DNA of 64,000 bases from Solobacterium sp. (lineage in GTDB: Bacteria > Bacillota_I > Bacilli_A > Erysipelotrichales > Erysipelotrichaceae), in assembly GCA_017941735.1 (NCBI GenBank), contig JAGAVW010000042.1, positions 236-64,235 on the forward strand, read 5' to 3'. Of the stretch, positions 1 to 64,000 are shown one piece after another. The first letter of the stretch is position 1. Every line of letters starts with the position of its first letter. A model generated the notes under the pieces. The model worked only from the letters and a program-made list of their open reading frames with translations, was not told the origin of the DNA and did no database searches. The position numbers and the translations under genes are program-made.

Positions 1-965
1 TGATACATGTATCTGGTATTGGTAGGGCGTTCGATCATCAAAAGAAGGCCCTTACTTTTGCGAATATCGAGTATACAACTGACCTAAATTGTACAGATTA
101 TGACATCTTACATATTAATACAGTCTTACCATTAAGTGATTTTGTGATACGTCAAGCGCGGAGATTGAATAAAAAGGTCATTTATCATGCCCATTCTACG
201 GAAGAAGATTTTCGTGATAGCTTTGTCTTTTCAAATGTGTTTTCTCCCATCTTTAAACAGATGTTGATTAATCTTTATTCCAAATCTGATGCGATTATCA
301 CCCCAACCCCATATTCAAAGCGATTAATTGAAAACTATGGGATTACGGTTCCAATTTATCCCATTAGTAATGGAATCGATTTATCAAACTATGCGGAAAG
401 TGATGCGAAAAAACAACAGTTTTATGAATCCTTTCCATACTTGAGAGATAAAAAATGGGTAATGGGTGTTGGCTTACCTTTTAAAAGAAAGGGGATCCTT
501 GATTTTATTGAAGTCGCAAAGGCTTTACCACAATATGAATTTGTGTGGTTTGGGGAATTGAATTCGTTATTATTACCAACCGATATCAATGAAGCATTAT
601 CGAATTATCCAAGTAATTGTCATTTTCCAGGCTATGTCCAAGGGGATGTGATTCAAGGTGCATATCAAGCAACCAATTGTTTCTTCTTCCCAACCTATGA
701 AGAAACCGAAGGCATTGTTGTATTAGAGGCTCTTGCATCGCATCAAAATGTATTGGTGCGCAATATTGGCGCATTTGAGCCTTGGCTAGTTGATAAGGAA
801 TCTTGTTATAAGGGGAAATCGATACAAGAATTTATAACTTTGATTCCACAAATCATTGAAGGAGAATTACCTTCCTTAGTGGATCAAGGATATGAAGTCG
901 CTAAAGCCCGTTCCATTGATCGCATTGGTTTTGAGTTAAAAAAGGTATATGAAAGCGTCTTATAA
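1..965 (+). CDS. Glycosyltransferase family 4 (GT-B), 5'-truncated by the window edge; probable membrane glycolipid (diacylglycerol) glycosyltransferase
   Basis: Frame 3 stays open from nt 3 to the stop at 963-965 (the ORF track starts only at an internal codon at 144). C-terminal E-x7-E motif (ETEGIVVLE) and GLPFKRKG region are typical of GT4 enzymes. Confidence 0.75.
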   Translation, partial: IHVSGIGRAFDHQKKALTFANIEYTTDLNCTDYDILHINTVLPLSDFVIRQARRLNKKVIYHAHSTEEDFRDSFVFSNVFSPIFKQMLINLYSKSDAIITPTPYSKRLIENYGITVPIYPISNGIDLSNYAESDAKKQQFYESFPYLRDKKWVMGVGLPFKRKGILDFIEVAKALPQYEFVWFGELNSLLLPTDINEALSNYPSNCHFPGYVQGDVIQGAYQATNCFFFPTYEETEGIVVLEALASHQNVLVRNIGAFEPWLVDKESCYKGKSIQEFITLIPQIIEGELPSLVDQGYEVAKARSIDRIGFELKKVYESVL

Positions 966-970
966 GGACA

Positions 971-999
971 TTGCGTAACCTATGTGATTTTGTTAAAAT
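971..999 (+). promoter_or_regulatory. SigA-type promoter of the leuS leader
   Basis: -35 ttgcgt (971-976), 17-nt spacer, extended -10 tgt-taaaat (991-999). Confidence 0.6.
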
Positions 1000-1005
1000 A
1001 AGCAT

Positions 1006-1200
1006 GTCGCAAAGAGAGAATAGTAGTAGGAAAGATTGCGTAATTAGAGACTTATGGGTTGGTGAAACATAAGACGTTTATTTCTGAACTCGATTCTTGA
1101 GTGATCGTAATCTTGCGTTAAAAGAGTTTGAGGTGCATAGGGTAACTATGAACTAAGGTGGTACCGCGTATTTTACGTCCTTAGCAAGGGCGTTTTTATT
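1006..1200 (+). promoter_or_regulatory. T-box riboswitch leader (tRNA-Leu sensing) with terminator/antiterminator
   Basis: Canonical T-box sequence aaGGTGGTACCGCG at 1155-1168. Terminator hairpin acgtcctt/aagggcgt at 1175-1193 followed by a T-run. AGAGA and AGTA type stem I elements near 1010-1030. Candidate CUC (Leu) specifier at 1089-1091. Sits directly upstream of leuS. Confidence 0.85.
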
Positions 1201-1215
1201 TGGGAGGATGAGCGT

Positions 1216-3618
1216 ATGGCCTATCAACATAAAGTAATTGAAAAGAAATGGCAAAATTATTGGAAAGAAAACAAGACCTTTAAAACAGATGCATGGGATT
1301 TTAGTAAGCCTAAGTTTTATGCATTAGACATGTTTCCTTATCCAAGTGGAGCAGGTTTACATGTAGGGCATCCAGAAGGATATACCGCAACGGATGTCAT
1401 TTCACGTAAAAAACGGATGGAAGGCTACAATGTGTTACATCCAATGGGATTTGACTCATTTGGATTACCTGCAGAACAGTACGCTATTAATACTGGGAAT
1501 CATCCTGATGTTTTTACGAAGAACAATATTGAGATTTTTAAGAACCAATTGATGAATCTTGGTTTTTCCTATGACTGGGACCGTGAAATATCTACTTGTG
1601 ATCCTTCCTTTTATAAGTGGACGCAATACATCTTTGAATTGTTGTTTGAAGAAGGGTTAGCAAAATGCGTGGATATGCCTGTCAACTGGTGCGAAGAGTT
1701 AGGTACCGTATTAGCCAATGATGAAGTCATTGACGGAAAAAGTGAGCGCGGTGGGTATCCTGTTGTGCGCAAAAATATGAAACAATGGGTCATCGATATT
1801 GTGAAATATGCGGATCGTTTATTGGAAGGCTTAGAAACGATTGATTGGCCAGAAAGTACAAAAGAGATGCAACGCAATTGGATTGGTCGCTCTTATGGTG
1901 CCCATGTGAATTTTAAGGTGGATGGTTATGAGGATTCTTTTACCGTCTTTACTACACGTTGTGATACCTTATTTGGCGCCACCTATTGCGTATTAGCACC
2001 AGAACATCCACTCGTGGAAAAGATTACGACAAGCGAACAAAAAGAAGCCGTAGATGCTTATATCAAAGCTTGTGCAACCAAGTCTGATTTAGAACGTACC
2101 GAATTAAATAAAGATAAAACAGGTATCTTTACGGGTGCGCATGCGATTAATCCAGTAAATGAGAAAAAGATACCAATCTGGATTAGTGACTATGTATTAG
2201 CTAGTTATGGAACGGGTGCGATTATGGCCGTTCCTGCGCATGATACAAGAGACTATGAATTCGCTAAGAAATTTGGACTTGAGATTATTCCTGTTTTAGA
2301 GGGTGGCGATGTTTCAAAAGAGGCATATGTCGAAGATGGCATTCATATCAATAGTGGATTTATGGATGGCATGAATAAAGAAGATGCGATTGCCTCGATG
2401 CTTGCGTGGTTAGAAGAAAAAGGGCTTGGCGAAAAGAAAGTCAATTATAAGATTCGTGAATGGATATTTGCGCGTCAACGTTATTGGGGAGAACCCATTC
2501 CAATCATTCAATTAGAAGATGAGAATCAAATCGCAATTCCATTTGAAGATTTACCACTCATTCTTCCTGAATTAGATGATTATAAGCCTAGTAAATCTGG
2601 GGCTTCTCCACTTGAGAAGGCAACCGATTGGGTCAATGTGACAGTGGATGGGAAAAAAGGAAAACGCGAGACAAGTACGATGCCAGGAAGTGCAGGTAGT
2701 AGCTGGTATTTCTTGCGTTATATTGACCCTCAAAATGACCATGCGATTGCTGATCCAAAGCTTTTAGAGCACTGGATGCCAGTTGATTTATATGTGGGTG
2801 GTCCAGAACATGCGGTTGGGCACTTACTCTATAGTCGTATGTGGAATAACTTCTTATATGATAAGGGTCTCGTTCCATGTAAAGAACCATTCCAAAAACT
2901 GGTACACCAAGGTATGATTCTTGGCGCAAATGGAATTAAGATGGGAAAACGATTCCCTGAATTCATCGTGGATCCAAATGATATCGTGGAAACCTATGGG
3001 GCGGATACCTTACGTGTTTATGAGATGTTTATGGGGCCATTAGAGGCAAGTAAACCTTGGAGTGAACAAGGCGTAGAAGGGGCGCGCAGATGGTTAGAGC
3101 GTGTTTGGCGTTTACTCATGGAAACGGAAGGGAAAATCGTTGAAGAAGAAACACCAGAGCTAGATTATGTATATCACTATACAATTAAGAAAGTATCCGA
3201 AGATATTGATACGTTGAATTTTAATACAGCTATTTCGCAAATGATGATCTTCATCAATGAATGTTATAAAGCGGAAAAGATTAACCGTAATATGATGATT
3301 AACTTCATCAAGCTTTTATCCCCATATGCACCACATATGTGTGAAGAAATGTATCATGCCTATACAGGGGAAGACACGATTGCGTATGCTTCTTGGCCAG
3401 TTGCGGATGAAGCAAAATTACAAGTGAATCAAATTGAAATGATGGTACAAGTAAATGGGAAACTGAGAGGGCGTTTACTTGTGGAAAAGGATGAGGATGC
3501 CTCCATTATTGAAGAAAAAGTAATGCAAATAGATGGGGTAAAACCGCATATTGAAGGAAAAGAAATTAAAAAGGTGATTGTTGTACCAAATAAGATTGTG
3601 AATATCGTCGTAAAGTAG
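1216..3618 (+). CDS. leuS: Leucyl-tRNA synthetase
   Basis: 800 aa; class I HIGH (HVGHPEGY) and KMSK-like (KMGKRF) motifs, CP1 editing domain, SD gggagg 6 nt upstream. Confidence 0.98.
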
Positions 3619-3635
3619 GAAAAGCATCTAAAGTT

Positions 3636-3644
3636 TGGTATAAT
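3636..3644 (+). promoter_or_regulatory. Extended -10 promoter of scpA (very short leader)
   Basis: tggtataat ends 13 nt before the ATG at 3658; no SD in between. Confidence 0.45.
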
Positions 3645-3657
3645 TTACAAGCAAAAT

Positions 3658-4395
3658 ATGGAAGAATTTAAGGTAACGATTGAAAATTTTGATGGTCCAT
3701 TGGATTTGATGTTGCATCTAATTAAGGAAAAAGAATTAGATCTTTTCGACTTGGATGTGAATGTTTTAACGGATCAATACATTGCTTATCTTAACCAGAT
3801 GAATGAATTGCATTTGGAAGTTGCGAGTGAATATCTTGTGGAGCTTGCAGAACTCATTGAATATAAGTCCAAACGGCTTTTACCACGTGATAACAGTGAA
3901 TTAAATGATGAGTATGAGGAAGATCCAAAGGAACGTTTGGTACGTCGCTTATTAGAATATCAACAATTCAAGGAAGTCAGTGGGCAATTGAATCAAATGT
4001 TTGAACAACGCATGATGCAGATGGGCAAACCACAATCCAGTGAGGCAGAGAAGTGGATGAAGGATACCGATGATATGCACTATGAAGGTAATCCATACGA
4101 TTTAATGCGGGCGATGCGTAAATGCTTGATGCGCTTACAACTAGCAAAACCGATTGAAACAAGATATACCGCACGTGAAATCTCAATGGAAGATCGGGAA
4201 TTGGAATTACGTGCGAAGTTAGATCGTTTGCCTAAAACATTTAAATTTGATCAATTATTGGATGACTGTCATGATGTGCCTATGTTTATCGCAACTTTTC
4301 TTGCGGTACTGGATATGGCAAGGCAACACATCGTTGTATTTACAGTGGATGAAGATGATACGATATGGTTTACGAGAGGAACGGGATTTGCATGA
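3658..4395 (+). CDS. scpA: Segregation and condensation protein A (kleisin)
   Basis: 245 aa; N-terminal FEGPLDLLLHLI-like motif (FDGPLDLMLHLI); followed by scpB. Confidence 0.93.
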   Translation: MEEFKVTIENFDGPLDLMLHLIKEKELDLFDLDVNVLTDQYIAYLNQMNELHLEVASEYLVELAELIEYKSKRLLPRDNSELNDEYEEDPKERLVRRLLEYQQFKEVSGQLNQMFEQRMMQMGKPQSSEAEKWMKDTDDMHYEGNPYDLMRAMRKCLMRLQLAKPIETRYTAREISMEDRELELRAKLDRLPKTFKFDQLLDDCHDVPMFIATFLAVLDMARQHIVVFTVDEDDTIWFTRGTGFA

Positions 4396-5111
4396 GTGAA
4401 ATAGAAGAAAAAGTAGAAGAACAAGTTACAGATGAAATCGAAAATGACAGTGAATTTATGCAAGAAATCCCTGTCGCGGAAGAACAAACACAAGTTGAGG
4501 AAGAAGAACAAGGGCGTGGAAAGGCAATCTTAGAAGGGCTTTTGTTTATTGTTGGAGATGATGGTATTACCGCTGAGCACGCAGCTGAAGTTTTAGAAAT
4601 CAGTAAAGAGCGTGTAGAAGCATTATTTGATCAATTGATGGAAGATTACTTAAGTGAAGAGCGTGGAATTGAAATCGCCAATTATGGTGGAACCTATCGT
4701 TTCTTAAGTAAAGCAGTTGTCCATGAATATGCGAAAAAGCTATTCCAAATCAACAAGCAAGCAACTTTATCTCAAGCTGCTTTAGAAACCTTAGCGATTA
4801 TTGCTTATAAACAACCCATTACCCGTGTTGAAATTGAAGAAATTCGTGGGGTTGGGGCAGATATGATGCTACGTAAGCTTCTTGCACGCGATTTAATTAA
4901 AGAGTCCGGCCGCTCCGAAGCCGCAGGAAGACCAATTCTTTATGAAGTAACCGATGAGTTCATGAACTCTTTTAAGCTTTTATCTTTAAAAGAATTACCG
5001 GAATTACCACAATTCAATGATGTGGAAGAGTCCGATGATCTATTTGCGACAGGTGATGCAAGTACGGAAGTAGAAGTCAAGGAAGAGGAAGCAAGTGATG
5101 AAGAAGCTTAA
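4392..5111 (+). CDS. scpB: Segregation and condensation protein B
   Basis: ATGA stop/start overlap with scpA (ATG 4392, the track start 4365 is probably too long). Tandem winged-helix ScpB core (ALETLAIIAYKQPITRVEIEEIRGV). Acidic N- and C-terminal tails. Confidence 0.9.
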   Translation: MSEIEEKVEEQVTDEIENDSEFMQEIPVAEEQTQVEEEEQGRGKAILEGLLFIVGDDGITAEHAAEVLEISKERVEALFDQLMEDYLSEERGIEIANYGGTYRFLSKAVVHEYAKKLFQINKQATLSQAALETLAIIAYKQPITRVEIEEIRGVGADMMLRKLLARDLIKESGRSEAAGRPILYEVTDEFMNSFKLLSLKELPELPQFNDVEESDDLFATGDASTEVEVKEEEASDEEA

Positions 5112-5550
5112 AGTTCTTTTTGTGGTCCTTTTGCTTTGTTTATTTGGATGCCAAAAAGAAGTCATCAATAATGAACTAGAGACGCATAAACTTGCGGAAC
5201 GCATTGTTGAAGAAGTAGGCGTAAAAGATAAAGTGCGCCTCATTGAAGATCGTTTAGTACCAGGTGTTATTTTCTTTGATGAAGATTTGATTTTGGAAAA
5301 TGCTTTATATATTGGGGAAAATAGTGCCGATACAGTAGGAGTATTTCGTACTAATGATGTAAATAAAACGACGAAATTCATTCAAGATTACCTGAAAAGT
5401 ATGAAAGAAGAGCTCAAAAACCAAAATCCAAGTGAATCCTTTAAGGTAGATAATGCGATTCTTGAGCACAATGAAGATACGGTCATCTTGATTGTGGCAG
5501 AAGATTTAGAAAAGGCAAAGCGTATTTGTCGCGATGCCTTAGGAGATTAA
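5098..5550 (+). CDS. Small lipoprotein, function unknown (possibly DUF4358-like)
   Basis: Signal peptide with lipobox LFGC (MKKLKVLFVVLLLCLFGC). ATG 5098 follows ggaagagg. The family assignment is by memory only. Confidence 0.55.
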   Translation: MKKLKVLFVVLLLCLFGCQKEVINNELETHKLAERIVEEVGVKDKVRLIEDRLVPGVIFFDEDLILENALYIGENSADTVGVFRTNDVNKTTKFIQDYLKSMKEELKNQNPSESFKVDNAILEHNEDTVILIVAEDLEKAKRICRDALGD

Positions 5551-6203
5551 GGTTTTAATAACTTAAAATGATTCTTAGAAGTGATGAGATACCCATCACT
5601 TTTTAATTTCGATAATTCTTTACTCATTGCGCTTCTTTCCACACACAAATAATCTGCTAAACCTTGTCGATCAAACGGGATATCGAATTCATCCGCCTGT
5701 TGACGTAGTGATTCAAGCGATAAATAGGATAGAATCTTCTCTCTTGTGGTTGGTTGTGAAAGGTGTGTTCTATGCGCTAGTAATTGTTGGTTTTGTTCAT
5801 TCATAGCCTGTAATAAATTGGAAATTAAGCGGCGATGATAACCTTTTTCGTCCTTAAATTCAAATAATGGTTCAAGATCAAACCAAAGGATTACGGTATG
5901 GCATAAGGTTTGATAAGAAACAAGTGAGATTTCTTTATCTACCTGAAAGGATAAAGCAAATAAGGTACCCGGTTGTAGGGTGCTTAGTTCAATCGGATTA
6001 TCCCAATAATGATTGCAATATTGGCGTAATGCACCTTGGATTAGGAATCCGGTCCGTTTTAAATGTGTGCCTTCTTTTAAAACAATATAATCTTTTGGAT
6101 AATTCTTTAATTGACAATTCAAAGAGGTAATAAGGAAATCAAATTCCTCTTCAGGAATTCCATCCAATATTGGGGCGTTTTTAAGAATCTCAAATTGTTT
6201 CAT
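5547..6203 (-). CDS. Crp/Fnr family transcriptional regulator
   Basis: cNMP-binding-like N-domain and C-terminal HTH (RQGLADYLCVERSAMSKELSKL). ATG at 6203 preferred over the track GTG at 6236. The stop overlaps the convergent lipoprotein stop (TTAA at 5547-5550). Confidence 0.8.
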   Translation of the reverse strand: MKQFEILKNAPILDGIPEEEFDFLITSLNCQLKNYPKDYIVLKEGTHLKRTGFLIQGALRQYCNHYWDNPIELSTLQPGTLFALSFQVDKEISLVSYQTLCHTVILWFDLEPLFEFKDEKGYHRRLISNLLQAMNEQNQQLLAHRTHLSQPTTREKILSYLSLESLRQQADEFDIPFDRQGLADYLCVERSAMSKELSKLKSDGYLITSKNHFKLLKP

Positions 6204-6257
6204 TTTGTTGTTTTTCCAACAAACACAGTTTAACACAATGTATGTGATTCGTAAAAA

Positions 6258-6959
6258 TTATTCAAAATAAGGGATATCATATGCCTTATCTTCTTGAATT
6301 TGATTGGATTTTGCTTGTAAAGGCGAATATTCATAGAGTGCTTTAATAATGTCTTCCATATCTTTTAGATGTTCTTCATCAATCACTAAGATATGGGTTT
6401 TACTATCATTCAAGATGGCTAAGACTTCATTTGGATCAATATTTCCATAAGGCGCGATTTCAAGGTGTTCTTTAAAGTAATGTTGAAGCTCTTGTATCAT
6501 TGCCATCCCATGGATGGGTTTACTTTGATAGCCTGTACTCAAGATGCAATAAGGTTGAAATGATAAGAAGAGTTCATATTGGGCTAAAGGATGCTCAAAG
6601 CTAGGATTTTCTTCGATCATTGCTTTTCCATTTTTTGTTTGAATGAGTTTGTTTAATGCAATACTCATAGATTCTTCTTCATTACGAAATAAAATGCCAC
6701 TAGCGCCTGCTTCTAAAAAGATATTTGCATCGACTAAAAGTTTTTTTAAGGCCAAATCATAGTCTTTATCGACTAAATCAGATTGAACACGACAAAAGAT
6801 TGGTAGCGTCGTACGCTTTTGGATTAACTGCATCGTCCCTAATGTAACTGCTTTTTTGTCTTTCGACTCTAAAATAAGCCCATCAATGGGATAAGTTAAG
6901 AATTCTTTTGCGTTTAGTTCGTTGCTGCAACTCGCAAAGATTAATATCTCGTTTACCAT
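6258..6959 (-). CDS. Hypothetical protein, weak CutC-like TIM-barrel resemblance
   Basis: 233 aa. By-eye collinearity with the CutC pattern (LPIFCRV..D..Y....L..D......GASGILF ... ILSTGYQ), but the conserved residues are not retained. Confidence 0.3.
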   Translation of the reverse strand: MVNEILIFASCSNELNAKEFLTYPIDGLILESKDKKAVTLGTMQLIQKRTTLPIFCRVQSDLVDKDYDLALKKLLVDANIFLEAGASGILFRNEEESMSIALNKLIQTKNGKAMIEENPSFEHPLAQYELFLSFQPYCILSTGYQSKPIHGMAMIQELQHYFKEHLEIAPYGNIDPNEVLAILNDSKTHILVIDEEHLKDMEDIIKALYEYSPLQAKSNQIQEDKAYDIPYFE

Positions 6960-6990
6960 AAATATTCTTAAACAGTATAATATAAAATGT

Positions 6991-7464
6991 ATGGAATTGA
7001 GTATTCGAAAAGCTATTTCAAAAGATATTCCGCAAATCTTGTCCTTATTAGAACAGGTCTTATCGATTCATGCGCAAGGAAGACCCGATTTATTTATTGA
7101 CCATACCACGAAATATACCAAAGAAGAACTTGAAGAAATTCTTCAAGAGGAAAGCCGTCCGATTTTTGTCGCAGTTAAAGATGAAGAAGTACTTGGGTAT
7201 GCGTTTTGTGAAATCCAGGTATATGAGAATCTAAACAATATGTATGACCATAAAACGTTATTTATTGATGATTTATGTGTTGATGAAGCATATCGAGGGG
7301 AAAAGATTGGTAAGCGTTTATTCCAATATGTAGAAGAATATGCGAAAGAGATTGATTGTAATCAAATTACGTTAAATGTTTGGGCATTTAATGAAGCAGC
7401 CATTCATTTTTATGAACAGAATGGCCTATGCCCAATGAAATATGTCATGGAGAAGAAAATTTAG
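6991..7464 (+). CDS. GNAT family N-acetyltransferase
   Basis: Acetyl-CoA motif A (LCVDEAYRGEKIGKRLF). ATG 6991 preferred over the track start 6922. tataat at 6976-6981. Confidence 0.85.
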   Translation: MELSIRKAISKDIPQILSLLEQVLSIHAQGRPDLFIDHTTKYTKEELEEILQEESRPIFVAVKDEEVLGYAFCEIQVYENLNNMYDHKTLFIDDLCVDEAYRGEKIGKRLFQYVEEYAKEIDCNQITLNVWAFNEAAIHFYEQNGLCPMKYVMEKKI

Positions 7465-7475
7465 GAGGAGTGTTT

Positions 7476-8315
7476 ATGACCGTTAAAAATCCAGAAAGTT
7501 GTGATCACGTTTGCGAGCATTGTAGTTCAAATTGTGATGCAAGACAAAATCCAGAAAGTTTTTTAGTAGAGCCACATCCACGCAGTTCCATTAAGAAGAT
7601 GATTGGCGTTGTTTCAGGCAAAGGTGGGGTTGGTAAATCATTTGTCACCTCCATTTTAGCTGCCGAAATGAGTCGTCGAGGACATCGTGCCGCAATCCTA
7701 GATGGGGATATCACGGGCCCAAGTATTGGGAAGATGTTTTCCGTAAGTGAAAAAGCGGTTGGAGATGGCGAACTCATGATGCCAGCGAAAACAAAAAATG
7801 GCATGCAGATTGTAAGTGCCAATATGTTATTAGGAGATGATGCGCAACCCGTAATTTGGAGAGGGCCAATGGTTGCCGGATTATTAAAACAATTCTATCA
7901 AGAAGTATTTTGGGATGATGTTGATTATATGTTTGTGGATATGCCTCCAGGAACTGGCGATGTTCCATTAACCGCATTCCAAAGCTTTCCACTTGATGGA
8001 ATTATCATCGTGACAAGTCCACAAGATTTAGTAAAGATGGTTGTTGAAAAGGCAATCAATATGGCAAATATGATGAATATTCGCATTTTAGGACTTGTGG
8101 AAAATATGAGTTATGTGGAATGTGATGCTTGCCATAAAAAACTCTATGTATTTGGGAAATCGCATATTGAAGAGATTGCCTCAAAATATGATTTACCCGT
8201 ACTAGCGACCATTCCACTACGTGAAGAACATGCGACTAGCAGTGATGAAGGGACCATGGAAGACTTAGAAGTACCTGAAATTAAAGCAGCCGCAGATTTC
8301 ATTGAAACTTTATAG
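7476..8315 (+). CDS. Mrp/NBP35/ApbC-type P-loop ATPase (Fe-S cluster carrier)
   Basis: SD aggagg at 7463-7468 then ATG 7476. Deviant Walker A GKGGVGKS, DMPPGTGD, CxxC (ECDACH). Cys-rich N-terminal extension CDHVCEHCSSNCD. Confidence 0.88.
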   Translation: MTVKNPESCDHVCEHCSSNCDARQNPESFLVEPHPRSSIKKMIGVVSGKGGVGKSFVTSILAAEMSRRGHRAAILDGDITGPSIGKMFSVSEKAVGDGELMMPAKTKNGMQIVSANMLLGDDAQPVIWRGPMVAGLLKQFYQEVFWDDVDYMFVDMPPGTGDVPLTAFQSFPLDGIIIVTSPQDLVKMVVEKAINMANMMNIRILGLVENMSYVECDACHKKLYVFGKSHIEEIASKYDLPVLATIPLREEHATSSDEGTMEDLEVPEIKAAADFIETL

Positions 8316-8335
8316 GAATTTCACTTAGAATTCAC
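8316..8335 (+). repeat. Direct repeat GAATT(T)CAC x2 at about one helical turn, candidate response-regulator box
   Basis: gaatttcac (8316-8324) and gaattcac (8328-8335), 30-50 nt upstream of the OmpR-family regulator gene. Confidence 0.3.
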
Positions 8336-8366
8336 ATGGGCTCTTTAGATTGATAGTGAGGTAGTT

Positions 8367-9047
8367 ATGACAAAAATATTGATTGTTGATGATGAAATTA
8401 AGATTCGGGAAATGATTCGTAAATATGCAGAATACGAAGGCTTTGAAGTGGAAGAAGCGGGAGATGGCTTAGAAGCAGTCCAATTGTGTAATCAAAATGA
8501 TTATGATTTAGTCGTCATGGATATCATGATGCCGAATTTGGATGGCTTTTCTGCAGTCAAAGACATCAAACAAAAGAAACCGGATTTACCATTTATCATG
8601 TTATCAGCGCTAGGTGAAGAATATGATAAGATTCATGGTTTTGATTTAGGCATCGATGATTATGTTGTAAAACCTTTTTCAAGTAAAGAACTCATGATGC
8701 GTATTCGCGCCATTTTAAAACGTGTGCAAGCGAATAAACAAAATGAAGAGCACCAATTCGTATTAAAAGATTTGGTGATTGATTATGATGCACGTACCGT
8801 AACCATTTCGGGAGAGCGGATTCAATTATCGCCAAAAGAATATGAGTTATTGGTGTATTTAGTGAAGAATATTGGTATCGCTTTAACTAGAGAACAAATA
8901 CTTGAAACCGTATGGGGATATGATTTCTTTGGGGATGATCGAACCTTAGATACACATGTCAAACTCTTGCGGAAAAATTTAGGTGACTATAGCCAATACA
9001 TTGTCACCCTTCGTGGAGTGGGGTATCGTTTTGAAAAAGACGAATAG
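8367..9047 (+). CDS. OmpR/PhoB-family response regulator
   Basis: Receiver domain (DD...DIMMP...K) plus winged-helix output (LRGVGYRF). Confidence 0.93.
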   Translation: MTKILIVDDEIKIREMIRKYAEYEGFEVEEAGDGLEAVQLCNQNDYDLVVMDIMMPNLDGFSAVKDIKQKKPDLPFIMLSALGEEYDKIHGFDLGIDDYVVKPFSSKELMMRIRAILKRVQANKQNEEHQFVLKDLVIDYDARTVTISGERIQLSPKEYELLVYLVKNIGIALTREQILETVWGYDFFGDDRTLDTHVKLLRKNLGDYSQYIVTLRGVGYRFEKDE

Positions 9048-10449
9048 TTTAAAATTTAAAATTGCATTGTATCTTATTACTTTTTCCTTAGCGCTGATTG
9101 CGCTAACTTTTCTCTTTCAAACGGTCTTATTAAAACCGATGTATGAGAATTCTAAAATCGAAGAAGTAAAAACCGTAAGTACCAATGTCATCAATGAGTT
9201 AAAAGCAGAAGATAAGATGAATTGGTCAGAGATTGTTTATGATAATTCCGTCGAGAATGATTTATGCTTACGGGTATTTCAAGAAGATGTAGATATTGTT
9301 TCGGGTAATGTTGGTTGTGTGTTATATCGTTTAAATGAGTTTGATATTTTACGTGAAGTATCCAATGCGAAAAATAACAACAATTCCTATTTGCATCGAG
9401 AAGAGCGTGTTTTTAGTAATCGTCACGATAAAGGACTTATCGAATTAACCTATACGCAACTTGCGGATATTAATGGGGAACAGACGGTAGTTCTTGTGAA
9501 TACGAGTATGACCCCTGTAAATAGTACAGTTAGTACCTTAAAGCAACAGTTATGGTATTTTTCACTGATTGCTTTGGCTGGGGTATTTGTACTTGTTTAT
9601 TTATTAAATAAACAAATTGCCCAACCAATCAAAACAATCAATGAAGCCGCTAAAGATTTAGCCCAAGGTGAATATAACATCAAGAGTGATACATCAAAAT
9701 ATCGTGAAGTCGAAGAGTTGAATCAAACCTTAAGCCAAGCTGCCATTGATATTAAAAAGGCAGACCAAGCGAAGCGTGATTTAATCGCTAATGTCTCCCA
9801 TGACTTAAGAACACCATTGACAATGATTAATGGCTATGGGGAAATGATGCGTGATTTACCTGGTGAAAAGACAGATGAAAACTGCCAAGTTATCATTGAT
9901 GAATCAAAGCGATTAACCTATTTAGTTAATGACTTATTGGATTTATCCAAAATGCAAAGCAAACAGATTGCTTTGGAATTGACGGATTTCTCTTTATCCG
10001 ATTTGGTGCAACATGAATTGCGTAAATATGATGTATATCGTTTACAAGAAGGATTTGAATTTGTCTTAGATATTGAAGAAGGAGTCGAAGTTCATGCGGA
10101 TGAAAAACGGATTGCTCAAGTCTTTAATAACTACATGACAAACGCAATCAATTATTCTACCGATGAAAAATATGTAGAGGTGCGCTTAAAGAAACAAGGG
10201 AAAGTGGCACGGTGTGAAGTGGTTGATCATGGTGAAGGAATTGAAAAAGAAAAATTAAAAGATATTTGGGATCGTTATTATAAAATTGACCGTGAGCATA
10301 TTCGCTTTGTGACAGGCTCTGGCATTGGCTTATCCATTGTCAAAGAAATCATGGATCTACATAAAACCAATTATGGGGTCGAAAGTGAAGTAGGCAAAGG
10401 AAGTACATTCTATTTTGAATTACCTCTCGCAAAAAAAGAATCAGTGTAA
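9031..10449 (+). CDS. Sensor histidine kinase (two TM segments, HAMP, HisKA, HATPase_c)
   Basis: H-box SHDLRTPLT, N box NAINYS, G box GSGIGLSIV. TTG 9031 is the proposed start (track start 8983); the start is uncertain. Confidence 0.88.
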   Translation: MKKTNSLKFKIALYLITFSLALIALTFLFQTVLLKPMYENSKIEEVKTVSTNVINELKAEDKMNWSEIVYDNSVENDLCLRVFQEDVDIVSGNVGCVLYRLNEFDILREVSNAKNNNNSYLHREERVFSNRHDKGLIELTYTQLADINGEQTVVLVNTSMTPVNSTVSTLKQQLWYFSLIALAGVFVLVYLLNKQIAQPIKTINEAAKDLAQGEYNIKSDTSKYREVEELNQTLSQAAIDIKKADQAKRDLIANVSHDLRTPLTMINGYGEMMRDLPGEKTDENCQVIIDESKRLTYLVNDLLDLSKMQSKQIALELTDFSLSDLVQHELRKYDVYRLQEGFEFVLDIEEGVEVHADEKRIAQVFNNYMTNAINYSTDEKYVEVRLKKQGKVARCEVVDHGEGIEKEKLKDIWDRYYKIDREHIRFVTGSGIGLSIVKEIMDLHKTNYGVESEVGKGSTFYFELPLAKKESV

Positions 10450-10989
10450 AAAGGGAATGTGTTCCGCTAGTAAAAAACCAATACAAAGATAAGGCGCAAA
10501 ACGGATTGCGCCTTTTAATTGTTTATGGCGTAAGCCATAAATGATAAGCGCAAGAAAACTAGCGAAGAATAAAGCATAAATAATGTGCTCCCCACGTAAT
10601 AATGCCCATACAGATAAAAGCTTCACATCCCCATATCCTAGCCACTTTACATATGCAAAACCAAGGGTTAATAAAAGCGTTAAGCTAAAAGAGACCCAAT
10701 TGAAGCTTTGGCGTAAAAGAACGACGAATAAAATGAGTATCCAACTTAAATCAGGAATCTCTCCACAACGATAATCTGTATAAGCTGCTAGATATAAAAC
10801 TGGTATCAGTAAAACAAGATAAGGCATATGATGAGTACTTAAAAATAGACAAGTTAAAAAGCCATTGATGAAAAGCGCAAAGTAATAACGATACTTATGA
10901 TCTTCTAAGTCTTTGAATTGTACATACCAATCCGAATAGAGTTGAAACAGGATACCACTGCATAAATTAAGAATCAAAATATGGGTCAT
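10441..10989 (-). CDS. A24-family prepilin/preflagellin-type aspartic peptidase (no methyltransferase domain)
   Basis: Polytopic membrane protein with the two catalytic Asp contexts YTDYRCGEIPD and GYGDVKLL. SD ggagg 5 nt before ATG 10989. The 3' end overlaps the kinase gene by 9 nt. Confidence 0.7.
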   Translation of the reverse strand: MTHILILNLCSGILFQLYSDWYVQFKDLEDHKYRYYFALFINGFLTCLFLSTHHMPYLVLLIPVLYLAAYTDYRCGEIPDLSWILILFVVLLRQSFNWVSFSLTLLLTLGFAYVKWLGYGDVKLLSVWALLRGEHIIYALFFASFLALIIYGLRHKQLKGAIRFAPYLCIGFLLAEHIPFLH

Positions 10990-11080
10990 AATTGCCTCCA
11001 TCTATTAATTCAAGAATTCAAAGAGATTTCCTTTTTTTTCGATTTAAAGAAGTTATAATGAATGTAGGAGGAGTACATTT

Positions 11081-11623
11081 ATGAAGGACTTAAAAGGTAC
11101 AAAAACAGAACAAAACTTACAAACCGCTTTTGCAGGAGAAAGCCAAGCACGCAATAAATATGATTATTTTGCGAGTAAGGCAAAAAAAGAAGGATACGAA
11201 CAAATTGCGGCGATTTTCCAAGAAACCGCATTGAATGAAAAAGAACATGCAAAATTATGGTTTAAATATCTCCAAGGTGGTTCCATTCATGAAACAGCAG
11301 ATAATTTAGTACAAGCTTATGAAGGCGAAAACTATGAATGGACCGAAATGTATAAAGAATTTGCCGAAGTAGCAGAAGAAGAAGGCTTTGAAGAACTTGC
11401 GGCAAAATTCCGTGGAGTAGCAGCAATCGAAAAAGAACACGAAGAGCGCTATAAAAAGCTATTAGCAAATTTACAAGGCGAGAAGGTATTCCAAAAGGAT
11501 GCGGAAGTCGTTTGGAAATGCCGTAATTGTGGATATGTGGTTGTTTCTGATAAAGCACCACTTGTTTGCCCAGTCTGCAATCATCCACAAAGCTACTTTG
11601 AAGTAAGAGAAGAAAACTATTAA
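11081..11623 (+). CDS. rbr: Rubrerythrin
   Basis: Ferritin-like diiron E..EXXH motifs ([22 protein letters not shown]) plus a C-terminal rubredoxin CxxC...CxxC (CRNCG...CPVCN). Confidence 0.95.
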
Positions 11624-11638
11624 TTATAGTTGAGATTT

Positions 11639-11669
11639 AAGATGCACAATTCTGTGCATCTTTTCTTTT
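11639..11669 (+). terminator. Rho-independent terminator after rbr
   Basis: aagatgcaca / tgtgcatctt 10-bp stem, 4-nt loop, T-rich tail. Confidence 0.8.
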
Positions 11670-11679
11670 GGAGGGCAAT

Positions 11680-12486
11680 ATGGGACTATTTGATAAAAAA
11701 ATATGTGCAATATGTGGGAAAGAAATTGGTTTATTAGGCAATCGAAAATTGGCAGATGGGAATATGTGTAAGGATTGTGCGCGTTTATTGTCCCCATGGT
11801 ACAGTGACCGTAAACATTCCACCATTCAAGAAATTGAAGCGCATCTTGCCTATCGTATAGAGAATCAAAAGGCATTAGAACAATTTCATCCAACAAAGAT
11901 TCTTGGTGGCAATACAAAGGTATATATCGATGAAGCAACCAATCAGTTTCTGATTTCAAAGAATACAAACTGGAAAGAAGGAAATCCAGATATTTTCCAA
12001 TTATCGCAAGTATTAGGTGTGAATGTCGAAATCGAAGAAGAGAAAGAAGAAATCTTTACCACAAATAGTGAAGGGAAAAAGGTTAGTTATGATCCCAAAC
12101 AATATGAATTTGAATATCTCTTTCATGTGGAGATTCCAATCAACTCGGATTTTTGTGATGAATTAAGATTTGATATTACAGATGGAAAAAATCCAACAAA
12201 AGTGAATGATCCAGTTTATAAACAATATGATTATGTTGCGAAGATGATTCAAGCCTCTTTAATGCCACAATCTTATATGATTCCAGAAGAGCCATCCCAA
12301 GAACCAGAACCCATTCCTTTAAATATTGATGTATGGAAATGCGAATGTGGCGTCTTTAATAACACCGCATTTTGTGGGAATTGCGGTCGCGCTAGACCAG
12401 TCAATTGGTATTGTCCAAAATGTGGGCGTGAAAACGATACGAATTTCTGCGTCGCTTGTGGCACGAAAAAACCAAGCATGATTTAG
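11680..12486 (+). CDS. Hypothetical zinc-ribbon protein (DUF4428-like N-terminus, double zinc ribbon C-terminus)
   Basis: N-terminal CAICG...CKDC. C-terminal CECG..CGNCG and CPKCG..CVACG. SD ggaggg then ATG 11680. Confidence 0.6.
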   Translation: MGLFDKKICAICGKEIGLLGNRKLADGNMCKDCARLLSPWYSDRKHSTIQEIEAHLAYRIENQKALEQFHPTKILGGNTKVYIDEATNQFLISKNTNWKEGNPDIFQLSQVLGVNVEIEEEKEEIFTTNSEGKKVSYDPKQYEFEYLFHVEIPINSDFCDELRFDITDGKNPTKVNDPVYKQYDYVAKMIQASLMPQSYMIPEEPSQEPEPIPLNIDVWKCECGVFNNTAFCGNCGRARPVNWYCPKCGRENDTNFCVACGTKKPSMI

Positions 12487-12515
12487 TTGAGTCCTCTATT
12501 TGTCTATGCTAAAAT
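12487..12515 (+). promoter_or_regulatory. SigA-type promoter (SD-containing leader) for the TSCPD gene and possibly the ABC exporter genes
   Basis: -35 ttgagt (12487-12492), 17-nt spacer, tgc-taaaat (12507-12515). Confidence 0.55.
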
Positions 12516-12541
12516 AATCACGTTCAGAAGGAGATCCAAAC

Positions 12542-12799
12542 ATGCGTGAAACTTATGTGTATCATCCAAGTGGAGTATGTTCAACGGAAATGATTTTCGA
12601 ACTCGAAGATGGCCGAATTCAAGACTTAAAAGTAATCAATGGTTGCAATGGAAACCTAAAAGGCATTGCCGCATTATTAAAGGGCATGGAGATAGAGGAT
12701 GCGATTGGGCGCTTACAAGGAATACTTTGTGGTGTCAAACAAACTTCCTGTCCCGATCAAATCGCAAAAGCATTAAGCCAATACCAAGCCAGTCATTAG
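12542..12799 (+). CDS. Small TSCPD-domain protein (TIGR03905-like 4-Cys family), function unknown
   Basis: 85 aa; GVCSTEM...NGCNGNL...TSCPDQ motif pattern. Confidence 0.65.
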   Translation: MRETYVYHPSGVCSTEMIFELEDGRIQDLKVINGCNGNLKGIAALLKGMEIEDAIGRLQGILCGVKQTSCPDQIAKALSQYQASH

Positions 12800-12826
12800 T
12801 TCGACTGGCTTTTATTAAGGAGTTAT

Positions 12827-14635
12827 ATGACAAAACGAGCGTTTATAGGTAAGTACATGAAAGGAAACTGGTTTAAATTACTGTGCATTCTTTGCACAGC
12901 AATTTTAGCTGTTCTTTTAAACTTACTCCATCCACTTGTTTTTAGCTTTTTTATTGATAATGTCATCGACCAGCAACCTATAACCTCACCCATTATGCAA
13001 CAAATCGTTGCTCATTTAGGGGGCGTTTCCTATTTACGAAGCCATATTTGGATTGGTGGTATTGTCATCATTGCCATTTATTTCTTTTTAGGAATTGCCT
13101 TATTTATTCGTGGCTATTTAAGTGGGCGGATGAGTGAAGATATGTGCTACCATATCCGCAATGATTTATATACCCATTTACAAAAACTACCATTTCATTA
13201 TCATGTCAGCGCAAATACCGGGGATTTAGTACAACGCTGTACAAGTGATGTAGACCAGATTCGTCGTTTAACCGGAAATCAACTCCAACAAGCCATGCGT
13301 TCAATTTTTATGGTTGTTTTGGCGTGTGTTATTTTATTCCGCATTCATGTGAAAATGGCTATCCGAGCAGTCATCTTGATGCCATTTCTATTTCTTTATG
13401 CTTATTACTTCTATTTACGTAATCAAAAGGCTTTTAAGGCAAGTGATGAAAGTGAAGCCCGCATGACAACGGTCATTCAAGAAAACTTGAATGGGATTCG
13501 TGTTGTGAAAGCGTTTGGTAGAGAACAATATGAGGCAAAACAATTTGATCGAGTAAATGGAGAACATCGCGACATCACGTTCCGCATGATTGCTTTGTTA
13601 GGTGCTTATTGGTCAAGTACGGATGTCATCTGTATGATTCAAATTATGATTGTATTATTCTCAGGTATTTTTGCGGCGCGTAGTGGTGAATTAAGTATTG
13701 GGAATTTCATGGTATTTGTGTCTTATGAATCGATGATTCTTTGGCCGATTCGTCAATTAGGTCGCATTTTAGCTGATTTTGGAAAATGTAGCGTTTCGAT
13801 TGGTCGTTTGTTAGAAATCTTAAATGAAAAAGAAGAAGACCTTGTTTCTGGTATCACACCAGAAATGAAAGGGGAAATCGTCTTTGATCATGTATCGTAT
13901 CAATATGAAGATGGCACAAGTGATGTCTTAGAGGATATTTCGATGCATATTGGTGCTGGGCAAACGGTGGCGATTATTGGGCCAACAGGTTCTGGTAAAA
14001 GTACACTCGTCCATTTATTAACAGGCTTATACGATTATACTGGTGGTTCCATTCGCATTGATGGAAATGAATTGCGTAATATTCAAAAACAATATTTACG
14101 GCAAAAGGTCGGAATTGTACTCCAAGAACCTTTCTTATTTTCCAAATCCATTTATGAAAATATCCATTTGAATCATAACTGGGCAACGCGTGAAGATGTG
14201 GAGCGGGCCGCAAGAATTGCGAATGTGGATGAAGTGATTCGTGAATTTGATGAAGGTTACGAAACAATGGTTGGTGAAAAAGGGGTAACGCTTTCGGGTG
14301 GCCAAAAACAACGTGTTGCGATTGCCCGGACCATTTTAAATGATAATAAAGTATTGATTTTTGATGATTCACTGAGTGCTGTGGATACGGAAACCGATAA
14401 AGAAATCCGAGCACGCCTTAAAGAACTACAAAAACAAGTGACGACGATTATCATCACGCAACGTATTAATAGCGCCAAAGATGCGGATTGTATTTTTGTG
14501 ATTGAAAAAGGGAAGATTACATCTTCTGGTACACATGAAGAATTAATTCATCAAGAAGGTTTGTATCGTCGCATCTATGAGATTCAATCGAATTATATTG
14601 AAAGGGGTGAAGAGGATGACCGTGACACGATTTGA
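12827..14635 (+). CDS. ABC exporter half-transporter (TMD-NBD), degenerate-site subunit
   Basis: 6-TM exporter domain; [17 protein letters not shown]. Walker B LIFDDS has Asp in place of the catalytic Glu. Confidence 0.9.
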   Translation: MTKRAFIGKYMKGNWFKLLCILCTAILAVLLNLLHPLVFSFFIDNVIDQQPITSPIMQQIVAHLGGVSYLRSHIWIGGIVIIAIYFFLGIALFIRGYLSGRMSEDMCYHIRNDLYTHLQKLPFHYHVSANTGDLVQRCTSDVDQIRRLTGNQLQQAMRSIFMVVLACVILFRIHVKMAIRAVILMPFLFLYAYYFYLRNQKAFKASDESEARMTTVIQENLNGIRVVKAFGREQYEAKQFDRVNGEHRDITFRMIALLGAYWSSTDVICMIQIMIVLFSGIFAARSGELSIGNFMVFVSYESMILWPIRQLGRILADFGKCSVSIGRLLEILNEKEEDLVSGITPEMKGEIVFDHVSYQYEDGTSDVLEDISMHIGAGQTVAIIGPTGSGKSTLVHLLTGLYDYTGGSIRIDGNELRNIQKQYLRQKVGIVLQEPFLFSKSIYENIHLNHNWATREDVERAARIANVDEVIREFDEGYETMVGEKGVTLSGGQKQRVAIARTILNDNKVLIFDDSLSAVDTETDKEIRARLKELQKQVTTIIITQRINSAKDADCIFVIEKGKITSSGTHEELIHQEGLYRRIYEIQSNYIERGEEDDRDTI

Positions 14636-16469
14636 AGAAAAGACCTATAATACCGATTCTTTAGATATTGGTTTATGGAAGCGCATCTTTTCTTTAATGA
14701 AAAAACAAAAGCCTAGGTTAATTCAACTAGCGTGTTTGAATATTGTCATCGCATTATTTGATGTGGCCATTCCTTACCTCAATAAGATTGCGATTGATAC
14801 GTTTGCGAGTGGGAAAGGAAGTAACGCAGATTTGCGCTTATTTGCGATCGTTTTCATTGTAGGCTCTTTGATCCAATGCGTTGCGATTTTCTTCTATTTC
14901 TATGTTGCTGGAAAAACGGAGATGAGTAATTCTTATGAAATACGTAATTCGTTATTCCAAAAACTTCAAACCTTATCCTATGCCTATTTCGATGTAACCC
15001 CAGCGGGATGGCTTTTATCGCGTATCACAAGTGATGTGGCACGTTTATCTGAAATCTTATCTTGGTCATTAATGGATTTATTCTGGGGAATGAGTTCAAT
15101 GATTGGCGCATTAATAGTCATGTTTTGGACGAATTGGAAGCTTGCGTTAATGGTTGTGATTATCGTTCCATTTATGGCTTTGCTTTCAAATTACTTTAAT
15201 ATACGTATTTTGAAAAATTACCGCGATGTGCGGCGGGTGAATTCAAAAATCACCAATGGCTTTAGTGAAGGGATACAAGGGGCTAAAACAACCAAGACCT
15301 TGGTATTAGAAGAAGTGAACTTTAAAGAGTTTGAACAAGATACAAGCGATATGAAAAAAGCTGCCATTAAGGCTATTACGATGTCGAGTATTTTCTATCC
15401 TTGCGTCATGATGTTAAGTTCTTTTTCCTTGGCAGCGATTTTAAGCTATGGTGGTCACCAAGTATTAATTCAAGCCTTACAATTTGGAACTTTAGTCATG
15501 TTTACGGAATACGCAAGACAATTCTTTGAACCACTCAATCAGATTGCGGCAGTCGTAGCAGAATTACAAATGGCCCAAGCCAGTGCGGAGCGTATCCTAT
15601 CTTTACTTGATGAAGAGCCAAAGATTGTGGATACACCTGAAGTCATTGCGAAATATGGAACGGTATTAGAACCAAAAAAAGAAAACTATGAGCCTTTAAT
15701 TGGGGATATTCAGTTTGACCATGTTTCGTTTCATTACAATGAAAAAGAAGAAATTCTTCATGATTTTAATTTATCTGTCAAACAAGGCCAAAAGATTGCG
15801 CTTGTGGGCGAAACTGGTTCTGGTAAAAGTACCATCGTAAACTTATTGTGTCGCTTCTATGAGCCAACTAGTGGCCAAATCTTAATTGATGGGAAAGATT
15901 ATAAAGCACGTTCCATTGATTGGCTTCACCATCATATTGGCTATGTTTTACAATCCCCATTCTTATTCAGTGGCACTATCAAAGAGAATTTACGTTTTGG
16001 GAATCTAGAAGCCAGTGAAGAAGAATTAAAACATGCGTGTGCTTTGGTTGGAGCAGCATCCTTTATTGAAGAATTAGAAGACCAATATGATACAAATGTT
16101 GGGGAAGGTGGCGGAAAGCTCTCAACTGGCCAAAAACAACTCATTAGTTTTGCGCGTGCTTTAGTACGTAATCCAAGTATTTTAATCCTGGATGAAGCGA
16201 CATCTTCCGTTGATACAGAAACGGAAGTCGCAATCCAAAAAGCGATGGAAGAAGTCATGAAAGGGCGGACGAGCTTTATTGTGGCCCATCGATTGTCAAC
16301 CATCGTAAATGCGGATAAGATATTAGTGATTAAAAAGGGTAAAATTGTAGAAAGTGGAACCCATCAAGAATTGATGGATTTAAAAGGATACTACTACCGT
16401 CTTTATACCAACCAATTCCAAGAAGGCTTAGAAACGGAATTGTTAGGAAGAAAGAAGACGTTTGCGTAA
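14616..16469 (+). CDS. ABC exporter half-transporter (TMD-NBD), consensus-site subunit
   Basis: ATG 14616 after gaagagg (track start 14577); GETGSGKST, LSTGQKQL, ILILDEATS. Confidence 0.9.
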   Translation: MTVTRFEEKTYNTDSLDIGLWKRIFSLMKKQKPRLIQLACLNIVIALFDVAIPYLNKIAIDTFASGKGSNADLRLFAIVFIVGSLIQCVAIFFYFYVAGKTEMSNSYEIRNSLFQKLQTLSYAYFDVTPAGWLLSRITSDVARLSEILSWSLMDLFWGMSSMIGALIVMFWTNWKLALMVVIIVPFMALLSNYFNIRILKNYRDVRRVNSKITNGFSEGIQGAKTTKTLVLEEVNFKEFEQDTSDMKKAAIKAITMSSIFYPCVMMLSSFSLAAILSYGGHQVLIQALQFGTLVMFTEYARQFFEPLNQIAAVVAELQMAQASAERILSLLDEEPKIVDTPEVIAKYGTVLEPKKENYEPLIGDIQFDHVSFHYNEKEEILHDFNLSVKQGQKIALVGETGSGKSTIVNLLCRFYEPTSGQILIDGKDYKARSIDWLHHHIGYVLQSPFLFSGTIKENLRFGNLEASEEELKHACALVGAASFIEELEDQYDTNVGEGGGKLSTGQKQLISFARALVRNPSILILDEATSSVDTETEVAIQKAMEEVMKGRTSFIVAHRLSTIVNADKILVIKKGKIVESGTHQELMDLKGYYYRLYTNQFQEGLETELLGRKKTFA

Positions 16470-16478
16470 GGAGATTAA

Positions 16479-16937
16479 ATGGAATTAGGAATTATTGGAA
16501 TCGTCATTCTCTTGGATCAAATATCCAAGTACATCGTGCAACAAAATGCGGCGGCGATTGGTCAAATGGAAATCATTCCCAACTTTTTATATTTACGTTA
16601 CATCAAGAATACAGGGGCAGCGTGGAGTATGTTATCGAATCATACGATGTTATTGACGTTGATTTCAGTTGTTGAAATAGGGATTTTAGTTTACTTTTTG
16701 TTAGATGTACGTAAAAAGAAACAAACCTTGTATCGGATTGCGCTTAGCTTAATGATTGGTGGCGCCATTGGTAATCTCATTGACCGCGTGTCTTTTCAAT
16801 ATGTAAGAGACTTTATTGATACGTATATTTTCGGTTATGATTTTCCAGTCTTTAATATTGCGGATAGTGCGTTATGTATAGGGGCATTCTTATTGATTGT
16901 TATCCTCTTATTTGAGAAAAAGGAGAGTGAAGCATGA
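16479..16937 (+). CDS. lspA: Lipoprotein signal peptidase II
   Basis: 152 aa, 4 TM; NTGAAWS and FNIADS motifs. Confidence 0.93.
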   Translation: MELGIIGIVILLDQISKYIVQQNAAAIGQMEIIPNFLYLRYIKNTGAAWSMLSNHTMLLTLISVVEIGILVYFLLDVRKKKQTLYRIALSLMIGGAIGNLIDRVSFQYVRDFIDTYIFGYDFPVFNIADSALCIGAFLLIVILLFEKKESEA

Positions 16938-17845
16938 GCCGAATGACTTTGGTATGTGAAGAAGCAGATATTCGCATAGATAAGTATATTGCGACATATA
17001 CCGAGCTTTCGCGTACCTATGTGCAACAACTATTAGAAGAAAAGAAAGTAACCGTCAATGGCAATACAGTACGTAGTAGCTATAAAGTGAGTCTTGATGA
17101 TGTGATTGAAATAGAAGTTCCAGAAGTAGAACCGATTGCGCTTGAGGCGGAAGATATTCCCTTAGATATCCTTTATGAAGATGGGGATGTGATTGTGATT
17201 AATAAAGCAAAAGGGATGGTTGTGCATCCTGCACCTGGTGTGTACCATGGGACATTAGTCAATGCGCTTCTTTATCATTGTAAAGATTTATCGGGTATTA
17301 ATGGGAAACAACGGCCTGGTATTGTGCATCGTATTGATAAAGATACAACAGGGTGTTTGATTGTTTGTAAAAATGATTTGGCGCATGAAGCAATCGCTAA
17401 ACAAATTGAAGAAAAAACATGTCACAGAGAATATGTGGCGATTGTAAATGGGATTATCGATCATGAAAAAGGATTGGTAGATGCCCCAATTGGAAGAGAT
17501 CCACGTGATCGACAACGTATGACGGTAACGGAAAAAGGAAGTAAAGAAGCACGTACTTTATTTGAGGTGATTGAGCGTTTTCGTGAAGATACTTACATCT
17601 CATGTACACTTGAAACCGGTAGAACCCATCAAATCCGTGCCCATATGAAGTATATTGGTCATCCAGTTATGGGAGATTCGCGGTATGGTGGAACTTGTAA
17701 GTATATGGATACCCAAGAGCAAGTACTTCACGCAAGAAGTATTACCTTTGTGCATCCTCGTACACAAGATCAGATGCGTTTTGAAGCTCCATTACCAACG
17801 TATTTTGAAGAATTATTAGAGTTATTAAGAAAGGATATGCAATGA
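16934..17845 (+). CDS. rluD: 23S rRNA pseudouridine synthase, RluA/RluD family
   Basis: S4 domain and HRIDKDTTG catalytic motif; conserved lspA-rluD pairing; 4-nt overlap with lspA. Confidence 0.92.
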   Translation: MSRMTLVCEEADIRIDKYIATYTELSRTYVQQLLEEKKVTVNGNTVRSSYKVSLDDVIEIEVPEVEPIALEAEDIPLDILYEDGDVIVINKAKGMVVHPAPGVYHGTLVNALLYHCKDLSGINGKQRPGIVHRIDKDTTGCLIVCKNDLAHEAIAKQIEEKTCHREYVAIVNGIIDHEKGLVDAPIGRDPRDRQRMTVTEKGSKEARTLFEVIERFREDTYISCTLETGRTHQIRAHMKYIGHPVMGDSRYGGTCKYMDTQEQVLHARSITFVHPRTQDQMRFEAPLPTYFEELLELLRKDMQ

Positions 17846-18663
17846 CCTTAAAAACACTGTTTAAAGAGATACCAGGGACATGTATTGTAATTACGATTTG
17901 TATCATTGTCTTTTTGATGATTAATCTAGGGGTGTTTCCTGGCTTAAGTACCACAGGCCATGCGATTTTACTTGGTTGTTACTATAAACCCTTTATTTTG
18001 GCAGGGGAATGGTGGCGCTTAATTACCGTAGGTTTTGTACACATTTCTTTTTTCCATTGTTTTATGAATCTCTATGCTTTTTTTCAAATGGGAATATCTC
18101 TAGAAAATCATTATGGGACACGCAATTTCTTATTGCTATTATTCTTATCGGTACTTGGTGGAAGTTTATTCATGATGATACGACAAGGTAATGTACCCAT
18201 TGCGGTTGGTTTATCTGGTGGCTTATATGGTTGTATGGCAGCTATGGTCATGCTGATGATACGCTCTGGTTATTTAAATAATCCTAGAATTCGAAATAGT
18301 TTAATTCATACCTTTGCGATTAACCTTATGATTAACTTTATGCCTAATGTAGGTTATATGGCGCATTTAGGTGGCTTTGTGGTTGGTTTTATTCTATCCA
18401 TTGCTTTAGAGCCAAAAGCAGGAGATCGCACCCTCGCGATCAATAGTCTTGTGGCTTCCATTGCGCTATTAGGCATTCTTGGTTACTATTGTTTTACAAG
18501 AGTAGATATGGGCCAAACGCAACACTATTATGGAACAGACTTAGAAGTTCTTGCCTATGAAAAAGGGTTAGGACTGAATGATTATGCAGACCATATGAGT
18601 TTAAAATTAAATGAGCTATACAAAAATACGATTATTACCGATACATTAGAGGCGGTAAAATAG
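17842..18663 (+). CDS. Rhomboid family intramembrane serine protease
   Basis: GLSGGLYG catalytic Ser and AHLGGF His motifs; WWRLIT. Confidence 0.88.
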   Translation: MTLKTLFKEIPGTCIVITICIIVFLMINLGVFPGLSTTGHAILLGCYYKPFILAGEWWRLITVGFVHISFFHCFMNLYAFFQMGISLENHYGTRNFLLLLFLSVLGGSLFMMIRQGNVPIAVGLSGGLYGCMAAMVMLMIRSGYLNNPRIRNSLIHTFAINLMINFMPNVGYMAHLGGFVVGFILSIALEPKAGDRTLAINSLVASIALLGILGYYCFTRVDMGQTQHYYGTDLEVLAYEKGLGLNDYADHMSLKLNELYKNTIITDTLEAVK

Positions 18664-18671
18664 GAGGTATT

Positions 18672-19166
18672 ATGGGAAAACGTGAAGGGGCATTAACTTG
18701 GGAAGAGTATTTTATGGGGATCGCACATCTTTCCGCATTGCGCAGTAAAGATCCTGGCACACAAGTAGGAGCGGTGATTGTGGATGAGAATCATCGTGTG
18801 GTATCGGTTGGCTATAATGGCTTTCCCAAAGGATGTAGTGATGATGAATTCCCATGGGATAGAGAAGGGGGCATGTTAGAAACAAAATATGCCTTTGTCG
18901 TGCATGCAGAATTGAATGCAATCTTAAATAGCCCTCGTTCTGTCAAAGGTTGTGATTTATATGTCTCGTTATTCCCTTGTAATGAATGCGCGAAAGCCAT
19001 CATCCAAGCAGGCATTAAACGCATTGTCTATGAATCAGATAAATATGCGGATACAGAAGGTGTCCAAGCAAGTAAACTTATGTTATCGCGTGCAGGCGTG
19101 GAGCTCGTCCGCATTGAAAATACCATTGCTTTAGAAGTAAAAAAGATTCCTAATGAAACAAAATAG
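18672..19166 (+). CDS. comEB: dCMP deaminase (ComEB-type)
   Basis: HAELNA and PCNECAK zinc-binding cytidine/deoxycytidylate deaminase motifs. Confidence 0.9.
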   Translation: MGKREGALTWEEYFMGIAHLSALRSKDPGTQVGAVIVDENHRVVSVGYNGFPKGCSDDEFPWDREGGMLETKYAFVVHAELNAILNSPRSVKGCDLYVSLFPCNECAKAIIQAGIKRIVYESDKYADTEGVQASKLMLSRAGVELVRIENTIALEVKKIPNETK

Positions 19167-19177
19167 AATGACAAGTG

Positions 19178-20032
19178 TCATTCTATTTTTTGGGTATTTT
19201 TGAAATGGATTTTGGCGACTTCTTCTAAAGCCTTTCGCCCATGGGTTTCCACAAATTCTTTTGCGCTTTGATCTGCTAGGGCGCCACCGCCTTTGTGAAA
19301 TACCATATTCCATTTGGCTTCCATTTTTTCCATTTCCTTTAAGAAGGCATAACGCGCAAGCACAGAGGAAACCGCAACCGCTAAATATTTATCTTCTGCT
19401 TTGGTTTCAAAGTGGAGGTCTTGAACGATTTTAGGTTGTCCTTTTAAATAGCGATAATAAGAACTTTTTGGGGTGAATTGGTCAATGACACAAAAGGAAG
19501 GAAGCTTCTGTTTCTTTTGAAGGTTGAGATAGGCTTGGTTATGCAATAATGCTTTAATCGCATTTAGATTTTCACTTTGATGAACTTCGTTATACTTTTT
19601 TGGAGAAACAATCAGTAAGCTATGCGGAATGCTAGATAAAAGTTGTGGTGCTACTTTTAAGATATCTTGGTCTTTTAAGGCTTTTGAATCACGTATGCCT
19701 AAAGCATTTAAGGTATCGACTTGTTTAGCAGTAACGATGGAAGCACATACGACAACCGGTCCAAAATAATCCCCTGTTCCGACTTCATCGCTACCTGCTT
19801 GTGGATAGGTATTTAAAGTAGTTGTTTGAAAGGGGGAAGCATATATTTCCGCATCACTTCCTTGAAATACTACTTTTCCACTTTGATAACTCGTAATTGT
19901 ACAGTTTTCGACTTTCAATTGATATTCGGCATAGGGAGGGGTAATGGAAGAAAGAGAATCGTTAAAAGTCTCTTTTAATTTTGCACGTTGTTTTGGTGTT
20001 AAGGATAGAGATATTGTGTTTTGTGTACTCAT
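19178..20032 (-). CDS. rnhC: Ribonuclease HIII
   Basis: N-terminal TBP-like domain and the catalytic GSDEVGTGDYFGP motif; Bacillus-like position divergent from cvpA-mutS2. Confidence 0.92.
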   Translation of the reverse strand: MSTQNTISLSLTPKQRAKLKETFNDSLSSITPPYAEYQLKVENCTITSYQSGKVVFQGSDAEIYASPFQTTTLNTYPQAGSDEVGTGDYFGPVVVCASIVTAKQVDTLNALGIRDSKALKDQDILKVAPQLLSSIPHSLLIVSPKKYNEVHQSENLNAIKALLHNQAYLNLQKKQKLPSFCVIDQFTPKSSYYRYLKGQPKIVQDLHFETKAEDKYLAVAVSSVLARYAFLKEMEKMEAKWNMVFHKGGGALADQSAKEFVETHGRKALEEVAKIHFKNTQKIE

Positions 20033-20038
20033 GAAAGT

Positions 20039-20076
20039 ATTGTAACATACGTTTTTAATGCAGTTCGTGCTAAAAT
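20039..20076. promoter_or_regulatory. Back-to-back divergent -10 boxes for rnhC and cvpA (candidate leaderless promoters)
   Basis: Minus strand tgttacaat (20047-20039) ends 6 nt before the rnhC ATG. Plus strand tgctaaaat (20068-20076) ends 9 nt before the cvpA ATG. No SD on either side. Confidence 0.55.
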
Positions 20077-20085
20077 GATTACGTT

Positions 20086-20751
20086 ATGTTTACGATACCA
20101 AATGAAGCGATTTTCTATATCAATGTGGGCATTTTAGTCTTCTATGTACTGATGTTCTTTTTTGGCTATCGAAAAGGTTTCTTATATCAAATCTTGATTA
20201 CCATTGGAAGCCTCGTTGCTTTTTTTGCTTCGTGGCGGTATGCGCCTGTTTTTGCAGCAAGGTTTCATGTAGTCAATGAAGGTATGGTGCCAAAAGAATT
20301 GTCGTTATTTAAGAGTGTCATCGCCACGTATGCGAATGAATTATTATGGTATTTCATTCTTTTCTTTGCATTAAAATTTGTCTTTGGTATTTTGACACGC
20401 ATTGTTCAAAAGATACGTCGTGTACCAGTCATCAAACAGGTAAGTGGTTTATTAGGTGGCTTATTAGGCTTATTAACCGCAACGGTTTGGATTTTGGTTG
20501 TGTGTGTCTTTTTGAATACGAGTATTATTAAAAATGGTGTGGAAATAAAAGAGAAGAGTTGGCTGGGCCAAATTCAAAATAGTGCTTCCGTCGCAATTTC
20601 TTCCTTTGCTTTACCAGAAGAAGATAGCAAGCCATTTGCGAAACTTGTCCAGAATTTTGAAAACTTAGATGAGAACGATAAAAAAGCATTGGATAAATGG
20701 TTAAGTAGTCATGGATTTGAATCCATTGAAGATAATGAAATAGAACAATGA
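20086..20751 (+). CDS. cvpA: CvpA family membrane protein
   Basis: Four N-terminal TM helices; conserved location upstream of mutS2; acidic C-terminal tail. Confidence 0.75.
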   Translation: MFTIPNEAIFYINVGILVFYVLMFFFGYRKGFLYQILITIGSLVAFFASWRYAPVFAARFHVVNEGMVPKELSLFKSVIATYANELLWYFILFFALKFVFGILTRIVQKIRRVPVIKQVSGLLGGLLGLLTATVWILVVCVFLNTSIIKNGVEIKEKSWLGQIQNSASVAISSFALPEEDSKPFAKLVQNFENLDENDKKALDKWLSSHGFESIEDNEIEQ

Positions 20752-23051
20752 GAATGGAACAAAGTTTAGAATTAGATGTCATCTTGGAAGAAATGGCCCA
20801 GTATTGTTCTTTTTCCTTAGGAAAAGAAACATTATTAACAGAAAGGCCATCTTTTCATCCCCTTGAGATTGATTTAAAACTGGCCCGCATCAAGGAAGCA
20901 TTAGCGGCTTGTATTTCTTATGGACCCATGCCATTTTTGGGGATCCATGATTTAAGACAACCTCTTCTTGAATTACAAAAAGGGCGCACCTTACGTGCAA
21001 ATGATTTAAACCAAGTTGCCCAACTCATCCATGGCACCAAAGAAATCATTACTTATACAAAGGGAATCGAAGGAAAAAAAGAAGCCTTATTCGATGTAGT
21101 AGATACATTACGCGTGCATGAAAAGCTTGCAGAAGAAATCCACCAATGTATTGATGCATATGGAGAAGTCAAAGATAGCGCTAGTAGTACGCTGAAACAA
21201 ATACGGAAAGAATTATTGGGTATTGATGGGGTCATTGCAGCTGCAGCCAATTCCTTTATTGCGAAACACAAAGACCAAGTTGTGGATCAGATTATTACAG
21301 AACGCAATGCACGGGTTGTGATTCTTGTGAAGGCACAAGATAAGAATACATTTGGTGGCTATGTTTATGGAGATAGTGCAAGTGGACAAGCTTCTTATGT
21401 CGAACCAAAAGAATTGATTGGTCCTAATAATCGAAAACAAGAATTGTTATTGCAAGAGCAAGATGAGATTGCCCGTATTTTACGCCATCTAAGTAATGAA
21501 GTCGAAGAGGTGGCAGAAGAGTTAATCGCAAATATTGAAACAATTGCGTTACTAGATGCCTTATTTGCAAAAGCAATCTGGGGCACACAACACGATGGTA
21601 TTGTCGCTACAATAACAAAAGAACGTAAATTCGCAATTAAAAAAGCACGCCATCCTTTGATTGATCCTAAAAAGGTCATCGCCAACGATTATCAACTAGG
21701 TCCAGCCCAACAGATGTTATTAATTACAGGACCTAATACGGGAGGCAAAACGGTTTCTCTTAAAATTATTGGTTTATTTGTTTTGATGACGTATTGTGGT
21801 ATGCCAATTCCTTGTGAAGAAGCAATCTTTCCATATTTTGATCAAATCTTTGTGGATATTGGAGATGGACAAAGTGTGGTATCTTCCTTAAGTAGTTTTA
21901 GTGCGCATATTCAAAAATTGGCGGAAATATTAAATCAAGCAAGTCCATCTTCCTTAATTCTTTTAGATGAAATTGGAAGTGGAACCGATCCCAAAGAAGG
22001 CGAAAGTATTGCGATAGCGGTGCTTAATGAATTACGAGATCGTAAAGCAATGACAATTGCCACAACGCACTATAGTCGTTTAAAGGCATACGGGAAGCGC
22101 CATGAAGATATTCTCTTAGCAAGTGTGCAATTTGATATGGAGCAACTCATGCCAACGTATAAATACTTAGAAGGCATTACAGGCCAAAGTAATGCGCTTG
22201 AAGTCGCAAAACGTTATGGGTTACCTTCTTCGATTATTAAGTATGCGCAATTCTTAAAAAACCAAGCAAAAAGTGAAGAAGATGAACTCATTGATCGTTT
22301 AGAAGCGCAATTAAATAAAAACCAACAATTGCAAGAACAATTGGAACAAAAAGAAGCTTCATTAAAGGAAAAAGAAGCAGAATTAAAGAAAAAAGAAAAC
22401 CAACTCTTGCGACAAAAGGAGCGCTTGCAAGAACAAATCGAAGAAGAAAAAGAACATATCTTAGAAGATGCTCGCCAAGAGGCAGAAGAAATCCTCGCCG
22501 ATATGCGTCAAATGAAAAATAATGCGAAATACCATGAAGTTTTATCGGTAGCAAATCGCTTAGAAAAAGAAGAGAAGGTAGAAGAAGAGGACGCTTATAC
22601 ATTCCAAGTTGGAGATGTAGTGGAATTAAAACAATCCAACCAAATTGCCCGGATTGTTGAATTAAGGAAAAAAGGTGTTGTGATTGATTTGCATGGGCGT
22701 GAGATGGTTGTGAAATACAATCAAATTTATCCAAGTGCAAAAGTATTGCCGAAAGAAAAACCAACTACCAATGTAGCCATTTCAACAGGTAATCCTTTTG
22801 CGACGATGCCATTAGAATGTAATTTAATTGGTTTATATGTAGAAGAAGCAATGGAAGTATTACAAGATTATTTAGCAGAAGCGAAAATCCATAAACTGAA
22901 GAGTTTCCGTGTCATCCATGGGGATGGAAGTGGGGCATTACGCAAAGCGGTACATGCGTGTTTAAGTAAAGATGCTTCCATTGATAGTTTTCGCATTGGC
23001 ATGCCGCAAGAAGGTGGAACCGGGGCAACGGTTGTTACGATGAAGGAATAA
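20748..23051 (+). CDS. mutS2: Endonuclease MutS2
   Basis: MutS ATPase Walker A GPNTGGKT, coiled-coil, C-terminal Smr domain (RVIHGDGSGALRKAV). Confidence 0.96.
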   Translation: MRMEQSLELDVILEEMAQYCSFSLGKETLLTERPSFHPLEIDLKLARIKEALAACISYGPMPFLGIHDLRQPLLELQKGRTLRANDLNQVAQLIHGTKEIITYTKGIEGKKEALFDVVDTLRVHEKLAEEIHQCIDAYGEVKDSASSTLKQIRKELLGIDGVIAAAANSFIAKHKDQVVDQIITERNARVVILVKAQDKNTFGGYVYGDSASGQASYVEPKELIGPNNRKQELLLQEQDEIARILRHLSNEVEEVAEELIANIETIALLDALFAKAIWGTQHDGIVATITKERKFAIKKARHPLIDPKKVIANDYQLGPAQQMLLITGPNTGGKTVSLKIIGLFVLMTYCGMPIPCEEAIFPYFDQIFVDIGDGQSVVSSLSSFSAHIQKLAEILNQASPSSLILLDEIGSGTDPKEGESIAIAVLNELRDRKAMTIATTHYSRLKAYGKRHEDILLASVQFDMEQLMPTYKYLEGITGQSNALEVAKRYGLPSSIIKYAQFLKNQAKSEEDELIDRLEAQLNKNQQLQEQLEQKEASLKEKEAELKKKENQLLRQKERLQEQIEEEKEHILEDARQEAEEILADMRQMKNNAKYHEVLSVANRLEKEEKVEEEDAYTFQVGDVVELKQSNQIARIVELRKKGVVIDLHGREMVVKYNQIYPSAKVLPKEKPTTNVAISTGNPFATMPLECNLIGLYVEEAMEVLQDYLAEAKIHKLKSFRVIHGDGSGALRKAVHACLSKDASIDSFRIGMPQEGGTGATVVTMKE

Positions 23052-23052
23052 G

Positions 23053-24807
23053 ATGAAGAAGGAACATTTAAAAGCAAAACTCGCAACTTTACCAAATGAA
23101 CCAGGTTCTTACCAAATGAAAGATCGTCATGGCGAAATCATTTATGTAGGGAAAGCGAAAAATCTACATGCACGTGTGAATCAATACTTTGTTGGAGCAC
23201 ATGATTTTAAAACGACCAAGTTGGTTCAAAATATTGAGGACTTTGATTTCATTGTGACTAAAACGGAAAAAGAAGCTTTGATTTTAGAAATCAATTTAAT
23301 TAAAAAGTATCGTCCGAAATATAACATCATGTTTATTGATGATAGTAGTTATCCCTATATTAAGTTGACGAAAGAAGATTATCCACGTTTATTAATTGCC
23401 CGTGATACGAAAAAAGATAAGAAATCAAAGTATTTTGGTCCATTTCCTGATGCAAGTGCTGCAAAAGAAACCCAACGCATTCTACAAAACATTTATCCAT
23501 TCCGTCGTTGTACGCATATGAAAGATAAAGTTTGTCTTTATTATCATATGGGGCAATGCTTAGGGCCTTGCCAATATGACATCCCTAAAGAAGTTTATGA
23601 AGAAATGAGTGCTAAGGTGACGAAATTTTTGAATGGGGATAGTAAAGAAGTAGAAAAAGAACTGGAAGAAAAGATGTATGAGGCAAGTGAAAAACTAGAG
23701 TTTGAGAAAGCACAAGCCTACAAACAATCTTTAGATGCGATTGCACGTGTCATTGATAAACAAATGATTGAATTAGATAAACAAGGAACTAGAGATGTAT
23801 TTGCGTATTATGCAGATCGAGGCTATCTTGCGATTCAAGGCTTTCTTGTTCGAAAAGGGGTTGTGTTAAATAAAGAATTCCGTTTACAACCTCTATATGG
23901 AGATCCCGAAGAAGAATTTATATCTTTCCTCATTCAGTATTATGAAAACCATCCATTCCCAACCGAACTTGTCTTACCAAAAGAAGTAGATATCACAACC
24001 CTTGAAGAAGTCTTAGACGTGCGTTTGTTTCAACCACAAAAGGGCTATCGCCAACAACTCATTACCATGTGTATTGAAAATGCGAAAAAGCAATTAAATC
24101 AAAAATTTGATGTTGTGGAGCGACAAGAAGAAACCACACAAGATGCCATTCAAACTTTGAGTGACCTTGCAGGAAGACCAATGAATCGTGTCGAACTATT
24201 TGATAATAGCCATACCAGTGGTCAATATACAGTCGCTTCATGTGTAGTGTATGAAGATGGCCATCCTTCAAAAAAAGATTATCGTTTGTATCGTTTGCAT
24301 ACAGGAAACTCCGATGTGGATTCTATGAAAGAAGTTGTTTATCGTCGTTATTTCCGTCTTATGAAAGAACAAGGTGTTTTACCAGATGCAATTCTTGTGG
24401 ATGGTGGGTATATTCAAATTGAAGCAGCCAAAGAAATCATTGATCAACTTGGCTTAGATATAAAGATTATGGGTCTAGTCAAAGATGATCACCATAATAC
24501 AAATGCATTAATGGATGAAACAGGGAAAGTATTCGATATTGATAAGAATTCTGGATTATTCTTTTTGTTGACGCGTATGCAAGATGAAGTGCACCGTGTC
24601 GCGATTTCTTATCACCGTAAACTACGTGCCAAAGCCCAAACCAAATCCATTCTTGATGAGATCGAAGGAATTGGACCAAAGCGTAAGAAACAATTATTAA
24701 AAGAATTTAAGAATTTAACTAATATCAAAGAAGCATCAGAAGAAGAATTAGCGAAGGTCGTACCACAAGCGTTGGCCAAAGAGATCTATACATTCTTCCA
24801 TTCTTAG
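23053..24807 (+). CDS. uvrC: Excinuclease ABC subunit C
   Basis: GIY-YIG N-domain (GSYQMKD...IIYVGKAKNL), UVR domain, C-terminal endonuclease and HhH. Confidence 0.97.
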   Translation: MKKEHLKAKLATLPNEPGSYQMKDRHGEIIYVGKAKNLHARVNQYFVGAHDFKTTKLVQNIEDFDFIVTKTEKEALILEINLIKKYRPKYNIMFIDDSSYPYIKLTKEDYPRLLIARDTKKDKKSKYFGPFPDASAAKETQRILQNIYPFRRCTHMKDKVCLYYHMGQCLGPCQYDIPKEVYEEMSAKVTKFLNGDSKEVEKELEEKMYEASEKLEFEKAQAYKQSLDAIARVIDKQMIELDKQGTRDVFAYYADRGYLAIQGFLVRKGVVLNKEFRLQPLYGDPEEEFISFLIQYYENHPFPTELVLPKEVDITTLEEVLDVRLFQPQKGYRQQLITMCIENAKKQLNQKFDVVERQEETTQDAIQTLSDLAGRPMNRVELFDNSHTSGQYTVASCVVYEDGHPSKKDYRLYRLHTGNSDVDSMKEVVYRRYFRLMKEQGVLPDAILVDGGYIQIEAAKEIIDQLGLDIKIMGLVKDDHHNTNALMDETGKVFDIDKNSGLFFLLTRMQDEVHRVAISYHRKLRAKAQTKSILDEIEGIGPKRKKQLLKEFKNLTNIKEASEEELAKVVPQALAKEIYTFFHS

Positions 24808-24809
24808 CA

Positions 24810-24818
24810 TGGTATAAT
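24810..24818 (+). promoter_or_regulatory. Extended -10 box, candidate leaderless promoter
   Basis: tggtataat ends 7 nt before ATG 24826; no SD. Confidence 0.55.
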
Positions 24819-24825
24819 AAGCAAG

Positions 24826-25821
24826 ATGAGCGTAACAATTACGAGTGAACAAGAACGTTTTCGAAAATACTTTGTCATTATTTTGGCATTGTTTTCAGCG
24901 ATTATGATTGGAGTATTGAATTTTCGTTATGATTCTTTATCGCGTTATCCATATCGTGACCAACAAAGTCGTAAAAAAATCAAAGAACAATTAACGAAAG
25001 AAGAGATTGAATACATCATTGAATATTCAATCGCGCCAAGCTTATTTATTAACTTTATTGAAGCAGATGGTTTTAATATTTATCATGCGCAAGATTATAA
25101 ACGCTTAAGTGAAGTCTTGTGGGATAAAAGCCCACAAGAAATTGTGACAATGGTAGAAAGTACACGTAATGATATGAGTACAGATGAGCTTATCCACTAT
25201 CTACAAAGTTATTCCTTTGAAGAACTTGATACCTTCTTAAAGGAAGGGGATGCGAATTCCCCTGGCACAACACTCATTGATAATGCGAATCACCTCAATG
25301 CCTATGTCAATGTGAAGCGTACGGTTGGAACCCATGTGCCCAATAACTTAGTGAAAGTATCAAACAATATTACCGAAGAAGAAATGTATCTTACGGAAGA
25401 CGCACACATTGCGCTAAATAGTATGTGTAATGCAATCAATGCGCAAATGCGACAAACGCAAGGATGTGGTGGCTTTGCGATTACGAAGGCTTATGTTTCT
25501 TATGAAGATCAAGAAAAAGAATTTGCCTTACTTGGTAGTCCAAAGACAAGCTATCCAGGCCACGATGAACACCAATTAGGTTTAGCAGTTGATTTAAAAG
25601 TTCCTGGTATTCCAGATGCAGAATTATTTAAGACAGAACCTGGTACATGGCTCAAAGAAAACGCATGGCGATTTGGGTTTGTGCAAACTTATACGGAAGA
25701 TGTCAAAGCGTTAACGAATCATGATGCGGAGAATGGACATTATCGCTTTGTGGGAATGGTTTTAGCACGTATGCTTCATGAAAGTGGCTTACGATTTGCG
25801 AACTATTCAGAGAATTATTAA
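24826..25821 (+). CDS. Membrane-anchored D-alanyl-D-alanine carboxypeptidase family protein (VanY/M15B-like)
   Basis: N-terminal TM segment; HDEHQLGLAVDL zinc-ligand motif and a C-terminal H (GHYRF). Confidence 0.8.
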   Translation: MSVTITSEQERFRKYFVIILALFSAIMIGVLNFRYDSLSRYPYRDQQSRKKIKEQLTKEEIEYIIEYSIAPSLFINFIEADGFNIYHAQDYKRLSEVLWDKSPQEIVTMVESTRNDMSTDELIHYLQSYSFEELDTFLKEGDANSPGTTLIDNANHLNAYVNVKRTVGTHVPNNLVKVSNNITEEEMYLTEDAHIALNSMCNAINAQMRQTQGCGGFAITKAYVSYEDQEKEFALLGSPKTSYPGHDEHQLGLAVDLKVPGIPDAELFKTEPGTWLKENAWRFGFVQTYTEDVKALTNHDAENGHYRFVGMVLARMLHESGLRFANYSENY

Positions 25822-25857
25822 AAATATTGAAGCTAGGATGGCTTCAATATTTTCTTT
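25819..25857. terminator. Bidirectional rho-independent terminator between convergent genes
   Basis: aatattgaagc / gcttcaatatt 11-bp stem (25823-25851), A-run on the left, T-run on the right; overlaps the 3' codons of the minus-strand gene. Confidence 0.75.
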
Positions 25858-26225
25858 AGAATATCGGTAATGTTTTTTTGTTGCATGCGTTTGTTTAGAA
25901 CGCGTGAAGTACTATTTCGAAATTGGGTCATACCTTTTTGACCGGATTTCTTTTTATCTTTGAGAATGGCTTTTAAGACCATGAGCCCACCAAATATATC
26001 TTTTGCGCCAATTGGGGAAGGTTTCTTATCCGGGTCTGGTTTTGGTAATTGTTCCATCTTCTCATTTAGCAATGTTGTTTCTTTATTGATTCCTTCAACA
26101 CGCACATTCATTTGTTTTAGTGCTTCTAGTAAAGGACGCAAACGTAACAGCGTCAAAACAAGAAAAACAACCAGTAAGATAAGCGCACCATAGAGTAGAT
26201 AATAATTGTATGGATATAAGTTCAT
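25833..26225 (-). CDS. Hypothetical single-pass membrane protein with a basic C-terminus
   Basis: 130 aa; N-terminal TM (LLYGALILLVVFLVLTLL), coiled segment, Lys-rich tail. Confidence 0.5.
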   Translation of the reverse strand: MNLYPYNYYLLYGALILLVVFLVLTLLRLRPLLEALKQMNVRVEGINKETTLLNEKMEQLPKPDPDKKPSPIGAKDIFGGLMVLKAILKDKKKSGQKGMTQFRNSTSRVLNKRMQQKNITDILKKILKPS

Positions 26226-26231
26226 ATCTAT

Positions 26232-26277
26232 ATTTTAACGTATTTTTCACATGTTTCTAGAGGGAATCGTTTATAAT
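26232..26277. promoter_or_regulatory. Back-to-back divergent -10 boxes (candidate leaderless promoters) for the 130-aa gene and yfcE-like gene
   Basis: Minus strand taaaat (26237-26232) ends 6 nt before ATG 26225. Plus strand tataat (26272-26277) ends 6 nt before ATG 26284. Confidence 0.5.
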
Positions 26278-26283
26278 TAAGAC

Positions 26284-26763
26284 ATGCCTAAAAAAATTAT
26301 CATAATTAGTGACAATCACGGAATGGAAAAACCGATACAGGATATTTTAAATGCCTATCCTGAGGCAGATTATTTTTTCCATTTAGGAGATAGTGAAATG
26401 CCATATCAGTTTTTAAAAGGTTATGCGCGAGTAAGAGGAAACAACGATTATGATTTTGATTATCCAGAGAATTTAATTCTTGAAATTGATGATCATAAGT
26501 TCTATTTAACGCATGGGCATCGGGATTATGTAGCCTTTGGCTTAGATACGTTAATTCATAAAATGCGACAAGAGGGGTGTGACATTGGTTGTTTCGGTCA
26601 CACGCATCGTTATTTTGAAGCGAAAGCAGATGGGTTATTGTTGTTGAATCCAGGAAGCATATGGCATAATCGGGATGGCTCCAAACCTTCTTATATGATT
26701 CTTACACTAGGTGATAAAATCACGGTGGAAAGAAAAGTATATCCAATTGAAAAGATAGATTAA
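26284..26763 (+). CDS. YfcE/MJ0936-family metallophosphoesterase
   Basis: DNHG, GD, GNND, HGH, GHTH motif series. Confidence 0.88.
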   Translation: MPKKIIIISDNHGMEKPIQDILNAYPEADYFFHLGDSEMPYQFLKGYARVRGNNDYDFDYPENLILEIDDHKFYLTHGHRDYVAFGLDTLIHKMRQEGCDIGCFGHTHRYFEAKADGLLLLNPGSIWHNRDGSKPSYMILTLGDKITVERKVYPIEKID

Positions 26764-26786
26764 ATTTGTTATATTATTATCCGCAT

Positions 26787-26863
26787 GTCCTCGTAGCTCA
26801 GCTGGATAGAGCACTCGCCTTCTAAGCGAGTGGTCATGGGTTCGAGTCCCCTCGAGGACGCCA
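26787..26863 (+). tRNA. tRNA-Arg (anticodon TCT)
   Basis: Cloverleaf read by hand: acceptor gtcctcg/cgaggac, D-arm gctc..gagc, anticodon stem ctcgc/gcgag with loop cTTCTaa (anticodon 26821-26823), TTCGAGT T-loop, encoded CCA. One U-C mismatch in the T-stem. Confidence 0.9.
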
Positions 26864-26874
26864 TTGAAAGAAAG

Positions 26875-26896
26875 AGGCTAGAAATAGCCTTTTTTC
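26875..26896 (+). terminator. Rho-independent terminator after the tRNA
   Basis: aggcta gaaa tagcct plus ttttt. Confidence 0.75.
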
Positions 26897-26897
26897 T

Positions 26898-26905
26898 TGT
26901 ATAAT
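26898..26905 (+). promoter_or_regulatory. Extended -10 box, candidate leaderless promoter
   Basis: tgtataat ends 6 nt before ATG 26912. Confidence 0.55.
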
Positions 26906-26911
26906 GGGCCT

Positions 26912-27556
26912 ATGAATGAATATTATCGTGATTTGTTTCTGCAATTAGAAGAGATGATGGAAGAAGGGCATTATGAAGAGGCAAACTACTTGATTGAAAA
27001 AGAGTTACATATGCCATATCTTCCGCAAGAAGTCGAATCTAAACTGCAATCTCTAAAAAAAGATGCGGTTTATTATTGTGCTAACGAAAAGGAAACAAAA
27101 GAAGATACGTTAGAAAGTTTATTGAATCGATTGCGTAGTGGAAAACCAGCATCGGTTTTATATGCGTGTGAGAAATTATGCGAGCGCAATTTAAGGTCGT
27201 GCATTCCTGAAATCCAAGACTTCTTAAGAAAAGATCCATTACCAGAAGCGGCCGCATTATTGATTGATGCACTTGCTGAACAAGAGATTCAAGAAGAATT
27301 TATCTTAAAACGCCAAGGGCTCGAATTTACTTTTTATGGGGATTCCATTACGCCAGTATCAAAAAGTGCTGGGTTAAAAGCTGCGATGGCGTTACTTGAA
27401 GAAAAGTATTATAAGAATCCATCTTTCTTACAAATGGCGCGCACCTTATTAATTCATACGGTATATCTTTATTTGCCACTGAGTTATGAAGAAAGCGATG
27501 CGCCACTCTTAGTAAAGGAAGTCGAAGCACAATTAGAAGAAATTCAAGGAATATAA
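26912..27556 (+). CDS. Hypothetical helical protein (possibly DUF3196-like)
   Basis: 214 aa from ATG 26912 (track start TTG 26897). No motif recognised with confidence; the family name is from memory only. Confidence 0.45.
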   Translation: MNEYYRDLFLQLEEMMEEGHYEEANYLIEKELHMPYLPQEVESKLQSLKKDAVYYCANEKETKEDTLESLLNRLRSGKPASVLYACEKLCERNLRSCIPEIQDFLRKDPLPEAAALLIDALAEQEIQEEFILKRQGLEFTFYGDSITPVSKSAGLKAAMALLEEKYYKNPSFLQMARTLLIHTVYLYLPLSYEESDAPLLVKEVEAQLEEIQGI

Positions 27557-27562
27557 AAGAAA

Positions 27563-27589
27563 TTGGCACTCACTAGTTGACAGTGCTAA
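27563..27589 (+). promoter_or_regulatory. CIRCE-like HrcA operator 1 (overlaps the -35 of the tig promoter)
   Basis: TTGGCACTC-N9-CAGTGCTAA versus consensus TTAGCACTC-N9-GAGTGCTAA (2 mismatches). Confidence 0.75.
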
Positions 27590-27605
27590 TTTTTTGCGTT
27601 ATGAT
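27577..27605 (+). promoter_or_regulatory. SigA-type promoter of tig
   Basis: -35 ttgaca (27577-27582), 17-nt spacer, -10 tatgat (27600-27605). Confidence 0.75.
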
Positions 27606-27632
27606 TTAGCAGGCATGGTAGCAGAGTGCTAA
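27606..27632 (+). promoter_or_regulatory. CIRCE-like HrcA operator 2 (immediately downstream of the -10)
   Basis: TTAGCAGGC-N9-GAGTGCTAA; right arm perfect, left arm has 2 mismatches. Confidence 0.7.
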
Positions 27633-27693
27633 CTATGGCGTGAATTCCAATCCTTTGGTATACTTGGAGGGTTAGCTGAAAGGAGCAATGAAT

Positions 27694-28989
27694 ATGTCCG
27701 CAAATTTTACATTAAAGGAAAAATCAATGGGTGAATTAGAAGTCACAGTTGAAGGAGAAAAATGGAAGGAAGCTTGTGCCAAAGCATTTGATAAGCTTGC
27801 GAAAAAAGTAAGCATCGATGGATTCCGTAAAGGACAAGCACCAAAGAAGATTTTAGAACAACGTATCTCTAAAGGAGAACGTCAAGTTCAAGCAGTCGAT
27901 GATAACTTAAATCATTGGCTCATTGAAGGGATTCAAGAAGCAAACGTGAATCCAATTAGTCAACCAAGCGTTGAAATCAAAGCTGTGGATGATGAGAAGG
28001 TAGAGCTTGTTTATAAGTTCGCAGTTATGCCAGAAGTAAAACTTGGTGAATATAAGGGCTTAGAATACCAAGTGGAAGAGGCAAAGGTAAGCGAAGAAGA
28101 GTTCGATGCGGAAATAAACCGTATGCGTGAAACTTATGCGGATATGGAAATAAAAGAAGAAGCTTCCGAAAATGGAGATACCGTTAATATTGATTATGAA
28201 GGATTTAAAGATGGGGTTCCATTTGATGGTGGCAAAGCAGAAGGTTATGACCTTGTATTAGGTTCTAATAGTTTCATTCCTGGCTTTGAAGAACAATTAG
28301 TTGGCGTGAAAGCAGGAGAAGAAAAAGATTTGAATTTAACCTTCCCAGAAGAATACCACGCGGCTGATTTAGCAGGTAAAGAAGTTGTTTTCCATGTGAA
28401 AGTCAATGAAGTGAAAACAAAAGTGTTACCTGAATTAGACGATGATTTCGCAAAAGACGTGAATATTCCAGAAGTGGAAACCGTAGAAGATTTAAAGAAA
28501 AAAGTACGTGAGCGTTTAGAAGAAAACAAAAAGCGTATGGTTGAAAATGATGCAGATCGCAAATTCTTAGACCAATTGTCTGCAGGCGCAGAAGTAGAAA
28601 TTCCAGATGTACTTATTGAAGATGAAGAAAAACAAATGTTCAATGAGTTAGCTGCAAATCTACAACAATATGGTATGTCGGTAGATACCTTCCTCAAGAG
28701 TTCTGGGCAAACTCAAGAAGAATATCTCAAAGGCTTTGAAGAAGAAGCGACCAAAGCAGTCAAACTTCGCTTAGTCTTGGGTCAAATCGCGAAAGAAGAA
28801 AACATTGAACCAAGTGAAGAAGATGTTGAAAAAGAAGTTGAACGCATCGCTGGCATCTATCAAATGGATGTCGAAGATGTGAAGCGTGCCATTAATCCAG
28901 AATTGCTGAAAGGTGATTTGAAGAATAATATGGCCTTCAAACTTGCGAAAGATGCTGCGAAAGTAGTTACAATTAAAAACGAAAAATAA
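27694..28989 (+). CDS. tig: Trigger factor
   Basis: Ribosome-binding GFRKGQAP motif, FKBP PPIase core (FIPGFEEQLVG). SD aaaggag is 8 nt before ATG 27694 (track start 27688). Confidence 0.96.
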   Translation: MSANFTLKEKSMGELEVTVEGEKWKEACAKAFDKLAKKVSIDGFRKGQAPKKILEQRISKGERQVQAVDDNLNHWLIEGIQEANVNPISQPSVEIKAVDDEKVELVYKFAVMPEVKLGEYKGLEYQVEEAKVSEEEFDAEINRMRETYADMEIKEEASENGDTVNIDYEGFKDGVPFDGGKAEGYDLVLGSNSFIPGFEEQLVGVKAGEEKDLNLTFPEEYHAADLAGKEVVFHVKVNEVKTKVLPELDDDFAKDVNIPEVETVEDLKKKVRERLEENKKRMVENDADRKFLDQLSAGAEVEIPDVLIEDEEKQMFNELAANLQQYGMSVDTFLKSSGQTQEEYLKGFEEEATKAVKLRLVLGQIAKEENIEPSEEDVEKEVERIAGIYQMDVEDVKRAINPELLKGDLKNNMAFKLAKDAAKVVTIKNEK

Positions 28990-29010
28990 GACGCCCAAGC
29001 GTCTTATTTT
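28988..29010 (+). terminator. Rho-independent terminator or attenuator between tig and lon
   Basis: aagacgc ccaa gcgtctt plus atttt. Confidence 0.7.
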
Positions 29011-29031
29011 ATCCAAAAGGAGGTATTACAA

Positions 29032-31347
29032 ATGAGTCATGATGTAAATGTACGTGTTCCAGTTGTATGTACGCGTGGGATTGTAATCTTCCCTGGCCAA
29101 GATGTCATGATTGAGGTCGGAAGAGAAAAATCCATTCATGCGGTAAATGAAGCTGGACAATCCTTTGATAACATGGTTTGGATTGTTTGCCAAAACGATA
29201 TTATGGTTGATAATCCTACCGAGAAAGATCTTTATGAAGTAGGAACACTGAGTAAAGTGAAAATCGTACGCCGTAAAGAAGGTTTTATGCGTGTCACCTT
29301 CACAGGTATGAAACGGGCGCGTTTAAAGAGCTTATCGGATGATGGCGAAATGATGATGGCTGAAATTGAACCACTTGAAGATGTGCAAGGAAGTTCCATG
29401 GAAGAAGTGGCATTAGTTAAAAAGATTATTGGTGAATTCCAAAAGTTCTCGAATTTAACTGCTGCCTTCCCAGCTGATATTTTAAGCCAATTAACAAAAG
29501 GGGTCTCTGCGATTACATTGACCGATCAATTTGCGCAGTATTTCCCTTTAGAAACGGCCTTTAAACAAAAACTGCTTGAAACAGTCAATGTCAATGAACG
29601 GATGTTGATGATTATTGCGGAGCTTGAAAAACAACACGAATATAACCAAATTGAAGCAACCATCAATGACAAAGTAAAAGAACACATTGATGATAGTCAA
29701 AAAGAATATTTCTTACGTGAAAAGCTACGTGCGATTAAAGAAGAGTTAGGGGATGTTTCTAATTTAAGCGATGATAGTGCAGAACTACGCGAGATGATTG
29801 AAAACAATCCATATCCAGAGCACGTTAAAGAAAAAGCGCGTGAAGAATTACAGCGTTATGAAATGTTGCCACAAGGAAGTGGAGAAGCAAGTGTTGCGCG
29901 TTCTTATTTAGATTGGCTTTTGAAAGTGCCTTGGTGGCAAAAAACAGAGGACAATGAGAACCTCAAAGAAGTCCAAGGGGTTCTAGATGAAGACCATTAT
30001 GGCTTAAAGAAAGTCAAAGAGCGTATCATGGAGTATCTTGCGGTCAAACAGATGACAGGGAACCTCAATTCCCCAATTATCTGTTTAGTCGGTCCTCCTG
30101 GTGTTGGTAAAACTTCTTTAGCGAAATCCATTGCGCGCTCACTTGGTCGTGAGTTTGTCAAAATGAGTTTGGGTGGTGTGCGTGATGAAGCAGAAATCCG
30201 TGGGCACCGTCGTACGTATTTAGGGTCTTTACCTGGACGTGTCATTCAAGGTATGAAAAAGGCTGGTGTGATTAATCCTGTCTTCTTGATTGATGAAATT
30301 GATAAGCTTGGTTATGACTATAAAGGCGACCCAAGTAGTGCGTTATTAGAAGTATTAGATCCGGAACAAAACGCTTTGTTTAGTGACCATTACTTAGAAG
30401 AGCCTTATGATTTATCTAATGTCTTATTCATTGCGACAGCAAACTATTTGGAAAACATTCCTGCCCCATTACAGGATCGTTTAGAGATTATTGAATTACC
30501 TTCTTATACAGAAGTAGATAAAGTGCATATTGCCTTAGAACATCTCATTCCAAAACAACTAAATGCGAATGGATTAAAAGATACGCAATTCCATTTAAAA
30601 GAAAAAGAAATCTTATACCTCATTCGTCATTACACAAGAGAAGCAGGGGTAAGACAATTAGAACGTGTCATTGGCACCCTATGTCGTAAAACCGTTCTTG
30701 CGATTTTAAATGATGGCAAGCGTTCGGTTACCGTTAATGAAAAACTCATTCATGAATGGCTTGGCAAAGACATTTATGAATATGGTACAAAAGAAAAGAA
30801 AGACCAAATTGGGGTCGTAACGGGCTTAGCTTATACCCAATTTGGAGGAGACGTCTTACCAGTTGAAGTCAATTATTTTGATGGAAAAGGTGGCTTAATC
30901 TTAACGGGTAAGTTAGGAGATGTCATGAAGGAATCTGCAGAGATTGCCTTAGACTATGTCAAAGCACATGCGAAGGAATTTGGGATTGATTCTGAATTCT
31001 TTGGAAAACATGACATTCATATCCATGTGCCTGAAGGAGCTGTTCCAAAAGATGGACCTTCTGCAGGGGTGACGATGACGACTGCGATTGTTTCGGCATT
31101 AAGTGAAACACCAGTGCATAGTGATTTAGCGATGACTGGAGAAGTCACATTGCGTGGAAATGTATTACCAATTGGTGGCTTACGTGAAAAATCCTTAGCC
31201 GCAAATCGAGCGGGAATTTCTAAAATTGTCATTCCAAAGGCGAACTTACGTGACTTGGATGATATTCCAGATGCGGTAAAGGAAAATGTGACATTCTATC
31301 CAGTGGAAACAATGGCACAGGTATTGAAGGAAGCATTGGTGCGTTAA
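29032..31347 (+). CDS. lon: ATP-dependent Lon protease
   Basis: LON N-domain, AAA+ Walker A GPPGVGKTS, protease PKDGPSAG Ser and downstream Lys. Confidence 0.98.
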   Translation: MSHDVNVRVPVVCTRGIVIFPGQDVMIEVGREKSIHAVNEAGQSFDNMVWIVCQNDIMVDNPTEKDLYEVGTLSKVKIVRRKEGFMRVTFTGMKRARLKSLSDDGEMMMAEIEPLEDVQGSSMEEVALVKKIIGEFQKFSNLTAAFPADILSQLTKGVSAITLTDQFAQYFPLETAFKQKLLETVNVNERMLMIIAELEKQHEYNQIEATINDKVKEHIDDSQKEYFLREKLRAIKEELGDVSNLSDDSAELREMIENNPYPEHVKEKAREELQRYEMLPQGSGEASVARSYLDWLLKVPWWQKTEDNENLKEVQGVLDEDHYGLKKVKERIMEYLAVKQMTGNLNSPIICLVGPPGVGKTSLAKSIARSLGREFVKMSLGGVRDEAEIRGHRRTYLGSLPGRVIQGMKKAGVINPVFLIDEIDKLGYDYKGDPSSALLEVLDPEQNALFSDHYLEEPYDLSNVLFIATANYLENIPAPLQDRLEIIELPSYTEVDKVHIALEHLIPKQLNANGLKDTQFHLKEKEILYLIRHYTREAGVRQLERVIGTLCRKTVLAILNDGKRSVTVNEKLIHEWLGKDIYEYGTKEKKDQIGVVTGLAYTQFGGDVLPVEVNYFDGKGGLILTGKLGDVMKESAEIALDYVKAHAKEFGIDSEFFGKHDIHIHVPEGAVPKDGPSAGVTMTTAIVSALSETPVHSDLAMTGEVTLRGNVLPIGGLREKSLAANRAGISKIVIPKANLRDLDDIPDAVKENVTFYPVETMAQVLKEALVR

Positions 31348-31925
31348 TGCAGTATTATGATGCGAAATATGTGGCCTCTGCCGTCAATCCATCGCAATAT
31401 CCAGATACCGATTTGATTGAAATCGTATTTGCGGGAAGAAGTAATGCGGGCAAAAGCAGCTTAATCAATGCGCTTGTCAATCGTAAGAATTTAGCTTACG
31501 AAGGCAAAACGCCTGGTAAAACACGGATGTTGAACTTCTTTGAGATTGATGGAAGATTTATGTTTACGGATGCGCCTGGCTATGGCTACGCAAAAGGAGG
31601 CGTAAAAACTTCACTTGCCTTTGGCGAAATCATGGAACCGTATTTCCAACTTCGTAAACCGCTTAAAGCATTAGTCTTAGTGTTGGATATTAGGCGCGAA
31701 CCGAATGAAGATGATTTACGAATGATTGAATATGCAAAAGAGAGTCATCTTTCAATTCTTTGCGCATTAACCAAAAGCGATAAATTATCTTATTCGCAAC
31801 AACTGCAATCCATTCAAAAGATTGTCAAAATATTAGGCATTCGTAAAGAAAGTGCCTTCCCGATTTCTTCCTTAAAGAAAACAGGTTTAGAAAACCTGTG
31901 GGAAGCAATTGAAAATTTAGAGTAG
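31347..31925 (+). CDS. engB: Ribosome biogenesis GTPase EngB/YsxC
   Basis: GRSNAGKSS, DAPGYG, TKSDK; conserved position after lon. Confidence 0.94.
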   Translation: MQYYDAKYVASAVNPSQYPDTDLIEIVFAGRSNAGKSSLINALVNRKNLAYEGKTPGKTRMLNFFEIDGRFMFTDAPGYGYAKGGVKTSLAFGEIMEPYFQLRKPLKALVLVLDIRREPNEDDLRMIEYAKESHLSILCALTKSDKLSYSQQLQSIQKIVKILGIRKESAFPISSLKKTGLENLWEAIENLE

Positions 31926-31928
31926 AGT

Positions 31929-32780
31929 TCACTCTGCTCTTTTTTCATGTATAAATAAGCCGGTATAGCGAGGAACTTGGAAGAATTCCATAAAGAAGTC
32001 ACATTTACATAAGAAGGAATAAAAGATATCCCGGTTTTGATCAGATAAGGATTCGTAATTTCCTTGACCTTTCGCAAAGATGACATCACTTGTATAAAGT
32101 AATTCTTTGGCTTCTGGACTTAGCATCTCTTCAATTGTTCCCGCAATATTCTTTCCACTTGGAACAATCGTTGCGACTTCATCCAGGCCAATATAAAGCG
32201 CATCTTCCATGGTGACATCATTTAAGACATCTCCGCCACGAACTAATACGGTTAAATGGAGTTGCGGATAGCGCTTTTTTAAGATACGTAAAAAGAGCTT
32301 ATCCAGTACAATTTCACCACAATTATCCGCAATTAATAAAAATGAATTAGCCTTCTTACATGCTTGTTCAAATTCTTGATAAGTCGCTTCATCTTCTTTA
32401 GAGAACTTCGCATTTTGAAGTACTTCTAAGAATTCGTTTTCATCTACACTTGCCTTAGAAGCATAATCAATAAAGTTCCCATTTCTTGCGTAGGCAATAC
32501 TACTCGCAAGGGGGTCTTTTTGGGCTTCGATTTGTTTTACAATACTTTCTTCAAGAGCTAAAACAAAATCATTGGAATCTTGTTTGATTTGTTTAAAGGA
32601 AACAAAACTATCAAACATCTTCCGATAGACTTGGTCACATTGATAAGTAAGATAAGGGGCCGTGTCTTCTGGCTTTCTTGTATCTAAGATTTCTTTTGCT
32701 TTCGAAAGATATTCAGGATTATCGGAAATCCGGTTTTGTCCTTTCCATATACAATCGATGCACAATTCATTAATTTTCAT
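31929..32780 (-). CDS. DUF89 / ARMT1-like damage-control phosphatase family protein
   Basis: ADNCGEIVLD and AKGQGNYESL motifs. ATG 32780 preferred over the track start 32852, which would overlap murG. Confidence 0.75.
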   Translation of the reverse strand: MKINELCIDCIWKGQNRISDNPEYLSKAKEILDTRKPEDTAPYLTYQCDQVYRKMFDSFVSFKQIKQDSNDFVLALEESIVKQIEAQKDPLASSIAYARNGNFIDYASKASVDENEFLEVLQNAKFSKEDEATYQEFEQACKKANSFLLIADNCGEIVLDKLFLRILKKRYPQLHLTVLVRGGDVLNDVTMEDALYIGLDEVATIVPSGKNIAGTIEEMLSPEAKELLYTSDVIFAKGQGNYESLSDQNRDIFYSFLCKCDFFMEFFQVPRYTGLFIHEKRAE

Positions 32781-32789
32781 GATGCCTTT

Positions 32790-32842
32790 ATTATAGCTTT
32801 TTTTGGGGAAGGATGAAGAAATATCGCGTCTTATGCTAAAAT
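32790..32842. promoter_or_regulatory. Back-to-back divergent -10 boxes for the DUF89 gene and murG (candidate leaderless promoters)
   Basis: Minus strand tataat (32795-32790) ends 9 nt before ATG 32780. Plus strand tgctaaaat (32834-32842) ends 8 nt before ATG 32851. Confidence 0.5.
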
Positions 32843-32850
32843 TGTAGGGC

Positions 32851-33921
32851 ATGAAGAAGATTATGATTGCGACTGGTGGGTCGGGTGGACATATCTATCC
32901 AGCCCTTGCTTTCGCTACGATTTTAAAAGAAAAGGAACCAAATTGTGAGATTGTCTTTTTTGGTTCCAATAACCATATGGAAAAAGACTTAATTCCAGAA
33001 GCAGGATATCGTTTTATTGGTGAAACGATGCATGGCTTACGGGGGAATGTAGTTGCCCAAGCAAAAGCAGTTTTTTCATTATGGAAAGGGTATCGCAAAT
33101 GCATAACTCTGTTAAAGGAAGAAAGACCAGATGCTTGTGTTGGTTTTGGGAATTATATTAGTGTTCCTCTATTATTAGCGGCGCACCGTTTACATATCCC
33201 GACGATGATTCATGAACAAAATTCCTATGCCGGGAAAGCAAATCATCTATTAGGGAAATTTGTGGATGCAATTGTCACGTCTTATCAAACGACAATGAGT
33301 CAATTCCCAACTGAAAAAACACGCTTATATGGAAATCCTGAAGCAACGCTAGCGGTACGGGATGAAATCGATCCGAGTTTACTAGCGTCTTATGGAATTG
33401 ATGCTACGAAACCTTTTATTGTCTCTATGATGGGCTCATTAGGCTCAAGCAGTGTTGCAAAAGTATTAGATGAAAGTTGTGAGATGTGGAATCCAAACTA
33501 TCAAGTCTTACTTGTGGTTGGAAAACAGAATGATTATCAATTCAAAGCACATAGCCCACACATTCACATTGTCCCATTTGTGGATGGCAAACAAGTATTA
33601 AAACAATGTGCCTTAGCTATTTTAAGAGCAGGTGCGACTACACTTTGTGAGGTGACTTCGATTGGTACGGCGTCTATTTTGATCCCAAGCCCCTTTGTAC
33701 CGAATAACCATCAGGTATATAATGCTATGGAGCTAGTGAATCAAAAAGCAGCCTTACTGATTGAAGAAAAAGACTTAACAGCAAAGCGCCTAGCGGACGA
33801 AGTCAATGCGTTACTCGAAGATAAGCAACGCTTAGAAGATATGAAAGCAAACGCAAAAGCATTAGGGAAAGAAAATGCTGCTTATGATATGATTGCTTGG
33901 CTGAAGGAGTTAGTAAAATGA
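32851..33921 (+). CDS. murG: UDP-GlcNAc:lipid I N-acetylglucosaminyltransferase
   Basis: GGSGGHIYPALA N-terminal motif, GT28 C-terminal domain (RAGATTLCE). Confidence 0.96.
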   Translation: MKKIMIATGGSGGHIYPALAFATILKEKEPNCEIVFFGSNNHMEKDLIPEAGYRFIGETMHGLRGNVVAQAKAVFSLWKGYRKCITLLKEERPDACVGFGNYISVPLLLAAHRLHIPTMIHEQNSYAGKANHLLGKFVDAIVTSYQTTMSQFPTEKTRLYGNPEATLAVRDEIDPSLLASYGIDATKPFIVSMMGSLGSSSVAKVLDESCEMWNPNYQVLLVVGKQNDYQFKAHSPHIHIVPFVDGKQVLKQCALAILRAGATTLCEVTSIGTASILIPSPFVPNNHQVYNAMELVNQKAALLIEEKDLTAKRLADEVNALLEDKQRLEDMKANAKALGKENAAYDMIAWLKELVK

Positions 33922-34817
33922 CGGATCTCAGGCATGAATTAGAAAAATATGCAGATGTTGTATGTGATGTACCACTATCGAAACTTACAACATTACGCAT
34001 TGGTGGGATTGCCCGCTATGTAGTATATCCAGAAAACCTTTTATCGTTAGAAGGGATTTTAAAGACGGTTGAAGCATATCACTTGCCTTATAAACTCATT
34101 GGAAAAGGGAGTAATTTATTGTGCTCAGATGAGGTATTTGAAGGCGTGATTATTCGTTTAGATAAACACTTTAATCAATTTTATATTGATGGGACTACCT
34201 TAGTTGCAGAAGCTGGCTGCTCCATTATTACGCTATCGGTAGAAGCGATGCGAAACGGGTTATCCGGATTGGAGTTTGCTAGTGGAATTCCTGCGACAGT
34301 AGGTGGTGTCACATTTATGAATGCGGGCGCTTATAAGAGTGCCATGAGTGAAGTGATTGAAAGTGTTTCTGTTTTACGTGATGGAAAAATGGAATGGATT
34401 AGCAATGAGGAATGTGAATTTGCATATCGTTCCAGTATCTTTCAAAAACATCCTGATTGGATTATTCTTGGCGTGCGCTTACAACTAAAAGAAGGCGACA
34501 AAGAAGAAATAAGACAACTCATGGAAAGCCGGAAAGAACGGCGTATGGCTTCCCAACCCCTAGATAAAGCAAGTGCTGGAAGTATTTTCCGTAACCCAGA
34601 AGAAGTGCCTGCTTGGGAGTTAATTGAAGGTATTGGGTATCGTGGAAAACGGATTGGTGGCGCGCAAGTGTCAGAAAAACATGTCAATTTTATTGTGAAT
34701 GAAGACCATGCGAGCGCCAAAGATTTCTTACAATTGATTGAAGAAATCCAAGCCAAAGTAAAAGAGAAATATCAAATAGATTTAGTCATGGAAGTGGAGA
34801 AGTTTAATTGGCAATAA
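33918..34817 (+). CDS. murB: UDP-N-acetylenolpyruvoylglucosamine reductase
   Basis: ATGA overlap with the murG stop (ATG 33918). FAD-binding domain, SAGSIFRNP, C-terminal MurB domain. Confidence 0.95.
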   Translation: MTDLRHELEKYADVVCDVPLSKLTTLRIGGIARYVVYPENLLSLEGILKTVEAYHLPYKLIGKGSNLLCSDEVFEGVIIRLDKHFNQFYIDGTTLVAEAGCSIITLSVEAMRNGLSGLEFASGIPATVGGVTFMNAGAYKSAMSEVIESVSVLRDGKMEWISNEECEFAYRSSIFQKHPDWIILGVRLQLKEGDKEEIRQLMESRKERRMASQPLDKASAGSIFRNPEEVPAWELIEGIGYRGKRIGGAQVSEKHVNFIVNEDHASAKDFLQLIEEIQAKVKEKYQIDLVMEVEKFNWQ

Positions 34818-35929
34818 AGAAAGATAAAACACTTCAGGATTTTCGTCCCGAACCATTAGGTGTCCTTAAGCTTTTACAAGATCGGAAAATTCGTCAGGAG
34901 AATCTTTCGTTTCAAGAGTCTAGGCCACTTCTTTTTGCGCTGTCTTTGATTGCGGGAATAGTATTAATTGTTGGTACGTATTTGCTTTTACCCATTAGTA
35001 AAATTAAGGCGGTTTCTGTTGTTGGAAACCAGTATTTAGAAAATCGGTATATCGAACGCATTTCAGGTGTCAATTACCAATCGCGTTTCTTTTTGACCTT
35101 TCCTGGTTTTGTCGCAAGAAAAGTCAAACAAGATCCAATGATTGAAGATTGTAAAGTGCGTTTACTTCCAAATCATATTGTTCAAATTGAAGTGAATGAA
35201 AAAGAACCGGTGGGCTATCGTTATAATGAAGAAGGACCTGTATTAATTATCAAGGATGCTACGCAAATCCCTTTAACAAGTGAATATATGCCTATGATTG
35301 CGCGTTTACCATTTATTACTGGATTTGTAGAGGAAGGTCAAACTTATAAATTAGCCCAAGCCTTAAGTAAAGTAGACCGTAAATTGATTGATGAAATATC
35401 GGAAGTGGAGCAGTATTTTTTGGATTATGATGAAGAAACCCTACAAATTCAAATGCGTGAAGGGGGCTATTTCTTTACTTCCTATTATTCCATTGAGACC
35501 TTAAATGCGTATCACGATATTTATGTGCGCATGAAGGATCATAATCATTGTTTTTATGCGGAAAGTGGAAAAACCATTGTGACAGAACGTGCTTGTCCTT
35601 GGGATGAAGTGCCAATTGAACATGAATATTGGCTGGATGAAACCGGCACACCACTCACCAATAAGTGGGGCGATAAAGCCGTTAAACACTATTACCATGA
35701 TGAAAATGGCAATTTCTATCTTGATGAAAATGGCAATCGAATTGTGATACCAATCAATGAATTTGTGGAAGATGTAGTAGATGAAAACTTCCTTGAGAAT
35801 TATTTTGCGGGTTATTATGCAACGGGTGAACTCGTTATTCCTCCAGAAGAAACTGAGGAAGGCGTCCCAGTGGAAGAAGGAACAGACGAAGAAGTGGTTG
35901 AAGAGCAAGAGACAAGTCAAGAAGGATAG
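34808..35929 (+). CDS. divIB: Cell division protein DivIB/FtsQ with an extended C-terminus
   Basis: TM segment, POTRA (KIKAVSVVGNQYL) and FtsQ-type domain, then an aromatic/Gly repeat-like segment and an acidic tail. TTG start at 34808 is uncertain. Confidence 0.8.
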   Translation: MAIKKDKTLQDFRPEPLGVLKLLQDRKIRQENLSFQESRPLLFALSLIAGIVLIVGTYLLLPISKIKAVSVVGNQYLENRYIERISGVNYQSRFFLTFPGFVARKVKQDPMIEDCKVRLLPNHIVQIEVNEKEPVGYRYNEEGPVLIIKDATQIPLTSEYMPMIARLPFITGFVEEGQTYKLAQALSKVDRKLIDEISEVEQYFLDYDEETLQIQMREGGYFFTSYYSIETLNAYHDIYVRMKDHNHCFYAESGKTIVTERACPWDEVPIEHEYWLDETGTPLTNKWGDKAVKHYYHDENGNFYLDENGNRIVIPINEFVEDVVDENFLENYFAGYYATGELVIPPEETEEGVPVEEGTDEEVVEEQETSQEG

Positions 35930-35985
35930 TCTTTCTTACTTGTGCGCGTTTTGATATAATTGTTTAGGCGTAAAGGAGATTTACA

Positions 35986-36345
35986 ATGACAGTTGAGAAA
36001 ACAACGAACTATGGAAATATCAGTGTCACGGAAGATGCAGTGGCATCTTTAGCAGGTGGCGTGATTACCGAGTGCTATGGTGTCATTGGAATGGCAAGTA
36101 AAAAAGTGCTTAAAGATGGCATTGCAGAATTATTGAAAAAAGAAAACTATAGTAAAGGTGTTGTCGTACGTAAAACAGAAAAAGGTCTTGAGATTGACCT
36201 CTATATTATTGTTGGCTTTGGTGTGAAGATTTCAGAAGTCGTTTCCGAAGCTCAAAAGAAAGTAAAGTATGTCCTTGAAAAGTCATTGTCGGAAGAAATT
36301 GTTGATGTCAATGTCTTTGTGCAAGGGGTACAGGCGATAGGTTAA
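35986..36345 (+). CDS. Asp23/Gls24 family envelope stress protein
   Basis: 119 aa; GNISVTEDAVASLAG...ECYGV typical family start; SD aaaggag. Confidence 0.88.
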   Translation: MTVEKTTNYGNISVTEDAVASLAGGVITECYGVIGMASKKVLKDGIAELLKKENYSKGVVVRKTEKGLEIDLYIIVGFGVKISEVVSEAQKKVKYVLEKSLSEEIVDVNVFVQGVQAIG

Positions 36346-36349
36346 GAAC

Positions 36350-37957
36350 ATGGATACAATTAATGGTGCAATTTTTCGAGAAATGCTCGAAAGTGGATGT
36401 AATAACTTAAATAATCGCAAAAAAGAAGTGGATGCTTTGAATGTTTTCCCTGTACCAGATGGGGATACAGGCACAAATATGTCAATGACATTCACGAATG
36501 GAATATTAGAAGTACGTAAAGCAGGAAGTGAACAATTATCACTCGTCGCAAAGACACTATCACGTGGTCTTTTAATGGGAGCACGTGGAAATAGTGGTGT
36601 TATTCTTTCGCAGATTTTCCGTGGCTTTTCCCAAGCGATTACGGATAAAGAAGAACTCAATGTTAAAGAGTTTAGTACTGCGATGTTAAATGGCGCAAAA
36701 GTTGCCTATAAGGCAGTTATGCGGCCAGTGGAAGGAACCATTTTGACAGTAGTTCGTGAATCGACGGATTTTGCGGATGTATATGTCGATAATCATCCAG
36801 AATGTACGATCAATGAATATATTGATATTTTATGCAAAGAAGGCAAAGCTTCTCTAGATCGTACACCAGAACTGTTACCTATTCTAAAAGAAGCACGTGT
36901 GGTTGATTCAGGTGGCTCTGGACTTTTAGCGATTTATGATGGCTTCCGTGCCTATCTAGAAGGTTCCCCAATCCAAGAATTATCCGATTCCGAAAAGATG
37001 CAATTAGAAGAAGCGGACAAGTTTAGTGGCTATCGTACTGAATTTATCTTAAATCTAAGTAACCAAGGACAACATCTCTATAAAGAAGATCGTTTCCGTA
37101 CTTCATTAAGTAAATTCTCTGAAAATATGACGGTCATTCAAGATGGTGATACTGTCAAAGTTCGCGTTAATACGATGACACCTGGTGAAGTCTTAAATTT
37201 AGGACAACGCTATGGGGAATTCAAGAAAATTCAAATTAGCTCAATTGAGGATAATGAAGAGTCAATTCTTGAAGAAGCAGAAGAAGAAAAAGTCGAAGAA
37301 AAAGAATATGCGATGATATCTGTTGCGGCGGGTGAAGGTTTAAAGAAACTGTTTGAGGAATATCGTTGTGATATTGTGGTCTCGGGTGGCCAAACGATGA
37401 ATCCTTCAACTGAAGACTTTGTCAGTGCAATTAAGAAGTTAAATGCGAAACATATCTTCATTCTTCCAAATAACTCGAATATCATTATGGCTGCTAAACA
37501 AGTTGCACAAGTCATTGAAGATAAAGATGTACAAGTTGTTCTTACAACGAGTATTCCACAAGGATTATCCGCCTGCATTGCATTTAATCCGGATGCGAAT
37601 GTAGAAGATAACTTAGAGATGATGGAAGAAGCGAGGAAGGCAGTGAAAACAGGCTCTGTCACCTATGCGATTAAAGATACGATGATTGAAGGCCATGACA
37701 TTCATGAAGGCGACTATATGGGGATTCTTGAAAAAGAAATCGTCATTACCGCAAAGGAAAAGATGGATGCGACCTGTAAGCTCATTGATGCGATGATTGA
37801 TGGCGAAAGTGAAATGGTCACAATTATTGCGGGTGAAGATGTCTCAAATGAAGAATTAACTACCGTTCAAAGCTATATCGAAGATAACTATGAAGTAGAT
37901 CTCGATATCCAAAAGGGAGATCAACCCGTCTATAGCTTTATGATTGGCGTTGAATAA
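36350..37957 (+). CDS. yloV: DAK2-domain fusion protein YloV
   Basis: DAK2 motif PDGDTGTNM; conserved asp23-yloV-recG order. Confidence 0.9.
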   Translation: MDTINGAIFREMLESGCNNLNNRKKEVDALNVFPVPDGDTGTNMSMTFTNGILEVRKAGSEQLSLVAKTLSRGLLMGARGNSGVILSQIFRGFSQAITDKEELNVKEFSTAMLNGAKVAYKAVMRPVEGTILTVVRESTDFADVYVDNHPECTINEYIDILCKEGKASLDRTPELLPILKEARVVDSGGSGLLAIYDGFRAYLEGSPIQELSDSEKMQLEEADKFSGYRTEFILNLSNQGQHLYKEDRFRTSLSKFSENMTVIQDGDTVKVRVNTMTPGEVLNLGQRYGEFKKIQISSIEDNEESILEEAEEEKVEEKEYAMISVAAGEGLKKLFEEYRCDIVVSGGQTMNPSTEDFVSAIKKLNAKHIFILPNNSNIIMAAKQVAQVIEDKDVQVVLTTSIPQGLSACIAFNPDANVEDNLEMMEEARKAVKTGSVTYAIKDTMIEGHDIHEGDYMGILEKEIVITAKEKMDATCKLIDAMIDGESEMVTIIAGEDVSNEELTTVQSYIEDNYEVDLDIQKGDQPVYSFMIGVE

Positions 37958-37981
37958 GCATGAATTCAATTCATGCTTTTT
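37956..37981 (+). terminator. Rho-independent terminator after yloV
   Basis: aagcatga ... tcatgctt stem then tttttt. Confidence 0.7.
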
Positions 37982-37990
37982 TGTTATAAT
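37982..37990 (+). promoter_or_regulatory. Extended -10 box, candidate leaderless promoter of recG
   Basis: tgttataat ends 7 nt before ATG 37998; no SD. Confidence 0.55.
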
Positions 37991-37997
37991 TTGTTAG

Positions 37998-40016
37998 ATG
38001 GAGATTTCGAATAAAGAATTAAAATTAACTCCAAAACGCATTGAAGCATTGCATCAGTTAGGTATCTATGATGTAGATGCTTTACTTTCTTATTATCCTT
38101 TTCGTTATGAAATCATCAAACAATCTGCTTTTTCAACTTGGAAAGAAAAAGATAAAGTTCATTTTGAAGGGGAAATCGTGAGTCCCATTCGTAGTTGGCG
38201 TTTTGGAAGAAAGAAAACAGGCACAAAATTCGATGTCATGGTGGATGACCAGATTTTACATATTACGATTTTTAATCGTCCTTGGGCAAAACAATTAAAA
38301 GAAGGACAAATCATTACGATTTCTGGTATTTACCAAGGGAAAAATGCGGTAACTGCAATTAACTACCAAGCAAAACCAATAGCAGAGATTCCTACGATTA
38401 CTCCTGTATATGCTAGTAAAGCAGGCATTCAACAACGTACGATACGTGATAGTATTGCGAAAGTCTTTGCGCATGAAAAAGGACATCTTCTTGATTTTGT
38501 ACCAACTTCATTACAAGAAAAATATCAATTATTAAAAAAAGAAGAGGCAATTGCGAAGATTCATTTTCCGAGTGATGAAAAGGAAATAGCTTCTGCTTAT
38601 CGTACGCTAAAGTATGAAGAGTTTTTAAAATTCTTCTTAGCGATTGAAATGATGAAGCAACAGCAACAAACCGAAGTATTAAAGGTTCCGAAATCTTTTG
38701 ATCAAACAAAAATTGATGCCTTAATTAAAAAACAACCTTATGCCTTAACAAAAGACCAAATGATAACCATTCAAGAGGTTTTAAAGGACTTAAAAAGCAC
38801 TTCTTTGATGTATCGTTTGGTACAAGGGGATGTAGGTTGTGGGAAAACGGTGGTTGCTGCGATTGCCCTTTATGCATGTGTATTATCAGGTATGCAAGGC
38901 GCACTGTTAGCACCAACCGAAATCTTAGCCCGACAACACGAAATCTCCTTAAAAGAGATTTATAAAGATTTGCCATTACGGATTGAAACATTATACTCAC
39001 AAGAAACAACGCAAAAGAAGAAAGAAATCTATGAGCGATTAGAAAAGGGTGAAAATGATATTCTCATCGGCACCCATGCGCTACTACAAGACCGTGTCCA
39101 TTTTAAACAATTGGGTTTAGTCATTGTCGATGAACAACAGCGTTTTGGGGTTGCGCAACGTAGAACCTTAAAAGAAAAAGGAGAGAAAGTGGATTTCTTA
39201 TTAATGAGTGCGACACCGATTCCTAGAACGCTTGCCTCATCTTTATATGGAGACATGGAAGTGAGTACTATTGAAACGATGCCAGAAGGTCGTAAACCAG
39301 TCATCACAAAATTGATTAAAGAAAATAGTTTCCGTTCAGTCCTCGATGAAATTAATCAGATTTTAGATGATGGACATCAATTATATGTGATTTGTGCAGC
39401 CATTGATAAGAATGAAGATTATGATGCGCGCAATGTCATGGATACAACCAAAAGCTTAGAAAAGCTATTTCTTAATCGTGCGAAAGTAGGCACACTACAT
39501 GGAAAGATGTCTTCGCAAGAAAAACAAGAAGTCATGCAGGCATTTTATAACAATGAAATTCAAGTACTTGTTTCGACTACAGTAGTCGAGGTAGGAATGA
39601 ATGTTGTAAATGCGACGGGTATGATTATTTATGATAGTGACCGGTTTGGCATGTCACAAATTCACCAATTGCGTGGTCGTATTCAAAGAGGAAGTGAACA
39701 AGGACGGTGTTATTTGTTGACCGATGCTAGTGATTCACATACTTTAGAGCGTTTAGAAGTACTCGAAAAGACAAGCAATGGATTTGAAATCTCGTATGAA
39801 GATTTACGCTTGCGTGGCCCGGGTGATATACTAGGAACAAGACAAAGTGGGGTTCCTGATTTTGTACTTGGTAATATCATCGAAGATACAAAGATGATAG
39901 AAGTGGCGCGTTCGGATGCAAAAGAGATTTATACCAGGTTGGATAATCCGATGTATCAAAACTTAAAAGGCTATTTACTAAGGCAAAATGAAAAGAACCT
40001 TTCGTTTGTAGATTAA
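37998..40016 (+). CDS. recG: ATP-dependent DNA helicase RecG
   Basis: Wedge/OB domain, GDVGCGKT, DEQQRFG, QLRGRIQRG. Confidence 0.97.
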   Translation: MEISNKELKLTPKRIEALHQLGIYDVDALLSYYPFRYEIIKQSAFSTWKEKDKVHFEGEIVSPIRSWRFGRKKTGTKFDVMVDDQILHITIFNRPWAKQLKEGQIITISGIYQGKNAVTAINYQAKPIAEIPTITPVYASKAGIQQRTIRDSIAKVFAHEKGHLLDFVPTSLQEKYQLLKKEEAIAKIHFPSDEKEIASAYRTLKYEEFLKFFLAIEMMKQQQQTEVLKVPKSFDQTKIDALIKKQPYALTKDQMITIQEVLKDLKSTSLMYRLVQGDVGCGKTVVAAIALYACVLSGMQGALLAPTEILARQHEISLKEIYKDLPLRIETLYSQETTQKKKEIYERLEKGENDILIGTHALLQDRVHFKQLGLVIVDEQQRFGVAQRRTLKEKGEKVDFLLMSATPIPRTLASSLYGDMEVSTIETMPEGRKPVITKLIKENSFRSVLDEINQILDDGHQLYVICAAIDKNEDYDARNVMDTTKSLEKLFLNRAKVGTLHGKMSSQEKQEVMQAFYNNEIQVLVSTTVVEVGMNVVNATGMIIYDSDRFGMSQIHQLRGRIQRGSEQGRCYLLTDASDSHTLERLEVLEKTSNGFEISYEDLRLRGPGDILGTRQSGVPDFVLGNIIEDTKMIEVARSDAKEIYTRLDNPMYQNLKGYLLRQNEKNLSFVD

Positions 40017-40018
40017 GT

Positions 40019-40699
40019 ATGAATATTAAAGAGTGGTTAAGCAAAAAAGGAATCGAAGTCAATGATCTTGCCCTTATCGAGCAAGCTTTTGTGCATTCTT
40101 CCTATGCAAATGAACATAAACAAGTCCATGATAATGAACGTTTAGAGTTTATGGGAGATGCCGTTTTACAGCTTTGGAGCAGTATTCATATCTATGCGAT
40201 AACACCTGCTTTAAGCGAAGGGGAAATGACAAAAATGCGCTCACAACTCGTATGTGAAGGAGCTTTAGCAACCTATGTAAGAGAATTAGGAATTGCGAAG
40301 TTTTTATACTTAGGCTCAGGGGAAGAAAAAACAGGTGGTCGTGATAAAGATGCGATTCTTGCGGATATGTTTGAGGCCTTTTTAGGTGCCTTATTCTTAG
40401 ATCAAGGAATGGAGGCAGTCGATATCTTATTAAATGAAGTGTTATTACCTCATTTAAAAGGAAATGATGATTTAATCTTGCGTAAAGACTATAAGACATT
40501 ATTGCAAGAATATGTACAAGCGGATAACCGTCGTAGTGTAAAATATGTATTAGTAGAAGAAAGTGGTCCATCCAATGCGCCAACCTTTGTGATGAATGTT
40601 GTTGTGGATGATATTGTCTTAGGAACAGGCAAGGGCTCAAGTAAAAAACAAGCGGAACAAAATGCGGCAAAAGATGCATTTGATAAAATGGTTCGATAA
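40019..40699 (+). CDS. rnc: Ribonuclease III
   Basis: ERLEFMGDAVL signature and a C-terminal dsRBD. Confidence 0.96.
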   Translation: MNIKEWLSKKGIEVNDLALIEQAFVHSSYANEHKQVHDNERLEFMGDAVLQLWSSIHIYAITPALSEGEMTKMRSQLVCEGALATYVRELGIAKFLYLGSGEEKTGGRDKDAILADMFEAFLGALFLDQGMEAVDILLNEVLLPHLKGNDDLILRKDYKTLLQEYVQADNRRSVKYVLVEESGPSNAPTFVMNVVVDDIVLGTGKGSSKKQAEQNAAKDAFDKMVR

Positions 40700-40710
40700 A
40701 GGAGGACTTT

Positions 40711-42297
40711 ATGATTTACGAAGATAAAATCTTAATTGGAAAAGCGGAAGATAAAAACGTATATATGCTTCCAAAACAATTGAATCGCCATGGTTTAATT
40801 GCTGGTGCTACTGGTACAGGTAAAACCGTCACTTTAAAAGTTATTGCTGAAACACTCAGTGAAATGGGTGTACCTACCATCTTTGCAGATGTCAAACGTG
40901 ATTTAACCGGCATGATTGAAGAAGGCGATGCGGCAGGAATTCAAGGTCGTTTAGAATCGATGGGAATCAAGGATTATACGGTTCGTAAGTATCCAGTTCA
41001 ATTCTTTGATGTATACCGTGAAAAAGGATTACCAATTCGTGCTTCCATCCAAGATATGGGACCAATCCTTATTAGCCGTATCTTAGATTTAACGGATGCA
41101 CAAGAAGGCATTCTCAATATCATTTTTAGAATTGCAAATGAAGGCATTATCGTAGATGGGGAACGTGTTCATCTTGACCTAATTGACTTAAAAGACTTAC
41201 AAGCGATGTGTTCTTATGTTGGAGAACATGCGCAAGACTATACACTCGAATATGGGAATATCACAAAACAAAGTGTTGGTGCTTTACAGCGTAAACTACT
41301 TGTATTAGAAGAACAAGGTGGCGAATCATTCTTTGGTGCCCCAGCGCTTGATGTGAATGATTTATTACGTCAAAAAGATGGCGAAGGCGTTATGAATATT
41401 ATTGAATGTGAAAAGCTTTATAGGCACCCATTATTATATTCTGCATTTTTCTTCTGGATGTTAGAGAAATTACAACGTACATTACCAGAAGTAGGTGATT
41501 TAGAGAAACCAAAACTCGCTTTCTTCTTTGATGAAGCGCATACCTTATTTGATAATACAAGTCGTGCATTAATGGAGCGTATCGAACAAACCGTAAAGAG
41601 TGTTCGATCAAAAGGTATCGCAGTGTTCTTTGTTACTCAAGTACCAGAAGATATTCCAAGTTCCATTCTTAGCCAATTGAGTAATCGTATTCAACATAGT
41701 TTAAGAGCTTATACACCAGCTGAAATTAAAGCTGCGAAATTAGCTGCCGAATCCTTCCGCGATAATCCAGATTTAGATGAAGCTACATTAATCTCGAATA
41801 TGGAAACGGGAACAGCGCTTGTCTCATGTTTAGATGAAAGTGGTGCGCCAAGTATTGTTGAAATGACAAAGATTTTACCTCCAAAATCAAGCATGAAAAT
41901 GGCGGATGATATGCGTGTATTAAGTGTAGTGGATGCATCAGAGCTTAGCTATAAGTATCTAGAGGATGTAGATCCAGAAAGTGCATCTGAAAATATCGAT
42001 GTAGCGCGTGTAAAAGAAGAAGAGGCTTTACAAGCATTAGAAGAAGCGGAACGTCTTAGAAAAGAAGAAGAAAAGCGTAGAAAAGAAGAAGAAAAAGCTG
42101 CTGCAAAAGCGGAAGAAAGAAGGAGACGTGAAGAAGAAAAAGAAGCAGCACGTAGGAAACGGGAAGAAGAAAAGGCTGCTAATGAGCCTACTTGGAGTGA
42201 TAAATTAGCGAAAAAAGCACGTAATAAAGCAGAAAATGAAATGCTGAATATCGCTATCCGGCAAGCACGTAAATATTTAAAGAATTTCTTGAAATAG
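40711..42297 (+). CDS. HerA-like P-loop ATPase (DUF853/YjgR family) with a charged C-terminal tail
   Basis: Walker A GATGTGKT, Walker B FFFDEAH. The last ~110 aa are an E/K/R/A-rich low-complexity helix (EEEKRRKEEEKAAAKAEERRRREEEKE). Confidence 0.8.
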   Translation: MIYEDKILIGKAEDKNVYMLPKQLNRHGLIAGATGTGKTVTLKVIAETLSEMGVPTIFADVKRDLTGMIEEGDAAGIQGRLESMGIKDYTVRKYPVQFFDVYREKGLPIRASIQDMGPILISRILDLTDAQEGILNIIFRIANEGIIVDGERVHLDLIDLKDLQAMCSYVGEHAQDYTLEYGNITKQSVGALQRKLLVLEEQGGESFFGAPALDVNDLLRQKDGEGVMNIIECEKLYRHPLLYSAFFFWMLEKLQRTLPEVGDLEKPKLAFFFDEAHTLFDNTSRALMERIEQTVKSVRSKGIAVFFVTQVPEDIPSSILSQLSNRIQHSLRAYTPAEIKAAKLAAESFRDNPDLDEATLISNMETGTALVSCLDESGAPSIVEMTKILPPKSSMKMADDMRVLSVVDASELSYKYLEDVDPESASENIDVARVKEEEALQALEEAERLRKEEEKRRKEEEKAAAKAEERRRREEEKEAARRKREEEKAANEPTWSDKLAKKARNKAENEMLNIAIRQARKYLKNFLK

Positions 42298-42318
42298 GTG
42301 AAAATATTCACCTTTTTC
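42296..42318 (+). terminator. Rho-independent terminator
   Basis: aggtgaa aata ttcacct plus tttt. Confidence 0.75.
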
Positions 42319-42380
42319 TTTGTCCTTTTACCACATGCAGAATAATTCAAAATGTCAAGAATTCTATTTCATTTCTTTCA

Positions 42381-42389
42381 TGATAAAAT
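42381..42389 (+). promoter_or_regulatory. Extended -10 box, candidate leaderless or near-leaderless promoter of polC
   Basis: tgataaaat ends 9 nt before ATG 42399; no SD. 42399 is the first in-frame start after a stop. Confidence 0.5.
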
Positions 42390-42398
42390 GACAACACG

Positions 42399-45300
42399 AT
42401 GAGTAAGTGTTTAACGGATGTAGTAGCAAGTCCAAAAGTAAAAAACCATGCAAGGTTTCATGAAATTCAGGTTGAAAAAGCCGCTTTTTATCGTGAAGAA
42501 AACCGGATTGAGATGGAACTTCATAGTGAAGGAATCCTATCTTTTAATGATTATGCCTTATTACAAGAAGCCTTACAAAAGCAATTTGGATGTTTAGTAA
42601 ATCTACATTTTCATGTTACATCACAAGAAATCACGCAAGTAGAATTATCCAAATATCTTGATCATTTCTATGGAAAACACCCAGAATGCAAGATGCTTAG
42701 TACATCCTTACCAAAACTAACGGAAAATGAGCTGCAACTGATTTTTGCGAGTGATGAAGAGATGGATGCGGCAAGCGCTTGTATTGAAAAGCTTAGTCAT
42801 TATCTGAATACCATTGGTTTTTCGCGTGCCATTCATTGTCATCTGCAAGAAAGTCATGTGGATGAAATACCAGTTATTGATGTGCCTGTAATTAAAGAAG
42901 CTGCACCAGAAGTTACTCCAGTTGTCAAACGTAATTTTTCTTATGGTAAAAAGAAAGATAGTTATACGAAAATTGAACTCAAAGACATCAAAGAACCGAT
43001 TGAACATGTGATGTTTACAGGGGATATCTTTGCGAAAGAAGATTTTGAGATTCGCTCGAATCATCGGATTATTCAATCTTTATCTGTTTATGATGGAACA
43101 GATGCGATGATTGTGAAGCGCTTTGAAGGACCTCGCTTATCGAAAGAGGAATTAGAGGAAGCCAAAATCGGAGATCGCTATGAGTTCTATGGTTCTTTTG
43201 TCTATGATTCCTTTGCGAAAGACTTGGTATTTAATACCGATCAAATGGTGAAAGTCAATCCACTCACATATACCGATGAAGCTTTAGAAAAACGTGTAGA
43301 GCTCCATATGCATACCAATATGAGTGAAATGGATGGCGTATGTGATGCAGGAGAAGTAATTAGTCACGCTTGGAAGTTGGGACACGAAGGAATTGTAATT
43401 ACCGATCATGCGGATGTGCAAAGCTTTGTGAAAGCGTATAATACGGCAGAAGGATTAAAGAAAAAGGATCCAAATCGTTCCTTTAAAGTGGGATTTGGGT
43501 GCGAAATGAATGTCGTAGATGATCATTTAAATATTGTCTATCATCCCGATGATACGTTATTACAGGATACAGAATATGTATGTTATGACTTAGAAACGAC
43601 CGGCTTATCTTGTTATTTTGATCATATTATTGAGTTTGGGGCAGTGAAAATGAAGAACCAGGCAATTGTCGACCGTCTTCAAATGTTTATTAAGCCACCG
43701 GTTCCCATTCCTGCTTATATTGCGAAAAAGACGAATATCACAAATGAAATGGTTAAGGACGCAAAACCCATTGAAGAAGCCATTGATACCATATTGGAAT
43801 TTTTAGGGGATGCGGTTTTGGTTGCGCATAATGCGACATTTGATTATTACTTCTTAAATGAAGAATTAAGACGGATGGGACGTGCACCAATGCATAATAA
43901 ATGCATTGATACACTCGATTTAGCACGTGCCATATTGAAAGATCGTCGTGTTTATCGTTTAGGTAGTATCGCCCGTAATTACCGCATTGCGTATGATGAA
44001 GAAATTGCGCACCGTGCGGATTATGATGCGGAAGTTCTTTCCGGTGTATTTTTATCCTTGTTAAATGATGCCCAACGCAAAGGCGCTAAGACGCTATTGG
44101 ATTTACAAAATAACATCCAAGATGAAGATGCCTATAAGAAAGTAAGACGCTCGCATACGATTGTTTTAGCGAAGAATCGCGAAGGTTTAAAGCGGCTTTA
44201 CCAACTTGTTACATTATCAAATACGGAAACACTTGCTGTATTATCCAAAGGAAATGCAAAAGATGGTGGGGAAGTACCAGCGGAACCACGTGTTTTACGT
44301 AGTGCAATTGATAAAGATCGCACCAATATCTTAATTGGTTCTTCTTGTCAAAATAATGAATTATTTGAACTGGCATGTAACGGGGATGATGCACGTTTAG
44401 AAAAGGCAATGAAGTGGTATGACTATATTGAAATACAACCACTCGATGTCTATTCGACCTATATTCTTTTAGGAAATTGTCCAGATGAAGAGCGGCTAAA
44501 ACAAGTTTTATTGCGCTTAATTCATATGGCTAAAAAATTGGGTATTCCAGTTGTAGCAGATAGTGATACGCATTATTGTACAAAAGAAGAAAAGATTTTC
44601 CGTGATGTCTATATCATGTCGCAAGGGGTAGGTGGCGTGTTCCATCCACTTTATATTCGTGATGAAGTATTACGTCTACGCTCCCAAAACCCGAACCAAC
44701 ATCTACGTTTAACCAATGAAATGCTACAAAACTTTTCTTGGTTGAATGATGAAGAATGTGTTCATGAGATGGTTATCACTAATCCAAAGAAGATTTTTGA
44801 TTCCTTAGAAGCAATGCGTCCTGTACCAGAAGGTACATTCCCACCAGTTATTGAGGGTTCGGATGATAAGCTACGTGAGCTTTGTTATAACACCGCTAAA
44901 GAGATGTATGAGTTTGATGGAAAACTTCCTGAAATCGTTGAAAACCGTTTGAATAATGAATTAGAAAATATTATTCGGAACGGCTTTGGTGTGCATTATT
45001 ACATTGCGCATTTGTTAGTGAAAAAATCCAATGAAGATGGTTATGTTGTTGGTTCTCGTGGGTCCGTTGGCTCTTCTTTTACGGCAACCATGTCCAAAAT
45101 CACAGAAGTAAATCCTTTACCACCACATTATTTATGTCGTAATTGCCATTATAGTGAATGGATTGAAGAGGAAGAGATTAAATCTGGGTATGATTTAGAA
45201 GATAAAGTTTGTCCACATTGTGGAGCAACAATGAAAGGGGAAGGGCATAACATTCCTTTCCAAACGTTCTTAGGTTTCAATGCGGAAAAAACACCAGATA

Positions 45301-46742
45301 TTGATTTAAACTTCTCAAATGAATACCAAGCAAAAGCCCATGCGTTTATCAAAGAAGTATTTGGGGAAGATTACGCATATCGTGCAGGTACGATTGGTAC
45401 GGTGGCAGAGAAAACCGCTTATGGATATGTATCTGGGTATTGTGAGAAGATGAATATTCTAGATATGCGTCGAACCATGCGTGATTATCTTGCGCAAGGT
45501 TGTAAAAACGTGAAGCGTACAACTGGCCAACATCCAGGTGGTATTATCATTATTCCTTCCGATTATTCGGTCGAAGATTTTACACCTGTCCAATATCCAG
45601 CCAATGATCCAACTTCCGATTGGAAAACAACCCATTACGATTTCCATGACATCCATGATAATGTCTTGAAATTTGATATTCTTGGCCATGTTGATCCAAC
45701 GGCAATGCGTCTTTTAAGCACCATTTCTAAGACGAATCCATTATCTATACCAATGAATGATAAAGAAGCTTTAAGTTTATTCTATAGTGATGATGCCTTA
45801 AAGGCAGATACACGAATTTACCATAAGGAAACTGGCGCCCTTGGCTTACCAGAATTTGGTACGCGTACTACACGTCGTGTCTTAGAGCAAACCCGTCCGC
45901 ATCATTTTTCTGATTTAGTGATTATTTCAGGATTATCACATGGGACAGATGTATATGCGGGAAATGCAGAAGTATTAATTCAAAAGGGTCATCCGTTACA
46001 AGAAGTCATTGGATGTCGTGATGATATTATGACGTATCTTCTTGCGAAGCAATTAGAACCACTTGATGCCTTTAAAATCATGGAACAAGTTCGTAAAGGG
46101 AAAGGTGTCGATGAGAAACAAATTACGCTCATGAAAGAACATGCGGTTCCAGATTGGTATATTGAATCTTGTCAGAAGATCAAATACATGTTCCCAAAAG
46201 CACATGCTGTGGCTTATGTTATTATGGCGGTTCGTATTGCGTGGTATAAAGTTCATGAACCACAGAACTTCTATATTCAATACTTAACATTGCGTTGTGA
46301 TGCGTATGAAATTGAAACAATGGTCAAAGGGATTGAACCAATCCGCATTCGTATGAAAGAGATTGAAGATAAGATGAATAATCGTTCAGCCGTCGAAAAA
46401 GTGACCAATAAAGAAAAGGCACTTTACGATACATTAGAAGTTTGTGAAGAGATGTATGCGCGTGGTTATTCGATTGGGAATGTCGACTTATACCAAAGTA
46501 AAGCGACGGAGTTTACCTTATCTAAGGAAAATGTTCACGTGATTATTCCACCATTTGTGGTCATTGATGGCTTAGGCACAAACGTTGCACGCTCCATTGA
46601 AGAGGCACGTAAAGAGGCTGACTTCTTATCAAAAGAAGATATTTTGAAGCGGACGCAGCTTTCACAAACATTAATTAAGAAGCTTGAAGTATTAGGCTGT
46701 TTAGAAGGGCTTGAAGACAAGAACCAATTATCACTTTTTTAA
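42399..46742 (+). CDS. polC: DNA polymerase III alpha subunit, PolC type
   Basis: 1447 aa; PHP domain, inserted DEDDh exonuclease (YVCYDLETTG ... H..YDA), zinc module CRNCHY...CPHCG, pol III core. Confidence 0.98.
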   Translation: MSKCLTDVVASPKVKNHARFHEIQVEKAAFYREENRIEMELHSEGILSFNDYALLQEALQKQFGCLVNLHFHVTSQEITQVELSKYLDHFYGKHPECKMLSTSLPKLTENELQLIFASDEEMDAASACIEKLSHYLNTIGFSRAIHCHLQESHVDEIPVIDVPVIKEAAPEVTPVVKRNFSYGKKKDSYTKIELKDIKEPIEHVMFTGDIFAKEDFEIRSNHRIIQSLSVYDGTDAMIVKRFEGPRLSKEELEEAKIGDRYEFYGSFVYDSFAKDLVFNTDQMVKVNPLTYTDEALEKRVELHMHTNMSEMDGVCDAGEVISHAWKLGHEGIVITDHADVQSFVKAYNTAEGLKKKDPNRSFKVGFGCEMNVVDDHLNIVYHPDDTLLQDTEYVCYDLETTGLSCYFDHIIEFGAVKMKNQAIVDRLQMFIKPPVPIPAYIAKKTNITNEMVKDAKPIEEAIDTILEFLGDAVLVAHNATFDYYFLNEELRRMGRAPMHNKCIDTLDLARAILKDRRVYRLGSIARNYRIAYDEEIAHRADYDAEVLSGVFLSLLNDAQRKGAKTLLDLQNNIQDEDAYKKVRRSHTIVLAKNREGLKRLYQLVTLSNTETLAVLSKGNAKDGGEVPAEPRVLRSAIDKDRTNILIGSSCQNNELFELACNGDDARLEKAMKWYDYIEIQPLDVYSTYILLGNCPDEERLKQVLLRLIHMAKKLGIPVVADSDTHYCTKEEKIFRDVYIMSQGVGGVFHPLYIRDEVLRLRSQNPNQHLRLTNEMLQNFSWLNDEECVHEMVITNPKKIFDSLEAMRPVPEGTFPPVIEGSDDKLRELCYNTAKEMYEFDGKLPEIVENRLNNELENIIRNGFGVHYYIAHLLVKKSNEDGYVVGSRGSVGSSFTATMSKITEVNPLPPHYLCRNCHYSEWIEEEEIKSGYDLEDKVCPHCGATMKGEGHNIPFQTFLGFNAEKTPDIDLNFSNEYQAKAHAFIKEVFGEDYAYRAGTIGTVAEKTAYGYVSGYCEKMNILDMRRTMRDYLAQGCKNVKRTTGQHPGGIIIIPSDYSVEDFTPVQYPANDPTSDWKTTHYDFHDIHDNVLKFDILGHVDPTAMRLLSTISKTNPLSIPMNDKEALSLFYSDDALKADTRIYHKETGALGLPEFGTRTTRRVLEQTRPHHFSDLVIISGLSHGTDVYAGNAEVLIQKGHPLQEVIGCRDDIMTYLLAKQLEPLDAFKIMEQVRKGKGVDEKQITLMKEHAVPDWYIESCQKIKYMFPKAHAVAYVIMAVRIAWYKVHEPQNFYIQYLTLRCDAYEIETMVKGIEPIRIRMKEIEDKMNNRSAVEKVTNKEKALYDTLEVCEEMYARGYSIGNVDLYQSKATEFTLSKENVHVIIPPFVVIDGLGTNVARSIEEARKEADFLSKEDILKRTQLSQTLIKKLEVLGCLEGLEDKNQLSLF

Positions 46743-46751
46743 GAAAATCTC

Positions 46752-46780
46752 TTGAAAGAGCGTTAAGAATCATTTATGAT
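46752..46780 (+). promoter_or_regulatory. SigA-type promoter of the rimP-nusA-infB operon
   Basis: -35 ttgaaa (46752-46757), 17-nt spacer, -10 tatgat (46775-46780). Confidence 0.6.
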
Positions 46781-46794
46781 ATCTGCGTAACGAC

Positions 46795-46816
46795 AAGGAG
46801 TGCGAAAGCACTCCTT
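46795..46816 (+). promoter_or_regulatory. Stable GNRA-capped hairpin in the rimP leader (possible attenuator)
   Basis: aaggagtgc gaaa gcactcctt, 9-bp stem, followed by acuuuau then SD ggagg. Confidence 0.4.
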
Positions 46817-46831
46817 ACTTTATGGAGGCCT

Positions 46832-47299
46832 ATGGATTTATTAAAGCAATTAGAATTATTATTTGACCCAATACTCAAGGCATATGATGTGAAACTTTAT
46901 GACTTAAAGTGGACCGGTCCATCGAACAATCGAACGCTTGAAGTGTCGATTCTAAAAAACGATGGAACAATGGATTTGGATACCTGTGCACTTGTGAGTG
47001 AAAAGATTTCTGAAGTATTGGATGAGAAAGATTTAATCAATAGTGCCTATACCTTAGAAGTTTGTAGTCCTGGAGCCGAGCGCGAAATCTTCGATTTTGA
47101 AGAGTTAAAAGGGATAGAGAAACCCTATATCGCGGTACGCTTAAAAAAACCTATCAATAAGAAAGTAGAATACATCGGTGAAGTGCAATCCTATCAAGAT
47201 CATATGATTACACTACAATACCAAGATAAAGCAAAGAAAAAAGAAGTCGTCATTCATGACAAAGATATTGAAAAAATGCGGTTTGCAGTTCGAATTTAG
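46832..47299 (+). CDS. rimP: Ribosome maturation factor RimP
   Basis: 155 aa; LEVCSPGAEREI motif; position upstream of nusA. Confidence 0.93.
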   Translation: MDLLKQLELLFDPILKAYDVKLYDLKWTGPSNNRTLEVSILKNDGTMDLDTCALVSEKISEVLDEKDLINSAYTLEVCSPGAEREIFDFEELKGIEKPYIAVRLKKPINKKVEYIGEVQSYQDHMITLQYQDKAKKKEVVIHDKDIEKMRFAVRI

Positions 47300-47310
47300 A
47301 GGAGAGAATT

Positions 47311-49065
47311 ATGGAACTAAAATACAAAGACATGATTAAAGCATTAGCCTTAATCGAAGATGAAAGAAGAATTCCGGAAGAAGTTGTGATTGGTGCATTA
47401 AAAGAAGCTATGTGTAAAGCTTATAAGAAAGATATGGATCTTTCCGATATTAATGTCGAAGCCGAGCTCAATGACAAAGCAGGTACCATTGATATTTACC
47501 AACTTTATAACGTTGTTGAAGACGTGGAAGATGATGAATTAGAAATGGAATTAGAGGATGCGCGTGAGATTAAGCCGGATGCACAAATTGGCGATGTCGT
47601 TCGTCGTAAGGTCGAAATCACCAATATGAGTCGTGCTGCAGCTTCGTTAGCACGTAATGTCATTCGTCAAAAAGTTCGTGAAGCGGAGAAAATCGCAGTC
47701 TATAACGAATACATTGATCAATTGAATGAAATGGTTTTAGGTATCGTTGAATCTGTAAAAGAGAAGTTTACCTTAGTCAACTTAGGGAAAACCGTTGCGA
47801 TGATGCCAAAAAGTGGCCAAATCCCAGGAGAACGCCTTGTGGAAGGCCAAAAACTACGTGTTGTCATTACGGAAGTCAACAAAGAAACAAAGGGCTCTCA
47901 AGTATTGGTATCGCGTGCAGATGCGATGTTAGTACGTCGTTTGTTTGAAAAAGAAGTTCCTGAAATCTACCAAGGAATCGTGGAAATTAAAGCGATTGCG
48001 CGTGATGCGGGTGAACGCACGAAGATGGCTGTCATTTCGCATAATGAAGAAATTGATCCAATTGGTGCATGTATTGGTCAACGTGGAACACGTGTACAAG
48101 AAATTATTGAAGAACTACATGGCGAAAAGATTGATATTTTCCCATGGTCGGAAGATGAAACTATCTTAGTTCGTAATGCCTTAGCACCTGCGGAAGTGGA
48201 AGCCGTATTACCAAATGATGAAGAAGGTGGATTATTAGTTGTTGTGGATGAAGACCAACTTTCTTTAGCGATTGGCCGTAAAGGAAAAAATGCACGCTTA
48301 GCAGTAAAACTATGTAACTGTAAAGTTGATATTAAGACAAAAGAAGAGCTTATTGAAAAGGGCTTAGATTATGATGCGTTATTAGTAGAAGCAGAACGTC
48401 GTCATGAAGAACGTCAAAAAGAGATTGAACGCCTCAATATTGAGCGTAAAGAAGCGGCTGCCAAGGCAGATGAAGAAAAACGTCTTGCGGCATTAGCAGC
48501 GATTCAAGAACAAAAGGCTAAAGAGCCAGTTGTGGAAGAAGAAGCAGATGAGCTCATTCCAGAAGAAATGCGCGAAATGATGAAAGAAAAGATTCGCACA
48601 GAGATGGCGCTCCAACAAGAACAACCAGTAGAAGAAGAAAAACCAGTTGAAGTGGTGGAAGAAGAACAACCAGTTGAACAAGAGCCAGTGGTTGAAGAAA
48701 AAGAAGAGGAAGCACCAGCACCAGAAGTGAAAAAACCTGCAAAACGTACCAAAGCGGATTTGGAAAAAATGGCAGAAAAGAACGAATATGTTTCTGAATT
48801 TGAAAAACTCGCGGATACTTCAAAGCCAAAACAACAAGACAAGCCAAAGCGTAAAAAACGTAAAGCAGATGATGAAGATATCAAAGTACGTAATAAAGTA
48901 CTCGAACAACAATTACGTAAAGACTTAGAAACTTCCAATGTGAAACCAATCTATACCGAAGAAGAACTCGAAGAGATTGAACGTCAACAAATGGAAGAAG
49001 AGGAAAGTCAATACGATATCGATTACGATGAGTATGAAGAATACTATGATGAGGATAATGACTAA
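47311..49065 (+). CDS. nusA: Transcription termination/antitermination factor NusA with a ~230-aa acidic/basic C-terminal extension
   Basis: NTD, S1, KH1 (GQRGTRVQ), KH2 (GRKGKNARLA), then an E/K/P/V-rich low-complexity tail. Confidence 0.96.
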   Translation: MELKYKDMIKALALIEDERRIPEEVVIGALKEAMCKAYKKDMDLSDINVEAELNDKAGTIDIYQLYNVVEDVEDDELEMELEDAREIKPDAQIGDVVRRKVEITNMSRAAASLARNVIRQKVREAEKIAVYNEYIDQLNEMVLGIVESVKEKFTLVNLGKTVAMMPKSGQIPGERLVEGQKLRVVITEVNKETKGSQVLVSRADAMLVRRLFEKEVPEIYQGIVEIKAIARDAGERTKMAVISHNEEIDPIGACIGQRGTRVQEIIEELHGEKIDIFPWSEDETILVRNALAPAEVEAVLPNDEEGGLLVVVDEDQLSLAIGRKGKNARLAVKLCNCKVDIKTKEELIEKGLDYDALLVEAERRHEERQKEIERLNIERKEAAAKADEEKRLAALAAIQEQKAKEPVVEEEADELIPEEMREMMKEKIRTEMALQQEQPVEEEKPVEVVEEEQPVEQEPVVEEKEEEAPAPEVKKPAKRTKADLEKMAEKNEYVSEFEKLADTSKPKQQDKPKRKKRKADDEDIKVRNKVLEQQLRKDLETSNVKPIYTEEELEEIERQQMEEEESQYDIDYDEYEEYYDEDND

Positions 49066-49322
49066 TGCCTAAAAAAATACCAATGCGTAAGTGCGTTGTG
49101 ACAAATGAACAATTTCCAAAGAAAGACTTATTACGAATCGTTAAAACACCAGAAGGTGAAATCGTCTTTGATGCGACAGGGAAGCGCAATGGACATGGTG
49201 CCTACATCAAAAAAGATGTCGAGGTACTAGAACTTGCGAAAAAGAATCATGCCTTAGAGCGTGTCTTTGGAATGGAGATTTCAGAAGAAGTATATAAACG
49301 ACTAGAAATGTATTTACGCTAA
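49065..49322 (+). CDS. ylxR: YlxR family RNA-binding protein (DUF448)
   Basis: 85 aa; MRKCVVT...GRGAYI-like motif; between nusA and infB. Confidence 0.9.
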   Translation: MPKKIPMRKCVVTNEQFPKKDLLRIVKTPEGEIVFDATGKRNGHGAYIKKDVEVLELAKKNHALERVFGMEISEEVYKRLEMYLR

Positions 49323-49401
49323 GTTAAAAAGAAAAGGAAGAGGTGATGTATTGCGTTATTAGGTTCCAATGGAACAAGGATTAGAAAGTGAGGGATGAAG
49401 A

Positions 49402-51252
49402 ATGCCAAAGAATAACAAACCAACAAAAAAACCAAATCAAGGTAAGAAACCAGCTGGCCGTGAAAAACAAGCACCACAGCCACGTAATAACAAACCAGAG
49501 ATTCACGAGATTACCTATAGTGAAGGAATCACAGTCGGTAAACTTGCGAAGAAATGTGGGCGTAATGCCAGTGAAATCATTAAGGCCTTATTCATGGAAG
49601 GCAAAATGGTAACCATTAATAGTCCACTTGATGACGATATGGTCGAAACCGTTTGTATTGCCTTTGAAATTGAACCAATCAAGGTAAAAGAGCATGATGA
49701 GGATTCTTTAGAAGATGAAATCCAAGATGATCCATCTTCTTTAGTGGAACGTCCACCTGTTGTTACAATCATGGGACACGTTGACCATGGGAAAACAACA
49801 CTTTTAGACTCTATTCGTAGTACAAAGGTCGTAGATGGAGAAGCGGGTGGAATTACACAAGCAATTGGTGCTTACCAGATTGAGGTAAATGATAAAAAGA
49901 TTACCTTCTTAGATACACCTGGGCACGAAGCTTTTACAGCCATGCGTGCACGTGGTGCAAAAGTTACTGACTTAGCAGTTATCGTGGTTGCGGCAGATGA
50001 TGGGGTCATGCCACAAACCAAAGAAGCAATTGACCACGCCAAAGCTGCAAATGTCCCGATGATCATTGCGGTAAATAAGATTGATAAACAAGATGCAAAT
50101 CCAGATCGTGTTAAGAATGAACTTGCAGAACTTGAAATTATGCCTGAGGAATGGGGTGGCGATACCATCTTTGTATCCACTTCTGCAAAAAAAGGCGAGG
50201 GAATTCAAGACCTATTAGAAACGATTGTTACACTTGCGGATGTGCAAGAGCTTAAAGCCAATCCAAATCGTCTTGCAACAGGAACTGTTATTGAGGCTAA
50301 GCTTGATAAAGGAAGAGGCCCAGTTGCTACATTACTTGTCCAAAACGGTACCTTAAGACAAGGGGAACCTGTTGTAGTAGGAACCTGTTTTGGTAAAGTG
50401 CGTAAAATGACGGATGAAGATGGTAATGAGCTTGAAACAGCAGGTCCAAGTACACCAGTTGAAATCATTGGTTTAAATGATGTGCCAGAAGCAGGAGATA
50501 TCTTTAAAGCCTTTGATAATGAAAAAGAAGCACGTGCTCTTGCGGACCGTAGAATGCGTAAGAAGCAAGATCTATTGCGTCGTAAGAGTTCTGCCGTTTC
50601 ACTCGAAGACTTATCAAAAGAAATTGAAGCGGGTGAAATCCAAGAGATTCCAGTTATTGTTAAAGCAGATGTACAAGGTTCTGCAGAAGCAGTGAAATCT
50701 TCGCTTGAAAAAATCGATGTGAAGGGCGTTAAAGTCAATGTCATTCATAGTACTGCTGGTGCGATTTCGGAATCGGATATTATGTTAGCAGATGCATCCA
50801 AGGCGATGATTATTGGCTTCAGTGTACGTCCAGATGCAAATATTCGTCGTAAAGCAGAAGAAGCAGGTGTCCAAATTCGTTTGCATAATATTATTTATAA
50901 AGCAACCGAAGAAATGGAAAATGCGATGAAAGGTATGTTAGCACCAGTCTATACCGAAGTCATTATTGGCCAAGCAGAGATTCGTGAAATCTATAAAGTA
51001 TCTAAGATTGGGACAATAGGTGGCTGTATGGTTACAGATGGGAAACTGGTATCCCATTGTGGTGTACGTTTAATTCGTGATGGCATTGTCATCTATACGG
51101 GCGTCTTAGGTTCCTTAAAGCGTTTTAAAGATGATGCGAAAGAAGTCATGAGTGGTTATGAATGTGGTATCACGATTGAGAACTATAATGATATTAAAGT
51201 TGGAGATACGATTGAAGCTTACCAAGAACAAGAGGTAAAGCAGGAGGTCTAG
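49402..51252 (+). CDS. infB: Translation initiation factor IF-2
   Basis: [21 protein letters not shown]; basic N-terminus. Confidence 0.98.
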
Positions 51253-51253
51253 A

Positions 51254-51607
51254 ATGGCGGATGTAAAGCAAAAGCGTCTTGCGGGTACCATCCGAAAGAA
51301 TATAAGTGATATTATTCAATTTGAGGTCAAAGATCCTAGTGTTGGATTTGTCACCATTACAGATGTAGAGGTTTCAAGCGACCATAGTTATGCGACTGTC
51401 TATGTTTCCTTTTTAGGGAAAGAAGAGCGGGCTGCAGCTGGCTTAAAAGCTCTAGAACGTGCAAAAGGACATATCCGCACACAATTAAGCAAACGCTTAA
51501 CCATACGACGTTGCCCAGAACTCATTTTCAAGATTGATGAAGCAATGCAGAATGGGCAAAAGATTGAAGAAATCTTAAGAGAAATACACGAAAAAGAACA
51601 AGAATAG
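51254..51607 (+). CDS. rbfA: Ribosome-binding factor A
   Basis: 117 aa; KH-like RbfA pattern (VTITDVEVSSDHSYATVYVS). Confidence 0.95.
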   Translation: MADVKQKRLAGTIRKNISDIIQFEVKDPSVGFVTITDVEVSSDHSYATVYVSFLGKEERAAAGLKALERAKGHIRTQLSKRLTIRRCPELIFKIDEAMQNGQKIEEILREIHEKEQE

Positions 51608-51633
51608 ATTGCAGAAATGCAATCTTTTTTTTT
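51606..51633 (+). terminator. Strong rho-independent terminator after rbfA
   Basis: agattgca gaaa tgcaatct followed by T9. Confidence 0.85.
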
Positions 51634-51680
51634 GAGGAGTGCCTTTAAATTCACAAACAATATAAGTGAAGGAGGATGAA

Positions 51681-51980
51681 ATGAAATCAATTACAGTACA
51701 ACCAGAAGAAGTAGAAGCATGTGCAATGCGAATCGATGATGAAAATATGCATTATCAGCAAACTTTTGCACAACTATTTGAAGCGGTCGATGCGATGAAA
51801 GCAGGCTGGCAAGGAAAGGATAATACCGCCTTTAGTAATCAAATTCGAAAATATGAAGGAGACTTTAGAGAAATGTCTGTGCTTTGTACACAATACAGTG
51901 AATTCCTAAAGAAATCAGCGCGGGCTTATCGTGAGACGCAAGATTCAATTGCATCCCAAGCATCTAATTTAATTCAATAG
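51681..51980 (+). CDS. WXG100 (ESAT-6-like) family protein 1
   Basis: 100 aa helical hairpin with a central W-x-G (AGWQGKDNTAF). SD aggagg then ATG 51681 (track GTG 51666). Confidence 0.85.
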   Translation: MKSITVQPEEVEACAMRIDDENMHYQQTFAQLFEAVDAMKAGWQGKDNTAFSNQIRKYEGDFREMSVLCTQYSEFLKKSARAYRETQDSIASQASNLIQ

Positions 51981-51990
51981 GAGGTAAATC

Positions 51991-52290
51991 ATGAATGGAC
52001 TAAAGATTTCACTTGCGGAAGTAAGTGAATGTGCAATGAAAATTCGCAATTACAACCAATTAATGTTTGAGCAACTATCCAATATGAAGAAAGAAATGAA
52101 TCAAACCAATGCATCTTGGATATCCGATGGTGGAGAAGCAATCCGTGCAAAGTTTAATCAATTTGCAGCACGCTTTGATACCCAAAAAGAAATCATTGAT
52201 ACGTATGCAAAGTTCTTAGATATGACGGTATCGAATTATGATTCCCTTGAAACAACGATTCATTCCAATGCTTCGGGCATGCAAGCTTAG
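51991..52290 (+). CDS. WXG100-like family protein 2 (non-canonical turn, C-terminal YxxxE)
   Basis: 99 aa paralogue-like (EVSECAMKI versus EVEACAMRI). Turn is ASWISDGGEA. YDSLE lies near the C-terminus. SD aggagg. Confidence 0.75.
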   Translation: MNGLKISLAEVSECAMKIRNYNQLMFEQLSNMKKEMNQTNASWISDGGEAIRAKFNQFAARFDTQKEIIDTYAKFLDMTVSNYDSLETTIHSNASGMQA

Positions 52291-54349
52291 AAGTATTATC
52301 CTTTGCATTTTCCTTGGCGCCTTGACGCTTGTAAGTACAGGGTGCCAAGGTCCTCCAGTGGCTGCTTATACCTTAGGAGAATGGTTTCAAAGAATCCAAG
52401 AGCATGCAAATTTAGTTGCCTACGAACGTCAACCATATTTTCATCATATTGATGCGAATAATTATTATTTTGATGCGGTACAAGCCCTAGTTGATTGGCA
52501 AATAGTAAAACAAGAAGACACGATTGAACTAGAAAATCCTCTGACCAAAGAATGGGTTGCTTATACACTTGTGAATTTACTTGAATTTGAAACAAATACA
52601 ATCGATCAAGAAATCAAAGATGTGAATCAATCAAGGTTTCCAAAACAGGTATCGCGCGCCGTCTCTTATGGTTTATTCTCATTGAACCAATTAAATCAAT
52701 TTGAACCAAAAGAAATCATTGCGAAAGAAGATGCCGATGCATTATTAGAAAAGGTAATAAAAACCATTAATAATCGCGATTTTGGAACGAGTCAAATTCA
52801 AGATATTCAATGGAAAGACCAGGATAAAATCATCGAATTAAGTCCAATTGAATGGAATGAAGATAAGATTCTTATTACGCATAATCCAAGTTTAAAGACC
52901 AATCAAACAATAACGATTGATCATGCTTTATACAAAATCTTGGAAATTGAAGAAGGCATACCTTATGATGCATTAAGAATTGAACCAACAAGCATAGAAG
53001 AAAGTGTCGATACAATCCATTTATTAAATTCTTTTGAAGTCGATTTTGAAAATGCCTATATTGTTGAGGAAAGAGATAACAAGCATTCTTATATCATCAA
53101 TGAAAACCATCATCTAATGGCCTATGCATTGCCTAGTCATTCCTTTGACTTCAATGGTTTCCAAGTGCAATACCAACTAACTAGTGCTGGTTTTCAATGT
53201 AAAGTCACTAAAAAGATGGACCATGGCACACTTGAAGGGATATTCAACCTTAATTCCATCCATCCGAGTTATCAACTTGATTACACAAAGGGAAACGTAG
53301 AATCTGCCTATTTTAAGCTTGCTTTTCAAACCTCAGAAAAAGTGGGATTTCATCATAGTAACTATAAGACACTCTATGGAGATTTTAGTGAATTAGATCC
53401 AAAGAATTTATGGAATACGATTCAATCAATTTTTAAGAATCGTAACGAAATCGAAAACATCGCCATTCCGATTTGTACCATCGCAATCCCTATACCTGAA
53501 GCCCCAGGCCTAGATTTAACATTAGCTTTGCAAGTGAAATTAGGCGCGAATGGTAGGGCAGAACTCGTTTTAAATCAACAAGAGTGTTTTGGAATGGAAG
53601 TACGAAACGGACATATGCGTCCTTTCTCGGATTTTGATCATTCATCTAAAGCAGAGATACAAGGCGATACGTCTTTGCTTGCTTCGATTCAGTTTGCGCT
53701 AAATGGGTTTAAACAGAACCTCATGGATTTATCCTTTGAAGGTGGTGCGAAAGCTTCTTTTGATACGCAAGTGCATTTATATGAGGATGATGGAAAAGAA
53801 GTAAGGAATAGTGATTTACCAATTGATGCCTTAGATGAGCTTGGTGACGGGAATGGAAATTTTATGGCTTGCGCAGATGTGCATGCGTATTGGCTATTAA
53901 ATGCGCTTATCAATAGTAATCAATCTTTACTTGGACGCCATGGGTTTACGCATCAATTTGCATTATTAAATGAAGAAAATGCGAGTCTTTTTCCAGGTAG
54001 TAAACATATTGAAAATGGGCACTTTGTACCAAAATGTACTAGATTACAACGGGAAAAGAAAAAGAAGAAAGAAGAAACGACCTTAAGTACAAATCAAATT
54101 CAATTAGAGGCTTATGTCATTGAACTAAATGAATCAGAGCATAAGTCGATACATATTCTTTCTTTACCAAAAGGTTATACCAAAGAGGACTTACAAATTA
54201 CATCGACTAAACCAAATATCGTAGGTGTAGATGGGAATGGAAATTTAACTGCCTTAAAAGAAGGAAATTCGATTATCCAAATTCAAACAAATGATGGGAA
54301 ATACAAGCAGAATTGTACGGTAATAGTCCGTATTCAAAAAGACAAATGA
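52238..54349 (+). CDS. Exported (lipo)protein with SLH-like N-terminal repeats and a C-terminal Big_2 Ig-like domain
   Basis: Signal peptide ending LVSTGC (near-lipobox). Alternative start ATG 52268. Two degenerate SLH-like repeats by eye. Lys-rich linker REKKKKKEE. Big_2-like C-terminus (ITSTKPNIVGVDGNGNLTALKEGNSIIQIQT). No further TM segments. Confidence 0.7.
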   Translation: MIPLKQRFIPMLRACKLRSIILCIFLGALTLVSTGCQGPPVAAYTLGEWFQRIQEHANLVAYERQPYFHHIDANNYYFDAVQALVDWQIVKQEDTIELENPLTKEWVAYTLVNLLEFETNTIDQEIKDVNQSRFPKQVSRAVSYGLFSLNQLNQFEPKEIIAKEDADALLEKVIKTINNRDFGTSQIQDIQWKDQDKIIELSPIEWNEDKILITHNPSLKTNQTITIDHALYKILEIEEGIPYDALRIEPTSIEESVDTIHLLNSFEVDFENAYIVEERDNKHSYIINENHHLMAYALPSHSFDFNGFQVQYQLTSAGFQCKVTKKMDHGTLEGIFNLNSIHPSYQLDYTKGNVESAYFKLAFQTSEKVGFHHSNYKTLYGDFSELDPKNLWNTIQSIFKNRNEIENIAIPICTIAIPIPEAPGLDLTLALQVKLGANGRAELVLNQQECFGMEVRNGHMRPFSDFDHSSKAEIQGDTSLLASIQFALNGFKQNLMDLSFEGGAKASFDTQVHLYEDDGKEVRNSDLPIDALDELGDGNGNFMACADVHAYWLLNALINSNQSLLGRHGFTHQFALLNEENASLFPGSKHIENGHFVPKCTRLQREKKKKKEETTLSTNQIQLEAYVIELNESEHKSIHILSLPKGYTKEDLQITSTKPNIVGVDGNGNLTALKEGNSIIQIQTNDGKYKQNCTVIVRIQKDK

Positions 54350-57300
54350 TTATTACGGTAATTGAAAACTTAAAAAGTCGTTATCTTTTCCTTAAGACGA
54401 ATATCGAATCCTTAGAATTAAAAGAGGAAACGATTCGTCTTTTAAAAGTGCGTGAGGGCTACCACATCGAATTAACTGCATCATTTTCCTTTTTAGACGA
54501 ACAACTTTTAAAACAAGGTAGTACGGTAAAATTGCTTCATAAATTCACGGGAGAAGTCATTCTTCTATATGCATCTATCTTTTTAGAAGGATTTACACAT
54601 TTTCAAAAATATGCGATTGAAAAAGCAATTCTAACGATTGGAAATATAGGCGCAGATATTGTGATTCCGGATCAAAGAATACAAGAAAAGATAAGCATTG
54701 ATTTTACGAAACAAGAGATTCAAAATGCCAATCCTTTCTTTGTCGCAATGAACCACAATTGTATTCAAGAAGCTACTTTTAAAAACGGAGATTGTTTACA
54801 GATTTTAGATATTCAGCTTTTATTCCATGAATCTTTCTTTATGATGAATTATCCAAGTGCGATAGAAGTAAATCTTACGCCTTATAAGATACCTAAAGAA
54901 GCGAAACAATTACCTACGCATACATTAATTGAAACAAAGAAAAGACCTTGTATCAAAGAAAAACCAGTACCAATGGAAGTGCTGTTTGAAGAACCTATCA
55001 AGCTTCATTCTGTGAATCGTAATCCTTTAATTTTTATGATGGGACCAGCCTTAATGATGTCCTTTGCGACTTTATTAAGTGGAAGTTTAATGTTTTATCA
55101 AGGTTTATTAAATGGACGTAGACCTATTGAAATGTTACCGATGGTGCTACTACCAGGTGTTATGTTACTATCGACCTTATTGTGGAATCCATTACAAAGA
55201 ATTTATGAAAAACATAAACAGACAAAAGAAATCAAAGAAAGAAATCATGCCTATAGAGAATACTTACTTGCACTAGATAAAACTTGTCGTAAACATGATT
55301 TATCTTATCAAAAGGAAATGGAAGGGCAATTTCCATCCCTTCATTCCATTTTTGAAGGAAATATGATAAAACAGTTTATTTATGAGCGAGAGTGTGATGA
55401 TTATCGCTTTTTATCCTTGCGTTTAGGGATGCATAAAGAATCGAGCATCACCTTTAAACAATCCTTTAAATTAGATAAAAAGGATGAAATTAGGCACATG
55501 ATTGACCATTTTCAAAAGAAATATGATAAATCATGTCCATTACCATATGTATTAGGCTTTAAAAATTACCAAAGCATTGGCCTTATTGATGTTGATGGAA
55601 ATGGCTTTACGAATCTTCTTTTTCCGTTTGCGTTTTTTCATAATCCAAATGATTTAAAGATCGTTGTTTACGGGGATCAAACCTTCTTTAAACAACACTT
55701 ATTTCTATATAATCTTCCACATATACATCATAATGGGTCTTTGTTATTGGTAGATCAAAAGAAGCATTTAGATTCTTTATTATTGGAATTGAAGAATAAG
55801 GGCTATGCGGTATTAATATTTGCGACAAAACATATACCAAATATAGATGGAATCTATCAAATACAGCTATTAAAAGAATTTCAATATGGCTTTGATGTTT
55901 TACTTCATCCATCTGACCGATCTATTTTTATGAATAACCAATGGTTTTCCGTTGATTTTGATAATTTTGAAATAACGGAAGAATCTTTTTCCATCTTTAC
56001 GTATTATAAAGCTCCAGGTAGCATCAATGAAGTCATAGAAAGTCCTAGTTTTTATTCGATTCATAATTTGAAAGCAATTGATAATAAGATAATTCATGAA
56101 AATTGGCGTAAGAATCATGTATATGAAGGAATGATTGCGCATATTGGAGCAAAAGAGAATGGCGAAGTGATATACCTAAATCTACATGAAGATTATGAAG
56201 GCCCACATGGACTAATTGCAGGTATGACAGGGAGTGGTAAGAGTGAATTATTATTAACTTTGATTTATTCGCTTTGTATAAACTATTCGCCCCATGAATT
56301 GCAATTTGTATTAATTGATTTTAAAGGTGGAGGTCTTTCTTCAAACTTTTTCATGCAGGAAGAATATGAACCGCATATTTGTAATGTGTTAACGAATTTG
56401 GATGAATCTGAAATAAAGAAGGCAATCTTATCGTTGGAATTAGAATGTCGCTATCGGGAAGCATTATTCCAAGAAGTAAGTAAACAGCTCAGTACACCCA
56501 TCTATCATATTCATCAGTACCAACGAATGGCTGCGTTAAAACATTGGAAGTATCTACCATCTTTAGTGATTATTGTTGATGAATTTGCGGAATTAAAAAG
56601 AGATTATCCCGACTTCTTACAAGAACTCATTCGTATTGCACGCGTTGGCCGTAGCTTAGGCATTCACTTAATACTCTCTACTCAAAAACCAAGCGGTATT
56701 GTGAGTGAACAGATTTGGGCGAATGCGCAATTTAAAATATGCCTAAAAGTGCAAGATGAAATTGATTCAAAAGAAGTATTAAAAGTTTCAGATGCTGCTT
56801 ATTTACGTGAAAAGGGTGAATTCTATTGCATCAGCAATCATGAATTAGAGAAAGGAAGATCTGGTTATATTCATGCCTTATATGAAACCAATCCGAAACG
56901 CATGCGACTTTTAGATTTTTGTGGTAAGGAAATTGAAACCTTTCAAGCACAAACAGAAGTAGAATCATACCAAATGGAATACATCCTAAATGCACTTTTA
57001 TGTATGAAACATGATTTAAACATTCCTTCCTATCGGATTTGGCTTCCGCCTTTATATAAAAAGAATTGTCCCAATCCATTATTAAAAGAAGGGATACCCA
57101 TTGGGGAAATGGATTGTATTGATTTGCGTAAACAAATCCCATTATCCTTTCAAGAAGAATCGCTGTTGGTTGTAAGTCCTAATCGAGAAGAAAAGAAACA
57201 ATTTTTCTTACTTCTGCTAGATAGGTTATCGTTACTGGATGATTGTTTATTATTCATCATTGATGACTTAGAAATTGTCGAAGAGAAGACGCAATACTTT

Positions 57301-58149
57301 AAAAACTGTTTAGGAATCACAAATAGCGAAGAGCAAGATTATTTATATCGCTTTATGAAGCATTTAAAAGAAGGGCACTTACCTCCTTATAAAGAGCTTT
57401 ATGTAGTGATTACAGATATGACTATTTTTCTAAAATCGGAATTACAAGATAGTGTTTTACAGCTCGTCATGGATAAAGCAGCCTTTTATAGAATTAAATT
57501 AATCTCTTTTTCTTCCTTAGCTGCAAGTATTCCATATCGTATATTTATGCGTATGCAAATGCGTATTTCTCTCTATAATGATAGTTCGCAAGACCTAGTT
57601 TATTTATTTGAACAAGGCTCTATTCCACCATTTCTTAAGAAGGGATATGGACTGATTAAATATGAAAATCTTTATAAATTCTGTTATTACCGTCATAACC
57701 TATCATTTCTTGATAAAAATCATAATGAGATTGCATTACCTCATATTCCTAAAGTCATTTCAATGAATATGCAATCTTCCTTCATTGATATAGGCCAAAG
57801 CATTGAACAAGCTCAAATGGTTCGATTAGAGAAAGGAGAAATGGTGGCGTTATATCTTGTGGATGTTCGTTATGACTCGATTGTCTTTTCAAATTACCAA
57901 GATTCCTTTGTCTTTCATCAAGCGAATGAATCTTTTGTATGCACGAAGAATCAAATCCATTTTGTGCTTCTTGATAGCAGTGCGCTTAGCCATTATTTAC
58001 AAATGAACCAGTTACCAAAACATTTATTGTTGATAGGGAATATCAAGAATCAATATCTTATTCCCATTCCAAAAATAATCACGTTCAAAGAGAATTATGG
58101 GCTTTATATGCATGATGGAAAAAAGGAGTTGATACAACTTGCAGAATAA
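54346..58149 (+). CDS. essC: Type VII secretion EssC/YukB-type FtsK/SpoIIIE ATPase, shortened variant
   Basis: ATGA coupling to the upstream gene (ATG 54346). FHA-like N-terminus (ILTIGNIGADIVIP), two TM helices. D1 motifs PHGLIAGMTGSGKSE (Walker A nt 56221-56244), IDFKGGG, VIIVDEFAEL, VGRSLGIHLILSTQKPSG. The D2 and D3 equivalents lack GK[ST]. Confidence 0.9.
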   Translation: MIITVIENLKSRYLFLKTNIESLELKEETIRLLKVREGYHIELTASFSFLDEQLLKQGSTVKLLHKFTGEVILLYASIFLEGFTHFQKYAIEKAILTIGNIGADIVIPDQRIQEKISIDFTKQEIQNANPFFVAMNHNCIQEATFKNGDCLQILDIQLLFHESFFMMNYPSAIEVNLTPYKIPKEAKQLPTHTLIETKKRPCIKEKPVPMEVLFEEPIKLHSVNRNPLIFMMGPALMMSFATLLSGSLMFYQGLLNGRRPIEMLPMVLLPGVMLLSTLLWNPLQRIYEKHKQTKEIKERNHAYREYLLALDKTCRKHDLSYQKEMEGQFPSLHSIFEGNMIKQFIYERECDDYRFLSLRLGMHKESSITFKQSFKLDKKDEIRHMIDHFQKKYDKSCPLPYVLGFKNYQSIGLIDVDGNGFTNLLFPFAFFHNPNDLKIVVYGDQTFFKQHLFLYNLPHIHHNGSLLLVDQKKHLDSLLLELKNKGYAVLIFATKHIPNIDGIYQIQLLKEFQYGFDVLLHPSDRSIFMNNQWFSVDFDNFEITEESFSIFTYYKAPGSINEVIESPSFYSIHNLKAIDNKIIHENWRKNHVYEGMIAHIGAKENGEVIYLNLHEDYEGPHGLIAGMTGSGKSELLLTLIYSLCINYSPHELQFVLIDFKGGGLSSNFFMQEEYEPHICNVLTNLDESEIKKAILSLELECRYREALFQEVSKQLSTPIYHIHQYQRMAALKHWKYLPSLVIIVDEFAELKRDYPDFLQELIRIARVGRSLGIHLILSTQKPSGIVSEQIWANAQFKICLKVQDEIDSKEVLKVSDAAYLREKGEFYCISNHELEKGRSGYIHALYETNPKRMRLLDFCGKEIETFQAQTEVESYQMEYILNALLCMKHDLNIPSYRIWLPPLYKKNCPNPLLKEGIPIGEMDCIDLRKQIPLSFQEESLLVVSPNREEKKQFFLLLLDRLSLLDDCLLFIIDDLEIVEEKTQYFKNCLGITNSEEQDYLYRFMKHLKEGHLPPYKELYVVITDMTIFLKSELQDSVLQLVMDKAAFYRIKLISFSSLAASIPYRIFMRMQMRISLYNDSSQDLVYLFEQGSIPPFLKKGYGLIKYENLYKFCYYRHNLSFLDKNHNEIALPHIPKVISMNMQSSFIDIGQSIEQAQMVRLEKGEMVALYLVDVRYDSIVFSNYQDSFVFHQANESFVCTKNQIHFVLLDSSALSHYLQMNQLPKHLLLIGNIKNQYLIPIPKIITFKENYGLYMHDGKKELIQLAE

Positions 58150-58399
58150 AGAGGAAATTAAAATTTTTGTGCATTTTCCTTTAATCAATCAGGTTTATTA
58201 CATTACTGTGACAAGAAATATGAGTTTTAAAGAAATACTAAATTATTTTATGTCTTTTCTTCATGATGAATTAGGTGATTTCTATACGATGAATGAAGAA
58301 ACGATTCTTCTTGAAACAAGCTCAATGCAGATATGTAATCTTACAGATACATTATCTAACCTTAATGTTCAAGAAGGGATGCATTTCTATTTATTTTGA
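58139..58399 (+). CDS. YukD/EsaB-like ubiquitin-fold (beta-grasp) protein
   Basis: 86 aa. Pattern IKIFVHF...YYITV...SFKEIL....L......L...L.....L..L.VQEGMHFYLF matches the EsaB/YukD size and layout. TTG start 10 nt after aggag; overlaps the essC end by 11 nt. Confidence 0.6.
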   Translation: MQNKEEIKIFVHFPLINQVYYITVTRNMSFKEILNYFMSFLHDELGDFYTMNEETILLETSSMQICNLTDTLSNLNVQEGMHFYLF

Positions 58400-59212
58400 A
58401 AAACGTGTTTGATAGGAACAAGTTTGACAAAGTGGGGCACTTAGACGGTTTTCTTTTAGTGCTAATACAAAGTCTAGATATTCTTTTGTTTCTAGAATCG
58501 TAGCTAAAGAAGATGTAAACAGATTCCCAAATGGAATTGCGCCATCCGCATCTAAACAACAAGGAACAACTGTCCCATCCACAAGAATTGCTAATTGCTC
58601 GATTCCTCCTAGACAAGTACCTTTTGTATATACTTTATCCTTGTTTTGATCGGGCCAAGTGAAACCATCCGCAAAAGCGACATAGACATGTTCTTTGATT
58701 TGATAACTCTTATTTCGTTTTGTATCAGTGAACGCAAATTGGTTTTGGAGTTTTGCTAAGAATTGTTCCGCTTTTGCACTAGGGGTATTTGCACGCCAGA
58801 AACGTAATTCAAGGTATTGGTCTTGTTGTAATTCATCCATATATATTAAAACCGTTTGATATAGGTCTTCTAAATCAATGGATGGATTTTCATCTAGACT
58901 ATGTAAGGAAATGGATAATTTACGCACGGAAGGGTGTTTAAATAGGCGATATTGTTTTAAGAAAGTCCCATTTGTCACAAGTTGTACTTTCATATGATTC
59001 GCATCACAAATGTTTAGAATCTCTTCGCATTGTGGATGTAGGAGTGGTTCGCCTAAAACATGTAAATAGATATAATCGGTAAGGGGTTTTACTTCCTGTA
59101 AGACATAAGAAAAAGAAGAGGGTGACATAAATTGTGGTTCTCTTCTTTTCATAGCACAAAAAGAGCAAGCTAGATTACAAGAATTCGTAATTTCAATATA
59201 AATGCGTTTCAC
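58391..59212 (-). CDS. Radical SAM enzyme with a SPASM-type C-terminal Cys cluster, substrate unknown
   Basis: CNLACSFC (CxxxCxxC) at residues 12-19. C-terminal GTCLGG...PCCLD...CQTC auxiliary-cluster pattern. GTG start. The 3' end overlaps the YukD-like gene by 9 nt. Confidence 0.8.
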   Translation of the reverse strand: MKRIYIEITNSCNLACSFCAMKRREPQFMSPSSFSYVLQEVKPLTDYIYLHVLGEPLLHPQCEEILNICDANHMKVQLVTNGTFLKQYRLFKHPSVRKLSISLHSLDENPSIDLEDLYQTVLIYMDELQQDQYLELRFWRANTPSAKAEQFLAKLQNQFAFTDTKRNKSYQIKEHVYVAFADGFTWPDQNKDKVYTKGTCLGGIEQLAILVDGTVVPCCLDADGAIPFGNLFTSSLATILETKEYLDFVLALKENRLSAPLCQTCSYQTRFSK

Positions 59213-59219
59213 GCATCTA

Positions 59220-59966
59220 TTATAGCGTTAGAATGCTCTTTTGAAGAAATGCTTTTGTGCGATCGGATTTTGGTTGCGTAAAGATTTCATCTGGAGTTCC
59301 TTTTTCTTCAATGACTCCTTCATCCATAAAGATTACTCGATTACTCACTTCTTTTGCAAAAGACATTTCATGTGTGACAACAACCATGGTAAGTCCTTCA
59401 AGAGCTAGTTGTTTCATAACTTGTAATACCTCTTGCACCATTTCTGGATCTAGGGCACTGGTTGGTTCGTCAAATAGCATAAGCTTTGGATTCATACATA
59501 GAGCTCTAGCAATCGCAACACGTTGTTTTTGGCCACCTGATAAGGTATTACTTGCAGCATAACGAAATGGCAACATGCCTACTTTTTCTAAATAAGTTAA
59601 GGCAATCTTTTCCGCTTCCGCTTTGGATCGCTTTAATACTTTTTCTTGGGCAACCATACAGTTTTCTAAAACATTCATATTTGAAAATAGATTAAACTGT
59701 TGGAAGCACATGCCAACTTGCGCACGATATTGATTGATATCTTTTACTTGTTGGATATTTTCACCAAATACTTCAATCGTTCCATCATCTGGTGTTTCAA
59801 GTAAATTGATACAACGCAAAAGGGTGGATTTCCCGGAACCAGATTTACCAATTAAGCAAACCACTTCGCCATTATAAACATCAAAATCTACACCTTTTAA
59901 AACTTCTAATGCGCCATACTTTTTATGAATATTTCGTATTTTAACTATGGGATTCTTTTCACTCAT
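59220..59966 (-). CDS. Polar amino acid ABC transporter ATP-binding protein (GlnQ/HisP-like)
   Basis: [29 protein letters not shown]. Confidence 0.93.
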
Positions 59967-60733
59967 ACATTTCTCCGGTCAGTTGCAAACTTCATGTTAT
60001 GGGGGTCGGTATCAGATTGAGGTAGACTTGTTTTTTGTTGATAGAGCTTTTTCTCAATTGTATTAAGAATGAGTGCTGCAATACTTGTTAATAGAAGGTA
60101 AATGGCAGCTTCAATGAAATAGGTTTCGGTATAACGATAGGTTGTACCCGCAATGGATTTTGCTTGAAACATTAGTTCAGTAATGGAAAGAATCATCAAT
60201 ACGGAAGAGTCTTTGATATTAACGATTAACTCATTTCCAATAGCAGGGAAAGCATTGCGTATAGCTTGCGGTAATATGACATGTTGCATTGTTTGCGCAT
60301 TTGACATACCAAGGGAGCGCGCGGCTTCAGTTTGGCCAATATCGACTGCTTGAATTCCTGCTCGAATAATTTCAGACATATAAGCACCCGTATTGATGGA
60401 GATGACAAATATAGCCGCAACCATCTTATCCCAGTGCACTATATTTAATAAGGCATAGTACAAAAATACCGCCTGTACCATCATAGGGGTACCACGGAAT
60501 ACCGTGATGTAAATAGAAGATAGAATATCAAATAGTTTCTTAATTACTTTTGAACTTTTCGAAGCATTGGGATCTAATCGGATTGCCCGTATTCCGCCTA
60601 CAAGCAATCCGAGTAAAAGCCCAAAGAACGTACCTAATAAGGAGACAATGAGGGTGGTACGCACACCCAATAGCAAACTAGGCCAATATTCTTCTAATAT
60701 TTCAAATATGATTTGGAAAAAAGTCTTTTCCAT
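59963..60733 (-). CDS. Polar amino acid ABC transporter permease (His/Glu/Gln/Arg/opine family)
   Basis: 256 aa, 5-6 TM; conserved EAA-type loop ([23 protein letters not shown]). Confidence 0.9.
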
Positions 60734-61560
60734 TATTCACTCACCGCTGGTTGTCTTTCTACCGCATCCGCCATAATGGATTCTCTTTCTTCTTCACTGA
60801 TTTTATCGAGTGCGGTTTGAATCGCATTGCGTAATTCCGTATTATCTTTTGCGACTGCAATCGAAACGGATGCATCTTCTACGGATCCTTGGAATCCATT
60901 ATCTTCACTGAATTCAACGAATGTTAAATCTGGATTTGCTGCTTTGACACCAATTGCAACTGGTAATTCTGATACAATTGCATCAACTGCACCTTGCTTA
61001 AGATCGTTTACTAAAGCAGGGAAATCCGCTTTTGGTGCTTCGTGAATGACACCTTCAATTTGATCAATTAAGTCATCATAAAGTGTTCCTTGTTGGCCAA
61101 TCACACGCTTACCAGCTAATTCTTGAATGCTTGTGATATTCGCAACATCAGAGCCAGCTTGTACGATGATAACTTCTTTTGAAATATAGTAAGGAGTTGT
61201 AAAACTGACGGATTCACGACGTGTTTCGGTATCTGTCATACCGGCGATAATCGCATCAATTTCATTATGTTGAAGGGCAGGAATTAAGTTATCCCAATCG
61301 GTTTTAACGATTTCAACTTCATAACCTAATGCTTCTGCAATGCGTGTCGCAATGACTACATCATAGCCATCCGCATAATCGGTTTCATTGATTTGTTGGG
61401 TAAATTCCCCAGCGGTTGTTGTTGTCCAGTTAAATGGGGCATAGTTGCATTCCATACCAACACGTAGTTTATTCGACGTATTTGATGTATTGTTTGAATT
61501 TCCGCAGCCAACTAAAGCTATCGAAAGAAGTAGAATAGATAATAATCTTGGTGTTCTCAT
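60733..61560 (-). CDS. Amino acid ABC transporter substrate-binding lipoprotein
   Basis: Lipobox LVGC; family-3 periplasmic binding protein pattern (DAIIAGMTDTETRRESVSFTTPY). Confidence 0.9.
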   Translation of the reverse strand: MRTPRLLSILLLSIALVGCGNSNNTSNTSNKLRVGMECNYAPFNWTTTTAGEFTQQINETDYADGYDVVIATRIAEALGYEVEIVKTDWDNLIPALQHNEIDAIIAGMTDTETRRESVSFTTPYYISKEVIIVQAGSDVANITSIQELAGKRVIGQQGTLYDDLIDQIEGVIHEAPKADFPALVNDLKQGAVDAIVSELPVAIGVKAANPDLTFVEFSEDNGFQGSVEDASVSIAVAKDNTELRNAIQTALDKISEEERESIMADAVERQPAVSE

Positions 61561-61574
61561 GGTAGAACCTCTTT

Positions 61575-61797
61575 CTAGTAAAGAAAGACCGTATGCTATT
61601 ACATACGGTCCTGTTCATCCATAAGCAATAGCGCCACTTCATAACCTGAAGGAGTGATGTAGATCTTCTCATACATCCCCACAGAATCAATTCGCCAATT
61701 CATTCTGTTCGGCGGTGGTTACCTTTTATCGACTTCATCGCTCGCCAGCTCCATCGATGACTCATTTGCACCGCTACCTCTATAACGTCTTTTTTAC
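61575..61797 (-). promoter_or_regulatory. Probable lysine (L-box) riboswitch with an intrinsic terminator expression platform
   Basis: Minus-strand leader reads AUAGAGGUAGCGGUG..AUGAGUC..UGGAG..AAAAGG..CACCGCCGAAC..[hairpin]..UGUGGGG[hairpin]CACUCCUUCAGG, collinear with the L-box core elements (AGAGGnGC, GAGUA, GGAG, AAAGG, CGCCGAAG, UGGGG, CUGUCA). Terminator gaccgtatg/catacggtc (61587-61610) plus U-run just before the SD. Confidence 0.65.
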
Positions 61798-61803
61798 GAT
61801 TAC

Positions 61804-61832
61804 ATTATCCCAATAATTTTCATACCTGTCAA
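61804..61832 (-). promoter_or_regulatory. SigA-type promoter of the riboswitch-ABC operon
   Basis: Minus strand -35 ttgaca (61832-61827), 17-nt spacer, -10 gataat (61809-61804). Confidence 0.7.
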
Positions 61833-61839
61833 GAAATAA

Positions 61840-61867
61840 TTTTCAAAAGTTTGAAAATAGTTTCAAA
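61840..61867. repeat. Array of three alternating half-sites TTTCAAA / TTTGAAA / TTTCAAA (two overlapping palindromes), candidate operator
   Basis: ttttcaaa-ag-tttgaaaa (61840-61857) and tttgaaa-atag-tttcaaa (61850-61867), between the divergent ABC and truB promoters. Confidence 0.5.
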
Positions 61868-61890
61868 CTGCAATGAAGCCATAAAAATCA

Positions 61891-61898
61891 TGTATAAT
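61891..61898 (+). promoter_or_regulatory. Extended -10 box, candidate leaderless promoter of truB
   Basis: tgtataat ends 8 nt before ATG 61907; no SD. Confidence 0.55.
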
Positions 61899-61906
61899 CC
61901 AAATAT

Positions 61907-62752
61907 ATGGATGGAATACTTTTAATCAACAAAGAAGCAGGTATGACAAGTTTTGATGTAGTACGTCAATGTCGAAACTTTTATCATGAAAAGAAAATAG
62001 GGCATACAGGTACCTTAGATCCTAATGCCACCGGGTTATTACTTGTTTTAATGGGAAAATATACAAAGTTTATCCCTTATTGTGCAAAAGATGAAAAACA
62101 TTATATCGGAAGATTCCAATTAGGTATTTCTACTGATACCGAGGATATATGGGGAAATGTGATGGAAAGAAAAGAGACAAAAGCGCATACCCAAGAAGAA
62201 CTTGATGAAATCGCAGCTTCTTTTATAGGCAAGAGAACACAAATTCCACCCATGTATTCCGCACTTAAAGTTGATGGGAAGCGCCTATATGAATTAGCAC
62301 GAAAGGGAGTTGAAGTGGAACGCAAAGAAAGAGAAATTGAAATCTCTTCTTTATCCGTAAAACCTATAGGCTTAAATGAATATGAAATCGATGCGATTGT
62401 CTCAAGTGGAACCTATATTCGTACCTTAATCCAAGATTTTGTAAGAAAGCTAGGGGAAATAGGTACAATGAGTGCACTAGAACGCATCGGAATCGAACAT
62501 TTATCAATTACACAAAGCATTACCTTAAATGAATTGAGTATGGATGCCTTAAATAATTGGCAACCTCTAGATGTTATTTCAAAGCGATATCCACTTATTG
62601 AATATGAAGATCTTTTTACCATTAAGAATGGAAGAAAAATCAAATTAGATATTGACGATGCGGTGGTTATATTGAAAAATAAGGATATGTTGATAGCTGC
62701 TTATGAACGTAGAGAAGATGGCTATTATCACTGTTTAAGAGGCTTATTTTAA
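61907..62752 (+). CDS. truB: tRNA pseudouridine-55 synthase
   Basis: GILLINKEAGMTSFDV and the catalytic HTGTLDP motif. Confidence 0.96.
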   Translation: MDGILLINKEAGMTSFDVVRQCRNFYHEKKIGHTGTLDPNATGLLLVLMGKYTKFIPYCAKDEKHYIGRFQLGISTDTEDIWGNVMERKETKAHTQEELDEIAASFIGKRTQIPPMYSALKVDGKRLYELARKGVEVERKEREIEISSLSVKPIGLNEYEIDAIVSSGTYIRTLIQDFVRKLGEIGTMSALERIGIEHLSITQSITLNELSMDALNNWQPLDVISKRYPLIEYEDLFTIKNGRKIKLDIDDAVVILKNKDMLIAAYERREDGYYHCLRGLF

Positions 62753-63672
62753 TGCGAATTGAGCGAATTGATTTACAACACCTACGTAAAATACCCATGC
62801 CGACAACGGCTTGTATTGGGTATTTTGATGGTATGCATCGTGGTCATCAACAGCTCATAGAAAAAACGATTGCCTTAGCCAAAGAACATCATTGTGAAAG
62901 CAGTTTAATTACTTTTGATCCAGATCCAGAAGTTACCATCTTTCATTTAGAAGATAAAAAACATATCACACCACTCAATCAAAAGATTAATCTGGCGGTG
63001 CGTTTTGGGATTAAAAATGTCTTTATCATCTCTTTTACCAAAGAAATGTCTGAATTATCACCAGAAGACTTTATCCATAAAGTTTTAGGTTGTTTGGATT
63101 TAAAAGCACTTGTGTGTGGTTTTGATTTTCATTATGGCTATAAAGGGGCAGGGAATGCGGAAACTTTACAAAAAGAAACCGCATTTGAAACCTATGTCAT
63201 CAATGAAATACAAGAAGATGGCGAAAAGATTTCAAGCACACGTATTTTAAATCAATTAGAAGAAGGAAAGGTTGATGAAGTGGAGCGCTTATTGGGGTAT
63301 CCATTTGAAGTGGATGGCTATGTGCGCCCAGGTAACCATGTGGGACATCAATTAGGCTTTCCAACCGCTAATATTTATATTCATCCATCTTATCAATTAC
63401 CTAAACCTGGAGTTTATGCGGGATATGCCTATACCCAAGGCAAGCGTTATCTAGCAATGATTAATATTGGTCATAATCCAACTTGTAATTATCAGGAAGA
63501 CTTATCTTTTGAAGTACATTTACTTGGGTTTACGGGTGATTTATATGGAAAACGCGTACGGGTTTTATTTAAAAACTATTTACGTGAAGAAAGAAAGTTT
63601 AAAAATATTGATAACTTACGGATGCAGTTAGAACAAGATTGCTTTGCGGTAAAGAGGTTACTAAGCCAATGA
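62752..63672 (+). CDS. ribF: Bifunctional riboflavin kinase / FMN adenylyltransferase
   Basis: GYFDGMHRGHQ nucleotidyltransferase motif, C-terminal kinase GFPTANI; TAATG junction with truB. Confidence 0.95.
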   Translation: MRIERIDLQHLRKIPMPTTACIGYFDGMHRGHQQLIEKTIALAKEHHCESSLITFDPDPEVTIFHLEDKKHITPLNQKINLAVRFGIKNVFIISFTKEMSELSPEDFIHKVLGCLDLKALVCGFDFHYGYKGAGNAETLQKETAFETYVINEIQEDGEKISSTRILNQLEEGKVDEVERLLGYPFEVDGYVRPGNHVGHQLGFPTANIYIHPSYQLPKPGVYAGYAYTQGKRYLAMINIGHNPTCNYQEDLSFEVHLLGFTGDLYGKRVRVLFKNYLREERKFKNIDNLRMQLEQDCFAVKRLLSQ

Positions 63673-64000
63673 TGCGTTTACCAGATGCCTATTTAGAAAT
63701 CATGCAGGCACTCTTACAGGATAACTTTTCGAACTATCTAGCATGTTTAGAAGAGGCACCCTATCGAGGCTATCGAATTAATCCCTTAAAAGTCGATGAA
63801 GAGACTTTTTTTCATGAGGTACCTTTTCCTAATGAAAAACATCCGTTCTGTAAGAATGGGTATTATTTTACAAAAGATGAAAAAAGCAGTGATTATGTAG
63901 CTTATTATGCAGGTCTTTTTTATCCCCAAGAACCTAGTGCTTCTTCCGCTGTCAATGAATTAGATATTTGTGAAAATATGGTTGTGTTAGATTTATGTGC
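63669..64000 (+). CDS. NOL1/NOP2/Sun (RsmB/RsmF-like) rRNA cytosine-C5 methyltransferase, 3'-truncated by the window edge
   Basis: Hand translation MMRLPDAYLEIMQALL...GLFYPQEPSASSAV...VLDLC runs open to nt 64000. ATGA overlap with the ribF stop. Not in the ORF track because there is no stop. Confidence 0.7.
   Translation, partial: MMRLPDAYLEIMQALLQDNFSNYLACLEEAPYRGYRINPLKVDEETFFHEVPFPNEKHPFCKNGYYFTKDEKSSDYVAYYAGLFYPQEPSASSAVNELDICENMVVLDLC

What the first reader, a model, noticed from the sequence alone, without database searches (positions are those of the whole stretch)
51681..58399. Compact non-canonical type VIIb-like secretion operon lacking EssA, EssB/YukC, EsaA/YueB and any LXG toxin
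Five co-directional genes are chained by stop/start overlaps: 23-53 nt, ATGA, and 11 nt. In order they are WXG100-1, WXG100-2, a ~700-aa exported lipoprotein-like protein, an EssC/YukB-type FtsK-SpoIIIE ATPase, and an 86-aa YukD/EsaB-like beta-grasp protein. The EssC D1 region carries the same motif strings I recall for S. aureus and B. subtilis EssC (PHGL[IV]AG.TGSGKSE, ID[FY]KGGG, [IV]GRSLGIHLIL[SA]TQKPSG), so the T7SSb assignment is solid. The characterised firmicute systems (ess, yuk) also require the membrane proteins EssB/YukC, EsaA/YueB and EssA/YueC. None of these is recognisable in this 64 kb, and there are no LXG/immunity cassettes. In their place sits one lineage-specific extracytoplasmic protein. 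Either the missing parts are encoded elsewhere, or this is a reduced and so far uncharacterised T7SS architecture: WXG pair + EssC + YukD + surface lipoprotein. It is embedded in a core ribosome-biogenesis locus.
Basis: partly seen in the sequence, partly recalled or inferred. Interest (0 to 1): 0.85.

Follow-up and report, generated by a model that had tools for sequence, protein, structure and literature searches.

The report
Compact Erysipelotrichaceae type VII secretion variant
This is a real five-gene type VII protein-secretion cluster, conserved in at least 50 gut, rumen and oral Erysipelotrichaceae species, that replaces the usual membrane partners with one cell-wall-binding lipoprotein and matches none of the ten published system subtypes.

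Summary
Five co-directional, overlapping genes lie at 51681-58399:
- two WXG100 proteins;
- a 693-aa lipoprotein;
- an EssC-type ATPase;
- an 86-aa ubiquitin-like protein.

No EssB/YukC, EsaA/YueB, EssA or LXG gene was found among the window's ORFs of 150 aa or more.

New findings:
1. The same gene order and the same start/stop overlaps recur in 50 species-level genomes, all labelled Solobacterium, Bulleidia, Anaerorhabdus or Erysipelotrichaceae, apart from about ten generically or differently labelled metagenome bins. The cluster usually sits between rbfA and truB.
2. The lipoprotein is not a diverged EsaA or EssB. It has an SLH cell-wall-binding domain, a long-stranded beta domain with no confident PDB match, and a Big_2 Ig-like domain.
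3. EssC has an N-terminal FHA domain and two TM helices. It has exactly one P-loop, in D1. D2 and D3 are homologous to EssC D2-D3 but degenerate.
4. The WXG pair is as conserved as housekeeping proteins. The machinery proteins are only 25-32% identical.

Garrett et al. (2024) already defined T7SSc-j, which lack EssA/EssB/EsaA. This architecture matches none of them, so it is a new variant of a known kind. Absence of the missing genes from the rest of the genome could not be tested.

The parts
51606..51625 (+). Terminator-like hairpin followed by a T-run, directly after rbfA. It separates the ribosome-biogenesis genes from the cluster.
   Evidence: 8-bp stem, T9 tail; sequence.
51681..51980 (+). 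WXG100-1 (99 aa, TsxA1-like), with a conserved W-x-G motif (AGWQGKDN).
   Evidence: PF06013 E 1.8e-12 and TIGR03930 50.6 bits, above its cutoff. Median 60% identity across 53 loci.
51991..52290 (+). WXG100-2 (99 aa, TsxA2-like), with a conserved C-terminal Y-D-x-L-E tail (a YxxxE motif).
   Evidence: NF035934 131.5 bits, above the cutoff of 100; PF06013 E 1.1e-6. Consensus from 54 sequences. Named 'pore-forming ESAT-6 family protein' by NCBI in Solobacterium, Bulleidia and Anaerorhabdus.
52268..54349 (+). Lipoprotein of 693 aa from the conserved ATG (703 aa from the upstream ATG of the mechanical ORF).
   Evidence: Family alignments. 23-nt overlap with WXG-2 in 41 of 50 loci and ATGA overlap with EssC in 29 of 50. 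AlphaFold model pLDDT 88.3.
52268..52345 (+). Signal peptide with lipobox (LVSTG-C). The Cys is at ORF residue 36.
   Evidence: This Cys is conserved in at least 90% of 79 family members. Lipobox survey. lspA is present in the window at 16479-16937.
52355..52777 (+). SLH (S-layer homology) cell-wall-binding domain, three repeats.
   Evidence: Foldseek match to B. anthracis Sap SLH: 3pyw E 4.9e-6, and 6bt4; TM-scores normalised to target 0.64 and 0.69. The family profile hits Sap at E 1.1e-6. 21 of 24 members hit Pfam SLH, best E 1.3e-7; the window protein itself only reaches E 0.1.
52790..54067 (+). Central beta-rich region: a small beta domain followed by a meander of 14-24-residue strands. 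Fold unassigned.
   Evidence: Secondary structure and pLDDT mostly above 85. No confident PDB or viral match covers it. 3 of 14 members weakly hit the hyaluronate-lyase N-terminal beta domain.
54095..54337 (+). C-terminal Big_2 Ig-like domain.
   Evidence: Pfam Big_2 in 11 of 14 members, best E 2.8e-8. PDB matches 7quz and 4hu8.
54346..58149 (+). EssC/TsxC-type FtsK-SpoIIIE ATPase (1267 aa).
   Evidence: TIGR03928 394 bits; PF01580 E 2.2e-25. YukB 9qks E 5e-72. Exact product on record.
54550..54849 (+). FHA domain of EssC (residues about 69-168). The phosphothreonine-binding Arg/Ser/His are not conserved.
   Evidence: A profile of 28 N-termini hits FHA domains: KIF13B 1.3e-4, Rv1747 3.3e-4, EmbR 3.7e-4, Ki-67 and GarA.
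55024..55200 (+). Two predicted transmembrane helices of EssC (residues about 227-285).
   Evidence: Hydrophobic stretches read from the sequence. This is the second most conserved block among 36 orthologues. It aligns weakly to the YukB membrane-proximal region.
56143..56850 (+). ATPase domain D1 with Walker A GMTGSGKS (56221-56244) and Walker B VIIVDEFAEL. It carries the only P-loop in the protein.
   Evidence: Most conserved block. There is one D1 P-loop and none in D2/D3 in all 36 orthologues; two orthologues show a second motif match at about position 683 or 847.
56893..58146 (+). Degenerate D2-D3 region (residues about 850-1267). It is homologous to EssC D2-D3 but has no P-loops.
   Evidence: The profile hits G. 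thermodenitrificans EssC D2-D3 (4lya E 2.8e-11). The canonical P-loop position aligns to 'vvspdreerks'. Conservation is low. This region is about 200 aa shorter in two Anaerorhabdus MAGs.
58139..58399 (+). 86-aa ubiquitin-like (YukD/EsaB/TsxB-like) protein with a TTG start.
   Evidence: A conserved ORF follows EssC in about 40 loci. 9 of 31 members hit Pfam YukD weakly, best E 0.0011. The family profile hits ubiquitin-like folds 5zmb (7e-4) and 2daj (5e-3). GGAG lies 10 nt upstream.

Best explanation
This is a chromosomal, vertically inherited, compact type VII secretion system of a Solobacterium/Bulleidia/Anaerorhabdus clade of Erysipelotrichaceae. It is built from five translationally coupled products.

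Proposed mechanism:
1. EssC is the only integral membrane component. It has FHA domains, two TM helices, one catalytic ATPase domain (D1) and two nucleotide-blind ATPase-like domains (D2, D3). It oligomerises to form the channel and motor, as EccC/EssC do in known systems.
2. The ubiquitin-like protein binds EssC and stabilises its assembly, as YukD does for YukB.
3. The two WXG100 proteins form a heterodimer. It is recognised through the conserved YxxxE tail of WXG-2, probably by the degenerate C-terminal domains of EssC, and is exported.
4. The lipoprotein is exported by Sec, lipidated at the conserved Cys and held on the wall polymer by its SLH domain. It provides the extracytoplasmic part. 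This is either a wall-spanning partner, filling the position that EsaA or TsxI fill elsewhere, or a docking platform for the secreted dimer.

Shown here: gene content, domain identities, conservation, gene coupling, and absence of EssB/EsaA/EssA/LXG from the locus.

Inferred: oligomerisation, the heterodimer, signal recognition, secretion itself, and the role of the lipoprotein.
For: Family and domain assignments:
- WXG100 pair, EssC and FtsK domain.
- FHA domain.
- D2-D3 homologous to EssC D2-D3 but without a P-loop.
- Ubiquitin-like small protein.
- SLH and Big_2 domains in the lipoprotein.
- Conserved lipobox Cys, and lspA present in the window.

Evidence of selection for function:
- The same order occurs in all 50 species-level genomes that carry the lipoprotein.
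- EssC ORFs are intact at only 26-33% identity.
- The 23-nt and ATGA overlaps are conserved.
- The WXG pair is 60-66% identical where InfB is 79% and NusA 64%.
- The conserved YxxxE tail is present on WXG-2.
- The cluster is tightly bracketed by housekeeping genes, leaving no room for further components.

Precedent:
- T7SS variants without EssA/EssB/EsaA share only the core of TsxA, TsxB and TsxC (PMC11217815).
- YukD acts as the assembly factor of YukB (bioRxiv 10.1101/2025.01.24.634720).
Against: - No experiment supports secretion.
- Whole genomes could not be searched, so trans-encoded EssB, EsaA or EssA homologues and effectors are not excluded.
- The YukD assignment rests on weak scores. 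The window's own protein has no Pfam hit.
- The window's own SLH score is weak (E 0.1). Only one of the three repeats keeps a TRxE-like motif, so binding to the wall polymer is uncertain.
- The FHA domains normally contact EssB, which is missing here.
- EssC and the lipoprotein diverge very fast (29-32% identity). EssC is split in one contig and shortened in two MAGs. This could indicate relaxed constraint.
- No consensus promoter was found in the 55-nt leader.
Confidence: 0.62

Rival explanations
1. It is an ordinary T7SSb whose EssB, EsaA and EssA (and LXG effectors) are encoded elsewhere in the genome. The lipoprotein is then an unrelated passenger gene.
For: EssC is closest to T7SSb-type EssC (TIGR03928 is the best NCBIfam hit; YukB is the best PDB hit). 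It carries non-phospho-binding FHA domains, like T7SSb EssC. In T7SSb these contact EssB (PMC11217815). Whole genomes were not searched.
Against: In the characterised T7SSb systems these genes sit next to essC (established knowledge). Here they are absent from 64 kb, and nothing beyond the five genes, housekeeping genes or metabolic insertions was seen in the stretches compared in 50 other genomes. The lipoprotein gene overlaps both neighbours in most species. EssC fails the EssC equivalog cutoff and has lost its D2 and D3 P-loops. The nearest outgroup EssCs also sit in clusters without EssB/EsaA Pfam hits.
Confidence: 0.12
2. The secretion machine is only EssC plus the ubiquitin-like protein. 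The lipoprotein is not part of the channel. It is a co-expressed surface protein, for example an adhesin or a wall-bound receptor that retains or presents the secreted WXG dimer.
For: SLH plus Big_2 is a typical surface-display and adhesin architecture. The protein uses Sec/SPase II rather than T7. It evolves fast, like surface-exposed proteins (32% identity).
Against: It has a strictly conserved position between WXG-2 and essC, with overlapping codons, in 50 species. It was never found away from essC in the genome scan. Other T7SS variants also carry one large extracytoplasmic component, such as EsaA, TsxI or TsgL.
Confidence: 0.2
3. The cluster is a decaying relic of a T7SS with no secretion function. 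Only the WXG proteins retain some cytoplasmic or other role.
For: D2 and D3 are degenerate. EssC, the lipoprotein and the small protein have very low identity (25-32%) against 60-66% for the WXG pair. EssC is split in L004 and shortened in two MAGs. GC content dips to 31-34% over essC.
Against: ORFs of more than 1200 codons stay open in 36 species at about 29% identity. The D1 catalytic motifs and TM helices are strongly conserved. Start/stop coupling is conserved. The lipobox Cys and several core residues of the lipoprotein are invariant across 79 sequences.
Confidence: 0.05

Closest known systems
T7SSb (S. aureus Ess, B. subtilis Yuk)
   Same: A WXG100 substrate. An EssC with N-terminal FHA domains that lack the phosphothreonine-binding residues, two TM helices and a highly similar D1. 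A separate small ubiquitin-like protein (EsaB/YukD). Bacillota host.
   Different: No EssB/YukC, EsaA/YueB or EssA in the locus. Two different WXG100 genes instead of one homodimeric EsxA. No LXG or immunity genes nearby. EssC D2 and D3 lack P-loops, and EssC is about 200 aa shorter. An SLH lipoprotein is present that T7SSb lacks.
T7SSg (Acetivibrio, Paenibacillus; Garrett et al. 2024, PMC11217815)
   Same: The closest match by parts list. Five components: two WXG100 proteins (A1, A2), a ubiquitin-like B, the ATPase C, and one extra non-cytoplasmic protein.
   Different: TsgC lacks FHA domains, whereas an FHA domain is detected here. The extra protein TsgL is a DUF5050 beta-propeller. Here it is an SLH + beta-meander + Big_2 lipoprotein with no DUF5050 hit and no propeller in the model. 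T7SSg lies next to Tad pilus genes, whereas this cluster lies between rbfA and truB.
TsdI/TseI/TsjI components of T7SSd, T7SSe and T7SSj
   Same: A large Sec-exported envelope protein containing Ig-like domains. It is proposed to span the envelope as EsaA does.
   Different: TsxI proteins are much larger (about 1650 aa), have many Ig-like domains and a C-terminal TM anchor, and come with a kinase (TsxD) and other parts. Here the anchor is an N-terminal lipid plus SLH, there is a single Big_2 domain, and the locus has no kinase or phosphatase.
T7SSa ESX systems (EsxA/EsxB heterodimer with a YxxxD/E signal)
   Same: A pair of non-identical WXG100 genes, one of which carries a C-terminal YxxxE motif. 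In ESX this motif is the secretion signal bound by EccC.
   Different: No EccB, EccD, EccE or MycP. EssC has FHA domains. The host is Bacillota. The function of the motif here is inferred only from its conservation.
SLH-anchored surface proteins (e.g. B. anthracis Sap)
   Same: A three-repeat SLH fold at the mature N-terminus.
   Different: It is not an S-layer protein. It also carries a lipobox, and only one repeat keeps a TRxE-like motif. It is embedded in a secretion-system operon.

Membership tests
Type VII secretion system, general core (TsxA + TsxB + TsxC; Garrett et al. 2024) | WXG100-family protein encoded in the cluster | tested here: met
   PF06013 and TIGR03930/NF035934 hits for both small genes.
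Type VII secretion system, general core (TsxA + TsxB + TsxC; Garrett et al. 2024) | Membrane-bound EccC/EssC-type FtsK-SpoIIIE ATPase | tested here: met
   PF01580 E 2.2e-25; TIGR03928 394 bits as best family; YukB E 5e-72; two hydrophobic helices before the ATPase region.
Type VII secretion system, general core (TsxA + TsxB + TsxC; Garrett et al. 2024) | Small ubiquitin-like YukD/EsaB-type protein | tested here: met
   The match is weak but consistent. 9 of 31 orthologues hit PF08817 (best E 0.0011). The family profile hits ubiquitin-like structures 5zmb (7e-4) and 2daj (5e-3). No structure model was made. The window's own protein has no Pfam hit.
T7SSb | EssC with N-terminal FHA domains | tested here: met
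   The N-terminal profile hits many FHA domains at E 1e-4 to 1e-2. One FHA domain is clearly detected. The first 70 residues are unassigned.
T7SSb | EssB/YukC pseudokinase membrane protein encoded with essC | tested here: not met
   No PF10140 hit among the window's ORFs of 150 aa or more. No room for it in the tightly bracketed cluster of most related loci. The rest of the genome could not be tested.
T7SSb | EsaA/YueB polytopic membrane protein with a large ectodomain | tested here: not met
   No such ORF in the window. The 700-aa protein has no TM helices beyond its signal peptide. Its model and profile match SLH and Big_2, not EsaA.
T7SSb | EssA small membrane protein | tested here: not met
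   No hit among ORFs of 150 aa or more. The only small TM ORF in a gap (25833-26225) gives a weak DUF948 hit. The small ORFs in the other two gaps (85 and 119 aa) and small ORFs overlapping other genes were not scanned.
T7SSb | NCBIfam TIGR03928 (T7_EssCb_Firm) equivalog score cutoff | tested here: not met
   394.2 bits against a cutoff of 778.4. Only D1 and the membrane-proximal region align to YukB.
T7SSg | TsgC ATPase lacks FHA domains | tested here: not met
   An FHA domain is detected in EssC.
T7SSg | TsgL DUF5050 beta-propeller component | tested here: not met
   No DUF5050 hit at E up to 1 or among 14 family members. The model shows SLH, a beta meander and Big_2, with no propeller match.
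T7SSg | Adjacent Tad pilus genes | tested here: not met
   The flanks are rbfA and rSAM/ABC/truB. A lone prepilin peptidase lies 40 kb away.
T7SSd/e/j | TsxD membrane Ser/Thr kinase and a TsxI Ig-rich protein with a C-terminal TM helix | tested here: not met
   No kinase in the window. The lipoprotein has a single Big_2 domain and no C-terminal hydrophobic helix.
SLH domain proteins | Three SLH repeats forming the Sap-type fold | tested here: met
   Foldseek matches 3pyw and 6bt4, probability 1.00, TM-scores to target 0.64 and 0.69. Profile against Sap E 1.1e-6. 21 of 24 members hit PF00395.
SLH domain proteins | Binding to pyruvylated secondary cell-wall polymer (needs CsaB in the genome and conserved TRAE motifs) | not testable with these tools
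   Only the second repeat keeps LT[RK]EW. csaB could not be searched genome-wide.
Bacterial lipoproteins | Signal peptide ending in a lipobox Cys; SPase II present | tested here: met
   LVSTG-C in the window. The Cys is conserved in at least 90% of 79 homologues. lspA is at 16479-16937. Lipidation itself was not tested.

The most novel reading that the evidence does not exclude
This would be an eleventh, undescribed T7SS subtype. In it, a single-P-loop EssC hexamer plus a YukD-like protein is the whole membrane machine. An SLH-anchored lipoprotein with a previously unseen long-stranded beta domain forms the conduit, or gate, through the cell wall. It is encoded in the core genome between rbfA and truB of a host-associated Erysipelotrichaceae clade, and it exports a highly conserved, possibly pore-forming, WXG100 heterodimer as its main cargo.
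Probability: 0.4. Interest if true: 0.72.

Novelty: new variant of a known kind. Interest (0 to 1): 0.55.

Why it matters
Type VII systems are studied mainly in mycobacteria, staphylococci and bacilli. How substrates cross the membrane and the thick wall is still unsettled.

- **A near-minimal natural system.** It appears to have one membrane protein, one catalytic ATPase site, one ubiquitin-like factor and one wall-bound lipoprotein. It would show which parts are truly required, and would be an attractive target for structural work.
- **An unclassified component.** The SLH lipoprotein has a central fold that found no confident match, so it adds to the catalogue of T7SS parts.
- **Host-associated carriers.** The carriers are common rumen, gut and oral anaerobes: Solobacterium, Bulleidia and Anaerorhabdus. 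The WXG pair is conserved at housekeeping level. This suggests an important and unstudied role for these proteins in host-associated communities.
- **Culturable strains exist.** Anaerorhabdus furcosa ATCC 25662 and Erysipelotrichaceae bacterium NK3D112 carry the cluster, so the predictions can be tested.

Tried and rejected
- **Single-sequence searches.**
  - The word-index search with the lipoprotein found only 3 homologues. That would have suggested an orphan. The exhaustive profile search showed a large family.
  - The genome-contig scan with the single EssC sequence found nothing.
A 14-sequence alignment worked.
- **First structure model.** The model built from 4 sequences was unusable (pLDDT 45). 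It was replaced by the 79-sequence model.
- **Lipoprotein as diverged EsaA, EssB or TsgL.** Rejected. No such hit appeared in Pfam, in PDB sequence profiles or in Foldseek.
- **Central beta domain.** The Foldseek PDB and viral searches gave only low-TM or low-probability matches: nuclear pore, phage tail tube (through Big_2), pneumolysin and BamA. The fold stays unassigned.
- **Small protein as YukD by direct search.** The 4-sequence profile gave only chance hits to Ku80. The 31-sequence profile was needed.
- **Extra substrates.** No additional WXG100 paralogues occur in the window or in any fetched locus. The larger gaps in some loci hold metabolic genes.
- **Literature.** No paper links Erysipelotrichaceae, Solobacterium or Bulleidia to T7SS, or links SLH to a T7SS core. 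No paper was found for the name 'pore-forming ESAT-6'.
- **Promoter.** No consensus sigma-70 site was found in the short leader.

Full report
**1. What is in the sequence**

Between rbfA (ends 51607) and a convergent radical-SAM/SPASM gene lie five + strand ORFs. rbfA is followed by a terminator-like hairpin at 51606-51625.

| Gene | Coordinates | Junction with the previous gene |
|---|---|---|
| WXG100-1 | 51681-51980 | follows the hairpin |
| WXG100-2 | 51991-52290 | 10-nt gap |
| Lipoprotein | 52268-54349 | 23-nt overlap |
| EssC | 54346-58149 | ATGA overlap |
| 86-aa ORF | 58139-58399 | 11-nt overlap; TTG start, GGAG 10 nt upstream |

The lipoprotein start is placed at the ATG that aligns with its homologues. 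The EssC product from 54346 is exactly the one on record in a public metagenome scaffold. That gene call missed the 86-aa ORF.

The window's other ORFs of 150 aa or more matched only housekeeping families. These include leuS, scpAB, a two-component system, ABC exporters, lspA, mutS2, uvrC, tig, lon, murG and murB, an FtsQ-type POTRA protein, fakA, recG, rnc, a HerA-like ATPase, polC, rimP, nusA, infB, truB and ribF. No EssB/YukC, EsaA/YueB, EssA or LXG family appears. The overlap is 23 nt, only one FtsK domain is detectable, and EssC falls below the EssC equivalog cutoff.

**2. The components**

*WXG pair.* Both small proteins are WXG100 family members. WXG-2 passes NCBIfam NF035934 (131.5 bits, cutoff 100). 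NCBI uses that family name, 'pore-forming ESAT-6 family protein', for its homologues in Solobacterium, Bulleidia and Anaerorhabdus. The name is an annotation, not a tested function, and I found no paper behind it. Across 54 loci WXG-1 keeps W-x-G. WXG-2 keeps a C-terminal Y-D-x-L-E, which has the form of the YxxxD/E signal known from ESX substrates. That comparison is established knowledge, and its function here is inferred.

*EssC.*
- D1 (residues about 600-835) is very similar to B. subtilis YukB (E 5e-72). It carries Walker A GMTGSGKS and Walker B VIIVDEFAEL.
- A profile of 28 N-termini hits FHA domains at E 1e-4 to 1e-2. The Arg/Ser/His that bind phosphothreonine are replaced, as reported for T7SSb EssC (PMC11217815).
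- Two hydrophobic helices (about 227-285) form the second most conserved block.
- A profile of the C-terminal 420 residues hits the D2-D3 crystal structure of G. thermodenitrificans EssC (4lya, E 2.8e-11). The canonical P-loop aligns to 'vvspdreerks'.
- All 36 full-length orthologues have one P-loop in D1 and none in D2 or D3. Two show a second motif match near D1. Two Anaerorhabdus MAGs have a 1050-aa EssC that lacks most of D3.

*Small protein.* It has no Pfam hit by itself. An equivalent ORF follows EssC in about 40 loci. Of 31 aligned members, 9 weakly hit Pfam YukD (best E 0.0011). The family profile hits ubiquitin-like structures 5zmb (7e-4) and 2daj (5e-3). I accept it as a YukD/TsxB-like beta-grasp protein, with moderate confidence.

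*Lipoprotein.* The word-index search suggested an orphan with 3 homologues. An exhaustive profile search found more than 100 full-length clusters at 50% identity. With a 79-sequence alignment the AlphaFold model is good (pLDDT 88.3, pTM 0.77).
- The N-terminal domain (about 40-180) is an SLH domain. Foldseek matches B. anthracis Sap SLH (3pyw E 4.9e-6, and 6bt4; TM-scores to target 0.64 and 0.69). Independent sequence profiles hit Sap. 21 of 24 members hit Pfam SLH.
- The C-terminus is a Big_2 Ig-like domain.
- The central 420 residues form a small beta domain plus a meander of 14-24-residue strands. No confident PDB or viral match covers them.
- The Cys that ends the signal peptide is conserved in at least 90% of the family. 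SPase II is encoded in the window.
- Nothing resembles EsaA, EssB or the T7SSg beta-propeller.

**3. Distribution and conservation**

A genome-collection scan with the lipoprotein alignment returned 50 species-level genomes. Apart from about ten bins with generic or different labels, all are labelled Solobacterium, Bulleidia, Anaerorhabdus or Erysipelotrichaceae. They include the cultured Anaerorhabdus furcosa ATCC 25662 and strain NK3D112. Three further metagenome contigs carry the cluster.

- Every locus with enough sequence has WXG-1, WXG-2, lipoprotein and EssC in that order.
- The 23-nt WXG-2/lipoprotein overlap is kept in 41 of 50 loci. The ATGA lipoprotein/EssC overlap is kept in 29 of 50.
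- The cluster usually sits 72-142 nt after rbfA. It is followed, after only the small ORF, by the rSAM gene. Larger gaps in some loci hold metabolic genes.
- No extra WXG paralogues occur in any locus.

Identity of window proteins to their orthologues in related loci:

| Protein | Identity |
|---|---|
| InfB | 79% |
| NusA | 64% |
| WXG-2 | 66% |
| WXG-1 | 60% |
| Lipoprotein | 32% |
| EssC | 29% |
| Small protein | 25% |

The putative cargo is thus conserved like a housekeeping protein while the machine diverges fast. Even so, ORFs of more than 1200 codons stay open and the D1 and TM motifs stay fixed. That argues against decay.

**4. How it most likely works**

- EssC is the only integral membrane protein. 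I propose that it oligomerises to form both channel and motor, driven by D1 alone.
- The ubiquitin-like protein would stabilise this assembly, as YukD does for YukB (bioRxiv 10.1101/2025.01.24.634720).
- The WXG pair would be exported as a heterodimer through the WXG-2 tail.
- The lipoprotein is Sec-exported, lipid-anchored and SLH-bound to the wall. It would supply the extracytoplasmic part, either as a wall-spanning partner or as a docking platform.

These steps are inferred from family knowledge. Only the parts list, the gene coupling and the conservation are shown here.

Rivals:
- The missing T7SSb parts are encoded elsewhere (confidence 0.12).
- The lipoprotein is a co-expressed surface protein rather than part of the machine (0.20).
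- The cluster is a relic (0.05).

**5. Comparison with what is known**

Garrett, Higginson and Palmer (2024, PMC11217815) already described T7SSc-j. These lack EssA/EssB/EsaA and share only TsxA, TsxB and TsxC. So the absence of those parts is no longer surprising in itself.

- T7SSg is closest by parts list (A1, A2, B, C and one extra protein). Its ATPase lacks FHA domains, its extra protein is a DUF5050 propeller, and it lies next to Tad genes. All three features were tested here and not met.
- T7SSd, e and j have an Ig-rich TsxI protein with a C-terminal TM helix, plus kinases. These were not met either.
- Neither the paper nor its supplements mention Erysipelotrichaceae. No paper links SLH proteins to a T7SS core.
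- Garrett et al. describe four predicted NTPase domains in every subtype's ATPase. They do not report a single-P-loop EssC.
- The nearest outgroup EssCs (1520-1550 aa) also sit in clusters of EssC, an 84-87-aa gene (one with a weak UBL hit) and several genes of about 100 aa, with no EssB/EsaA hits. Compact architectures may therefore be common in this part of the tree.

**6. Limits**

- No structure was predicted for the small protein or for EssC.
- The window's own SLH and YukD scores are weak. Those assignments rest on family profiles.
- No subtype phylogeny could be built.

**7. Verdict**

This is a real, strongly conserved, unpublished architecture of a known kind of system. It is a new variant, of moderate to good interest (0.55). 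The most novel reading that remains open is a new minimal T7SS subtype with a wall-anchored conduit protein (probability about 0.4).

Noticed in passing
window 51681-58399 compared with L002-L054: Evolutionary rates inside one operon are very uneven. The WXG100 pair is 60-66% identical to its orthologues, similar to NusA at 64%. EssC, the lipoprotein and the ubiquitin-like protein are only 25-32% identical. This is unexplained. It could reflect co-evolving machine parts, surface-exposed diversification, or relaxed constraint.
   Followed up: partly
window 54001-58000: GC content dips to 31.5-33.7% over essC, against about 37-40% in the flanks, and GC skew flattens from about 52000 onward.
   Followed up: no
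window 61621-61790 (- strand): A lysine riboswitch (71.7 bits) lies upstream of the convergent operon. That operon is SBP (60733-61560), permease (59963-60733), ABC ATPase (59220-59966) and a radical-SAM/SPASM gene (58391-59152). The arrangement suggests a lysine-regulated amino-acid transporter with an unexpected rSAM/SPASM enzyme as its last gene. The rSAM gene's end overlaps the small T7SS gene's end by 9 nt.
   Followed up: no
window 1003-1185 and 26787-26860: A T-box leader lies upstream of leuS (1216-3618), and there is a single tRNA gene.
   Followed up: no
L055 10001-17011; L057 10001-16776: The nearest non-clade EssC homologues (1520-1550 aa) head clusters of EssC, an 84-87-aa overlapping gene (one with a weak UBL hit) and three to six genes of about 100 aa with no Pfam hits. 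No EssB or EsaA is present. In L057 a 1964-aa Metallophos protein follows. These may be further undescribed compact T7SS layouts.
   Followed up: partly
L004 4195-8052; L044 12120-15272; L045 12033-15170: EssC is split into 435-aa and 844-aa ORFs in one Logan contig. This could be a real frameshift or an assembly error. In two Anaerorhabdus MAGs EssC is about 1050 aa and lacks most of D3.
   Followed up: partly
L007 16294-17370; L014 16303-17334: In two Solobacterium MAGs an additional 343-358-aa lipoprotein gene (signal peptide ending in GC) is inserted between the small ubiquitin-like gene and the rSAM gene. It was not characterised.
   Followed up: no
window 52268-52290: The lipoprotein start codon and its first seven codons lie inside the codons for the conserved C-terminal tail of WXG-2 (…SNASGMQA*). 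This 23-nt stretch is therefore constrained in two reading frames, in 41 of 50 loci.
   Followed up: partly
window 40711-42297 and 10441-11001 (-): A HerA-like ATPase (HerA_C, 548 bits) lies directly upstream of polC. A lone type IV prepilin peptidase gene has no pilus genes nearby.
   Followed up: no
L011, L012, L016, L020, L023, L029 (record titles): Several public bins that carry this Erysipelotrichaceae-specific cluster are labelled Bifidobacteriaceae, Duodenibacillus, Lachnospiraceae or Eubacterium. These are probably mislabelled or contaminated bins.
   Followed up: no
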